64,000 nt of DNA from Pseudovirgaria hyperparasitica. Its lineage: Eukaryota. Shown one piece after another: positions 1 through 64,000 of this stretch (position 1 is the stretch's first letter; each line of letters begins with the position of its first letter). The position numbers and the translations under genes were made by a program. The notes under the pieces were generated by a model. That model was not told where the DNA came from. It did no database searches and was given only the letters and a program-made list of their open reading frames with translations. The stretch lies in assembly GCA_010093815.1 (NCBI GenBank), contig ML996587.1; one strand, 5' to 3'.

Positions 1-790
1 AATCTTATTTATAAGATTTTCTTTAAGTAGAGTTCTCTCTATTTTAGTTATCTATAATATTTTATATTTTTAGCTATTTTTTATTTTCTAGATAGATATT
101 TAGTTATTCTAGAATATACTACTATATAGGTATTTCTATTATATAGATAGTAGAGATATATCTAGTAGAGACTAGAGTATATTAGTATCTAGAGCTACTA
201 TAATTATTAGTTAAGAACTATTCTTAACTAATAAAAGAAAATTAGTATATTAGTATTTCTTATTAGTAGTCTATACTTGTATCTATAAAGAGCTTTTAAG
301 TATATATATATATATATAGTATCTCTATATATTAGTATTATTATATAATATATACTATATATATATATTAGAAGTTATTATACTTAGTATACTCTATTAA
401 TTAATATATATAGATTACTATATTACCCTAAATTAACTAGTTTTAGTCTCTTAGAGTATAAGAAGTTTTTTTAGTTTATTACTTATAGATAAAAATATTA
501 AGATATAATAACTAAATAATAAATTAGACTTTAAGACAATCGGACCCTTTAAAATAAAATAAAAAATTTTAGAAGTTAATTATAAACTATCTTTACCTTA
601 ATATATAAGAATAAACCTAGTATTTTATATCTTATTACTAGAACTAGTACTATATAATATAAAAATCAAAACTAATATTAAAGCTATAGATAAAGAATTT
701 AAAGTTATAAAGATTCTAGAATCTAGAATTAGTAATAGATTACTAGAATACCTAAATAAAGTAGAAAGACTATAAATATATAACTAATAC
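1..790 (+). mobile_element. RIP-degraded Ty3/Gypsy integrase C-terminus and chromodomain remnant
   Basis: From ~538 reads IGPFKIK..EVNYKLSLP..INLVFYILLLE (GPF motif region), then EFKVIKIL...*KDY...NT*KP (chromodomain-like WKGY..NTWEP after RIP). Boundaries approximate. Confidence 0.6.
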
Positions 791-1403
791 TTAGAAACCT
801 AGAGAATATTTAATAAACTACTAGTAACTAGTATAGAAGTTCTATTAAATAAATCTAGATTTATCTAGTTCTCTATACTAAGCTAAGAATTATTAATATT
901 TAAAAAAGAATTTAGAATCTCCTTAGTAATAACTCTCTATTATTATTTAAGTTACTCTTTCTTTACTTTAAGATCTATTACTAATAGATTCTAATAAAGT
1001 ATATTCTTATAATAATACTTTAATAGCTTCTACTATCTCTCTAGATACTCTAGATATATAAAGATAGTCTAAGTATTCCACTAAGCTTTTTGCTAAGTAG
1101 CGGCTATTTTTTTTTCCTCTAGTTTAAAATAAGCTTTCTTAGAATAAACCTTCTTATCTAGAAATATTACTTATCTACTCTAATAAGAAGAATAAAGACT
1201 TATAAGATAACTTACTTAAAGCTTTAATTCTATATTTACTTACTAAATAACTCTAATAAATATACTCTAAATACTTATTAGACTTTATAAATACTATCTT
1301 ATAAATTAAGCTATATTTTTTATAAAATTAATAAGTAAAAGGTATTTTATTACTCTTATAATTAATTAAGATAGATAAAGTAACTCTCTATTTTACTAGA
1401 ATA

Positions 1404-2347
1404 ATAATAATAATATTAGTGTTTAACTAGGAAGAACTATATATATAGCTATATATACGTTCTATGGGTATAGACCTTCTCTAGTCTAAGCTACTATATA
1501 TATAAGAAAACCTTCTATAATTAGCTCTCTAACTAGACTCTATTACTAATCTAACCTAGTCTAGTCTAAGTCCTTAAATTCTATTAGATAATAAACTTAC
1601 TTCTTATTCTTTAAAATTAAACTTTTTATTATTATATTAGTACTAGCTCTTAATAATACCCTAACTAACTATAGTAAGTATTATCTCTTCTATAATTAGA
1701 TAGTTTACTAGACTAGACCTAGTCTATTATTTCTATACTACTAGGTTTTTTCTATCTATAGAAATATAGCTTTATACTAGATATTAGTTATTAATTAAGA
1801 TAACTAATACTAGAGAGAGTATATATCTAATAGATCCGTGTCTTAGTACTAACCCTAGCTAGACTAAATTTAGAAATTATTCTTTAGGGCTATATAATTA
1901 TCTATTAGTAGATAGAATACTTAATTAGATATTACTATCTATTTTATAATTTACTAAGCTAGAGTAAGTATAAGCTAAGCTAGATTAGAGTAGATAAGGC
2001 TCTATAGAGATAGATAAGGCCCTATATACATTCTATAATTTGAGCTAAGTAGGATTTTTTAGGTCTAGCTACTCTAGACTTAGCCCTACTACTTAAGGTA
2101 GTATAGATAGATAGCTATATTAGATAACTTTATTATATAATACTACTATATTATCTAACTATTACTTAGAACTAAGTAATTATATAATAGTAATCTTTAT
2201 ATTATATACTTACTTAACTCTATATATCTTTAGTAGAGTATATAAAAACTAGTATATAAAAAGATAGCTATTATAGAATTTAAATCTATAATATTAGATA
2301 ATAAACGTTTCTAGTAATATAGTATAGTACTACTATACTACCTAGTC
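1404..2347 (-). mobile_element. tRNA-derived SINE, copy 1 (heavily RIPed)
   Basis: Colinear with 38652-39590; (TAT)n tail at ~1400-1413; TSD tattt(t/c)actagaata at 1389-1403 and 2348-2362. Confidence 0.8.
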
Positions 2348-4709
2348 TATTTCACTAGAATAGACTTTAGAGATTTAACTAATTTAGTAACTCTAGATAT
2401 AATAGAAAGAAAGAAAGAAGAGCTTTTTATTAAAGGAAATTAGAATAACTATCTACTTATAAATAGCTATAGAAGTACTTTAGAATAAAGTACCTTAGAA
2501 GAGATATTATATAATAAATTATAAATTAAGATTATAGAAGAATATATAGACCTTAGTATAAATATTATAAGAAATAGTATAATATATAGAAGAGATATCT
2601 ATAATACTATAGATAATCTTAGATAATAATCTAAGACTAAGATAGATACTAATAAAGAGAACTAATTATAGATACTTAGAATAGATATTCTAAGTAGTAT
2701 ACTAAGTAATTAGAAATAGAATACTAGTATTCTAAGTAGTATACTAGATACTAAGAATAGGTATTCTAATTAGAGAACCTTAGTAGAACTATATAGACTC
2801 TTTAAATCTAATATCTAGAGATAGTTCTATAGTAATTAATTTAAACTTATACTAATATAAATACTACTTTACTTATCTACTAGCTAGTTACTATTTATAC
2901 TCTATTAATACTTACTATAAATCTACTTATACTCTTCTAAGTCTTCTAAGTATCTTTATCTTTAGAAAAGTTATAATACTCTATATAATAGACTAATTTA
3001 GAGATAAGCTATACCCTTACTAGAAAGGTTTATTATATATAGTATCTTATAGTAACTTTATAATACTCTTTTATACTTAGAATAGCTTTATAGTAATCTC
3101 TATTATCTTAATATAATATTATTCTACTTTAAATTAAGTTTCTATAAACTATACTATATAGTTCTAACTAAAGTTTACTTTAAATAGACTTATATAGATT
3201 AATATATATTAACTATTATTATAAATAAACTCTATAATATAGACTAATTTTATCTAGTTATTCTACTATATCTTAAGAAAGCTAAGTAGATTTCTACTTT
3301 CTCTCTTATTAAACTTACTAAAGTTCTATTACTACTCTTATATCTATATATATATTATATTTCTATATTACTAGAGATATAGATAGTATAGATAGAAGTA
3401 CTTATAGAAGACTATATATAGATAGTATAAATAGTATAGATAGAAGTACTTATAGAAGACTATATCTAGATAGTATAGATAGAATACTTTATAGTATCTC
3501 TATTATATATTCTATCTATATATACTTTATAAGAATACTTCTAGATACTATAGCTCTAACTATAATAGTAAATACTCTTTCTAGTTTATAATATATATAA
3601 AGTAAAAGTAGATTACTAAGTATATTAATATAATAAAAGTATAAGAGATAAGATAGCTATAGTAAGTTATAGAACTCTCTCTAGTAATAGTAGTACTACT
3701 ACTATCTTCTCTAACTATTCTCTAATAAGAAAATAAAGATAGAAATATATAATAGTATACTATCTAGAAGAAGATAGATAGACTATAGAGTATTATTAAG
3801 ATAGCTACTATATATAGTTATTTATATCTCTATTATACTAGTTTATAGATATATATACTCTCTAGTACTTAATAAGAATATAGAGAATACTATAGATTAT
3901 ATAGATAAATATATAATATAAGTATAAGAACTAAATTTTACTTATAAAGAAGATAGAAGTAGTAATACTTACTATCTAAGAGCTATATAAATACTACTAG
4001 ATCTATAAGCTAATAATATACCTAGAATACTATACTATCTACTTTCTAGAACTAGATAGAAGGGTTCTATTATATATATAAGAGTTATATTATATAAATA
4101 TAAGTCTATTCTACTAGTAGTATAGTTATATACTAAGAGAGATAATCTCTAGATAGATATAGACTCTATCTATATCTATAATATATATAATTAATAATAG
4201 TTACTTATATAAGATAATATATTCTTTTTAGTAACTTTAATTATTTCTACTAATAATAGAGAGATCTAAATATTATAAGAAAGAAACTATAAGTATAAAA
4301 GCTATATATAAGGTACTATAACTTTCTCTATCTTCTTATATCTATAGAATAAATTATATAGTAAAAATATAAATAGAATAAGATTAGATCTATACTTATT
4401 CTAGAGAATCTCTACTTTTATCTCTCTAATATATTTCTACTATAGAGTAGTTAATACTCTAAAGTTTTAGACCTTCTATTTTTTTATCGTATCTAGGCTA
4501 AGGCATCTTATATCGATTACTTGTCTTGTCTTTGGTCCCAATTCACCTTATCACCCTCCTTATCGTCTTGCTTCTCCCCCACCTTGTTCCCCTCTTCTGG
4601 TCCATAAGCTCGTCTTCCACTCTAACTGCTGTTATCGTTTAAGACTCTCAACGAGCGAATATCCGCAACGATACGATTGATAACAGCGATACTTCGGCAT
4701 AAAAGTATA

Positions 4710-5534
4710 ATGTCTAACGGCTCCAACGATCGCCCTGGCCCTCCTTCTCCCTCCCCAAACGCGACTGACAGACGTCGGTCATCCTTCTCTACCGGTGCTC
4801 TCGCCGACCTCTTCACTCGTCCTTCCAATGCCAACCACAATGGCCCCCAAGCCTACCCAGGACCCATCACGACTGCTGCAGTACAAGCTCAATCGCGTCG
4901 CTTGTCTTTGACCACGCTTGGGCTGTCTGGCTCCCAAGGCCAGGCTTCCCCGTTTAACACCATACGTGACCGCAAACAAAGCTTCTCGAGCGCTAGCAGT
5001 GCCTCCGCTGTGGATGAGAGTCCTTTCGAAGAGGAAGATCGGTCCACACCCGCCTTGGCTACACAAACAAACCAGTTCGCAAGACGACTCAGTTTTGGGG
5101 CTCGAGCTCTGCGAGATAGACAAAATTCTGGGAGTGCGAGCAATGCGAATGGTAGACCCTCCGTTGATAAATCTACTCTTCCACCCCCGACTACCAAAGG
5201 TCGAGGTCTGTTTGCACAACTACATCTAGAATCTTCTACTTCCTCTCCACACAACACATCTTTATCTTCACTTGTTCAACTGATGACAGTTCATAGTACC
5301 CGTGCTAATTTGTTATTTTCCTTAGCTGAAGGTTACAACTTTGCAGACAGCATGCGAAGTCGTGCTGAAAGAGGATCCATGTCTGGCAGGCCGCATTCAC
5401 CACCTGGTCGTATGCACGAACGTGCTAAAAGCGTTGCTATTATGGAACCACCGAAAGAGATGCCGAAGGCTTCTCCAAAGATCCCCGATGCTTTTCAAGA
5501 ACGGATCCTAAAGGGAGACTTCTACATGGACTAG
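4710..5534 (+). CDS. Ser/Arg-rich, probably disordered fungal hypothetical protein; one likely intron ending at 5325
   Basis: Open frame in non-RIPed DNA from ATG 4710; repeated RRxS motifs; C-terminus FQERILKGDFYMD. Branch GCTAAT ~5303 and TAG acceptor 5325; phase-compatible donors at 5206 (GTCTGT) or 5152 (GTAGAC). Confidence 0.8.
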   Translation: MSNGSNDRPGPPSPSPNATDRRRSSFSTGALADLFTRPSNANHNGPQAYPGPITTAAVQAQSRRLSLTTLGLSGSQGQASPFNTIRDRKQSFSSASSASAVDESPFEEEDRSTPALATQTNQFARRLSFGARALRDRQNSGSASNANGRPSVDKSTLPPPTTKGRGLFAQLHLESSTSSPHNTSLSSLVQLMTVHSTRANLLFSLAEGYNFADSMRSRAERGSMSGRPHSPPGRMHERAKSVAIMEPPKEMPKASPKIPDAFQERILKGDFYMD

Positions 5535-6224
5535 CCCACAGATTCGACGATATGCAAACCCCTACAGAACACATAAAAGCCGGAGTTCAATCGTGAATAA
5601 ACTGCCTTGAGCACTGACAGCACTTCAATTTGGCTGATAACACAGTCAACTAATTTGATATTTGGGGGTCATTCTTGTCCAGTACAGGCGTCCTGGCCGC
5701 CGTTATCACCACAACGTGACACAGAGACGTAACCGGCTGCACTGTATCTTGGCCTCTTCAGCATGTTATCCCTCATATTTTCTCATTGATATTATGTTTC
5801 TTTGATGTTACTCATTGTATGCCGACGAATCGTCCGAAAAACGTCCGCCCTGGGTGTTTCATCTGATCATCGCGGAGTATGGAGTCATCAATGCAAAACA
5901 GTCCTTGATGCAAGACTTTAATTGTCGTACCGAGTTTGATCAAACTTGTGGTTACCAATGGAATAATATCCGTTGGATGACGTGGTGACAACGCATCTCA
6001 TTGCATCAAGGATACATATAATAATACGGCAGACGCCTCATCTACGCCTCATCTACGCCTTAGTGAGTCTATGCAGGATTGCTTTTCTGTGTACGTTGGC
6101 CTACAACACGATAATATGACCCAATTAAAGGTAGCACTCCTATTCCAAGAACAGCTCCCACGCGTCGGAAAAACTGCCGCGATATGAATCGGAAGTTGAT
6201 AATAGTGCTCTACAATACATCATA

Positions 6225-7722
6225 TCATGGTTTCAGCACGGCGTTAATTTGCACTTTTTTATCTTCCCCACCGCTCACAATCCCAACCTCTCGGTCCCAG
6301 CATATGCCAAAGACTTTCACTCCATCACCAGCAACAGCTCTCTTGCTCCTCTGCTTCATGCTCTCCCGATCGATCGTGTATACACTTTCGCCCACTTGTA
6401 CGCTCCTAACATCGCTTCCTGCTGTCTTCACATTCCGCACGTCCCACACCCGACAAGTCCCATCATGACTGGCACTCACCAGCCGATGCTCATTCTCCGG
6501 GTCTGCCGCCAGATCAACAACAGAATTCGTGTGTCCTCTAAGCGTTGCCGCCGCAATTGTGGCCGTCGACTCGCGCGGATCGATCAGCGTGATATGTCGC
6601 GCCGATGAGCCTGCCGCGAGCAGGGATAGTGTTGGTAGCGTCGTTAAGCTTAGTAATGACGAATTCGTGGTGCGTAAAGAAACAGGTGTTGAAGTGGCCA
6701 GATCCCACGTGCGCAATGTGTGGTCATGGGAGGTCGAGTATGCAGCCGTTGGGTCTGCAGGGGAGAATATCACGGAAGACACGGGAGCGGTATGTGCACA
6801 GAGTAAGGACAATGGGCCTCTCTGCTCTGGGGATTCACCTTGCTGTTGTGACGCGAAAACTTTCTGTCGCTTGATCGATTTAGAGATAAGTGATTCAGGG
6901 GCCGCAGGTGCTAAGTCTGTGCTCGTGCTCCAGAGGCCAAGGGTGTGGTCGGAGGATGCCGAAAGAATGTGTGATGATGGAGAATGGACAGCAAGAGATT
7001 CAACAGCCCATTTGTGGCCGTAAAGCTCGAGAGTGGGTTCGATCGTTAAATGATCTGGGTCATATTTCCATACTCGCAAGACTGCGTCAAGGCCTGCGGA
7101 CACGAGACGTATAGGAGACAAGAATTTCACGGATTTAATGGAGGTAACGCGAGAGCTGAGTGGGAGTTTAGATATGGCGAGGGGCTCGGATGCGTTTGTG
7201 GTATCCCATAGACGTAGTAGGCCATCGTAGCTGCCAGACAAGATACGTGCTTGACCTTGCGAAATAGTAGGCTTCGTGCGCCAAGTACTTGCGGGGGAGG
7301 TCGAGGATATGATGTCGACGGAGGAGACCCAGTCATCATGCTCAAAGGAGGCAACGTGGGTAGGCGGGCTGAGGGCGCGAATATATTCGACGCTGAGGAC
7401 GGTTTCGGTGGATATCCCATTCTTGGTAAGGAACTCATCCAGTGTCGTGCGAAGGATTCGGCCATTGATGAGGAATTCGTATGGTACGGGCCGCTCGTTC
7501 TGTTGTAGGCTGTTGACGAGGCTTGAAAGCTGGAGACGCTTCCAACCTATATACTAAAGTGAGGATCCTGGAAGCGTCACGATTGAAAGACGACTTACTG
7601 GAGGATACGACGGTTGTGCCCGGGTCTTCCGGTAGAGCTATGCTCTGGTCTCGAGTCGAAATCCGCACTTGCACTTTCTCTTGCGGCGCATCGGCCATTA
7701 GCATTGCGACATTGTCAGCCAT
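6225..7722 (-). CDS. YTM1: Ribosome biogenesis WD40 protein Ytm1/WDR12 (exons 7722-7599 and 7546-6225)
   Basis: Intron 7598-7547 (GTAAGT...TAG, 52 nt) joins MADN..VQVRISTR to LSSLVN..PVPYEFLING.ILRTTLDEFL..NGISTETVLSVEYIRA..HDDWVSSV (N-terminal UBL/NLE domain), then WD40 repeats (SGSYDG, SASHDGTCRVWDVR) ending SGGEDKKVQIN. Confidence 0.93.
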
Positions 7723-10700
7723 TACTCTCGTACTATGGAGCCCGAAAGCTGTAGTGTCGTCAGCGCCGTCGTGGTCGTGGTCGCATCTAGAATTGGAGAA
7801 TATTTTTTATGGAGATCTAGGCACTACATTCTACCACCAGGCGCGGAGATAACGAAAGACAAGGTGGCGTAGACTCAAGTCCAGCCCTATAATTAGATTA
7901 GAAGATCTATAGCTAATAAGTCTATATTATTATTATAGTATATAGAATATTCTATATATATAGAGAGAAGTATAAACTAAATAAGTAAAGAATAAATATA
8001 TATTATATAATTCTACTAGAGTAGTCTATAGCTAGTAGACTATAAGTAGTCTTAAGTTTAAATCTACTTTTATAGAGTTAATAAGTAAACTATTATAGAG
8101 TAGAGTACTATAGTATAATAAGTTATATAGTAGAGAAATTTATATAATATATCTATAATCTTTAACTATAACTAAACTAGAATATTATAAGTTCTTATTA
8201 ATATATTTAATATCTTATCTTTTATTTAGATATAAGTAACTAATAAAAAATTCTTATTTACTATAGGAAGTAATAATTTATTAAAACTTCTTTATAGTAT
8301 CTAAGAGACTAATCTATTTAATTTAGATTAATAGAGTAATAGAGTAATTATAAGAATAGTATAGATAGATAAAATAATAGAATATATTCTACTATGTAAT
8401 AAATTACTACTAAACTCTCTTAGTAGTAATTAATAAATATATATATAACGAGATACTAATCTATTCTATATATAATTATTTACTACTTATTATACTATCT
8501 CTAACTAAATTAGCTAAGAAATATCTATATCTAGTCTAGTCTTTAGCTAATTTATAATAATTATTCTCTCTCTTTAGAAAGCTATTATTAGTAATATAGA
8601 TTATTATATAACTCTAGTTTAGAATACTTCTATCTTTTAGTATTATACTATACTAATATTAGTACTAAGTTTATTAATAGTTTAAGTTAAGTTAGTTATA
8701 ATATATACTATTTCTATCTACTTATATAGTTAGTTATATAAATATATCTAACTAGTTATTTACTACTATCTATATTACTTATATATATATATATATTTAC
8801 TATTACTATATCTATAATAATATAAGAATTATAGATATAAGATAGTAGTCTAATAGATTATAGAAGGATTTAGAAATATATTTAAAAGAGTAGTCTACTC
8901 TTATAATAAGGTTAATTTCTAAAGAGTAGAAATTAAGTATATATAATCTACTTATATAGTAATCTTACTTATTCTAGCTAACTTAGCCTAGATCCTTCTA
9001 TTATAGAACTATACTAGACTATAGTAGTCTAGTTAAGTCTATTCTAGTACTTATTCTAATAATATTCTTCTTCTTTTTATACTTCGCTCTAAAGTACTTA
9101 ATTATATATAAATCTAAAATTCTATAATTATTATATTTCTATATATATCTAATTAAGTCTATATAATATAATTAATAGTCTTTATATAGATAAACTTTAG
9201 ATTCTAGTTTACTTTTATTAACTTATATATATACTTATCTTTTACTTTCTAGCTACTATCTTAGAGATAGCTCTATAGGTTATATAACTATTATATTAAC
9301 TAAGCTTATATTTAGCTCTCTTATTCTAAATTTTCTTCTTTAGTATATCTATCTTACTCTTAAGATAAGTTATTAATTTATATACTATCTTCTTTAGTTT
9401 AGATCTATTAGAGTCTAGAGTAGTCTATTCTTATTAGAATTAGTTTTATATAATCTATTTATATTATTATAGTTACTAATTTAGCTTTTCTAATTACTCT
9501 TAAAGCTAGATAAATATTCCTTTCTTAGATCTTTAGCTAATATATATATATATATATATAGATATCTAATACTAGTTCTATTTCTAAGTCTATCTTCTTC
9601 TCTTATAAGACTTACTCTAAAGAAATTACCTCTATTCTAGCTATACTAGCTAAAAAGTCTACTTATTATAGTAGTATAAAGATATACTCTAAGTTAGAGA
9701 AGAACATAGCTAAGACTACTACTACTATTATTACTACTAAGATAGCTATTAGTTACTCTAATCTAGATAATTCTAATACTAGTATTATAGAAGAAGTAGC
9801 TATAAAGTCTACTTATACTTTCTTATACTATCTATCTACTCTATCTTCTTTAGAGAATAAAGAAGATCTTATTATAGATAATAATTAAGAGTTTATACTC
9901 TTACTACTCTACTCTAAATACTATTTCTCTTTTTAGTCTAATATAGACTAACTTAATTATTCTAGATTCTTTTAGAATCTTATTATTTACTCTAAGTCTA
10001 GCTCTACTAATAATAAGATCTAGGTTACTAAAGATACTAAATATAGTTATAGTTTATACTATAGAAAAATAGTAAACTATAGTTTAATATACTATAAGTA
10101 TATTAAGACTTATATAACTAGCTCTAAATATCTCTTTTACTCTAACTCTAGTACTAGTTATTATTCTACTAACTCTAATAGTTCTATATACTCTATCTTT
10201 ACTCTATCTATCTACTACTACTACTATACTATTCTTAGTAAAGTTTATCTTTAGATAAGTCTATTAGACTATTTTAGTCTAGAGTAATCTAAAGTTATCT
10301 ATACTAATATATTTTTAGATTTCTATTTATATATAAGATATATATAATAATCTTTATATCTATAAGACTCTTAGTAGTTCTAGTAGTTATCTAGTCTTTA
10401 TATATAGAGAGTTTAGAAAATACTATAAGCTCTTTCTAGAGATTATTAAAGTATAAGTTTAGAAACTATTAATTACTCTTAATCTTAGCTTATAATTTTT
10501 AGTTACTATAAGATTTCTAGTACTTAGACTATCTATTCTAAAGAGTTAGTTTTAGCTACTAAAACTATAGAAGAGATTTAGTATATCTCTTTTTATCTAA
10601 CTTATACTACTAATAGATCTTATAAGAGATCTACTAGTTCTCTCTCTAAGTTACCTTATAAGAGAGTATATATTCTATTCTAGATTATTCTAGATTATAT

Positions 10701-12856
10701 TAGCTAACTTTAGATCTAGTTACTCTAGTCTAGTATATAGTTCTTCTTCTACTAGACTCTAGTTAATTAGATAGCTAGTATCTAATCTCTACTACTATAT
10801 TATCTTTTTAGATTAGTTAGTTTACTCTAAAAAGAAGAATAAAATAAAGGAATAGCTCTATAGGTCTATATACTAGTGTTTCTATATAGTATATTATAGC
10901 TCTATCTATCTAGTTTCTATCTATTTTAGTCTTTTTTAGACCGTTTAGATATCTACTTACTAGTTTTCTAGTAATTTAATTCTTAATTTAATAATATTAT
11001 ATATACTCTTATTTATTCTATAACTATTAAATTCTAGATTCTAATTTACTTTAAGTTACTTAAGTTTAGATAATATATATAAATTAGTTTATCTCTCTAA
11101 ATTATATTAGAGTATCTAAACTAGTAGTCTAGTAGTTATTAGTTTAGGTACTCTAACTTTTTATATTATATATTATATATTTAATTCTATTAGAAGGTAT
11201 CTTTTTAAGTTCTTAGTTCTATATTTTTCTTATATATAATAGTCTATATTAGTCTATTCTAGACTTTTCTATATTATTCTATTATAATATATTATATTAT
11301 ATATCTATAATAGTTATTTATATTTTCTTCGTGTTTAGTAACTATATATTATTTAAATTATAGGGCTACCTTATAGAGTTTTTCTAGTATATATTTAAGA
11401 TTTATAATTTAATACTTTATTCTCTATAGTATTCTTTTTCTTTTTATAATAGCTCTAATAGTACTAGGTTTATAGTAGTAATATATTATTCTATAACCTC
11501 TATTTATATATAGATATCACGGTACTTAAGATATATACTATAGGTTTCTAGATATTCTTATTCTTAGTATAGTTCTTCTAATAGATTTAATACTTCTAGA
11601 TACTATTCTTATTAAGTCTATAATTAATAATATAGTCTACTTTATATATATCTAGTCTATCTTAGAGTATAATAGAATATAACTATATATTTATATAATT
11701 ATATATATTAGATTAAAACCTTTCGAGTAATAAGATATAGAATATATTATAGACTTTTATATTATTTTCTAGGTTAAGCTTATAGACTCTTAGACTAATA
11801 TAATATTTAATTTAGAAGAGACTAGGTATTTTATAATTAAGCTTTTTATTTACTTATAATATTTATATATTATAGATATTAAGAAGAACTTTATCTTTCT
11901 TCTTATATATTTAATCTTTAACTAATCTATTATAGTACTTTATATATAACTTATTTACTTACTAGATTATTATATAATAGTTATATATAGCTTTAAAGAT
12001 TTTAATTACTAGTTTCTATATATATATATATTAATATCTATTATTTAGTTAAACTAGATCATATAAGGTTTAAAATCTATTCTTAGACTATATTTTAGGT
12101 TCGCCTAGAAGAGTATAACGTCTATTATACTATAATAACTATTATTATAAGTAAATTCTACTATACTTAGTAGAGAGGCCTAGTTATCTTATTTAAAATT
12201 TTAGAATATATAAAGGTAGACCTTAAGTATTTAGTTCTATTACTCTATCTAACTATCTATTTATAGATAGAATACTATTAATATATTTCTATTTATACTA
12301 GCTATTTTATAGAATAACATCTAGAATTTAGATATAAATATACTTCCTTAGTCTATAATAATTCTTTTTAGTATATTATAGACCTTAATAATCTTATTCT
12401 AGAGTACTTATACTAGTTCTTTTAATATAATTATCTTCTATATAGAGATATACCTAGATATCTTTATAAGCCTATCTATAATAATAAGAATTAAATTATA
12501 ACTTATTCTAAGTATCTTACTTAGAGATAAGTTAACTATAAAATCTATAATAATATCTTTCTATATAAAGAGGGGGACTAGTAGAGACTATAAATTCCTA
12601 TATAGCTTATATCTAGATACCTTTATTCTTTAATAAATCAGATAAGTAGCTATCTATTCTTTAATATACTTAGATATATCTTTCTAAAAATAGTACTAAC
12701 AAATCAAGCTTAGGGTATATATATACCCAAAATATTCTACTAGATTAGTATTATAGTATTAGCTAACTATAGTAAATTATATATTATCTATTAGTATATA
12801 GTACTTTCTATTATAGTAGAGTAAGCTATCTATAAAGGTCTACTTATAGTCTACTT

Positions 12857-13036
12857 NNNNNNNNNNNNNNNNNNNNNNNNNNNNNNNNNNNNNNNNNNNN
12901 NNNNNNNNNNNNNNNNNNNNNNNNNNNNNNNNNNNNNNNNNNNNNNNNNNNNNNNNNNNNNNNNNNNNNNNNNNNNNNNNNNNNNNNNNNNNNNNNNNNN
13001 NNNNNNNNNNNNNNNNNNNNNNNNNNNNNNNNNNNN
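12857..13036. other. Assembly gap (further gaps at 18221-18230 and 23933-24052)
   Basis: Runs of N. Confidence 1.
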
Positions 13037-13195
13037 CTATACTTCTAGGCGCCTTCTTTATAGTTAGGTCTTCTTAATATTCTATTAGCTAGATTTATAC
13101 TTCTAGATTAATAGTAGATTATAAAGTAGAAGTTTATAAGCTACTTAGTCTATTAAATCTATTAATAATTTAAAACTATTATACTTATAAACTCT

Positions 13196-16100
13196 AAAAA
13201 ACTTCTTACACCCTAACGGACTAAACTAGTTAATTCGGGGTAAAACAGCGATTTACATACATTAAACGATAGAGTATACTAAGTATAATAACCTCCGATA
13301 CACGTGTATACGTATAGTATATAATACGCGACGATACTAATATATAGAGATACTATATATATACGCTCGAAGACTCTTTAATAATATAAGTATAGACTAT
13401 ATCTAATAAACGCCGACACGCCGACCCCCTTTTATTAGTTAAGGGCTACCCTTAACTAATAACCATGGCGGCCTTAGGTATCGTAATACCCCGGTATACG
13501 CCGGATATACCCCTACTAGTACGGTAGAAACAGCTATATAGCGATATTAATATAGATAGCTAGACACCTATCTAAAATATAGGAACTAACTAAGGGTGCG
13601 AAGCGCTATAGATAACCTAGATCGAGGGGACCCTAAGAGGGGAGACCCTCCTAGATAAAATTAAATACTAGGTAATATATATAGAGAGGGACGCCGAGAA
13701 GGGAAAGAAGACCCTCCTTTATATATTCCGGGACCTTATCCGGAACCTAAGAGGAATTATAGAGGAAGAAAGGAAGTTACCACGAGAGGAACCTAGTAGT
13801 AGGCTTAACTAAATGGAAGCTAGTCTACGGAGAATCTAGAAAGAGCTATTCTAAGGTAAGCGCCCTAATACGTGGGCTTAGATTATAGTAATACCTAGAG
13901 CTACTATACTAAGGACTACTAGAACCATAGATAGAGTATATAGTATACGTGTCGTAATCTAGGATAAGGATACGCTAGCGTAGGTCTAATAGGTATCCCT
14001 AAAGGAAATTATAAATAAGATTAATAAATAGAAAGGAATATAGTCGAGCGTCGTGGCTACTAAAGTTACGCTAGGTAGGGTAGTACTTACTACTATAACG
14101 AATACTACGTAGTAAAATATCTTACGAGATCTAAACGCGATAGGTAGTATCTTCCCTAGCGCGTCTATTAGGGTAACTATATACCCGATTATAGTATACG
14201 TAGTACCTATACGGGGATAGGCTATCGGAGCGGAGGATATTACGTATATAGAATAATCTAACACGCGAAAATACCTAGGGATTAAGATCGTAAAAGCGTG
14301 GTAGAAGAACCTATAGGCGATTAAGACGACGGTAAAAAAACACTCTACTATAATTATAGAGCTCCGAGACCCCGCCCTTATATAACATATTATATAGAAG
14401 GGATTCCTAATAGAAGGAGAGCTCCTTATAGCCGAGCTATAGGATAGGGTATAGATAATAATATAGTGCTTTAACTATTAAGGGTATAGATATACTATAT
14501 AAAGGTACTTATAGAAGACTAAGTGCGGATAGTACCATAGAGACTATACTACCTAGGAGTACCCTTATAAACCGCGAGGAGACGGACTAAGAAATAGGGA
14601 TATAGTATAGTATTTAAACTATAACGGAAAATACCCGTCGTGGTTATTAACGTGTATAAAACGTAAATAGGTTATAGAATATATTCGCACAATAAAAGCA
14701 AGAGGCGCGAGATGGTTATAGAATATAATATCTACCACGAGCCCTTCCTTTATAATACCCCTAACCTCCCCTCCGGAAGATAGTTAGGTAGGATAGTAGA
14801 CTATCCCGAAGACGATAGGACGACTAAAAGGTATAGTTAAAGCCGCTACCGCGCGAGGATAGTCGCGCCTCTAAGGAATAAGTATATAGATATATATACT
14901 CTCTAGTATCTAATAAGGGACTAGAATATACTCCGAATTATATAGGTAAATATATAATATAAAAGAGAGAACTAGGCGACGCTCCTTAAAGAGACTAGGG
15001 CTATAATACTCGCTATCTAGGAACCCTATAAATACTACTAGACGAGTAAACTAACTACACACCCCGGATACTATACTATACACCCTCTAAGACTAGAAAG
15101 ACGAGTCCTCTTCTATATTTATAGGTTAATACTACTCTTATTATAGTTATATACCGAGCGTAATAACCTTAGGATAATACTACACCTATAAATAGATATA
15201 GGCCCCCTATATATATATAATATATATAACTAATAACGTATACTTATACTAGACGAGATACTTAAGGGTACTACGGAACTAGGGTAATATATCCTTCTAG
15301 GAGACTTTAACCTCTACTACTAATAGTAGGGAGGCCTAGCCATAGTTAGGGAAGAACTTAGAGTAAGGGAACTACGCACCCGCTACCACGACTTTCTATA
15401 TCTACTTATACCTATAGAATAAGTTATATAGAAAAAATATAAATAGGACGAAGACGGGTCTACGCTTAACCTTACCTTCGCTATAGAGTACATTAGTTAC
15501 TAGATCTAATACTACCGCCTAGGCTAGGTATAGACGGATTCCGACTATAAATATATAGAAACTATAATAAACGTATATACCCCGAATAAATAACGGGGAC
15601 GATAGATATAGAAGGATACTAACTAGGAAAAGTACCTAAAGAATCTAGAATCGGTGATTCTAGATCCCTCTATAGTCGATGTATCTAACGACCTAGCCAT
15701 AGACTAGGCCGTATAGATACTCCTATAAATATACTAGAATACGAGAAATAAACACGTACTATACCGAATATACCGGCCCCTAGAAGCAAAGGGGATTCCT
15801 TAAGTATAGGAAAGTAGATAAGACGCCTAAAGGCTATATAGACGTGTATACCGTATAAGAACACCCGAGTCGTAGAAAGAATAGAAGGAAGCGATACGAT
15901 AACGCGATAAAGTCCTCTATAATAAAAGGCGTAAATAGTAGCGTATAATTACTAGTTAATAGACACGATATATAATAGGGCTATGGCGTATAGCGAAATA
16001 GGCTAAGGGCGTAGACACTCCGATACCCCTACTACTTATGCCTCCCCTAATATATTAGGGGAGAATATACTCTACGGGCCTTAAGAAAACTAAGGCTCTA

Positions 16101-18477
16101 TAGGAGGCTATATTCCCTCTCCCGGAACCAGTAGACCTATTAGACGTTTACGGCGCCGAATACCTATACGCGGTAGATATCCCTAAAGAAGTTATAGAGA
16201 AGGATATACTTAATATTATTAAGATACTCCTAAATAATAAAGCACCTAGACTAGATAGAATTCTAAATCGATACCTAAAAAGCACTATAAAAGCGACCCT
16301 ACTACTTATTACTTATATATTCTAAGCATGCGTCACGTAGGGGTACCACCCCTAGAGCTTCTAAGTCGCCTATACTATTATACTCCTAAAGCTAGAAAAG
16401 AGCCCTAACTCCCTAAAGGGATAGAGACTAATCGCCCTTCTCTTCTACCTAGGTAAGATACTAGAGACTATAATAGCGAAGAAGATAAGTACCGCGGTAT
16501 AGAAATATAATCTCCTCCCTCCGAACTAGAAGGCAAAGATAGATAGCTCTCTAATAATAGCTATCTAATATATTATTAAAGTCGTCTAGGCCGTATAGAA
16601 ATAGGGACGGGTAGTATCGCTCCTCTCCCTTAATATAGCCGGAGCGTTTAATAAGGTAAACCATATAAGACTTATTTATAACCTCCGGATAAGACGAATA
16701 CTAGAATAGATTATACGCTTTATATAGTTATTCCTTATAGAAAGAATAACTTAGATATATATCCCTAGGTACTAGAGCAAATATAAAGAGACGGTATACG
16801 GCATCCTATAAGGGAGCACTATCTCTCTAATCCTATTCCTCTTCTTTATAGTAGACCTTCTTTAAGAAATAAAGTATATAGAGGTAGTCGGATACGACGA
16901 TAATATATACCTTCTAGCTATTAATAATAATACTAACCGAACGTGTAGACGACTAGAATAGAATCACGAGAGGTGCCTCTAGTAGGTAAAACGCCATAGA
17001 GTAAAGTTCGCCCTAGAGAAATACTAGCTTATGTACTTTATTAATTATTAAGGGAAATAGGTAACTAGGGAAGGTAAATAACGCCCCCGAATCGATATAT
17101 TTAACGAACTACTAGTATAAAGTATACGCGCGCTCGGAGTTATACTAGATAGTAAGCTTAAATGGGGACTATAAGTGGTATATGCCGTCTCTAGGGCCCT
17201 CTAGATAGAAGCCGCTATATAACGGATTATAGTCTCTACGTAGGGAACCGCCCGGGATAAGGCACGCTAGCTATATATATCTATAGTACGACCCGCCTTC
17301 ACGTACGGACACGAGTGCTAGTATATAGCCCTTATATAGACTAGGCGAATAAAGCTCGAATTTATATAGAACTATATACTCCGTCTTATATTAGGCGTAT
17401 ATAAAGCTACTAATATAGTACTACTATAACGCGAGATAGACGTTATAAGTATATATAACTTCTACGAGATATAGAGGGTGGTATACTTTACTAAATAATA
17501 AGTATAGAAATGTATAGGAAACGTAGAATATACTTTTACCGCGCTACGTGTATAAATTAGTATATATTACTATATACTCCTATATATAGGCCGGAATCGA
17601 ATACGGTATAGGTGCTTAATAGAAGCCGACTCTAGCTAAGTAGTATAAGAAGTCTAAGATAACCCGGACGCTCTCCTAGACTAGTAGAGCCTTTAAGAAC
17701 TCGTAAAAAATATACGGTCGTGGACTTAAGATAAGTAGAAAGAGATACTCTATACCTACTAGACCTTCTAGTAGAATAGATATCTAGAGTAGATTCGAGG
17801 GCTATAGAAGGAACTAAGTAAATATATATATAAAGGGCTAACGAAAGCCTAAGTATCTATACTTATCTAAGCCCGAACGGGCGCTATAGGACTCCTATAC
17901 TATATCTATAAGCGAGACGTTCCTAATACCTCTCTATAGTATAAGGTATACGGCCGGAGAGGTATAATATACTACTATCTAGCTATATACCCTAACCTCT
18001 ATATATAACGGTAATAGCTTATCTATATTATAAAGACTTTAGATATTACACGATAGCTTAATAAGTACCCTAAGGATATCTCCTAATAGATACTTATATA
18101 TCTACTACTCCTCTAGTACTAGTAGACCCGGAAATATATACTAGAAGAGACCCGGTATACGCTAGTAGTAACCCGATATATACCGGAAGAACCCCGGGAG
18201 AACCCCGATTATTAGTTAAGNNNNNNNNNNAATAACCTCCGTACCTATACGTGCTACCTAAGGGTAAAATAACGGTAATATAGGCTATAGGCTAATAGGC
18301 GTACCCTATAGCTATATACTTAAGATGAAATAGAGGTTTAACGAGATGTAGTTATAGATATAAGGAAGTTTTTCCCTATAGGGTTTCTTCTTATATAGTA
18401 GCTTAGACTAGAGAAGGTATAGGCCTGTAGAGTACTACTCTACCTAGTTATATAATATTATTATTATTATTATTATT
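13196..18477 (+). mobile_element. Full-length Tad/CgT1-like LINE, copy 1 (RIPed)
   Basis: Shared 5' end aaacttc(t)cacacc; ORF1 CCHC knuckle ~14467; APE endonuclease (LGDFNL ~15297); RT (GIPQGS-like ~16800); (TAT)n tail; ~15 bp TSD atacttataaacYcY at 13181 and 18478. Confidence 0.92.
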
Positions 18478-19141
18478 ATACTTATAAACCCCTTTAAGTT
18501 ATAGTAATTAGTTAGTAACTTAATATTATATATAGTACCTTTAAGATAATATTACTACTACTTAAATAACTCTACTATTACTAGTAGCTCTTAGTTATAA
18601 ATAGTATATCTAGTCTTAATATTAGCTATCTTATATAAGAAGAACGTAACTAGATACTATTAGACCTTTTTAGACTCTATTAGTCTAGGCTAGAAGAGTA
18701 TATCTAAGATTATAAATTCTAATATATTAGTTTTAATATAAATAGATTTAGTTAGATTAAAGTATACTAGTAATAGAGTAGTTATAAATATCTCTTTAAT
18801 CTTCTTAAAGGATATTCTTTTAACCTCTATTAACTTAATAGATTATAACTTAATATTATACTATTTCTATTAAAAAAACTTCTCACACCCCAACGGACCA
18901 AACTGGTCAATTCGGGGCAAAACAGCGATTTACATACATCAAACGATAGAGCACACCGAGTATAATAACCTCCGACATACGTGCGTATATATAGCGTATA
19001 ATACGCGACGATACCGACGTGTAGAGACACTATATACATACGCTCGAAGACTCTTCGATAATATAAGCATAGACTATATCTAATAAACGCCGACACGCCG
19101 ACCCCCTTTTATTAGTTAAGGGCTACCCTTAACTAATAATC

Positions 19142-20640
19142 ATGGCGGCCTTAGGCACCGACGTACCCCGGCTTCTACCGGGTATACCCCTAATACTAGT
19201 ACGGTAGAAACGGCTATATAGCGGCATATCCTAGGACGATTAAACCCCCGTCTAATAAACGACGAACAACTAAGGGCGTATAATACTATAGATAATAGAG
19301 ATGGAGGGGACCCCGCCCGGGGAGACCCTCCTAGACAAGATTAACTACTAGATAGTACGTGTAGAGAGGGAAGTTAAGAAGGGAGAAACGGCCCTCCTTA
19401 GTATCTTCTAGAACCTCGTCCGGAATATTAGGGAGCTTACCATAGGAGTAAAACAGACGCCGGAATTAGACCCGGAATCTAGACTAGATCGCATAGAGGC
19501 TAGCCTATAGAGGATCTAGGAGGGCCTTACCTAGGGAAAACGCCCTAGCACGTAGGCATAGGTCGCCGCACCTATAAACGGAACAGCTATATTAGCCAAA
19601 ACACTAAGGGCACCCATAGACGGGGCATATAGTATATAAGTCGCTATCTAGGATAAAGAAGTACTCGTATAAGTCTAGTAAGCGTCCCTAAAGGACGTTA
19701 TAAATAAGATTAACGAATAGAAAGGGATGTAGTTAAATATGGTGGCCGCCAAACTCACCCTAGAAGGTATAGTACTAACTACCACCACTAACACGGCCTA
19801 GTAGACTATCTCGCGCGACCCGAACGCGATTAATAACATCTTCCCTAGCGCGTCCGTCCGCGTAACCACGTACCTAATATAGATATATACTATCCCTATC
19901 CGAGGACACGTTATTAGAGAAGATAATATCGAGCGAATAGAGTAATCTAATGAACCGAAGTACCCTAGGATTAAGATCGCGAAGGCGTGGTAGAAGAACG
20001 TCTAAGGGATTAAGATAAAATCGAAAAAGCACTCTACTATAATAGTAGAGCTTAGAGACCCCGCTCTCGCCTATAGGATAACGTAGGAGGGCTTCCTAGC
20101 TAAAGAAGAGCTACTTACAGCGGAACTATAGGATAGGGCATAGGTAATAACGTAATGCTTTAACTATTAGGGATATAGGTATACTAGGTAGAGGTGCTCT
20201 TAGAAGACCGCCTATGGGTAGTATAAACAGGGCCATAATACTAAGGAATACCCTTATAAGACGCAGAGCGACAAGACGCGAGATAGGGACACCGCTAAGT
20301 ACTCTAACTACGACGGGAAACACCTATCCTAGTCGGTAACGTGCACGAAACGTAAGTAGATTATAGAATATATTAACGCGATGAAGACAAGAGGAGCGAG
20401 GTAGATACACCAAGCCATAAGGCCCTCGCTACCCTCGCCGCTATCCCTAACTTTACTTATAAATCTAGTAACCACCCCCCGAAGGGGAGAGGATAACGCG
20501 TAATAGCATACTATATAGAGAAAGATAGGCCGACCCCGGGGTATACTTAAAGCCGCCACCGCGCGAGGATAATCACGCCTTAGCGCTACTAACATATAGA
20601 CTCGAACTTTCTCTAGCACCTAATAAGGGTATAAGATATA
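19142..20640 (+). pseudogene. LINE ORF1 (gag-like, Zn knuckles), RIP-inactivated
   Basis: ATG 19142; CFNC.GYGH...C pattern after RIP at ~20156; GRPRG motif near the C-terminus. End approximate. Confidence 0.75.
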
Positions 20641-23600
20641 CTTATTATTATATAGGCGAACGTATAATATAAACGAGAAAACCAAGCGACGCTCCTAGAA
20701 GAAATAGGAGCCGTAATAATAGCCATCTAGGAACTATATAAATACTACTAAACTAATAAGCTAATAACACACCTAGGATACTACACCATCCACCCTACGG
20801 GCCCGGATAGGAGAGTTATATTTCATATATATAAGTCGATCCCGCTCTTAGAATAGTCTTATACCGAACGTAATAACCTCCGGATGACGCTATATCTCTA
20901 GATAAGTATAGAGCCTATCCACATCTATAATATCTATAATTAATAGCGATCGCTTACGCTAGATGATATACTAGAGGGCACCACGACGCCGGGATAACAT
21001 ATCCTCCTAGGCGACTTTAATCTCCACCATAGGTGGTGGGGAGGCCTAGCCGTCGCGAGAGAAGAACTTAGAGTAAGGGAACTACATACACGGTGCCACG
21101 ACTTCCTATACCTCCTTATACCCGTGGGGTAGATTACCTAGAGGAAACATAAATAGGACGAGGACGGGTCTACGCTCGACCTTACCCTCGCTACCGAGTA
21201 TATTAGCCATAGAGTATAGTACTACCGCCCGAGCCGGATATAGATGGACTCCGACCACGAATGTATAGAAACCGTAATAGACGTCTCCACTCTTAACGAA
21301 TAACGTAGGAAATGGCTATAGAAGGATACTAATTAGGATAAATACCTAGAGGACCTAGAATCGGCGATTCTAGACCCCTCTATAGTCGACGTATCTAACG
21401 GCCTAGCCATAGATAAGGCCGTGTAAGTCCTTCTTTAAGTATACTAAGCCACGAGAGATAAACACGTGCTATACTAAATATATAGACCCCTAGAAGCGAG
21501 GGGTATACCTTAAATACGAGAGTATAGAAGAGACGCCCGTAGACTATACATACGTATATACTATATCCGGACGACTAAGGCGTAGGAAGAGTAGAAGGAA
21601 GTAGTACAATATCGTGATAGGGCCCTCTATAATGAACGACGAAAGCAATGGCGTATAATTACCGATAAACACACACGGTAAGCCGTAGGGCTATAGCGTA
21701 TAGCAAAGTAGGCTAAGGGTGTAGACGCGCCGACACCGCCGCCACTAATACCTCCCCTAATATACTAAGAGAGGATATACTCTATAAGCCCGGAGAAGAC
21801 GGAGATCTTACGTAAAGTTATATTCCCTCTCCCGGAGCTAGTAGACCTATTAGATATTAATAACACTAAATACCTAGACGTAATTAATATCCCCTAAGAG
21901 GTTACCGAGGAGGATATGCTCGACGCTATTAAAGTACTCCTAAATAACAAGGCACCCGGACCGGATAGAATACCGAATAGGTGCCTTAAACGCACTATAC
22001 TAGCTACCCTACCGCTCATTAGTTATATATTTCAAGCATGTATTAAGAACGGATACCACCCCTAAAGCTTCCGGGCTACCTATACTATTATACTCCCGAA
22101 ACTAGGGAAGAACTCTAACTCCCCGAAAGGATAGAGGCTAATCGCCCTCCTCTCCTATCTTAGAAAGATACTAGAGGCCACGATCGCGAAGAAGATAAGC
22201 GCCGTAGTATAGGAATATAACCTCCTCCTAGTAAACCAGAAGGCGAAGGCTAGAAGCTCCCTAATTACCGCTATCTAATACATCCTCGAAGTCGTCTAGA
22301 CCGTATAGAAGTAGGGACGTGTAGTAACGCTACTCTCCCTTAACATGGCCGGCGTATTTAATAAAGTAAACTATATAAGACTTATCTATAACTTACGGAA
22401 GAGGCGTATACCCGCATGGATTACGCGGTTTATATAGTCCTTCCTCGCCGAAAGAGTTATCTAGATATATATCCCCGGATATCGAAGTAAGTATAAGAAG
22501 ACAGCTTACGGCATCCCATAAGGAAGTACTATCTCCCCGATCCTATTCCTCTTCTTTACTATAGACCTCCTCTAGGGAATATAATGTATAGAGGTAGTAG
22601 GGTACGTAGACGATATATACCTTCTAGCTATCGATAATAATACTAGCTAAATATATAGATAACTCGAACAAGACCACGGGAGATGCGTCTAATGGGCAAA
22701 GCGCTACGGAGTAAAGTTCGCCCCCGAAAAGTACTAACTCATGCACTTTATTAACCGCCGTAGGAAATGGGCTACTAGGGAAGGCAAGCGACGCCCTAGA
22801 ATAGACGCCTTTAATGAACCGCTAATACAAAGTATACGCGCACTCGGCGTCATGATTAATAATAAGCTTAAATAGGGACCATAGATAGCATACGCCGTTT
22901 CTAGGGCCCTCTAGGTAGAAGCCGCCATACGACGGATTATAGCCTCTATATAGGGAACCGCCCGGGATAAGGCACGCTAGCTATATATATCTATAGCACG
23001 ACCCGCCTTTACGTACGGACACGAGTACTAGTACACGGCCCTTATATAGACTAGGCGAATAAAGCTCGAATCCATATAGAACCGTATACTCCGTCTTATA
23101 TTAGGCGTATATAAAGCTACTAACACGGTGCTACTATAACGCGAGATAGACGTTATAAGTATATATAACTTCTACTAGATATAGAGGGTGGTATACTTCA
23201 CTAAATAATAAGCATAGAAACGTATAGGAAATATAGAATATACCTTCGCCGCGCTACGCGCGCGAGTTAGCGTATACTACTAAGTACTCTTATATATAGA
23301 CCGGACTCGACTACGGTATAAGTACCCGATAGAAATAGACTCAAACTAAGTAGCATAAGAGATTAAGGATAACCTAGATACCCTTCTAGACTAATAGAGC
23401 CTTCGAGAGCTCGGACGAAGTATACGGTCGTGGATCTAAGATAAGTAGAAAGAGATACTCCGGGCCTAGTGGGCCTCCTAGTAGAATAGGTACCTAGAGT
23501 AGATCCGAGGACCATAGAAGGAGCCGAGTAAATAGATATATAAAGGGCTTATAAAGGCCTAGGTATCTATACTCCTCTAAGCCTAAACGGGCGCTATAGA

Positions 23601-23924
23601 ACTTCTATACTACCTCTATAAGAGAGGCGTCCCTAATATATCTCTATAGTATAAGGCGTACGGCCGGAGAGGTATAATACGCTACTATCTTATAATATGC
23701 CCCGATCTTCACACGTAAAGGCAGAAGCTTATCTATACGATAAGAACCTCCGATATCGTACGATAGCTTAATAAGTACTCTAAGGACGTCGCCCGGTAGA
23801 TAATTATATACCTACTACTCCTCTAATTCTAGTGGACCCGGAAATATATACCGGAAGAGACCCGGTATACGCTAGTAGTAACCCGATATATACCGGAAGA
23901 ACCCCGGGAGAACCCCGATTATTA
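20638..23924 (+). pseudogene. LINE ORF2 (AP endonuclease + reverse transcriptase), RIP-inactivated
   Basis: I(Q)ANV, I(Q)E, ILLGDFNLHHRWWGG (21001), TLDLT, DSDH, NKAPGPD, IALLS.L.KILE, GIP(Q)GSTISPILF, GYVDD (~22601), VKFAPEKY. Confidence 0.85.
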
Positions 23925-25624
23925 GTTAAGGGNNNNNNNNNNNNNNNNNNNNNNNNNNNNNNNNNNNNNNNNNNNNNNNNNNNNNNNNNNNNNNNNNNNN
24001 NNNNNNNNNNNNNNNNNNNNNNNNNNNNNNNNNNNNNNNNNNNNNNNNNNNNCTAAGGGTAAAATAACGGTAATATAGGCTATAGGCTAATAGGCGTACC
24101 CTATAGCTATATACTTAAGACGAAATAGAGGTTTAACGAGATGTAGTTATAGACATAAGGAAGTTTTTCCCTATAGGGTTTCTTCTTATATAATGGCTTA
24201 GACTAGAGGAGGCATAGGCCTGTAGAGTACTACTCTACCTAGTTATATAATATTATTATTATTATTATTATACTATTTCTATCTACTATAGACTATAATA
24301 GATAAATTAGTAGTAGTAGTATATATATTAAGTAGTATAGCTAAATAGAAGAAGTATTTAATGAAGTTTTAATAGTAGTTAGCGAAGCTAATAAAGATAT
24401 ATATATCTTAAATAGATTTTAGTTTAGACTAGTCTATAATAGTAGTTACTCTATCTTTCTCTATAGTTATATCTTAGTTAGTAATATTAAAGCTAAGGAA
24501 ATTAATATAGTTCTAATAGAACTTATATTTAGATAGCGTAATATATAGTTTATACTTTTCTAGTCTATCTAGAACTATATATATATACTAGATATACTTC
24601 TTCTTATTATCTAATAAGATAAGAATATTATCTAGGTATATAATATATATTATATTAAGTAGACTAGCTAGTATATTATTAATATATACTTAGAAGATTT
24701 CTAGTATATTAGTTAGTCTAAAAGAGACTACTATATACTTAAAGTATCTATAATAGATTCTAAAAGCCGTTTTCTATTTATTACCCTTCTTAATATAAAT
24801 ATAGTAGTAAGTATTATATAGATTAAGCTTAGTAAAGATCTTTATATATTCTAGTCTATTAATAGACTATAAGATAAGAGGTAGTAGATAATAATTCTTT
24901 TATATAATGTTATTTAGACTATAGTAGTTAATATATAGATAGAGACTTCTATTCTTCTTCTTTATAAAGAGAATTAGAGCTCTAGCTAGAGATATACTAG
25001 ATCTAATCTATTCTTATATAAGGTTCTTTTTAATATATTCTTAAAGGACTTATAGTTCGGGTTCTAAAAGAAAGTAGATAGATCTATATAGAGGTTATTA
25101 GCTATCTTTAAGATTAATAGTAATATTAGTAGATTAATATTAGAGTAGTTTAGAAGAATTAGTTACTAATATAATATATTAGTATATTTTATACTAATAA
25201 GATAGGTTTTTATCTATTTTAATACTAAGCTTTTTATTTTAAGTAAGTAAGAGTATATAGATAGTAGAGATTATCTTTTTATAATTCTTCTAGAATTATT
25301 TATTATTAAAAAGTAATAATAGTATAGAAGGCCGTATCTATAGCTCTATATATATATGTTCCTAGCTTCATTATATAGTATATTTATATACTTAAGAAGA
25401 ATATTTCCCTACTTATTTTAAGATATATATACTCCCTATTACTAATATTCGACTATTTAGCTTTTCTTTATATTTATAGACTTCTATAGGTATTAATTAA
25501 TAGATATAGTTATTGAAGAATCGAAAAAAAAACCTCCTATACTCTAAGGGACTAAAATTAGTTAATTTAGGGCGATATAGTAATCTATAGATATTAATTA
25601 ATAGAGTATACTAAGTATAATAAC

Positions 25625-25667
<43 letters not shown>

Positions 25668-28600
25668 TATAATATATAATAGTACTAATATATAGAGATA
25701 CTATATACTTATACTTAAAAACTCTTTAGAGTAGTAAGTATAGACTACTACTAATAAACGCTAATATACTAACCCCCTTTATTAGTTAAGGGTAGTCCTT
25801 AACTAATAATTATAGCGGCCTTAGATACTAATATACCCTAGCTTCTACTAGGGATATCCCTATTACTAGTATAGTAGAAATAGCTATATAGTAGTATATT
25901 CTAGAATAACTAAACTACTATCTAGAAAATAAAGAATAACTAAGAGTATAAAATACTATAGATAACTAAGATAAAGGGGACTCTACTAGAGGACACTCTT
26001 ATAGATAAGATAGAATACTAGATAGTATATATAGAAAGGAAGATTAAGAAGAGAGAGACTACCCTTCTTAATATCTTTTAGAGTCTAGTCTAGAATATCT
26101 AAGAACTTACTATAGAAGTAAAATAAGTACTAGAGTTAAATCTAGAGTCTAGACTAGACTAGATTAAGGCTAGTCTATTAAAGATCTAGATAGACCTTAC
26201 CTAGAATAAACGCTCTAGTATATAGATATAAATCGCTATACTAATAGATAGTATAACTAAGATAGTCTAGATACTAAGAATATCTAAGAGAGAAGTATAT
26301 AGTATATAAGTTACTATCTAGAATAAGAAAGTACTTATATAAGTCTAGTAGATATCTCTAAAGAATATTATTAATAAAATTAATAAATAGAAAGAAATAT
26401 AGTTAAATATAGTTATAGCTAAACTTACCCTAGAAGATATAGTCCTTATAACTACTACTAATATAGTCTACTAGACTATCTTCTATAACCTAAATATAAT
26501 AAATAATATCTTCTCTAGTATATCTATCTATATAAATATATATCTAATATAGGTATATACTATCTCTATCTAGGGCTAAGTTATTAGAGATAATAATATT
26601 AAGTAAATAGAGAGATCTAACGACCGGAAATTTCCTAGAATTAAGATTATAAAGGTATAGTAGAAAAATATATAGGGGATTAAGATAAAATTAAAAAAAT
26701 ACTCTACTATAATAGTAGAGCTTAGAGACCCCGCCCTTATCTATAGAATTATATAAGAAGGCTTCTTAGCTAAAGGGGAATTACTTATAGTAGAACTATA
26801 GAACTAGATATAGATAATAATCTAATACTTTAACTATTAAGGGTATAGATATACTAGATAGAGATACTCTTAAAAGGCTATATATAGCTAGTATTATTAA
26901 AGCTATAGTATCTAGGAATACCCCTATAGGACCTAGAGTAATAGTATATAGAATAGAGAAACTACTAAGTACTCTAACTATAATAGAAAATACCTATTCT
27001 AGTTAGTAATATATATAAAATATAAATAAGTTACTAAGTATATTAATACTATAAAGGTAAGAGGAGTAAGGTAGATATACTAGGCTATAAGGCCTCTACT
27101 ATCTACTCTAACCTTATCTATAACTATATCTACTAATCTATAAGAGGGTAGAACTAATATATAATAGTATACTATATAGAGAAAGATCGGGCGATCCTAG
27201 AGTATTCTTAAGGTAGCTATTATATAGGGATAGTTACGCCTTAACGCTACTAGTATATAGACTTAAGTATTCTCTAGTATCTAATAAGAAGCTAAGATAT
27301 ACTTATTATTATATAGATGAATGTATAATATAAATAAGAAAACTAGGCTATACTTCTAGAAGAGATAGATACTATAATAATAGCTATCTAGAAGCTATAT
27401 AAATACTACTAAACTAATAAACTAATAATATACCTAGAATGCTATACTATCTACCCCCTAGGCCTAGATAGAAGAGTTCTATTCTATATATATAAATTAA
27501 TCCCGCTCTTAGAATAGTTCTATATAGACTAAGATAACCTCTAGATAATACTATATCTCTAGATAAATATAGGGTCCCTCTATATCTATAATATCTATAA
27601 CTAGAAAGAATTACTTATACTAGACGCTATACTAGAGAGTATTATAGTACTAGAATAATATATCCTTCTAGGCGACTTTAATCTCTACTATAGATAGTAG
27701 AGAGACCTAATAGTTATTAGGGAAGAGCTTAGAGCGAGAGAACTATATATAAGATACTAAGACCTTCTATATCTTCTTACGCTAGTTAGATAGATTATAT
27801 AGAGGAAATATAAATAGAATAAGAAGAGATCTATACTTAACCTTACCCTTACTACGGAATATATAAGCTATAGAGTATAATACTACCACCCTAGTAAGAT
27901 ATAGATAAACTCTAACTATAAGTATATAGAGACTATAATAGATATATCTATATCTAATAAATAAAGAGAGAGATAGCTATAGAAAGATACTAACTAGGAG
28001 AAGTATAGGGAGGACCTAGAACTAGTAATTCTATACCCCTCTATAGTCGATATATCTAATAGTCTAGCTATAGATAGAGCCGTATAAGTTCTTCTTTAAG
28101 TCTTCTAAGACTTAAGAGATAAATATATACTATACTAAATATATAAGTCTCTAGATATAAGGGGTATACCTTAAATATATAAAAGTAGATAGAAAGTCTA
28201 GAGACTATATATATATATATATATACTATATCTAGATAGCTAAGGTATAGAAGAAATAGAAAGAGGTAATCTAATCTTATAATAGGGCCCTCTATAATAA
28301 ATAATATAAATACTAGTATATATTTACTAATAAGTATATATAATAGACTATAGAGCTATAGTATATAGTAAAGTAGGCTAAGAGCGCGGATGTACCGATA
28401 CTACTACTACTAATACCTCCCCTAATATACTAGAGGAGGATATATATTATAAGCTCTAAAAAGATAGAGATCCTCTAAAAGGTTATATTTCCCCCTCTAG
28501 AGCTAGTAGACCTACTAGATATTAATAATACTATATATCTAGATATAGTTAATATCCCTATAGAGATTATAGAAGAGAATATACTTAATACTATTAAAGT

Positions 28601-30476
28601 ACTCCCGAATAATAAAGCGCTTAGACTAGATAGAATACTAAATAGATGCCTTAAATATACTATATAGATAACTCTACTACTTATTAGTCTTATCTTCTAG
28701 GTATATACTAAGAATAGATACTATCTCTAAAGTTTCTAGACTATCTATACTATTATACTTCTAAAGGTAGAGAAGAATTCTAACTCTCTAAAAGAATAGA
28801 GACTAATTACTCTTCTCTTCTATCTTAGTAAGATACTTAAAACTATAATTACGAAGAAGATAAGTACTATAGTATAAGAATATAATCTTCTTCTAGTAAA
28901 CTAGAAGATAAAGACTAGAAGCTCTCTAATTACTACTATCTAATATATTCTTAAAGTTATTTAGACTATATAGAAGTAGAGATATATAGTAATATTACTC
29001 TCTCTTAATATAGCTAGTATATTTAATAAGGTAAACTATATAAGACTTATCTATAATCTATAGAAGAAACGTTTACCTAAATAGATTATAAAGTTTATAT
29101 AGTTCTTTCTTACTAAGAGAATTATCTAGATATATATCTCTAGATATTAAAGTAAATATAAGAAGATAATATATAGTATTCTATAAGAAAGTACTATCTC
29201 TCTAATTCTCTTTCTTTTCTTTACTATAGACCTTCTATAAGAGATATAATATATAGAGATAGTAGGATACGCTAATAATATATATCTCCTAGCTATTAAT
29301 AATAATACTAGTTTAATATATAAATACCTTAAATAAGACTATAAGAGATATATCTAGTAGATAAAGCGCTATAGAGTAAAGTTCGCCCCTAAGAAATACT
29401 AACTTATTTACTTTATTAACTACTATAGAAGATAGACTACTAAGGAAAGAGAGTAATATTCTAGAATAGAGGCTTTTGCCGAACTACTAATATATAGTAT
29501 ATATATACTTAGTATTATAATTAATAATAAATTTAAATAGAGTCTATAGATTATATATACTATATCTAGGGCCCTTAAGATAGAAGCTACTATATACTAG
29601 ATTACGGCCTCTATATAGGGAACCACCTAGAATAAGACGCGCTAGCTATACGTCTCTATAGTATAACCCGCCTTTATATATAGATATAAGTACTAGTATA
29701 TAGCCCTTATATAGACTAGGTAAATAAAGCTTAAGTCTATATAGAACCGTATACTCTATCTTATATCTAGTATATATAAAGCTACTAATATAGTACTACT
29801 ATAATATAAGATAAATATAATAAGTATATAAGACTTCTACTAGATATAAAGGGTAATATACTTTACTAAATAATAAGTATAGAAACACGGGAGATATATA
29901 GGATATACTTTTACCGTACTATATATATAAGTTAGTATCTACTATTAAGTATTACTATATATAGACTAAACCTAGATATAATATAGATATCTAATAGAGA
30001 TAGACTTAAATTAGATTATATAGAAGATAGAGAATAATCTAGACGCCTCTCTAGACTAGTAGAACTCTTAAGAACTTATATAGACTATAAAGTTATAGAC
30101 CTAGAATAAATAGAGAAAGACTCTTTAGACCTAATAGATATCTTAATAGAATAGATATCTAGAGTAGATTTAAGAACTATAGAAGAAACTAAGTAAATAG
30201 ATATATAAGGGGCTTATAAAAGCCTAGATATCTATTCTCCTCTAAATCTAAATAGAAGCTATAGAACTTCTATACTATCTATACTAGAGGGGCGTCCCTA
30301 ATATATCTCTATAGTATAAAGTATATAGCTAAAGAGGTATAATATAATACTACCTTATAATATATATAGACCTCTATATATAAAGATAAATACTTATCTA
30401 TGTAATAAAGACCTCTAATATTATATACTAGCTTAATAAGTACCCTAAGAAGATCGCCTAGTAGATACTTATATAG

Positions 30477-30704
30477 TGTTAGAACTTAGCCTTAGGCAGG
30501 ACTCGACCTGCACGTACCTTAGCTAACAGGGTCAGGAGGTGACGTGAAGGGCGGTGAACAGTCACGTGCTAGACAGATCGGCGTCCCTTTGTATATATAC
30601 TCTCGGATTCCTACCGAAAGGGTTCGGTAGTAATTCGTTCTATGATAGAATACACCCTATTATTCCATCTGGCTACACTACTATCCAATAACCCTATTCT
30701 TACA
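30477..30704 (+). repeat. 5' LTR
   Basis: TGTTAG...CTTACA; TATA-like tract ~30592-30599; 10 differences from the 3' LTR by manual count, all transitions. Confidence 0.96.
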
Positions 30705-30706
30705 TT

Positions 30707-30718
30707 CGAATTACTACC
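30707..30718 (+). promoter_or_regulatory. Self-priming-type primer-binding site
   Basis: CGAATTACTACC is the exact reverse complement of GGTAGTAATTCG (30626-30637) within the LTR. Confidence 0.75.
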
Positions 30719-30738
30719 CATATAGTACTATAGTTAAG

Positions 30739-32052
30739 ATGGTCTAACTAGAACCAAGAAGGTCGACACGATCCACTGTAGGGACAAGTAACACTGCATT
30801 AAACAACAGGGATCCTCCATAATCGGTATTAAATCCGGCCGTTCTTAATAGAGAAGTGGAGATGTCCGACCGAATCACGGAACTTTCTAATAAGGAAATG
30901 GTGGATATACTAAGCGACTTCCCACGATAGGAAGCTGGACAACGAGTCGTGGTAGAGCTACACGAGGAATCGCAACCATCAATCGCCGAACTATAGGAGC
31001 ACATCGCTAATCAAGCCCGAGAGATATAAATCCTTAAAGAATAGACTAAACGTGCGAAACTCCTCGTAAAACGACGAGAACTTAACGAGTCTCTTAAAAG
31101 ACTACGCGGAACGATAGTAGGTGGACGACTTCCTACACCAATTCAGGCGGAATTAGTTCACCCACCATTAGAGTTACGACAATCCACCGTATACCCGGCC
31201 GCTTCGTTACCGATTTACCCTACTCCTTCCTTAGGTATACCGAAACCCAAAGATCCGACTACATTTATAGGGAAGAACCAAAAGGAGTGGAAAGATTAGA
31301 AGAGAGACTGCGAGAAGTACTTCCTCGACAACCCTATGCTCTTTTCTACCGAAGCACAACGCATTTCATTTGGAGAACGTTACTTAGGTTCATAATCCCG
31401 CGATCAATGGGATAGACAGAAGGAAGTCAAGCCACTATCGGCGACAACCTAGGAACATTTAGCCATATTTATGCTAAATACCCTCGGAACTAACGGAGAA
31501 CGCGAAAGAAAGGCACTATCTAAGTTAAGAAGCGTGGCATAACGACCGAACCAGACACCTACTTAACTACTATAATACCTATAAAACCTCTAGGATAATA
31601 TCCCTACACTATAGGAAAATATTCGCATATTCTAGTTTCGCGAAGTACTACTCCCGTTAATCCGCGAAAGATTAGGAATAGTATTATTAAGTTTTAACTA
31701 TCTACACGAATTAGAGGAGAAAGCTAATGAACACTACCGCATCCTTAAGGAACGCGGCTCTCTAGGTAAAACCGACGAACCCTACACGGGTTAGAAACGA
31801 GGTCGATCGAATACGTTCGATCAAGAGTAACCTCACCGCGATTAACGCTAGAAGAGCGTAAATCGGGGTAGAAACGCGTTAAGAGGACACCGAAATAATC
31901 GAGGTGGTGGTTCCCAACACGGAAAAGGATAAGGCACAGGCTTAAATGCAACGCCTATCGCAAAACAGTAGGACTATAGCGCACTTTATTACTATAAGTG
32001 TAGAGAAAAGGGATATATTTCGCCTAACTGCAAGAATCCGAAAAAAGAATAG
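30739..32052 (+). pseudogene. Chromovirus gag (RIP stops)
   Basis: ATG 30739 in frame with (C)YKC.EKG(H)ISPNC knuckle at 31990-32031 and TAG at 32050. Confidence 0.8.
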
Positions 32053-35000
32053 GCTAGTACGCGAGACCTAACCGCGTTCTTAGCTAAATTATATATACTT
32101 AGGAGGAGCCGTAGCGCCTTCCGGCGAGTAAAGACCTAATATTACTAAAAGTATCGTTACCCATAGTAAATGGTAATAAAACTATATAGGCCCTCGTGGA
32201 CACTAGTATAGAAGATAACTATATTTCGTCGATTCTCGCTAAGGAGTGTAGATTATCGTACGATCTCGGCAAAGTTGGCCGAACCATCGTAGTTAATGGA
32301 CATAAAGTCAGAACTTTAGGTAAAACTATAATGAATTACGAAGTTCATGACTCAAAGATAATAAAATAGTAGATGTCTAATGAATTCATCGTGGCTAATA
32401 TTAGCTAATAGAATATGATTCTAGGGATGCCTTAGCTTAAACGCCTAAACCCAATCCTCGATTTTTAGAAGGAGACATTAACGTTCCGTCGATATCGCGG
32501 TAAATTATACTAGTAAGTCGTAACCATTAGTAAGGAGGCATGGAACCTCGCCGTGCGGACCCGATCATCGCTAGTCTACCTTATATCCCTATCAATCGTC
32601 GACGAAGACGAAGAGGATAGCAATAATCGGGGTAAAGACACGCTACCCGACGTATATTCGCAGTATACGGATATGTTTTCGGCAGGGGACGCGTTACTTC
32701 TCCCCGACCATAGGCCGCATAAGCTAAAGATCGAGCTCAAAGAGGGAGTAGACGTCCCTTATAGTCTACTTTACCTACTTTCGAGACTAGAACTCGAAGT
32801 TCTTCGTAAATATATCAAAGAATATCTCGGAAGAGGCTAGATACGTCGTAGTACGTTATTAGCCGGCGCACCTATTCTCTTCGTGAAGAAGAAAGACGGA
32901 AGTTTACGTCTATGCGTTAACTATCGAGCACTAAATACGGTGACTAAGAAGAATCGTCACCTATTGCCGTTAGTTAGTAAATCTTTAGACTAATTAACGA
33001 AGGTAAAGTACTTTACGAAGCTAGATTTGCGAGATATATATTACCGGCTTCGAATCCGTCGCGGAGATGAGTGGAAAACCGCATTTCGGACTAGATATGG
33101 TTATTTTAAGTACACTATTATACCGTTTGGGCTAATAAATGCGCCAGGAGCGTTCTAAGGATACATTAATACTATACTTATAGGATTACTTAATGTGATC
33201 TACGTAGTTTACCTCGATGATATACTGATTTACTCCGATAGCATGCAGGATCACGAAGAACACGTGAAATCGGTGCTAAATCGTTTAAGACAGCATAAAC
33301 TCTACGCAAAGTTGTCCAAATGTGAGTTTCACTAATAAGAAGTTGGGTTTCTTAGCTTTATTATGACATACGGCGGCCTTAAAATGGAGCTAGAGCGTGT
33401 CAAGACCATTATGGAATGGCCAGAACCTACTACTATACGTCAAATCAGGACGTTCATAGGTTTCGTGAACTATTATCGCAAATTCATTATAGGTTTCTCA
33501 CGAATTACGGCGCCGCTTAATAAACTCATAGAGAATGGCGGTAAAATCCCTATAGGTGGGCGAGCATAGCGCAAAGCTAAGTCGGTCGAGATATAGTTAA
33601 CGCCGGAAGCGCGAGATGCGTTCCGATCATTAAAGAATTACTTTATAACTACGCCGATTCTTAGGTATTTCGATCCCGAGAAGCACATTCGGGTCGAAAC
33701 AGACGCATCTAGATTCGTAATTACTAGAATCATTAGTTAACCGTATAAAGATGCGAAAGACAAGGTGTAATGGCACCCGGTCGCCTTCTTTTCCCGTAAA
33801 ATGGCGGATATAGAGACGCGTTATGACACGCACGACCAGGAACTACTCGTAATTATCGAGAGTTTCAAGCAATGGCGATATTATTTAGAAGGCTCCGCAT
33901 ATTAGATTAAATTATTATCGGATCACGCAAATCTACGTTACTTCATGTCGACTAAGGTCCTTAATCGCCGATAAGTACGTTGGGCTAAGTGGATATTAAT
34001 ATTTAACTTTAAAATCTTACACAAAGCTAGAAGAGAGAATAAAGTAGATCCTCTATCACGGCGTGAAGATTACGAGAAATCGTCGTAGAATGACGCAGAT
34101 AGTCGGTGTAATTCAGACTATGCTATACTATAGACACTAAAAGACTAGTTATCTAATAGAGTGCCGGAAGCCAGGACACTTTCGGCGACTCTCCGCGGGA
34201 ATTAGAGCGGGCATTAAGTAATCCAAACCAACGTTCAAGAAACAGAGTAAATCCTCGAAGACTTGATTAAATCTACCTAGAATTCCGATGCATTAGCAAA
34301 GAAAGTCATGAGTATAAAGGGAATGGCTATAGAACCGCCATGGTTATTAAGGTGGGAACGACGATCGGACGCAATCTACTTCCAAGGCCGACTCTACGTG
34401 CCGGAAGGCGGCTTACGAATCGATATTTTAAGGGAATAGCACGATTACGCGTTAGTAGGGCACTTCGGCGTTATAAGGACGGTCGATTTAATCCGAAGGA
34501 CGTACGACTGGCCGGGTCTTTATAAATATATAAAAGACTACGTAAAAACGTATGACGTTTGCCAGCATACGAAAGTACATAGACACTTGCCATATAGCGA
34601 ATTAAGGCCATTACCTATGCTAAAGGAAGCATGGAAGGAATTGTCGATGGATTTCATTATAGATCTACCCCTAAGTAAGTGTCTTAGGCATGTTTATAAT
34701 AGTTTACTCGTAGTTTTAGACAGATTTACGAAGATATTACACTATATCCCTATAAGGAAGACGATCTAAGCACCGGATCTTGCAGATATACTACTTCGTG
34801 ACGTAGTTCGGCTCCACGGTACGCCGAACGGCATAGTTTCGGACAGAGGTCCGTAGATAACGTCTAAGTTTTAGAAGGATTTCTACTATACGCTAGGAAT
34901 TAAGCGGAAACTTAGTACCGTATTCCACCCATAAACAGATAGGCAGACAGAGCGGTAGAATTAGATAGTTAAGGCGTATTTACGCGCATATTACAACTAT

Positions 35001-35810
35001 AAGTAAGATAACTAGGTAAGGTTAGTCTATGTTGCGGAATTCGTGTATAATAACAGCCGACATGCGTTAACCCACGTAAGTCCGTTCGAAGTAAACTTCG
35101 GTCGAAACCATAAAGCGTAGTTCATGGGAACTCAGTGTAAATTAGAGTAGCCTAACGTTAAGGCGACGGAGATTACGATAGAACTATTCCAAACGCAAAG
35201 AAGCGTTATAAAGTTATTATAAGATGCTATAGATTATAGTAAATCGCACCATAATAAGGGTAGAAAGCCCATGATCTTTAATATTAGAGACAAAGTTTTA
35301 CTAAATAGCAAAAATATTCGTAGTATCAGGCCGAAGAAGAAGCTTAACTACACGATGATAGGTCCATTTAAGGTTACTCGTGTAATCAATGACCAGGCGT
35401 ATAAGTTGAAACTCCCTCCCACGTTAAAGATACATAATATGTTCCACATCACGCTTCTCGAGCCATTCCATGCCTCATCGTTACCGGATCGTTCCGAATA
35501 GACGTTGCATAAAGTAGTTACGTAAGGAGGTGCGGATATCTACGAAGTTAAGTAGATACTAGGCTAATAACGTGCCGAAGATGGCACGTGGCTATATAAA
35601 ATTTATTAGAAAGGGTACAATCCTAACGAAGATACTTGGGAACCCGTAATACATATTAGTAAAGCAGCGATGTCAGCGTATAAGTAGCGATTAGCAAAGG
35701 AAGCCGCGGAATCGTAGAGAATTATGCCAAAGTACGGCGATTCGACGTTTTTTAGTATAGTTCGGCGCCGAGGACGGCCGCCTAAAAGGAAGAAGGTGAA
35801 AGAGACATAG
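32040..35810 (+). pseudogene. Chromovirus pol (protease, RT, RNase H, integrase, chromodomain), RIP stops
   Basis: ALVDT (32190), [31 protein letters not shown] (~33208), VETDAS, HHCC remnant, LSMDFI, IGPFKV, KGYNPNEDTWEP; protease is in the -1 frame relative to gag. Confidence 0.92.
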
Positions 35811-36165
35811 ATCTTCAAAACATTCTAAGGAATTAAGGAACTTCCTTAGAAAGTTCGAACTTAGAACTTCAAAAAATTAACTAAAAAAGAGACTTAGAAA
35901 AATGATTCACTGAGAGAAATGGACATCGAAAATCGGTGCCGATCGGTATAGATCGGTATAGATCACTAAAGAGATTAAAGAAGTTATTATTAAAGAAAGA
36001 TGAAATTAAGGAAGCTGAAAGAAAATACGAAGATCTATGCAGATCTATGTAAACTCGCACTAATCTATCTAGAAGAAGCAAGATCGCTTCAAAATTGAAA
36101 CCGAAAAAACCAAAACGCCAGACAAAAGAGACATGTTAGCACCGATTGGTGTAGATCTAAACCGA

Positions 36166-37147
36166 TCAAGTCGGAGCAGGAGTAGAAGTACCAATCACCG
36201 CGATGGTTACATCTAATTCCTTCCGCTGGTTCTTGTTCAGCATAGTGTGGAGCTTTATAACATAAGTCTCTAGCCTTTCGTTCCGACGCTATAAATTCTA
36301 TATAGCGCGCCTCACAGCTATAAACTCCTCTATAGAAACCTACGGAGCGGCGGAACCCGGGATAGAGAGGGACGGACCGGCGCGGGCACGCTGAGAATTA
36401 TATAAATCAGCGAAAAGATTTAACGATCGGTATAGAACCACATACCGTTAGTGCAGAAACTTCTAGATTAGAGCCATCTTCCCTAAATTTACGGCTCTTT
36501 AGCACGCGCGAGGAAGGAACCTTAGCCTTTTTACTAGAACCTTTTCTAGGAATTTTAATATCGCCGGTATATAGAAAGAAGTCCGAAGTGGCAGAGATTT
36601 TGGCACTATTATAGAGATTAATATATATTAGTAAGAATCTATGACGATTTGAGAAAAACGATATTACCTAGTAATCGCGGTAATGATAGCTATAGTAGAT
36701 TCCGATAAACCCTTACGGATCTCATTAGAATCGTACTCCTAGGCGTAACCCTTACCTTAGGTATATAGCTCGTAGAAAGCCTTCTCTAAGGCGTTGCGAT
36801 CGGTAGTACCACGCTCCTTATCGGTAGGGGTTACTAGAGGCCTAGTAGTAATCTATACCGATATAAGTAAATCTACGTAAAGTTCTTCAAACTTACTTAA
36901 ATACCTATAAGCAATAATGCTTCTTGGTTATGCAAGTGCCGTATATCATAGATTTAGCACTACCGTGAGCAATGTACGACGGAAAGCGACAACCATAATA
37001 ATATATAGCCAGATTATTAGAGCCCGGCCTAGGTCGGGGCAGATCGATAGCTTTCGACATGTCGGTGACGCATATAAGACAGGGATTATTCGAAGGCGCC
37101 TGTTTCCGTACCGATTACTTTAGAGCGTCGAGATTTCGGGAAACTAT
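36166..37147 (-). pseudogene. Antisense four-exon accessory gene inside the chromovirus (Zn2Cys6-like N-terminus, coiled-coil-like C-terminus), RIP-damaged
   Basis: Three short GT-AG introns (36904-36853 or 36896-36842; 36667-36606; 36445-36391) restore one ~270-codon frame whose internal stops are all TAG/TAA, ending at TGA 36168-36166. Confidence 0.7.
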
Positions 37148-37615
37148 ATTACGATTATTATTAATTTATGCGGATTATTGCGAATTATGTTATTACTAGC
37201 TAAGGACGGCACGAAAATTAGTAAATTGCGTAAATCGCACTAAATAGCAGCAAATCTACATAAATCTATGTCTGTAAGGATCGGGTGATATACCTAATAA
37301 TCTAAAAAACTCTATAAAGAGTTGAGAAGTTTTTTAAAGAAAGGAATATTTCTAAGAAAAGATTTTAATATAGGTAGTACCCGGGCTTACCTAATCACAT
37401 CACGTGATACGCTAGGCCTAATTAGGCAATCTCACCTATGTAAGAAGTTAAGATGGACAAAATCTAGTTTGTTAGGAAAATGCTTGTGTGAATCTCAGAT
37501 CGGCGAATATCGGCAAGTATCTAAGATGAAGCGTGGAGAACGACTAAGGTCTTACGAGACTCAGGATAGAGATATAGGGATAGGTGACGATCTAGGTCGC
37601 TAAGGGTAGCTTCCC

Positions 37616-37631
37616 AGAGGGAAGGGATAAT
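37616..37631 (+). promoter_or_regulatory. Polypurine tract
   Basis: AGAGGGAAGGGATAAT directly before the 3' LTR. Confidence 0.85.
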
Positions 37632-37859
37632 TGTTAGGACTTAGCCTTAGGCAGGACTCGACCTACACGTACCTTAGCTAATAGGGTTAGGAGGTGACGT
37701 GAAGGGCGGTAAACAGTCACGTGCTAGACAGATCGGCGTCCCTTTATATATATACTCTCGGATTCCTACCGAAAGGGTTTGGTAGTAATTCGTTCTGTGA
37801 TAGAATACACCCCATTGTTCCATCTGGCTACACTACTATCCAATAACCCTATTCTTACA
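37632..37859 (+). repeat. 3' LTR
   Basis: Direct repeat of 30477-30704. Confidence 0.96.
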
Positions 37860-38228
37860 TATAGTTTCTACTCCCTTAGTACTAGTAGACCTAGATATAT
37901 ATACTAGAAGAAGCTAGGTATATACTAGACGAGCCCTAGTATACGCCGGAAGAACCCTAGAAGAACCCTAATTATTAGTTAAGGGTAGCCCTTAACTAAT
38001 AACCTATGTACTCTATATATACTATCTAAGGGTAAAATAATAGTACTATAGAATATAGGTCTATAGATATTTCTAATAGCTATATACTTAAAATAACATA
38101 AAGACTTAATAAGATATAGTTATAGAGAGAAGGAAGTTTTTCCTTTTATAAAGGTTTCTTCTTATATAATAGTCTAGACTAGAGAAGGTATATATCTATA
38201 GAGTAAACTACTCTATCTAGTTATATAA

Positions 38229-38267
<39 letters not shown>

Positions 38268-38651
38268 AGAATCGATTATAAGTATTATATAGATCTATTC
38301 TATTATATAAGAGAACTAATAAGTAGTTATAAGGTTAAATAGTACTTATAGTATATAGAAGAGATAGATATAACATCGTTATATCTATCTTATTAAAGAG
38401 TAAATCTCTTCTCTTAAAAGAAACACGTCTAAGAATAGCTTACTATAATTTTAGAGATTATATCTAGACTTTAAACTTATAGAGAGAAATTAGAATCTCT
38501 AAACTAATATAAAGAAGATACGTTAAGTAACTACTAAGATAATCTAGATCTACTAGACTAAAGCTATAAGTCTAGAAACTAAGAAGTCTAGAGTTACTAG
38601 AAGCTAGCTACTTAGAAATCGCTACTATAAATATATATATACTAGTCTATA

Positions 38652-39590
38652 ATAATAATAATATTAGTGTTTAACTAGGAAGAACTATATATATAGCCAT
38701 ATATATGCTCCATAGGCTCAGGCCTCCTCTAGTATTGGCTGCTATATATATAAGAAAACCTCCTATGATTGGCTCCCTAACTAGACCCTATTACTAACCT
38801 AACCTGGCCTAGTCTAAGTCCTCGAATCCCATTGGGTGACAAACTTACTTCTTATCCTTATATTAGGCTTTTATTACTATATTGGTACCGGCTCTTAATA
38901 ACGCCCTAACTAACTATAGTAGGTATTACCTTTCTTGTGATTGGGTAGGTCGCTAGGCTAGGCCTAGTCTTTTATTCCTATGTTACCGTGTTTTTTCCTA
39001 TCCATGGGAATATAGCTTTACGCCGGGTAGTAGTTATTAATTAAGATAACTAATGCCGGAGGGGGTGTTTATCTAATAGGTCTATGCCTTAGCACTAACC
39101 CCAGCTAGGCCGAATTTAGAAATTATTCTTCGGGGCTATATAATCGTCTATAGATAGGCGGGATACTTAATTAGGTATTACCGTCTATTTCGTGGTTACC
39201 GAGCCGGAGTAAGCGCGAGCTAAGCCGGATTAGGGTAGACAAGGCCCCGGTATATAGTAAAAATTCTATGATTCGAGCTAAGCTAGTTGTGGGTCTAGCC
39301 GCTCTAGACGTCGCTCTACCACTTAAGGTGGCTTAGTAGGTAGCTATATTAGGTAATTCTCATCATGTGATAACGGTATAGTTATTTTCACATTACCTAA
39401 TGGTCGCTTAGGACTAAGTAGTCATGTGACGGCAACCTTCACGTCACGTGCTCGCTTAGCCCCGCATACTTTTTAACAGAGCGTGCGAAAACTAGTATGT
39501 AAAAAGGTGGCCGTTGTAGGATTCGAACCCACGACGTTAGATAACAAACGCTTCTAGTAACGTAGTATACTACCACTACGCCACCTGGCC
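38652..39590 (-). mobile_element. tRNA-derived SINE, copy 2
   Basis: Minus-strand head GGCCAGGTGGCGTAGTGG (A box)...GGTTCGAATCC (B box)...GGCCA at 39590-39508; LINE-like 3' tail plus (TAT)n; 14-bp TSD tatactagtctata at 38638 and 39591. Confidence 0.88.
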
Positions 39591-39879
39591 TATACTAGTC
39601 TATATAATAATATAACTTAAAAGAACTTTAAAGAAATAGAATATAAAAAGAAACTAAATAGAGTAATAAGAATAATAATAATAGATTCTACGGACGTAAA
39701 CGATATAGCCCTTCTAGTATTACTATAGTTATTACTTATAAATAGAGATCTATAGATATACCGCCCTAGAAATACTCTATACTAGAATATTAATATAAGT
39801 AGAATACTATAAGCCTTATATTAAGGAAGATAATAGTAATAGCTTACTATATAAAAGAGCTAGTTAATATAAGAAAGAA

Positions 39880-40731
39880 ATAATAGACGTTATAGATAGA
39901 CGTATTAGATTAACTCTTAGTTAAAGTAATCTCTTAACTAGTAATCTTACCCCTAGCGTCTCTATTAGTATATCTACTATTAGTAATAGTATAACTAGAA
40001 CTTAAGATAAAGAGCTAGTAACCTAAAGAGAGATACTTAATTTCTTTATAGTATTTACGTAATAAAGAAGAATAGTCTCTCTATCTACTCTAGCCTCTAA
40101 ATGCTTCAAAGAAATAAATATTATAACTTTCCTTTAGAAATATAAAGATATATATACTAACTATAAGGTTCTACCTAATAAGAAAATAACGTCTCTACTA
40201 TTATACTATAAGAACTATCTCTAACCTACTATTAAAGGAATATCTAGGGTTTAAAAATAATACTAGACTATTATAGTAAGCTATCCTTAGACGTATTTCT
40301 TTAAAGAGAGAGGTTTACTTCCTAATAAGGTAGATATAACGAAATTATATCTATCTTCTCTATATACTATAAGTACTCTTTAATCTTATAACTACTTATT
40401 AGTTCTCTTATATAATAGAACGGGTCTATATAATACTTATAATTAATTTCTAAATAACTATATCTATTAATTAATATCTATAGAAGTCTATAAACGTAAA
40501 GAAAAGCTAAATAGTTAAATATTAGTAATAGAAGTACGTATCTACCTTAAATAAGTAGAGAAATATGCTTCTTAAGTATATAAATATACTATATAATTAA
40601 GCTAGAGATATATATATATAGGGCTATAGATATAGTCTTCTATATATATCTCTCCGGCCTATAGAGCTACTACCCTTAGTAGTATAATAGTTATTATAGA
40701 AACTATATAGAAAATACCTAAGGAAACTATC

Positions 40732-40736
<5 letters not shown>
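39880..40736 (+). mobile_element. RIPed repeat, probably a retrotransposon gag-like ORF; inverted partial copy at ~25320-25524 + 38262-38460
   Basis: F...NI..FL.KY.D...NY-like motif ~40105-40165; 40320-40650 matches the reverse complement of the DNA flanking LINE copy 3. Confidence 0.5.
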
Positions 40737-40765
<29 letters not shown>

Positions 40766-43478
40766 TTAGTAAACTAGGTAGAGTACCACTCTATAGGCGT
40801 ATACCTCCTCTAGTCTAAGCTACTATATAAGAAGAAACCTATAAATAGGAAAAACTCCCTTATATCTATAACTACGCTCTGTCTATCCTCTCGTTCTTTA
40901 TATATATATAGCCCTAGGGGCTACCTATGGGCCTATAGCCTATATTATAATAGTTTACCCTTAGGCAGCACGTGTAGATACGGAGATTATTAGTTAAGGG
41001 CTACCCTTAACTAATAATCGCGGTTCTCCCGGGGTTCTTCCGACGTATACTAGGGTTCTTCTAGTATATATCGGGCTTCTTCCGGTATATATACGCGGGT
41101 CTACTAGAACTAGGGGAGAGAAAGGTATATAAGCATCTATCGGGCAACGTCCTTAGGGTACTTATTAAGCTATCGCGTGATATTAGAGGTCCTCGTTATA
41201 CGGACGAGGGCTTATCTTAGGGTATAGAGGCTAGAGTACGTCGTAAGGTAGTGGCGTATTATACCTCTCTAGCCATAGTCCTCGTACTAGGAAGATATAT
41301 CTAGGACGCCTCTCTAGTAGAGGTAATATAGGAGATCTATAGCGCCTATTCGGGCTTAGAGGAGTATAGATGCTTAGGCCTTCGTTAGCCCTTTATATAT
41401 CTATTTACTCGGTTCCTTCTAAGGCCCTCGGATCTATTCTAGATACCTATCCTATTAGGAGGCCTACTAGGCTTTAAGTACCTCCCTCTATTTATCCTAG
41501 ATCTATAACCGTATAACGCGGCTAAGCTCCTTAGGGCTCTATTAGCTCGGGACGGTATCTAGGTTATTTCGAACCTTCTACGCGGTCTAGCTCGAGTCCG
41601 TCTCTATATAGTATTTATATTATACTCGAGTTTATTCTATAGTAGAGAGGGCCTAGTAATACGCGCGGATACGTGTGCGTAGTATAGTAAAGGTATATAC
41701 CCTATCTCCTCTACGTTCTTATACTTATTATTTAGTAAAGTATATAAGTCTCTATATCTAGTAGAAGTCCTATATACTCATTATGTTTATCTCGCGTTAG
41801 AGGAGCATTATATTAGTAGCTTTATATACACCGGAGATAAGGCGGAGTATACGGTTTTATATGGACTTAAGCTTTACCCGCTAAGCTTATATAAGGGCCG
41901 TGTACTAGTACTCGTATCTATATATAAAGGCTAGGCGTGCTAGGGAGACGTATAGCTATCTCGCCTTATCCTAGGCTATTCCCTACGTAGATACCGTAAT
42001 CCGGCGTATAGCGGTTTCTACCTAGAGGGCTCTAGAGACGGCGTGTGCCACCTATAGTCCCTATTTTAGCTTATTATCGATTATAACGCCGAGTGCGCGT
42101 ATGCTCTATGCTGGTAGTTCTATAAAGGCGTTGATTTAGGGGCGACGTACCCCCTCTCTAGTAGTCTATCCTCTATAGTAGTTAATAAAGTATATAAGCT
42201 AGTATTTTTTAGGTGCGAATTTTACTCCGTGGCGCTTTACCCACTAGACGTATTTCTTATAGTCTTGTTCGAGTCTCTAGTTCGAAGTCGGATAACTTCT
42301 ATAGGTTCGACGTGCCCTATACCATTAGGCCCTACTCCTGTTTTCGCCTTATCTTATCCCCTTTAGGCTTATATCTCCGGCTCTACTAGAAGAGGGGCAC
42401 GACGCCTTATCTAGCTAGGAAACTACGAGGTTTACTCCTTAAACTTATATTACTAGCGTGCGTGTCTAGCGACACGTTCTATCTCTTTATAAATCGATAC
42501 GCGCATCTATTCTCTCGGGCTATATAGTAGTCTCCCTAGCTAGGACGTAATCCCGCCTACTTCTAGATATATTAAAGGTTAGAGCCTATTAAAGGGGTAA
42601 GGTCCTTAGAGCTAGTAGTTACTACTATATACTACGCCCCGCCTTTAAGTATAGCTACTATCTAGTTTTACGTTACCTATAAGGATCTCTCTATAATAGG
42701 CTAACCGTGTCTTATAGGCGAGTATCCTTTAAATCCTATATATATATACTCACGTAACGCGCCTAGGCGACTTAAGCATCCTCTATCTACTAACCCGACT
42801 TATTTCTACTACTTTTTAATAGGTCTCTATAGCCGCCTCTTATCTATGTCCGTGTACTATTATCTATATATACTAGCGCCCTACCTTCTACGGTAGACTA
42901 TAATATCTCTTATATACGGGAGCCGCTCTATCTATCCTAGACCTAAGCGGTATCCCGTATCGAGCGAAAGGTCTTAATAGAGTCGCGCTACTAGTGGTCG
43001 CGCTAGGCGTCTTAATAAACGTAGTTTAATACTATAGGAGAGTTAGCCTTAATAAGTTTATCTATAGTAGTTTATAGTTACCCTCGACGTGATTTCTCGC
43101 TAATTCTTATATACCTAGAGCCATTTAAGCCTCGAGGTGTCCTATCGCGCTACTAGGACTTCCGCTTTCTCTACCCACATAGTAAGGTAGATTTAGGCCT
43201 GCTTTCAATATAGTAGTAGCGCGTTAGATGGTTTTCTTATCCCGGTATTCTCGTGGACTTCTCTTAACGCGTTAATTAAGAATAGGATAGAAGTATATAC
43301 TATCCTAGCTGGTTTATTATAGTATGGTCCCTATAGAGTAACGCGTCGCGAAAACTCTATAACCACCTACCTAGCGACGATGAGGTCGCTATTAACGCCG
43401 CTCCGAACCTCTTGCTACCTCCGAAGAGGTATTGCCTAGCTACGACGACGTAGACGCGGTTCGTAAGACTTCGCAGCT
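40737..43478 (-). mobile_element. Chimeric LINE insertion: LINE 3' 1.55 kb (40737-~42280) joined to 1.2 kb of unrelated sequence
   Basis: (TAT)n tail at 40733-40765, ORF2 C-terminal homology up to ~42280, 16-bp TSD aggaaactatctataa at 40721-40736 and 43479-43494. Confidence 0.82.
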
Positions 43479-43579
43479 AGGAAACTATCTATAAAATAAA
43501 GAAAAAGACTAATAATAAGTAGTTATTATAGATAAATATTAGCCTAGATTATTAGTTAAGGGTAGCCCTTAACTAATAA

Positions 43580-46450
43580 TTAGATAGATTTAGATATCTA
43601 TTCTTAGTCTTTAAGGTCCCGGGCTAGCTCTTTAAGAATTATATTACTTAATTTAGATAGAATAGAATTATTATTATTAGAGATTCTCTTAGACCTCTCT
43701 TATCTATAGAAGTTCTCTATATTATTAGATAGTCTAGTATTAGATAGATATTTCTTAAAGTTAATAGACCGCTTTTTATCTCTAGCCTTATTAAATTCCT
43801 TCTAGAATAATCTATCCTTATAAATCTCTTCCTCTAGCTCTACTATCTTTATAAAAGTTTCTATAAAAGTCTTAGTAGCGTTTTCTAGCTATCCTATCTT
43901 TTCTAACTAATAAGAGCCTTACTTACTATATTAGAACTTAAGAGCTAGATAGCGGCTAGAAAGACGTACGGGATAGCGCTATACTTATTTAAGAAACTAG
44001 ATAGAGATATAGATTCTAGAGTTAGGTTCCTATATACTACTATAAGCTACTCCTAAGTACCTATTTCTAGTATCTCTATTATTATATAGTTAGAGCTAAT
44101 AGAGATATACTATAGAAGTATTATATATCTTACTCTTTTTACTAGTTCTAGGGCGCTATATATTATAAGAGGGCTTAATATATAGACTTCTAGGGCCTTA
44201 TAAGATATAGGTATAAATAGACTAAACCTCTTCTTATTCTCTATATTATAGATCTTATTATTAAGAGTAGTAATTATACTATATCTATTAACTTATAGAT
44301 AGAGCTTCGCCTAGGTCTACTATTCTTCTAGAAACTTATATAATTATAGAATAATAATAGTATAGTTATCTTTTTACTTATTATTAAAACTAATACTTTC
44401 TTAAATTATATTAGCGCTATAGTAGTTATTAGAGTCGAGTACTCTATTAATTAAATTATCTAGATACTAGAATATAGTCTTATTCTCTAGCCTCTAGAAC
44501 TTTATATAATATAGATATAAAATTAGATAATAGTTATAGTTAGATCTATAGACTATATAAGAAAGCTAGTATATAGAATATTAACGGACTAGCTACTAGA
44601 TATAAGAGTACTAGATAGTATATAGCTATCTATAGTTTAGTTTATTATTATACCTCCTACTAGTAGTATTTATATATATTAAATTCTAGTCTACTAAGTT
44701 TAAGGATACTTTTATTAAGAATAGTTAGTTTAGACTTAAGAGGTTTAAATATTTCTATAATATTAATACTTTCTATTTTATTCTATTCTACGAGAAGCTA
44801 ATCTTCTAACCTCTTATTATATTTCTAGATAAGAAATATAATACTATTAAGTATCTTCTATATATCTATAACTAGTTTAGATATATTAGAGATATAAAAG
44901 TAATAGACCTCTAATACCTCTATAGAGTATAGTAACTAGATATACTTAGTAAACTATATATAATACTTATTATCTATCTTAAGAACTCTAATATTATCTC
45001 TAAAGTTAAATACTTTCTTAAGTCTTATTACTAGGTTTATATAGAATATACTAACTAGTATTCTATTTTTCCTAGCTATATCTTAGTAATATTTAAAATA
45101 GACTCTATAAGGGGTAGCTCTATTAACTATGGATTCTTTCTATTTAACTAGTAGAGCTCTACCTTTAACTACTATAAAGTTCTTCTTTAAGAATACTACT
45201 AGTTTAAATATCTTTATTACTAAGAGTATATACTTATAATACTTAGAACCTTCTTTCTTCTCTTCTACTACTACTACTAGAGTTATCTTAGATTATAAGA
45301 CTCTAGTAACTAATAGCTACTATAAGTATATTTTTAGTAGGTATTAAGGGTCTACTAATAAGATATATCTATAAGTAGACTTTATTAAAGAAGTTATAAT
45401 AGATACTAAGAAAGTCTAAGTATAAGTAGATAGCGAATATATCTCTATAGTAGATAGATAGTATATTTCTAATCTAGAAGGTATACCTTATAGAGGTAAT
45501 TTTACTATAGATATTACTTATATTTACTTTAGTAATAGTAGTTCTAGAGATAGAGATAATATACTTATCTTCTTAATCTATAAGAACTACTCTATAGATC
45601 TATAGACTATTCTACTAACTTAAGACTACTAGCTAATAGAAATAATAAGTTCTATTTCTATATAGAATATTAATTTATTTTATTAACTAGAGTAGTCTTA
45701 GAGCTACTAAAGGGAGGGTCTTCTTATATTACTATCTCTAGCTATAGTAGTATTAATTTTATAGCTCTAGAGATATACTTTAATTTCTTATTCTCTCTAT
45801 TCTTAGCTAATTTAAGACTATAGAGATATATTTAACTAGTCTCTTATTTATATCTATATCTATATTTATAAGAGAGCTACTAGCTTTTCTATAAAGTTCT
45901 ATATCTACTATAGTAGTCTAAGAATAGATTAGAGTAACTAGCCTTTTATATTAGAGAGGTCTTTTTACTAGTACTATAGAATTATATTTTTAGCTTTTAG
46001 AATATATAACTTAGTATCTTTTCTTTAATAAATTATTTTATAGAATTCTTTTAGAATAGAGAATTTAATCTTTACTTTATTATATTCTATTATAGCTTCT
46101 ATTTCCTAGAATATATTAACTATACTATTTAAAAGTTATTCTATAAGACTAGTAATATAATAAAGATTATTAAATATATCTAGAATATAATTCTAGTACT
46201 CGTATAGATCTTAAATAGTAAGAATATAGTTAATAGTAGAGGTATTTACTTCTATAATATCTACTAGTAGATCTTAGAGAGTAGTAGATAGCCTTAAGAC
46301 TATAAGAGTAGTTAAAGACTCTACTTTAGTACTTATAACCCTTAACTATAATTATATCAATCTTATTTAAACTTATTAATCTTATAACTCTTTATAAGTA
46401 GATATCTTCTTTTTTAGTAGAGCTATTACTATTATTAGTTTCTATAAGAA
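43580..46450 (-). mobile_element. Heavily RIPed probable Gypsy pol remnant
   Basis: Weak RT/integrase-like traces on the minus strand; extreme TpA enrichment. Confidence 0.4.
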
Positions 46451-49400
46451 GATCTAGAGATATAAAAGAAGAGTTAGTATAGAGAGAGTATTAGAGAGAT
46501 TAAGAAAGTATAAAGAGAAGAGAGTTCTATACTTCTTATATATCTTATTTTATACTTTATTAAATACTAGGTATATAATAAATTTTATAAATAAACCTTT
46601 ATTAATAGCTATATATCTATATATATATTAAATCTATAAATAAATATATACTAGATATATAGAAAATCTATAAATAAATATATACTAGGCGCTTAGTAAA
46701 ATCTATAAATAGATAGACGCTAGGTATATCTCTATCTCTTTATTATAAGGTTTTCTATAAATATCTTTCTTTTATAAATTTTCTCTCTCTTTTCTTCTTT
46801 TCTTTATTAGCTTTAATAGAGTCTTATATAAGTATAGTATAAAGTAAGTATTTATAGAAAGACTTTAAATTTATATATATCTCTCTTTATATCTTCCTTA
46901 CTTTAATAGTATAGTTTATTATTTTACTATAATAATAAAACTTATCTTTAAAATAATAGTAGAGTTTATCTTTATAGAAGAATAGATATAGAGTATATAG
47001 AGAATCTATAAATAAATATATACTAGATATATAATAAAATCTATAAATAAATAGATGCTAGGTATATCTTTATTCTTATAAGACTTTCTATAAGTATCTT
47101 CTTCTTCTAGACTTTCTCTTTCTATTCTTTTTCTTATTAGTTTTCTATAGAATTATAGAGGTCTCTAATAGATAGACTTTAATTATATAACCGGCTTATA
47201 TATAGCGGGTAGACTATAAATATACCCTTACTTATGTTTTTCTTTACGTCTTCTTTAGTTTAATACTTATATTTTTCTTTATATCTTTCTTAGTTTAATA
47301 ATAAGACTTACTATTTCTTAGTAATAATAGAGTTTATCGCCTCTTTTTAATAATAGAGCTTATTATTATAAGACTACTTTTTTTTAAAGTATTACTCTCT
47401 TTTATTTTAAAAAAAACTTCTATTCTCTAGAAGGAGATATTAGTCTTAGAGAAGTATATATACTCTTCTTAATTAAAGTTTTATAGAGGAGAAATTACTA
47501 CTTCTACTTATACTTATACGTTATTAAGATATTCTATAAGCTATCTATAGTATTCTTTCTTATTACTACTCTTATTATTATTATATATAATTCTTTTAAT
47601 AGATAGTTAGAAGGACTTATTACACTACTTACTCCTTATATTATATATAAAATACTCCTTTAGTCTATAGCTTAGAAATATCCCTTTTAGTTTAGTTCTA
47701 TCTAGTTCTATAAGCTAGTAGATATAGTTAAATACTAACTAGATTCTATATAGCCCTCTCTAATACTACCTTAGTTTCTATTCTATATCCTTCTATTATT
47801 ATAAATTATATAGAAGAATAATAGTATTAATCTATAATAGTTCTTAATAGAGATAATAATTATTATTCTTTACCTCTCTTAATTCTTTATAAGTCTATAT
47901 AGTATAGATATATACTTCTTAAAGGTCCTTAGATCTTCTCTCTAGCTACCTAGCTTAAATAGTAAGTAAGTCTAATATTAATTATATCTTATTCTAAGGG
48001 AGTATTTAGAATAATTTAAATTTAATCTCTATAGATATAATTAGTTTATAGCTAAGTATAAGATATATAGTACTATATCTATTACTAGTATAATTTATAA
48101 TTCTATCTATCTATATAACTATATAAAGGTATTTAGACTAGTTTTTATATCTACTATTAGTTATCTTTATAAGGGTATTAGTAAGTAGTATAAAACTTCT
48201 TTTAATAATTCTATTTATATAGAGGTTATATATAAATATAACCTTCTAATAAATTCTATAGAGTTAGAGAAGTTCCTCTATAGTATCTATATTCTCTCTT
48301 CTACTATTATAAGTAATCTTAGAAATAATTCTATATCTATAAATAACGTTTTTAAAGAGGAACTTTATAATAATAGTAGATATAGCTACTATATATATCT
48401 CCGCCTTAGTCTATCGGCTTAGCTACTCTCTTATAGATACTATCTTACTATATTCTATAGAAGGTAGTAGCGTTATTATACCTAGATATATTCTTTACTA
48501 GAGAATAGACGTTACTATATAGTAGAGCCCTTTATTAAGGCCGCTAAGGAGTTTACTCTATTACTAATATTTATTATAAGTCTTTATATACTATTATATA
48601 TCTCTATATATCTCTATCTACTAATACTTATCTTTAATTCTTCTAAGGGTCTCTTCACTACCTCTATAATCTATCTTATTATAAGTAGTAGTAATTATAT
48701 ATATTCTAGTATTCGGGTTCTTAACTACTTATATATATTAGTAATATCTATCTCCTCTCTACTAGAGTATTTAGTCTTATATAATAAACTTAAGATAGTT
48801 AGTTATAAAGGCCTTATATATATAATTAATTAGATTAGTTAGTCTCTTAAGTATAGTAAGATACTTTATAATTCTTTACTACTTATTACTATATTTATTA
48901 GTTAGAGATAACTTAATAGTAGTATAGTTAAGCGTCTCTATTAAGTAATTTCTTCTATAGATAGACTTAATTAATAATATTTCTAGTATATCTATATATA
49001 GAGCTATATCTATAAACTTATCTAGGTTAAAAGTAGAGACGTCTAGTAGTTCTTCTCTCTTATATATCTAGAAGATACTATTAGTAACTATATTATACTT
49101 TCTAGATATATATCTAATTATAAAATTCTATAGTTAAATCTACGTAAGTTACCTTATAATAAGTACCTCTAGTAAGTTAGTTATAGTATAGTTAATTTAC
49201 GTAATAAGAGTATTTATATCTATTTCTATAATAAAGTATATACTATAGAGATATTAGTAGAACTTTTATAGTATATAGAGAAGGGCTTAGTACTCTAGCT
49301 TTAAGGTATTATATTTTCTCTTAGCTTTTAATACTATCTCTCTATTATACTATAATAGTTAATACTTTTAATTCTTATTCTTCTATATTAGTATAGCTCC

Positions 49401-51169
49401 CTAGCTAATATTACTTAAGTCTATAGCTAGAATAATATCTTCTATATCTATTTTATACTATAGTATTATTAGTACTAGGGTAGTTATTAGAGCTTTCTTT
49501 AGCGCGTCTATTAAGGTCTATTTCTTAGATATCTATTATTATACTAACTTATTCTTTAATAGTATAAATAGTAGTAATACTATAACTATATATTCTAGAA
49601 TCTATATATAGAAATATATATATACTAGGGTGGCCTGCGGCCGGTAGACTACGTATAGTCTTAATTTAAGGTACTAAGGTACTAAGGCATGCTAGAAAAT
49701 CCACGGCTAAGACGTGCGAATTTTTAAGCTACTACTAAACGCGATACTAGAGGCTTATAACTAGAACTCGTCTATGACGCCGCGCCTATAAGTTATAAAA
49801 AGTATATAGAATTACTCGGCGTAGCTAGGAGCACGATTTATCGAAATAGATTTTTAATTAAGGGCGTGGTTAATTTATTATAAGGGAAAAGGTGGTTTTT
49901 TAGTCGTGGTTTTAGTAAGGACGCTAGCGGGAACTTGTATCTTTTTATAAGATTCCGTAGGAATACTAAGAAAGATCTATATATATATTATATTCTTATA
50001 GGGCTTCTATTCTCTAACAGTTATAATTTTCTTATTACTTAGTTATCTCTCTTTAATATTATAGATATATTCTATAATATTAGTAGCTTTAATATACTAT
50101 TTAGTCTTCTTACTACTTAGAGTATATCTAGTATACTTAATATCTATAAGAACCTTATTAACGTTAAGTAAATACTCTAGAATATATCTATAGATCCCGG
50201 GTAGTACTTCTTTAGAGCTATACTTTATAGTAGAGTCTTTAATATCTAAGTTATCTAGAAATAATAGAGCTCTCTTTAGAATATATTTCTATATAATAGT
50301 TAATATAATTCTAATAAACTAGACTACTAAATTAGTAGCCCTCTAAGGTAATATTATACTATATAGTAACTCTAGAGATATTATAAAATCTATAAGGTCT
50401 TAGTAATACTCTACTAGTAGAATCTAGTTATATTCTAAGAAGAAGTTAGTAAATATTAAGACGGCTATTTCTATAAAGTACTCTAAGAATTCTTTATATA
50501 ATAGTAGTATAGCTATATCTTAAATTATAATATAGTTAATTTTAGATACTAAGTTAATTAACCTATAGTCTTACTTCTTATTAGCTTTCTTTTTCTTCTC
50601 TATAAGAAAGTATATATTCTAATATAGACTACTATAGGGTTTAAGCCTTCTACTATTAAGATATTCTTTTCGAATTATTAGTACCCTTCTATAGAGAGCT
50701 CTTAGAATATTAAAGTTCTTAGCTTACTACGCCTTATACTCTATTATTTAGATCTTCTATAGAGGTACTATCTTCTTATTTAACTTACTAAGATAGAAGA
50801 ACTTCTATACTAGCGCCTTCTCTTAATATAATAGAATTATATATAGAAGGTTAAGCTCTATAGAGTATAGTTCTATTCTAATCTTTAGCTAGCTTATATA
50901 TAGAGATATAAGACGCGTCTCTAGAGAGAGAGATAACCTATAGAATTTTATTAATCTATTAAAGATATTAAGCCCTAAGTATATAGCTAGAAGAAGTATC
51001 TATTATATAATTACTTACTTATACTAGTCTAGATACTCTAGTAGGTTTTAGAGGATCTTCTAGTTGGCCCTAGAGTTATTAATAGAGTATATTTTAACTC
51101 TCTTTCTTTTATATATAGTAGCTATACTAAATACTTTTAATACTTCTATATTAGGAAATATACGACGCT

Positions 51170-51362
51170 TCTAATACTTCTAGGTCTTCTAGTACTTCTA
51201 AAGTTATCCTAAAAGGGTCCTAGTACTTCTAGAGTTATCCTAATCCTCCTAGAGTTGTCCCGGTACTTCTAGAGTTATTCTAGTTCTTCTAGAGTTATTC
51301 TAGTCCTTCTAGAGTTATTCTAGTTCTTCTAGAGCTATTCTAGTTCTTTTAGAATTATTCTA
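51170..51362. repeat. Minisatellite, ~20-bp unit (ctagttcttctagagttatt), ~8-9 copies
   Basis: Directly visible tandem units with C/T and G/A variation. Confidence 0.85.
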
Positions 51363-51375
51363 TTAAATATTAAGA

Positions 51376-51702
51376 AAATATTTAATTCTATTATATACTA
51401 GTATATATAGTAACGTTCTACTATATACTAGTATAGTATAGTAATACTACTTTATATTATAACTATACTTTAAGTATCTAGGAATATCCTATAATATACT
51501 AGCGTATAGTATATTAGAATATTCTATTATATACTAGTATATATAGTAACGTTCTACTATATACTAGTATATAATAGTAATACTACTTTATACTATAACT
51601 ATACTTTAAGTATCTAGGAATATTCTATAATATACTAGCGTATATTAGAATATTCTATTATATACTAGTATATATAATAATATTCTACTATATAATAGTA
51701 TA
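51376..51702. repeat. Tandem duplication, ~130-140 bp unit, ~2.4 copies
   Basis: ttctattatatactagtatatata.taa recurs at ~51386, ~51522 and ~51653. Confidence 0.8.
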
Positions 51703-54322
51703 GAATAAATATCTTATTTCTCTTTACGTATAGATATATATAGATATATAATTATAAGTAAATAGTAGTTTAGATTTATACTACTATACTAACTAGTCTC
51801 TTAGAAGCTAATTAACTAACTACTTTACTTACTTCTATACTACTATATCTCTATAGAATTAAAGTATATGTCTATTACTAGTATATTAGATATAGCTATC
51901 TCTACTATAGCTATATCTTCTTTTTCTAGGTCTAAGGCTTATATTCTTATACTTTTAATTACCTTATCTAATATAGTAAGTCTAGTCTTAACCTCTAAAT
52001 AGTCTAAAATTAAAGTATATATATACTATAGGCTAATATTATCTATAGTAATAATATCTTATACTTATCTACGGCTACGTCTTCTTACGTAAGTATTAGT
52101 CTACTAATACTATAAAACTAATAACTATTAGGTCTTATTCTTTATAGATCTATAAAGCTAATACTAGTAGAATATATAGAGAATCCGACTTAGTTAATCT
52201 ATATACCTTATTTAATTTAGATGTACTTAGGCCGGCTAGTAAATATACTAATATTTTCACTTATATATATAGATATAGTACCTATATATATTAGTAAATT
52301 ATATTACTAGTAGGTAGTATAAATACTTACTAAGTATAGAAATATTAAGCTTACTAGTAGAGTATATATAAGTATAATTTTCTCTAGATAGTTAGCGGAT
52401 ATTTATCGTGTGTATCTAGTACTTTTATTATAAATAATATTATTAATAAAGTTATAGATCTAGTTTACCTTTAAAGCGTATTTATTAGCTAGTAATACTA
52501 TCTTCTTTTATATAGTCTTATCTAGCTATAGAAGTATTTCATATATAGAATTAGTAATTATCTTACTTAGTATACTATTATTACTATCCCTCTAACATAT
52601 AAGCGTAATATTAATTTACTTATCTTCTACCTTTTTATTAGTAAGGTATATAAGTAGTATATATATAGTAGCTAGCCTAGCCTAATAGTAGTATACGTTA
52701 AGCCTAGACCTAGTACTCTCTTTTAATTTACTCTAGGCGGTAGATTATATCTATAAGTTCCGCGACGTTCCGTTAGACTATAGATTATTAAACTATTTAC
52801 TTCTATTCTTATATAACTATATAATTATCTTCTCTAGTTCTATAGCTAGAATAGATATAAACTCTACTACTAGCTTTAATATTATAGATAGATATATCTC
52901 TCTATTAAACTATTTAGTTAGTAGTCTCTATTATAGAATAAATAGTAAATACTAATTAGCTACTATATATAGTATATACTTACCTTCTATAGTTTCTAAT
53001 ACCCTATAAACTATTACGGCTATTATATCCGCTAGCTTACCTTTTATTAAACTAAGAAGTTTATTTAACTATATTATAATAATTTTCCTTATAGTTTTAT
53101 TCTATAGACTCTTAAATACCCTTTTAGTATTATTATTATTAATATAGTTAGATAACTTATCTAGAGTATCTACCTTAATAGCTACTAGAATATCTACTAG
53201 ACTATTTAAGAGAGGCGTTATACTAATCTATATACTAAATATAAGGGTATTATATATTATATATTTATACTATTTTATATTAGGGTTCTTTACGGAATAG
53301 AACTCGTCTATAATTAATATACTAAGGAATACTACTTTATAAGTTTAAGTGTTTTTAGTACTAAATTTTTTTACTCTCTTTACTCTTATAACTATATATC
53401 TCTTAAAAGATTTAAGATATTCGAGTTCTATACTCTAGATAGTACTATAGATTATATAGTTCTTTATAAATTATAATAGAAATTTAGTAGTAGCGGTCCT
53501 ATTAATAGAAATTAACTATACTCTAATAATATACTTCTTATTAGTCTTAAATTTAGTAGTATTACTAATATTAACGCTATATTTCTATTTAGAGTATAGG
53601 CATCTCTTAGCTAAGTATTATTAGTCTATATATAAGAATTATCGGATACTAGAGGCATTAGTAAGGGTTTTTAAGTATACTAGCCGTACTATTATCTTTA
53701 TCGGGTTCCGTTTATTAATTTAATTAGTAAATATACTATCTATATTATTATATATCTATTTAAAGTGCTATAGCTAATATACTATTAGAAGGGACATTAG
53801 ATAGTATAGTATAAATAGTCCTTAAAGGCGGGGTATATAGATAAAATTATTAGTCTAGCTATATGGATATTTAATCGGATATAGAGATTATATTAGATAC
53901 TTTCTATCTATATCTAAGTCTTAAGTTAGTTATAGATAATTTCCTAGATTAAATTTCTATATTATTATATAGAAAGTTCTAATAAAACGTAAGGTAGATA
54001 AATATTATAAGTATAATTATCTTCTCTAGCCCTAGACTATCTACTAAGATCTAGTACTTCTATAGACCCGCCTACTACTTAAATATAGTAACTACTATAA
54101 GTAACTAGCCGGTCTATAGTCTATATAATCTACTTATACTAAAGGCTAGATATAGAGTAGGTATATAGCTAAACTCCTTTATTAGATTATCTAGTATAAG
54201 TCTAAATATACTTATAGTAAGTAACTATATCTCTTCCGTATAATAAGAGATAGCTTAGACTACTTTATTAGAGTTATTAATAGTAAATATTCTATAGATA
54301 TATTACCTATACTATTATCTTA

Positions 54323-57300
54323 AGAAACTTCTTACACCCTAACGGACTAAACTAGTTAATTTAGGGTAAAACAGCGATTTACATACATTAAACGATAGAG
54401 TATACCGAGTATAATAACCTCTAACATACGTACGTATATATAGCGTATAATATATAATAATACTAACGTATAGAGATACTATATATATACGCTTAAAGAC
54501 TCTTTAATAATATAAGTATAGACTATATCTAATAAACGCCGACACGCTAACCCCCTTTTATTAGTTAAGGGCTACTCTTAACTAATAACTATAGTAGTCT
54601 TAGGTATTATAATACCCCGGTATATACCGGATATACCCCTACTAGTATAGTAGAAACGGCTATATAGTAATATTAATATAGATAGCTAGATACCTATCTA
54701 AAATATAGAAACTAACTAAGGGTGCGAAGTACTATAGATAACCTAGACTAAGGGGACCCTAAGAGGGGAGACCCTCCTAGATAAAATTAAATACTAGGTA
54801 ATATATATAGAGAGGGACGCTAAGAAGGGAAAGAAGACCCTCCTTTATATATTCTAGATCTTATCTAGAACCTAAGAGAAATTATAGAGGAAGAAAGAAA
54901 GTTACTATAAGAGAAACCTAGTAGTAGACTCGACCGAATAGAAGCTAGCCTATAGAGAATCTAGAAAGAGCTATTCTAAGGTAAGCGCCCTAACACGTAG
55001 ACTTAGATTATAGTAATACCTAGAGCCACCGTACTAAGGACTACTAGAACTATAGATAGAGTATATAGTATATATATCATAATCTAGAATAAGGATACGC
55101 TAGTATAGGTCTAATAGATATCCCTAAAGGAAATTATAAATAAGATTAATAAATAGAAAGAAATATAGTTAAGCGTCGTGGCTACTAAAGTTACGCTAGA
55201 TAGGGTAGCACTTACTACTATAATAAATACTACGTAGTAAAACATCTCGCGAGATCTAAATATAATAGGTAGTAACTTCTCTAGCGCGTCTATTAGAGTA
55301 GCTATATATCTAATTATAGTATATATAGTACCCGTATAGGGATAGGCTATTAGAGTAGAGGATATTACGCGTATAGAATAATCTAACACATAAACATACC
55401 TAGGGATTAAGATTATAAAAGCGTGGTAGAAGAACCTATAGGCGATTAAGACGACGGTAAAAAAACACTCTACTATAATTATAGAGCTCCGAGACCCCGC
55501 CCTTATATAATATATTATATAGAAGGGATTCCTAGTAGAAGAAGAGCTTCTTATAGCCGAGCTATAGAATAGAGTATAGATAATAATATAGTACTTTAAC
55601 TATTAAGGGTATAGATATACTATATAAAGGTACTTATAGAAGACTAAGTACGGATAGTACTATAGGGACCACGCTATCTAGAAGTACCCTTATAAACCGC
55701 AAGGAGACAGACTAAGAAATAGAGATATAGTATAGTATTTAAACTACGATAGAAAATATCTATTATAGTTATTAATATATATAAAATATAAATAGATTAT
55801 AGAATATATTTATATAATAAAAGTAAGAGGCGTAAGATAGTTATAGAATATAATACCTACTACGGGCCCTTCCTTTATAATATCCCTAACCTTCCCTCCG
55901 AAAGATAGTTAGATAGAATAGTAGACTATCCCGAAGATAATAGAATAACTAAAAGGTATAGTTAAAGCCGCTACCGCGTAAGGATAGTCGCGCCTCTAAG
56001 GAATAAGTATATAAGTATATATACTCTCTAGTATCTAATAAGGGACTAGAATATACTCTAAATTATATAGATAAACATATAATATAAAAGAGAGAACTAG
56101 GCAACGCTTCTTAAAGAGACTAGGGCTATAATACTCGCTATCTAGAAACCCTATAAACACTACTAGACGAGTAAACTAACTATACACCCCGGATACTATA
56201 CTATATACCCTCTAGAACTAGAAAGACGAGTCCTCTTCTATATTTATAGGTTAATACTACTCTTATTATAGTTATATACTAAGTATAATAACCTTAGGAT
56301 AATACTATATCTATAAATAGATATAGGCCCCCTATATATATATAATATATATAACTAATAATATATACTTATACTAGACGAGATACTCGAGGGTACTATA
56401 GAACTAGGGTAACATATTCTTCTAGGAGACTTTAATCTCTACTACTAATAGTAGAGAGGCCTAGCTATAGTTAGAGAAGAACTTAGAGTAAGGGAACTAC
56501 GTACCCGCTACCACGACTTCCTATATCTACTTACATCTATAGAATAAGTTATATAGAAAAAATATAAATAGAATAAAGATAGGTCTACGCTTAATCTTAC
56601 CTTCGCCATGGAGTATATTAGTTACTAGATCTAATACTACCGCCTAGGCTAGGTATAGATGGATTCTAACCATAAATATATAGAAACTATAATAAATATA
56701 TATACCCCGAATAAATAATAGGGATAATAGATATAGAAGGATACTAACTAGAAAAAGTACCTAAAGGACCTAGAATTAGTAATTCTAGATCTCTCTATAG
56801 TTAATATATCTAATAACCTAGCTATAGACCAGGCCGTATAGATACTCCTATAAATATACTAGAATATAAGAAATAAACACGTACTATACTAAATATACCA
56901 GCCTCTAGAAGTAAAGGGGATTCCTTAAGTATAGGAAAGTAGATAAGACGCCCGAAGGCTATATATATATATATACTATACGAGAATACCCGAGTCATAG
57001 AAAGAATAGAAGGAAGTAATATAATAACGCGATAAAGTTCTCTATAATAAAAGGCGTAAATAGTAGCGTATAATTACTAGTTAATAGATATAATATATAA
57101 TAGAGCTATAGTATATAGTAAAATAGGCTAAGGGCGTAGATACTCCGATACCCCTACTACTTATACCTCCCCTAATATATTAGGGGAGAATATACTCCAC
57201 GAGCCTTAAGAAAACTAAGGCCCTATAGAAGGCTATATTCCCTCTCCCGGAACTAGTAGACCTATTAGACGTTTATAGCGCTAAATATCTATATATAGTA

Positions 57301-59584
57301 GATATCCCTAAAGAAGTTATAGAGAAGAATATACTTAATATTATTAAGATACTCCTAAATAATAAAGTATCTAGACTAGATAGAATTCTAAATTAATACC
57401 TAAAAAGTACTATAAAAGTGACCCTACTACTTATTACTTATATATTCTAAGCATGTATTACGTAGGGGTACCACCCCTAGAGCTTCCGAGTTACCTATAC
57501 TATTATACTCCTAAAACTAGAAAAGAGCCCTAACTCCCTAAAGGGACAGAGACTAATCGCCCTTCTCTTCTACCTAGATAAGATACTAGAGGCTATAATA
57601 GTAAAGAAGATAAGTACTACGGTATAGAAATATAATCTCCTCTCTCTAAACTAAAAGATAAAGATAGATAGCTCTCTAATAATAGCTATCTAATATATTA
57701 TTAAAGTTGTCTAGGCCGTATAGAAATAGAGACGGGTAGTATTACTCCTCTCCTTTAATATAGCCGGAGCGTTTAATAAGATAAACTATATAAGACTTAT
57801 TTATAACCTCTAGATAAGATAAATACTAGAATAGATTATACGCTTTATATAGTTATTCCTTATAGAAAGAATAACTTAGATATATATCCCTAGATACTAG
57901 AGCGAATATAAAGAGACGGTATACGGCATTCTATAAGGGAGTACTATCTCTCCGATTCTATTCCTCTTCTTTATAGTAGACCTTCTTTAAGAAATAAAGT
58001 ATATAGAGGTAGTTAGATACGCCGATAATATATATCTCCTAGCTATTAATAATAATACTAACCGAACGTATAGACGACTAGAATAGAACTATAAGAGGTA
58101 CCTCTAGTAGATAAAACGCCACGGAGTAAAGTTCGCCCTAGAGAAATACTAGCTTATATACTTTATTAATTATTAAGGGAAATAGATAACTAGGGAAGGT
58201 AAATAATACCCCCGAATCGACGCATTTAATAAACTACTAGTATAAAATATATACGCGCTCGGAGTTATACTAGATAGTAAGCTTAAATAGGGACTATAAG
58301 TAGTATATACCATCTCTAGGGCCCTCTAGATAGAAGCTACTATATAATAGATTATAGCCTCTATATAGGGAACCGCCCGGGATAAGGCACGCTAGCTATA
58401 TATATCTATAGCACGACCCGCCTTTACGTATAGACACGAGTACTAGTATATAGCTCTTATATAGACTAGGCGAATAAAGCTCGAATCTATATAGAACCGT
58501 ATACTCCATCTTATATTAGGCGTATATAAAGCTACTAATATAGTACTACTATGACACGAGATAGACGTTATAAGTATATATAACTTCTACTAGATATAGA
58601 GGGTAGTATACTTTACTAAATAATAAGTATAGAAACGTATAGAAAACGTAGAATATACTTTTACCGCGCTATATATATAAATTAGTATATATTACCATGT
58701 ACTCCTATATATAGACCGGAATTAAATACGGTATAGATACTTAATAGAAGCTAACTCTAGCTAAGTAGTATAAGAAGTCCGAGATAACCCGGACGCTCTC
58801 CTAGACTAGTAGAGCCTTTAAGAACTTATAAAAAATATATAGTTATAGACTTAAGATAAGTAGAAAGAGGTACTCTATATCTACTAGACCTTCTAGTAGA
58901 ATAGGTACCTAGAGTAGATTTAAGGGCTATAGAAGAAACTAAGTAAATAGATATATAAAGGGCTAACGAAAGCCTAAGTATCTATACTTATCTAAGCCCG
59001 AACGGGCGCTATAGAACTCCTATACTATATCTATAAGAGAGGCGTTTCTAATACCTCCCTATAGTATAAGGCGTATAGCCAGAGAGGTATAATATACTAC
59101 TATCTAGCTATATACTCTAACCTCTATATATAATAGTAATAGCTTATCTATATTATAAAGACTTTAGATATTATATAATAGCTTAATAAGTACCCTAAGA
59201 ACGTCTCCTAATAGATACTTATATATCTACTACTTCTCTAGTACTAGTAGACCTAGAAATATATACTAGAAGAGACCCGGTATACGCTAGTAGTAACCCG
59301 ATATATACCGGAAGAACCCTAGGAGAACCCCAATTATTAGTCGAGGGCAGCCCTTAACTAATAATCTCCACACCTATATATACTACCTAAGGGTAAAATA
59401 ATAGTAATATAGGCTATAGGCTAATAGATATACCCTATAGCTATATACTTAAGACGAAATAGAGGTTTAATGAGATATAGTTATAGATATAAGGAAGTTT
59501 TTCCCTATAGGGTTTCTTCTTATATAGTGGCTTAGACTAGAGAAGGCATAGGCCTATAGAGTACTACTCTATCTAGTTATATAA

Positions 59585-59613
<29 letters not shown>
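54323..59613 (+). mobile_element. Full-length LINE, copy 4 (same subfamily as copy 1)
   Basis: Colinear with copy 1 apart from transitions; (TAT)n tail; possible low-complexity TSD tatagatatatta (54293/59612), uncertain. Confidence 0.92.
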
Positions 59614-59615
<2 letters not shown>

Positions 59616-59989
59616 GATATATTAGTATAGTAGTATATATTTCTACTTACTTCTTAGTATAACTTATACTTTCTATAGTTTTATACGAATATTATTATCT
59701 ACTAGAATTAAGTCCTCTATATCTAGCTTTACTTTATCTCTATTAGAGTTATTATCTATAGAAAGAATTTTAAAGTTAAGGCTATCTACTAATATACTAT
59801 CTAATATATATCTACTATATAAATTATCTACTAACCTAAATAGTTCCTAGTTTTTATATATCTACTAGTTAATATCTAGTAGTATAATATATTCTAGTTT
59901 TAGGCGTTTCGGAGAATTAACTAGGTTTACTATATTATCTAAGAGTATCCTCTTTATTTCTAGTAGCTATCGATAAGTCTTACTAGTAT

Positions 59990-60326
59990 CTAGAGATATA
60001 ATAGTATTTATAGAGGAATTATCTATATTAGTAATTATAGCTGTATCTATCTTTAATACTACTCTAATATTAGTATCTAGAACTATATATATATATATAT
60101 ATATATATATCTAAGTATACTAGCCACGTTATCTTCTATTTTAGTATCTTCTATATTCTCTTTCTCTATATATTCTAATAATAACTATAACTATATCTCT
60201 ATAGCTACTATATTTATATATAGATAAGCTTCGCTAGATATAATAATATTTATAGATAGATTATCTATATTAGTAGTTCTAACCGCGTCTATATTTAATA
60301 CTACTCTAATATTAGTATCTAGAACC

Positions 60327-60368
<42 letters not shown>

Positions 60369-60460
60369 AAGTATACTAGCTATATTATCTTCTATTTTAG
60401 TATTTTCTATATTCTCTTTCTTCTTATATTCTAGCAGTAACTATATCTATACATCTATAT
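59990..60460. repeat. ~250-bp tandem duplication containing (TA)n, in unclassified RIPed DNA
   Basis: tttaatactactctaatattagtatctagaac...(TA)n...ctaagtatactagc at ~60052 and ~60294. Confidence 0.75.
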
Positions 60461-62002
60461 CTATAGTATCTATATCTAGTTTAGCCTCTATTATATCTAT
60501 AGCTATAACTATTAGTACTAACTTACTATTTATAGCCGTGATATACTAATTACATTCTCTAGTAACGGTTTCCTTAACTATTTTATAGAGTATAGTAGTA
60601 TCTATACTACTAGTTTTAAGCTCTATTACTACTTCTTTACTTAGTATCTTAATAATAGTAGCTCTATATATATTATAACTTATTTTAGATATTAGATATA
60701 GACCTTAGAGATACTAGAAATAAGATAGAAGGGTACTAATACTTAAGGCCTCCGTACGTTATATATATATATTATAGTTAGCTATTCTATAGCTAGTAGT
60801 TAAACTAGAATAGTTATAACTCTTATTATATCTATCTATTTCTATATATAACTTAGGCCATAGGTAGTAAGACGGCGTTAATAGTAATAAGATATAAAAA
60901 CGAGATTTAGATAGTAGAAGTTAAGTTACTATATTTAGTAATTATAATATAATTTTAATAAGTATAGAGAAAGTAAAGTATATAAGTAAATATTTAATTA
61001 TTAGAGTAGATCTTATATAATTATAGTTATAGTAATAATATAGCTAGTAGAACCGGGCGTATCCCGATATAAACTAGGTAGATACCGGCTTATACTAGTA
61101 TTATAATATCTTAACCGAATATATATACTATAGTTATATAGCTAGTAGAATCGGGTATATACTAATATATAGTAGGTAGAAGCCGTCTTATATTAGTATT
61201 ATATTATTATAGCTAAGTATATACGCTACTCTTACTACCTCTAGTACCCTTTTTATTATTCTATTACTCTTTAAAAGTAATATCTATATTCTCTATATCT
61301 AAGGTACTTTTAAGACTTTTAAAGTTACTATCTTTAGAGCTTATAGATTAGTCTTATAACTTCCCGAGTACTAATAGTAGTATATATAGTATTACTAGAG
61401 AAAGGGTTAAGTTATCTAGATAATACTATCTACTATCTATAATACTATCTCTATAGATATCTCTACTATTATAGGCGGTAGCTTTCTATTACTATTATTA
61501 TACTAATTATAGTAAGTATAGTATTAGAGATAGAGAGACGGATTTATTCAAGTATAATCTATATATAGCTATCTATACTATTATATATTAGTCGCTGGTT
61601 TATATTTCGTTTTACTTCGGGTATACTATCTATATTCTATCTAAGGCTAAGGAGTATTATACTATTACTATATTCTAGAATATATTTAATTACTAACTAT
61701 AGAAGCTATCTAATATCTATCTCTAGTTCTATTATACTTATTATATACTTAACTACTAGTATAATAGAATATATAGTAGTACGGCTCTAGTTAAGTACCC
61801 TTCTAGTCTTTATTATATATTAGACTCTAATTTACTATATAAATACTACTAAATTAATATATAAAGTATTACTATAGTCTTTCTACTAGTTAGACGTAGA
61901 TACTAGTATTTTAAGAAATATATTATTATTAAACCTAATTATAAATTTAATTTTTCTTATAGTATATACGTTAGTAGACTATAGAACTACTATAAGTATA
62001 GA

Positions 62003-62112
62003 CTATAAGGTTATAGTATATAAGAGCTATAAGGTTATAATAGATAGAGGTTATAAGGTTATAATAGGCGGAGATTATAAGGTTATAATAGACGGGGATT
62101 ATAAGGTTATAG
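62003..62112. repeat. Minisatellite, ~24-bp unit (tataaggttataatagacggggat)
   Basis: Five visible tataaggttata cores. Confidence 0.75.
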
Positions 62113-63702
62113 AATATAGAGCTATAATTATATGCCTCTTCTTATACTTAGAGATAGTTTTTCTATAATATATAGTTTTCTATACTATAGTACGTACCTA
62201 GTTATAGATATAGTATAGTACCTTTATCTCTATATACTCTACTACTCTTTTCTATACTACTAGGAATTTATCTACTATCTTATTAATAATCTTATATACT
62301 CTTTTTACGCTAAGCTTATTCTTAGTTTAATACCTATAGTCTATAAGTAGAGTAGCTATATATACTTCTATATATAGCTACCTTATATATATCTCTATAG
62401 CTTTATACTTTACTTATATATCTAGACTTAAGATATAAAGTAGTACTATAGTAATTACTATATTTAGATAGTTACTTTATTATAGAATTAGATTTAATAT
62501 ATTAATTATATATAGTTAATATATATAGTTAATATAGTGTTTATAATTTACGGACTAATTATATAGTATATATATAGTATATTATAGATATAAGAAAGAT
62601 AGAGATATAGATTAGATAATAGAGATAGAAGCTAGAATAATAAGGTATCTACTAGGTAAAACTTATTTATATTCTTATTATTTCTTAAACACGCGTTTAT
62701 AATATATATATAACTTAGTATAGCGTGGTTAGGCGTGTAGTTATTTACTTTATATTATCTAATACCCTTAATAGAATAAGATAGCTATAATTCTTATCTT
62801 ATAATATTATATTATAGGTAACTACGTCTAGAATAGTATATAACTATATATATATATAAGGTACCGCGTTAGTCTTATTCTATTTTATATTTATATACTT
62901 ATCTCTAGATACTCTCTAAGTATTATATATCTATATTTTATTATATTTAAGTATTATATTCTTCTATACTTTTAAAGTATATGATATTTAGGTTTACTAT
63001 ATTCTATATATATTATAGTTAAAGTCTAAAGGTAGAGGCTATAATTAGAGTATATGTTTTTTTATATTTTCTCTTTAGATAGTAATATCTTCTAATATAA
63101 AGGCTAGAAGTAGTTTTAAAAGTATAAAGGGGATAACTAAAGGAAGTCTATATTATTAGGCCGGGGCTTATAGTAGATATAGAATTATATTTATTTCTTA
63201 ATTAGTAGATACTAGTTAACGTACCTAGTAGCGCTATACTATCTAATAGTATATCTATACTAGAGTAGATATAATAGAAATACCCTTAATAGGTCTTTAA
63301 TAGAGCTAAACTATCTATCTAGTAGAATATTATAACTATATCTAAAATAGATATAGAGGTATACTTACTAAGAAGCCGTAACTAAGTAGCCCTAATATAT
63401 AAGTCTAATTATATACTATTACTAATTAACTTCTATATCTTTATATATAGTAATACTACTATCTTAGTTAGTATTCTCGTAGTCTCTATTATTCTAGCCG
63501 CTAGTAGTTACTTTATTAGTAGTATTAGCTCTAGTAGTATTAGCTCTAGTAGTATTAACTAGATTATTATTATTTATATATATAGGTAATTTAGTACGAC
63601 TAGAATAATAACGCTAAGTATAGCTAGTAGTCTTATAATTATAATATAATATATCTATAAGCGTCTTGGATTTAGGGTAAATATTAGCTTTATAGCTAAT
63701 AT

Positions 63703-64000
63703 TATTAGAACTTAGTCTTAGGTAGAACCCGATCTATACGTACCTTAGCTAATAGGGTTAGGAGGTGACGTAAAGGGTGGTAAATAGTCACGTACTAGAT
63801 AGATCGGCGTCCCTTTATATATATACTCTCGGATTTCTACTAAAAGGGTTCGGTGTTAATTCGTTCTATAATAGAATACACCCTATTATTCTATCTAACT
63901 ATACTACTATCTAATAACCCTATTCTTATATTCGAATTACTCTCTATATAGTACTATAGTTAAGATAGTCTAACTAGAACCGAGAAGGTCGACACGATCT
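63703..64000 (+). mobile_element. 5' LTR (63703-63930), PBS and gag start of a second, more RIPed copy of element A
   Basis: 228-bp match to 30477-30704 followed by ttcgaattac...gaaggtcgacacgatc as at 30705-30774; runs off the window. Confidence 0.93.

Follow-up and report, generated by a model that had tools for sequence, protein, structure and literature searches.

The window analyzed in this study was a 64,000-nucleotide stretch of contig ML996587.1 from the Pseudovirgaria hyperparasitica assembly GCA_010093815.1, which carries a RIP-mutated Ty3/Gypsy element at positions 30477–37859. The element is bounded by 228-bp LTRs of the form TG...CA (5′ LTR, 30477–30704; 3′ LTR, 37632–37859; both on the plus strand), which are 96% identical, and is flanked by the 5-nt target-site duplication TATAG, located at 30472–30476 on the left and directly after the 3′ LTR at 37860–37864 on the right. 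The DNA flanking the insertion was uninterrupted in paralogous LINE-like copies. A gag-pol frame extends along the plus strand from 30744 to 35810, with its stop codon at 35808–35810, and comprises protease, RT, RNase H, integrase, SH3, and a chromodomain-like tail. In the Pfam search, pol had the Ty3/Gypsy domain order (RT, RNase H, integrase), with E-values of 3e-30 for RVT_1, 6e-25 for RT_RNaseH, 2e-16 for Integrase_H2C2, and 2e-17 for SH3_Tf2-1. The rve domain was matched at 3e-7, yet under the Pfam cut-off, and Chromo (PF00385) was matched at E = 0.0024 over residues 1600–1645 of the RIP-damaged frame, with 18.2 bits against a cut-off of 25.1. The gag-pol frame contained 77 in-frame stops, 76 of which were TAA or TAG. 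The polypurine tract (PPT; AGAGGGAAGGGATAA) occupies 37616–37631 on the plus strand and abuts the 3′ LTR at 37632. Between the pol stop and the end of this tract lies a spacer of 1821 nt (35811–37631), which is the 1.8-kb gap that a previous sequence-only reading of this DNA had pointed out.

That reading had placed an antisense gene in this spacer, running on the minus strand from 37147 to 36166. The letters from 37147 onward were confirmed as quoted, as were the boundaries of the three introns and the frame of 270–271 codons obtained by removing them. All features of this model lie on the minus strand. The proposed exon 1 (36905–37147, frame 1) starts with ATA in place of ATG, is rich in Cys, Tyr, and His, and contains two TAA/TAG stops. 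It is followed by the proposed intron 1 (36853–36904, 52 nt, GTATTT..TATAG), with a splice score of 6.1 and a GC content of 0.27, or alternatively by an intron at 36842–36896 (55 nt, GTAAGT..CTAG) with a score of 10.4. The length of intron 1 leaves a remainder of 1 on division by 3, which matches the required phase shift. The proposed exon 2 (36668–36852, frame 2) contains two TAA/TAG stops, and the proposed intron 2 (36606–36667, 62 nt, GTAATA..TACTAAT..ATAG; score 8.8, GC 0.23) was the sole candidate of the correct length class at its gap. The 5′ splice sites of introns 1 and 2 are weak. The proposed exon 3 (36446–36605, frame 1) is stop-free and carries a basic patch, and the proposed intron 3 (36391–36445, 55 nt, GTATGT..GCTGAT..CAG) had the top score of all intron candidates on both strands of the spacer (13.2), which was reached by 7 of 1000 local shuffles. 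The proposed exon 4 (36166–36390, frame 2) contains three TAG stops and a heptad-like helix, and closes with a TGA at 36168–36166. The spliced candidate comprises 813 nt or 271 codons, or, if the alternative intron 1 is used, 810 nt or 270 codons.

The spliced candidate contains seven internal stops, each of which is TAA or TAG. The sequence-only reading had called all of them RIP-type, which is correct for all seven but uninformative, since TAA and TAG make up 110 of the 128 minus-strand stops in the region. The ratio of in-frame TAA/TAG to surviving CAA/CAG/TGG was 7:2 in the candidate and 76:39 in pol, and there was no internal TGA. In a stop map restricted to TGA, which is RIP-proof, the spans were no longer than chance allows. 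The score of the best spliced open path under a stop penalty was likewise at the level of chance, being reached by 24 of 150, 9 of 150, and 9 of 120 shuffles; these tests were run with and without splice matrices and were underpowered, since the paths cross stops. A codon model trained on pol gave the candidate path a value of −0.053, nearer to the off-frame mean (−0.076) than to the in-frame mean (0.005), and this model separates frames poorly even within pol.

The tests that gave significant results (ORF excess, period-3, R/Y phase, and splice signals) were devised after the stop-based ones had failed, which calls for some discount on their P values. Five ORFs of at least 80 codons were observed in the spacer against 0.68–0.81 in shuffled sequences, an excess reached by 0 of 1000 shuffles of the whole spacer or of 200-nt blocks and by 0 of 400 shuffles in blocks of 30 to 200 nt. 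When the stop positions were kept fixed and the frames were randomized, the three minus-strand ORFs of this size compared with 0.21 expected (3/2000).

Period-3 composition resembling that of pol was confined to 36111–37010 (chi2 14.3, 7.6, and 10.7), with a chi2 of 25.0 for exon 2 (p = 3e-4), and was absent from the spacer flanks and the LTRs (chi2 1.0–4.5). The frame was then assessed with the RNY measure, defined as R at codon position 1 plus Y at position 3. Since RIP makes transitions only, RNY and the R/Y phase are immune to it, and the R/Y period-3 phase can therefore recover exon frames from RIP-wrecked DNA, which makes it useful where ORF finders and homology searches miss such exons. 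RNY peaked in the frame of the sequence-only reading in all four exons, with a combined value of 1.237 compared with 1.085 ± 0.039 for the least-stop frame of shuffles (0/2000). Individually, RNY was 1.39 in exon 2 (0/2000), 1.245 in exon 3 (24/2000), and 1.211 in exon 4 (63/2000), while exon 1 was the weakest and not significant by RNY alone (418/2000). The R/Y phase of exon 1 was frame 1 across 37169–36873, and that of exon 3 was frame 1 with margins of up to 0.56. A phase-path search that used neither stop nor splice information returned the segments 37090–36926 (frame 1), 36852–36670 (frame 2), 36622–36467 (frame 1), and 36420–36082 (frame 2), which nearly coincide with the proposed exons in their 1-2-1-2 order of frames. 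Its score of 48.5 compared with approximately 30.5 ± 5.5 in shuffles and was reached by 1 of 150, 2 of 150, and 0 of 500 of them, as well as by 0 of 300 with another drift.

At the three gaps between these segments, the minus strand offered GT..AG introns of the required length class with scores of 10.4, 8.8, and 13.2, and the sum of 32.3 exceeded the 20.0 ± 6.2 of the null (10/1000), as judged with untrained splice matrices. The layout of four exons and three introns in antisense orientation is thus backed by the RIP-invariant R/Y period-3 phase and by the splice-signal scores.

Homology searches were conducted on the candidate and on the whole spacer. In a HMMER search of 1.84 billion protein representatives, the frame of exons 1 and 3 yielded one irrelevant match, which lay in an out-of-frame part. 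Exons 2 and 4 had no match in a word-index search, and the same held for frame 1 over 36604–36092 and for plus frame 2 (36911–37603). Among PDB sequences, nothing scored below E = 0.03, the top match being an unrelated SSL1 segment. The six frames of 35811–37631 gave no convincing Pfam match at E ≤ 1, though the pol of the same copy scores 3e-30, and the spacer had no match in Rfam. The Atlas recognition score of exon 1 was 1514, while most real families reach 2300. A stop-free frame-1 ORF of 102 codons (36397–36092) overlaps exon 4, with an RNY of 0.961, below the 1.211 of the exon. A PHD finger was considered for this ORF on the basis of an Atlas lead (0.88, with 141 shared features, under the Atlas reliability marks) and was rejected in view of the low RNY and the lack of a Pfam match.

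The cysteines of exon 1 were compared with the Zn2Cys6 consensus, which is C-x2-C-x6-C-x5-12-C-x2-C-x6-8-C. The exon reads C-x2-C-x26-C-x15-Y-x2-C-x6-C, so that the spacing proposed in the sequence-only reading stands while its fourth "Cys" is a Tyr in the actual sequence. The candidate resembles Zn2Cys6 proteins in being Cys-rich, and its second half would fit as C-x2-C-x6-C if the Tyr were a RIP-mutated Cys. In contrast, its first half is C-x2-C-x26-C instead of C-x2-C-x6-C, and the gap of 15 residues to the next Cys compares with 5–12 in the consensus. With a C2–C3 spacing of 26 against 6, one Cys postulated, and no Zn_clus match at E ≤ 1 in exon 1 or in the six frames of the spacer, the label "Zn2Cys6-like" was dropped; membership in Zn_clus (PF00172) was rejected, as there are five Cys only and two of the spacings are out of range.

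The distribution of the spacer was examined in related copies. In two DNA runs of one sample (X1 and X2), 18,526 and 6,688 contigs covered the candidate segment in the same way as pol, with all 30 bins covered, where contig depth is not equivalent to copy number. In runs X3 and X4, the spacer was covered at two short pieces only. No indels were listed inside the element in the contig comparison, the copies differed almost solely by RIP transitions, and every copy seen was RIP-mutated. By contig coverage, which does not measure copy number, the spacer is probably a constant part of a high-copy family and not a one-off capture. All copies appear to derive from one recent master, and presence in every copy is therefore no proof of selection. 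The sole further copy in the window, detected with a transition-blind R/Y BLAST, was a diverged and heavily RIPed relative at 8330–12827, whose 2.9-kb spacer could not be aligned to that of the candidate (score 534 against a null of 532 ± 10). In five of the six relatives with LTR pairs, only 74–570 bp separated the end of the pol match from the 3′ LTR, and tblastx against 80 related metagenome loci gave nothing below E = 1.2.

Based on these results, the minus strand from 37147 to 36166 is probably a real but dead gene, namely a RIP-inactivated, spliced antisense accessory gene of a high-copy fungal Ty3/Gypsy element. In the present copy, both the candidate (seven stops and no ATG) and pol (77 stops) are dead. 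An alternative that we regard as unlikely is that the spacer is non-coding, for example a long 3′ untranslated or cis-acting region, and that composition or degenerate trinucleotide-like sequence produced the ORFs, the period-3 signal, and the apparent introns. The lack of a homologue or Pfam family, the chance-level result of the stop-based path tests, and the similar openness of the two strands (30 stops on the plus strand against 31, in 606 codons) are in line with it. Furthermore, GC troughs like introns 1 and 2 were equally frequent in pol, at about one per 500 nt, and RYY codons (ACT, ACC, and ATT) abound in exon 2. The RNY of two host ORFs and of pol in the window was 1.09–1.11, weaker than the 1.24 of the candidate, and since the value exceeds that of bona fide genes, the periodicity could have a non-coding cause. 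However, a compositional origin has to account for four separate phased segments whose phase changes coincide, on the minus but not on the plus strand, with GT..AG introns of suitable length class, while the LTRs and spacer flanks show no such periodicity and Tandem Repeats Finder detected only five tiny 10-nt repeats, with none in 36100–37100.

Less probable still is that the founder of the family captured a host gene, or part of one, in antisense together with its introns, and that the relic is carried passively without any role for the element. Its third-position composition (A3 0.17 and Y3 0.61), compared with an A3 of 0.31 in pol and 0.23–0.24 in two host ORFs, would suit such an origin, as would the lack of the spacer in most relatives, the different spacer of the related copy, and the descent from one master described above. 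On the other hand, exons 1 and 3 found no relative among the 1.84 billion protein representatives, and the unit looks complete rather than fragmentary, its four exons running from a possible start, preceded by an AT-rich stretch, to a TGA. Functional accessory ORFs are also thought to arise by capture, so that this explanation differs mainly with regard to present function. We consider it highly improbable that the plus strand is the coding one, so that pol would be followed by a third sense ORF in the codon-coincident frames, such as plus frame 2 over 36911–37603 (231 codons, five stops). RNY periodicity is symmetric between the strands, there are only the 30 stops per 606 codons mentioned above in plus frame 2, plus-strand ORFs of at least 80 codons were also in excess (2 against 0.22 expected, 30/2000, with fixed stops and randomized frames), and a 100-codon plus-strand ORF ends just 5′ of the PPT. 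Nevertheless, that ORF (37301–37600) lacked period-3 (chi2 4.5, RNY 0.99), and the 36911–37603 query matched nothing. A plus-strand gene would also need sense introns, which would be spliced from the genomic RNA, and the best of them at the three gaps scored 4.4, 8.2, and 6.9, equal to the null level. Lastly, the frequency of G at codon position 2 would be 0.27–0.32 in the plus-strand reading, compared with 0.15–0.19 on the minus strand and 0.19 in pol.

In the preferred reading, the antisense gene between pol and the PPT would comprise four exons, separated by three introns of approximately 52–62 nt, and some 270 codons. Introns antisense to the genomic RNA escape the spliceosome; they are therefore not spliced from it and are copied into every new insertion, which inherits them. 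Transcription would presumably start from the integrated DNA, at an internal promoter within the AT-rich sequence that precedes the gene at 37147. The predicted product is an orphan protein. Its N-terminus, rich in Cys, His, and Tyr, is a possible metal-binding region, its Lys/Arg patch may act as an NLS, and its C-terminal helix is amphipathic. By analogy with Grande, Retand, and HBZ, our best guess is that it would be a nuclear protein that binds nucleic acid or chromatin and regulates the expression of its own element.

Little is understood of the accessory genes that LTR retrotransposons carry. An antisense gene between pol and the 3′ LTR is not new as a kind, and the suggestion that none had been described in fungal chromoviruses was wrong in this respect. 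According to passages in PMC7264820, PMC8365987, and PMC4227169, the brtn gene of Boty-like elements in Botrytis cinerea and Sclerotinia sclerotiorum occupies this position in antisense orientation; these passages and one in PMC5987419 trace it to Zhao et al. (2011, Virology 417:248), and the Boty gag-pol is described with a CHROMO domain in a passage of PMC4227169. As far as these passages go, brtn shares with the candidate the fungal LTR element host, the position between pol and the 3′ LTR, and the orientation antisense to gag-pol, and on the candidate side there are three introns. The comparison covers position and description, and kinship is neither shown nor excluded by it. Beyond brtn of Boty, no further antisense retrotransposon genes of fungi were found in the literature searched. 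If the candidate is real, it would be a second antisense gene of this kind in fungi, multiply spliced, apparently unrelated to the first, and in a different Gypsy family. Such genes would then be recurrent rather than a curiosity, and the candidate would be a new protein to consider as a regulator of how element and host interact.

The plant Ty3/Gypsy elements Grande, RIRE2, Retand (with a TRP28 domain), and PvRetro13 are likewise described, in passages of PMC7264820 and PMC11963269, as carrying antisense accessory ORFs in the region from pol to the 3′ LTR. In these accounts, the plant elements resemble the candidate in the position and orientation of the ORF, in the long region between pol and the 3′ LTR, and in the proposed nuclear or DNA-binding regulatory role. 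The ORF is there present in most copies per family, and the candidate spacer is covered like pol in the X1 and X2 contigs. However, the plant elements so described are mostly non-chromovirus (Tat/Retand), with spacers of 2.9–6.6 kb against 1.8 kb here and with tandem-repeat arrays that are absent here. No domain of the plant antisense ORFs was shared by any candidate frame in Pfam.

HBZ of HTLV-1 is a bZIP protein. It resembles the candidate in that its gene lies close to the 3′ LTR, antisense to gag-pol, and in that a basic region is joined to a zipper-like helical tail, whereas exons 3 and 4 of the candidate had no bZIP match in Pfam, and both the host kingdom and the element family differ, so that the analogy is functional only. 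It is named as a comparator, as an antisense-encoded retroviral protein, in a passage of PMC11963269. In a bolder version, which we judge to be quite unlikely, the family would encode its own intron-bearing antisense orphan regulator, unrelated to brtn, metal-binding, basic, and zipper-like, that would be expressed from integrated copies only and control transcription of the element or blunt host silencing. Such a regulator would be a fungal counterpart of HBZ and of the plant Grande/Retand antisense proteins, and its existence would mean that antisense accessory genes originated repeatedly among the Gypsy elements of fungi.

The candidate gene sits within a complete plus-strand Ty3/Gypsy LTR retrotransposon (30477-37859) in a RIP-mutated, AT-rich fungal repeat landscape, with a GC content of 18-30% over most of the window and a single gene island at about 4.6-7.6 kb. 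The LTRs (30477-30704 and 37632-37859) run from TG to CA and are 96% identical, the 5-bp target duplication TATAG lies on both sides of the pair, and the PPT directly adjoins the 3′ LTR. The element interrupts one copy of a LINE-like repeat of 5.3 kb, whose two parts end at 30475 and resume at 37859; since these parts are contiguous in paralogous copies, the element ends are fixed independently. The pol frame (30744-35810, plus strand) matched RVT_1 (3e-30), RNase H, Integrase_H2C2, and SH3_Tf2-1, while its Chromo match was below the Pfam threshold (E = 0.0024), and 76 of its 77 in-frame stops were TAA or TAG. Immediately downstream of the 5′ LTR, the sequence (30705-30725, TTCGAATTACTACC..) does not resemble the usual tRNA-complementary primer-binding site beginning with TGG. 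A further copy of the family starts at 63701 and is cut off by the window end, leaving LTR and leader (63701-64000, 87-89% identical).

Between the pol stop and the PPT lies a spacer of 1821 nt (35811-37631), for which the sequence-only reading had proposed a spliced antisense gene (37147-36166, minus strand), with all strings, coordinates, and lengths proving correct on re-check. The four exons (37147-36905, 36852-36668, 36605-36446, and 36390-36166) are separated by proposed introns of 52 (or 55), 62, and 55 nt, and the spliced frame of 271 (or 270) codons ends with TGA and contains seven internal stops, all TAA or TAG. The statement that all stops are of the RIP type was true of these seven and carries no weight, as TAA and TAG make up 110 of the 128 minus-strand stop triplets in this region anyway. 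The in-frame ratio of RIP-type stops to surviving CAA/CAG/TGG codons was 7:2 in the candidate gene and 76:39 in pol; thus, RIP acting on a moderate count of Gln and Trp codons would yield such stops. RIP intensity is very patchy within the spacer, with a CA+TG/AC+GT index of 0.17 at 36668-36904 and 0.9-1.0 in 36905-37300 and 35811-36091, the value for pol being 0.56.

A dynamic programme that allowed up to three GT..AG introns in its search for the maximally open path gave no significant result relative to dinucleotide shuffles (24/150 and 9/150), nor did it with splice matrices added (score reached by 9/120 shuffles). Both strands were equally open, the best frames having 30 stops (plus) and 31 stops (minus) per 606 codons, and a codon model trained on pol discriminated poorly and leaned slightly against coding. 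By the stop-based and codon tests alone, we would have called the candidate gene unsupported. Four later results reversed this view, the significant tests being devised only once the first ones had failed.

The spacer contained five ORFs of at least 80 codons, compared with 0.68-0.81 in shuffles, a number reached by 0/1000 and 0/400 shuffles, 30-nt block shuffles included. When stop positions were fixed and frames randomised, the long-ORF result was matched in 3/2000 trials for the minus strand and 30/2000 for the plus strand. A pol-like period-3 composition extended over 36111-37010 and peaked in exon 2 (chi2 25.0, p = 3e-4), with no such signal in the spacer flanks and LTRs (chi2 1.0-4.5). 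Since RIP causes transitions only, it leaves the purine/pyrimidine sequence unaffected, and the share of R at codon position 1 plus that of Y at position 3 (RNY) peaked in the proposed frame in all four exons. The combined RNY value was 1.237, versus 1.085 ± 0.039 for shuffles with the least-stop frame chosen (0/2000), with exon 1 by itself not significant (418/2000). A sliding window gave minus-strand phases 1, 2, 1, and 2, with switches coinciding with the three proposed introns. A path search blind to stops and splice sites returned 37090-36926, 36852-36670, 36622-36467, and 36420-36082, with a score reached by 1/150, 2/150, 0/500, and 0/300 shuffles. A stop-free frame-1 ORF of 102 codons overlapping exon 4 had an RNY of only 0.961.

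The best minus-strand introns of the phase-required length class scored 10.4, 8.8, and 13.2 at the three gaps using splice matrices of general consensus values, with 10/1000 local shuffles attaining their sum. The score of intron 3 by itself was attained by 7/1000, and this intron was the top-scoring candidate on either spacer strand. The 5′ splice sites of introns 1 and 2 were weak. The plus-strand scores at the gaps (4.4, 8.2, and 6.9) were at the null level. Because RNY is strand-symmetric, the strand call needs other evidence; the minus strand was assigned on account of these splice signals, of G at codon position 2 (0.15-0.19, where a plus-strand reading would give 0.27-0.32), and of the loss from genomic RNA that sense introns would undergo. 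The RNY of the candidate gene (1.24) exceeds that of pol and two host ORFs of the window (1.09-1.11), which may reflect a different codon bias or a non-coding periodicity. The R/Y phase path and the splice signals at the phase gaps are new, RIP-independent evidence for the four-exon model, and on balance we favour, with some reserve, a spliced antisense accessory gene of the element family that is genuine but was killed by RIP.

The proposed Zn2Cys6 label failed on both spacing (C-x2-C-x26-C-x15-Y-x2-C-x6-C in the minus-strand reading) and Pfam profile. The translation has a Cys/His/Tyr-rich start, a basic patch, and a heptad-like helix, all with putative roles. A PHD lead from the Atlas tool was in the wrong frame and fell short of the reliability marks set by the tool itself, and bZIP had no profile match. 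HMMER found no relevant match to the exon 1 and exon 3 frame among 1.84 billion representatives; the lone match (E = 1.6e-4), a bacterial-looking repeat protein, aligned with the out-of-frame query middle. Word-index searches with exons 2 and 4, frame 1 of 36604-36092, and plus frame 2 of 36911-37603 were empty, as was the Rfam search. The six spacer frames gave no convincing Pfam match, and PDB sequences none below E = 0.03. RIP damage alone does not explain the absent homologues, since pol in this copy remains readily recognisable, and the product, if the gene is real, would be an orphan.

Of 193 metagenome relatives, the best 80 loci (integrases 27-52% identical) were compared by tblastx and shared nothing with the spacer (eight matches, all E ≥ 1.2). 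LTR pairs could be recognised in six of these loci; the distance between the pol match end and the 3′ LTR was 74-570 bp in five and about 2.5 kb in one (L028), and none had an ORF of 80 or more codons starting with ATG in this stretch. A heavily RIPed relative (8330-12827, minus strand), seen only when transitions were ignored, matched in the R/Y alphabet at 90% (LTR) and 77% (pol). Its pol-to-LTR stretch of 2.9 kb was not alignable to the 1.8-kb spacer and may represent either a nested insertion or a spacer of another kind.

The antisense gene brtn of fungal Boty-like elements was reportedly first described by Zhao et al. in 2011. For plants, antisense accessory ORFs in the stretch from pol to the 3′ LTR are well documented, in Grande, RIRE2, Retand, and PvRetro13 (PMC7264820, PMC11963269). 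Published accounts place brtn in one fungal Gypsy family, in Botrytis cinerea and Sclerotinia sclerotiorum, with a 63% identical Monilinia transcript match reported (PMC7264820, PMC8365987, PMC4227169, PMC5987419), and no other fungal case appeared among the papers listed by further full-text searches. With brtn likewise antisense between pol and the 3′ LTR of a fungal Gypsy element, the earlier claim that this kind of gene is undescribed in fungal chromoviruses is reduced. The candidate gene would be a new member of this known kind, and apparently one unrelated to brtn as known from published descriptions.

Contigs from two DNA runs of one sample (X1 and X2), the depth of which does not equal copy number, covered the whole element at ≥80% identity (18,526 and 6,688 contigs). 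The spacer was covered as well as pol, with all 30 bins filled, which speaks against a one-off capture. Differences in X1 comprised C>T 203 and G>A 177 versus T>C 38 and A>G 41, and no indels were listed inside the element. The copies appear to have arisen recently from a single master and to have been struck by RIP afterwards; therefore, presence of the spacer in all copies would be no proof of selection. All copies visible here are mutated. One contig in each run joined 36008 to 36521, skipping 512 nt, so that some copies may lack the whole of exon 4 and a portion of exon 3 through a deletion.

The LINE-like retroelement has at least five copies in the window (13149-18486, 18826-23932, 25527-30475 with 37859-38258, 54308-59615, and 40736-42274 on the minus strand), mutually 71-91% identical, with RVT_1 (1.4e-9) as the sole Pfam match. 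In two of them, a minus-strand ORF of 162 codons (13986-14474 and 55111-55599) has no Pfam match; its two versions agree at 136 of 163 aligned positions, counting the end stop. The gene island (4626-7553) is free of RIP, with a GC content of about 0.5 and a CA+TG/AC+GT index of 1.15. One of its ORFs, of 442 codons on the minus strand, encodes an NLE domain and WD40 repeats and resembles a ribosome-biogenesis protein of the Notchless/Rsa4 type; the other, of 302 codons on the plus strand, has no Pfam match.
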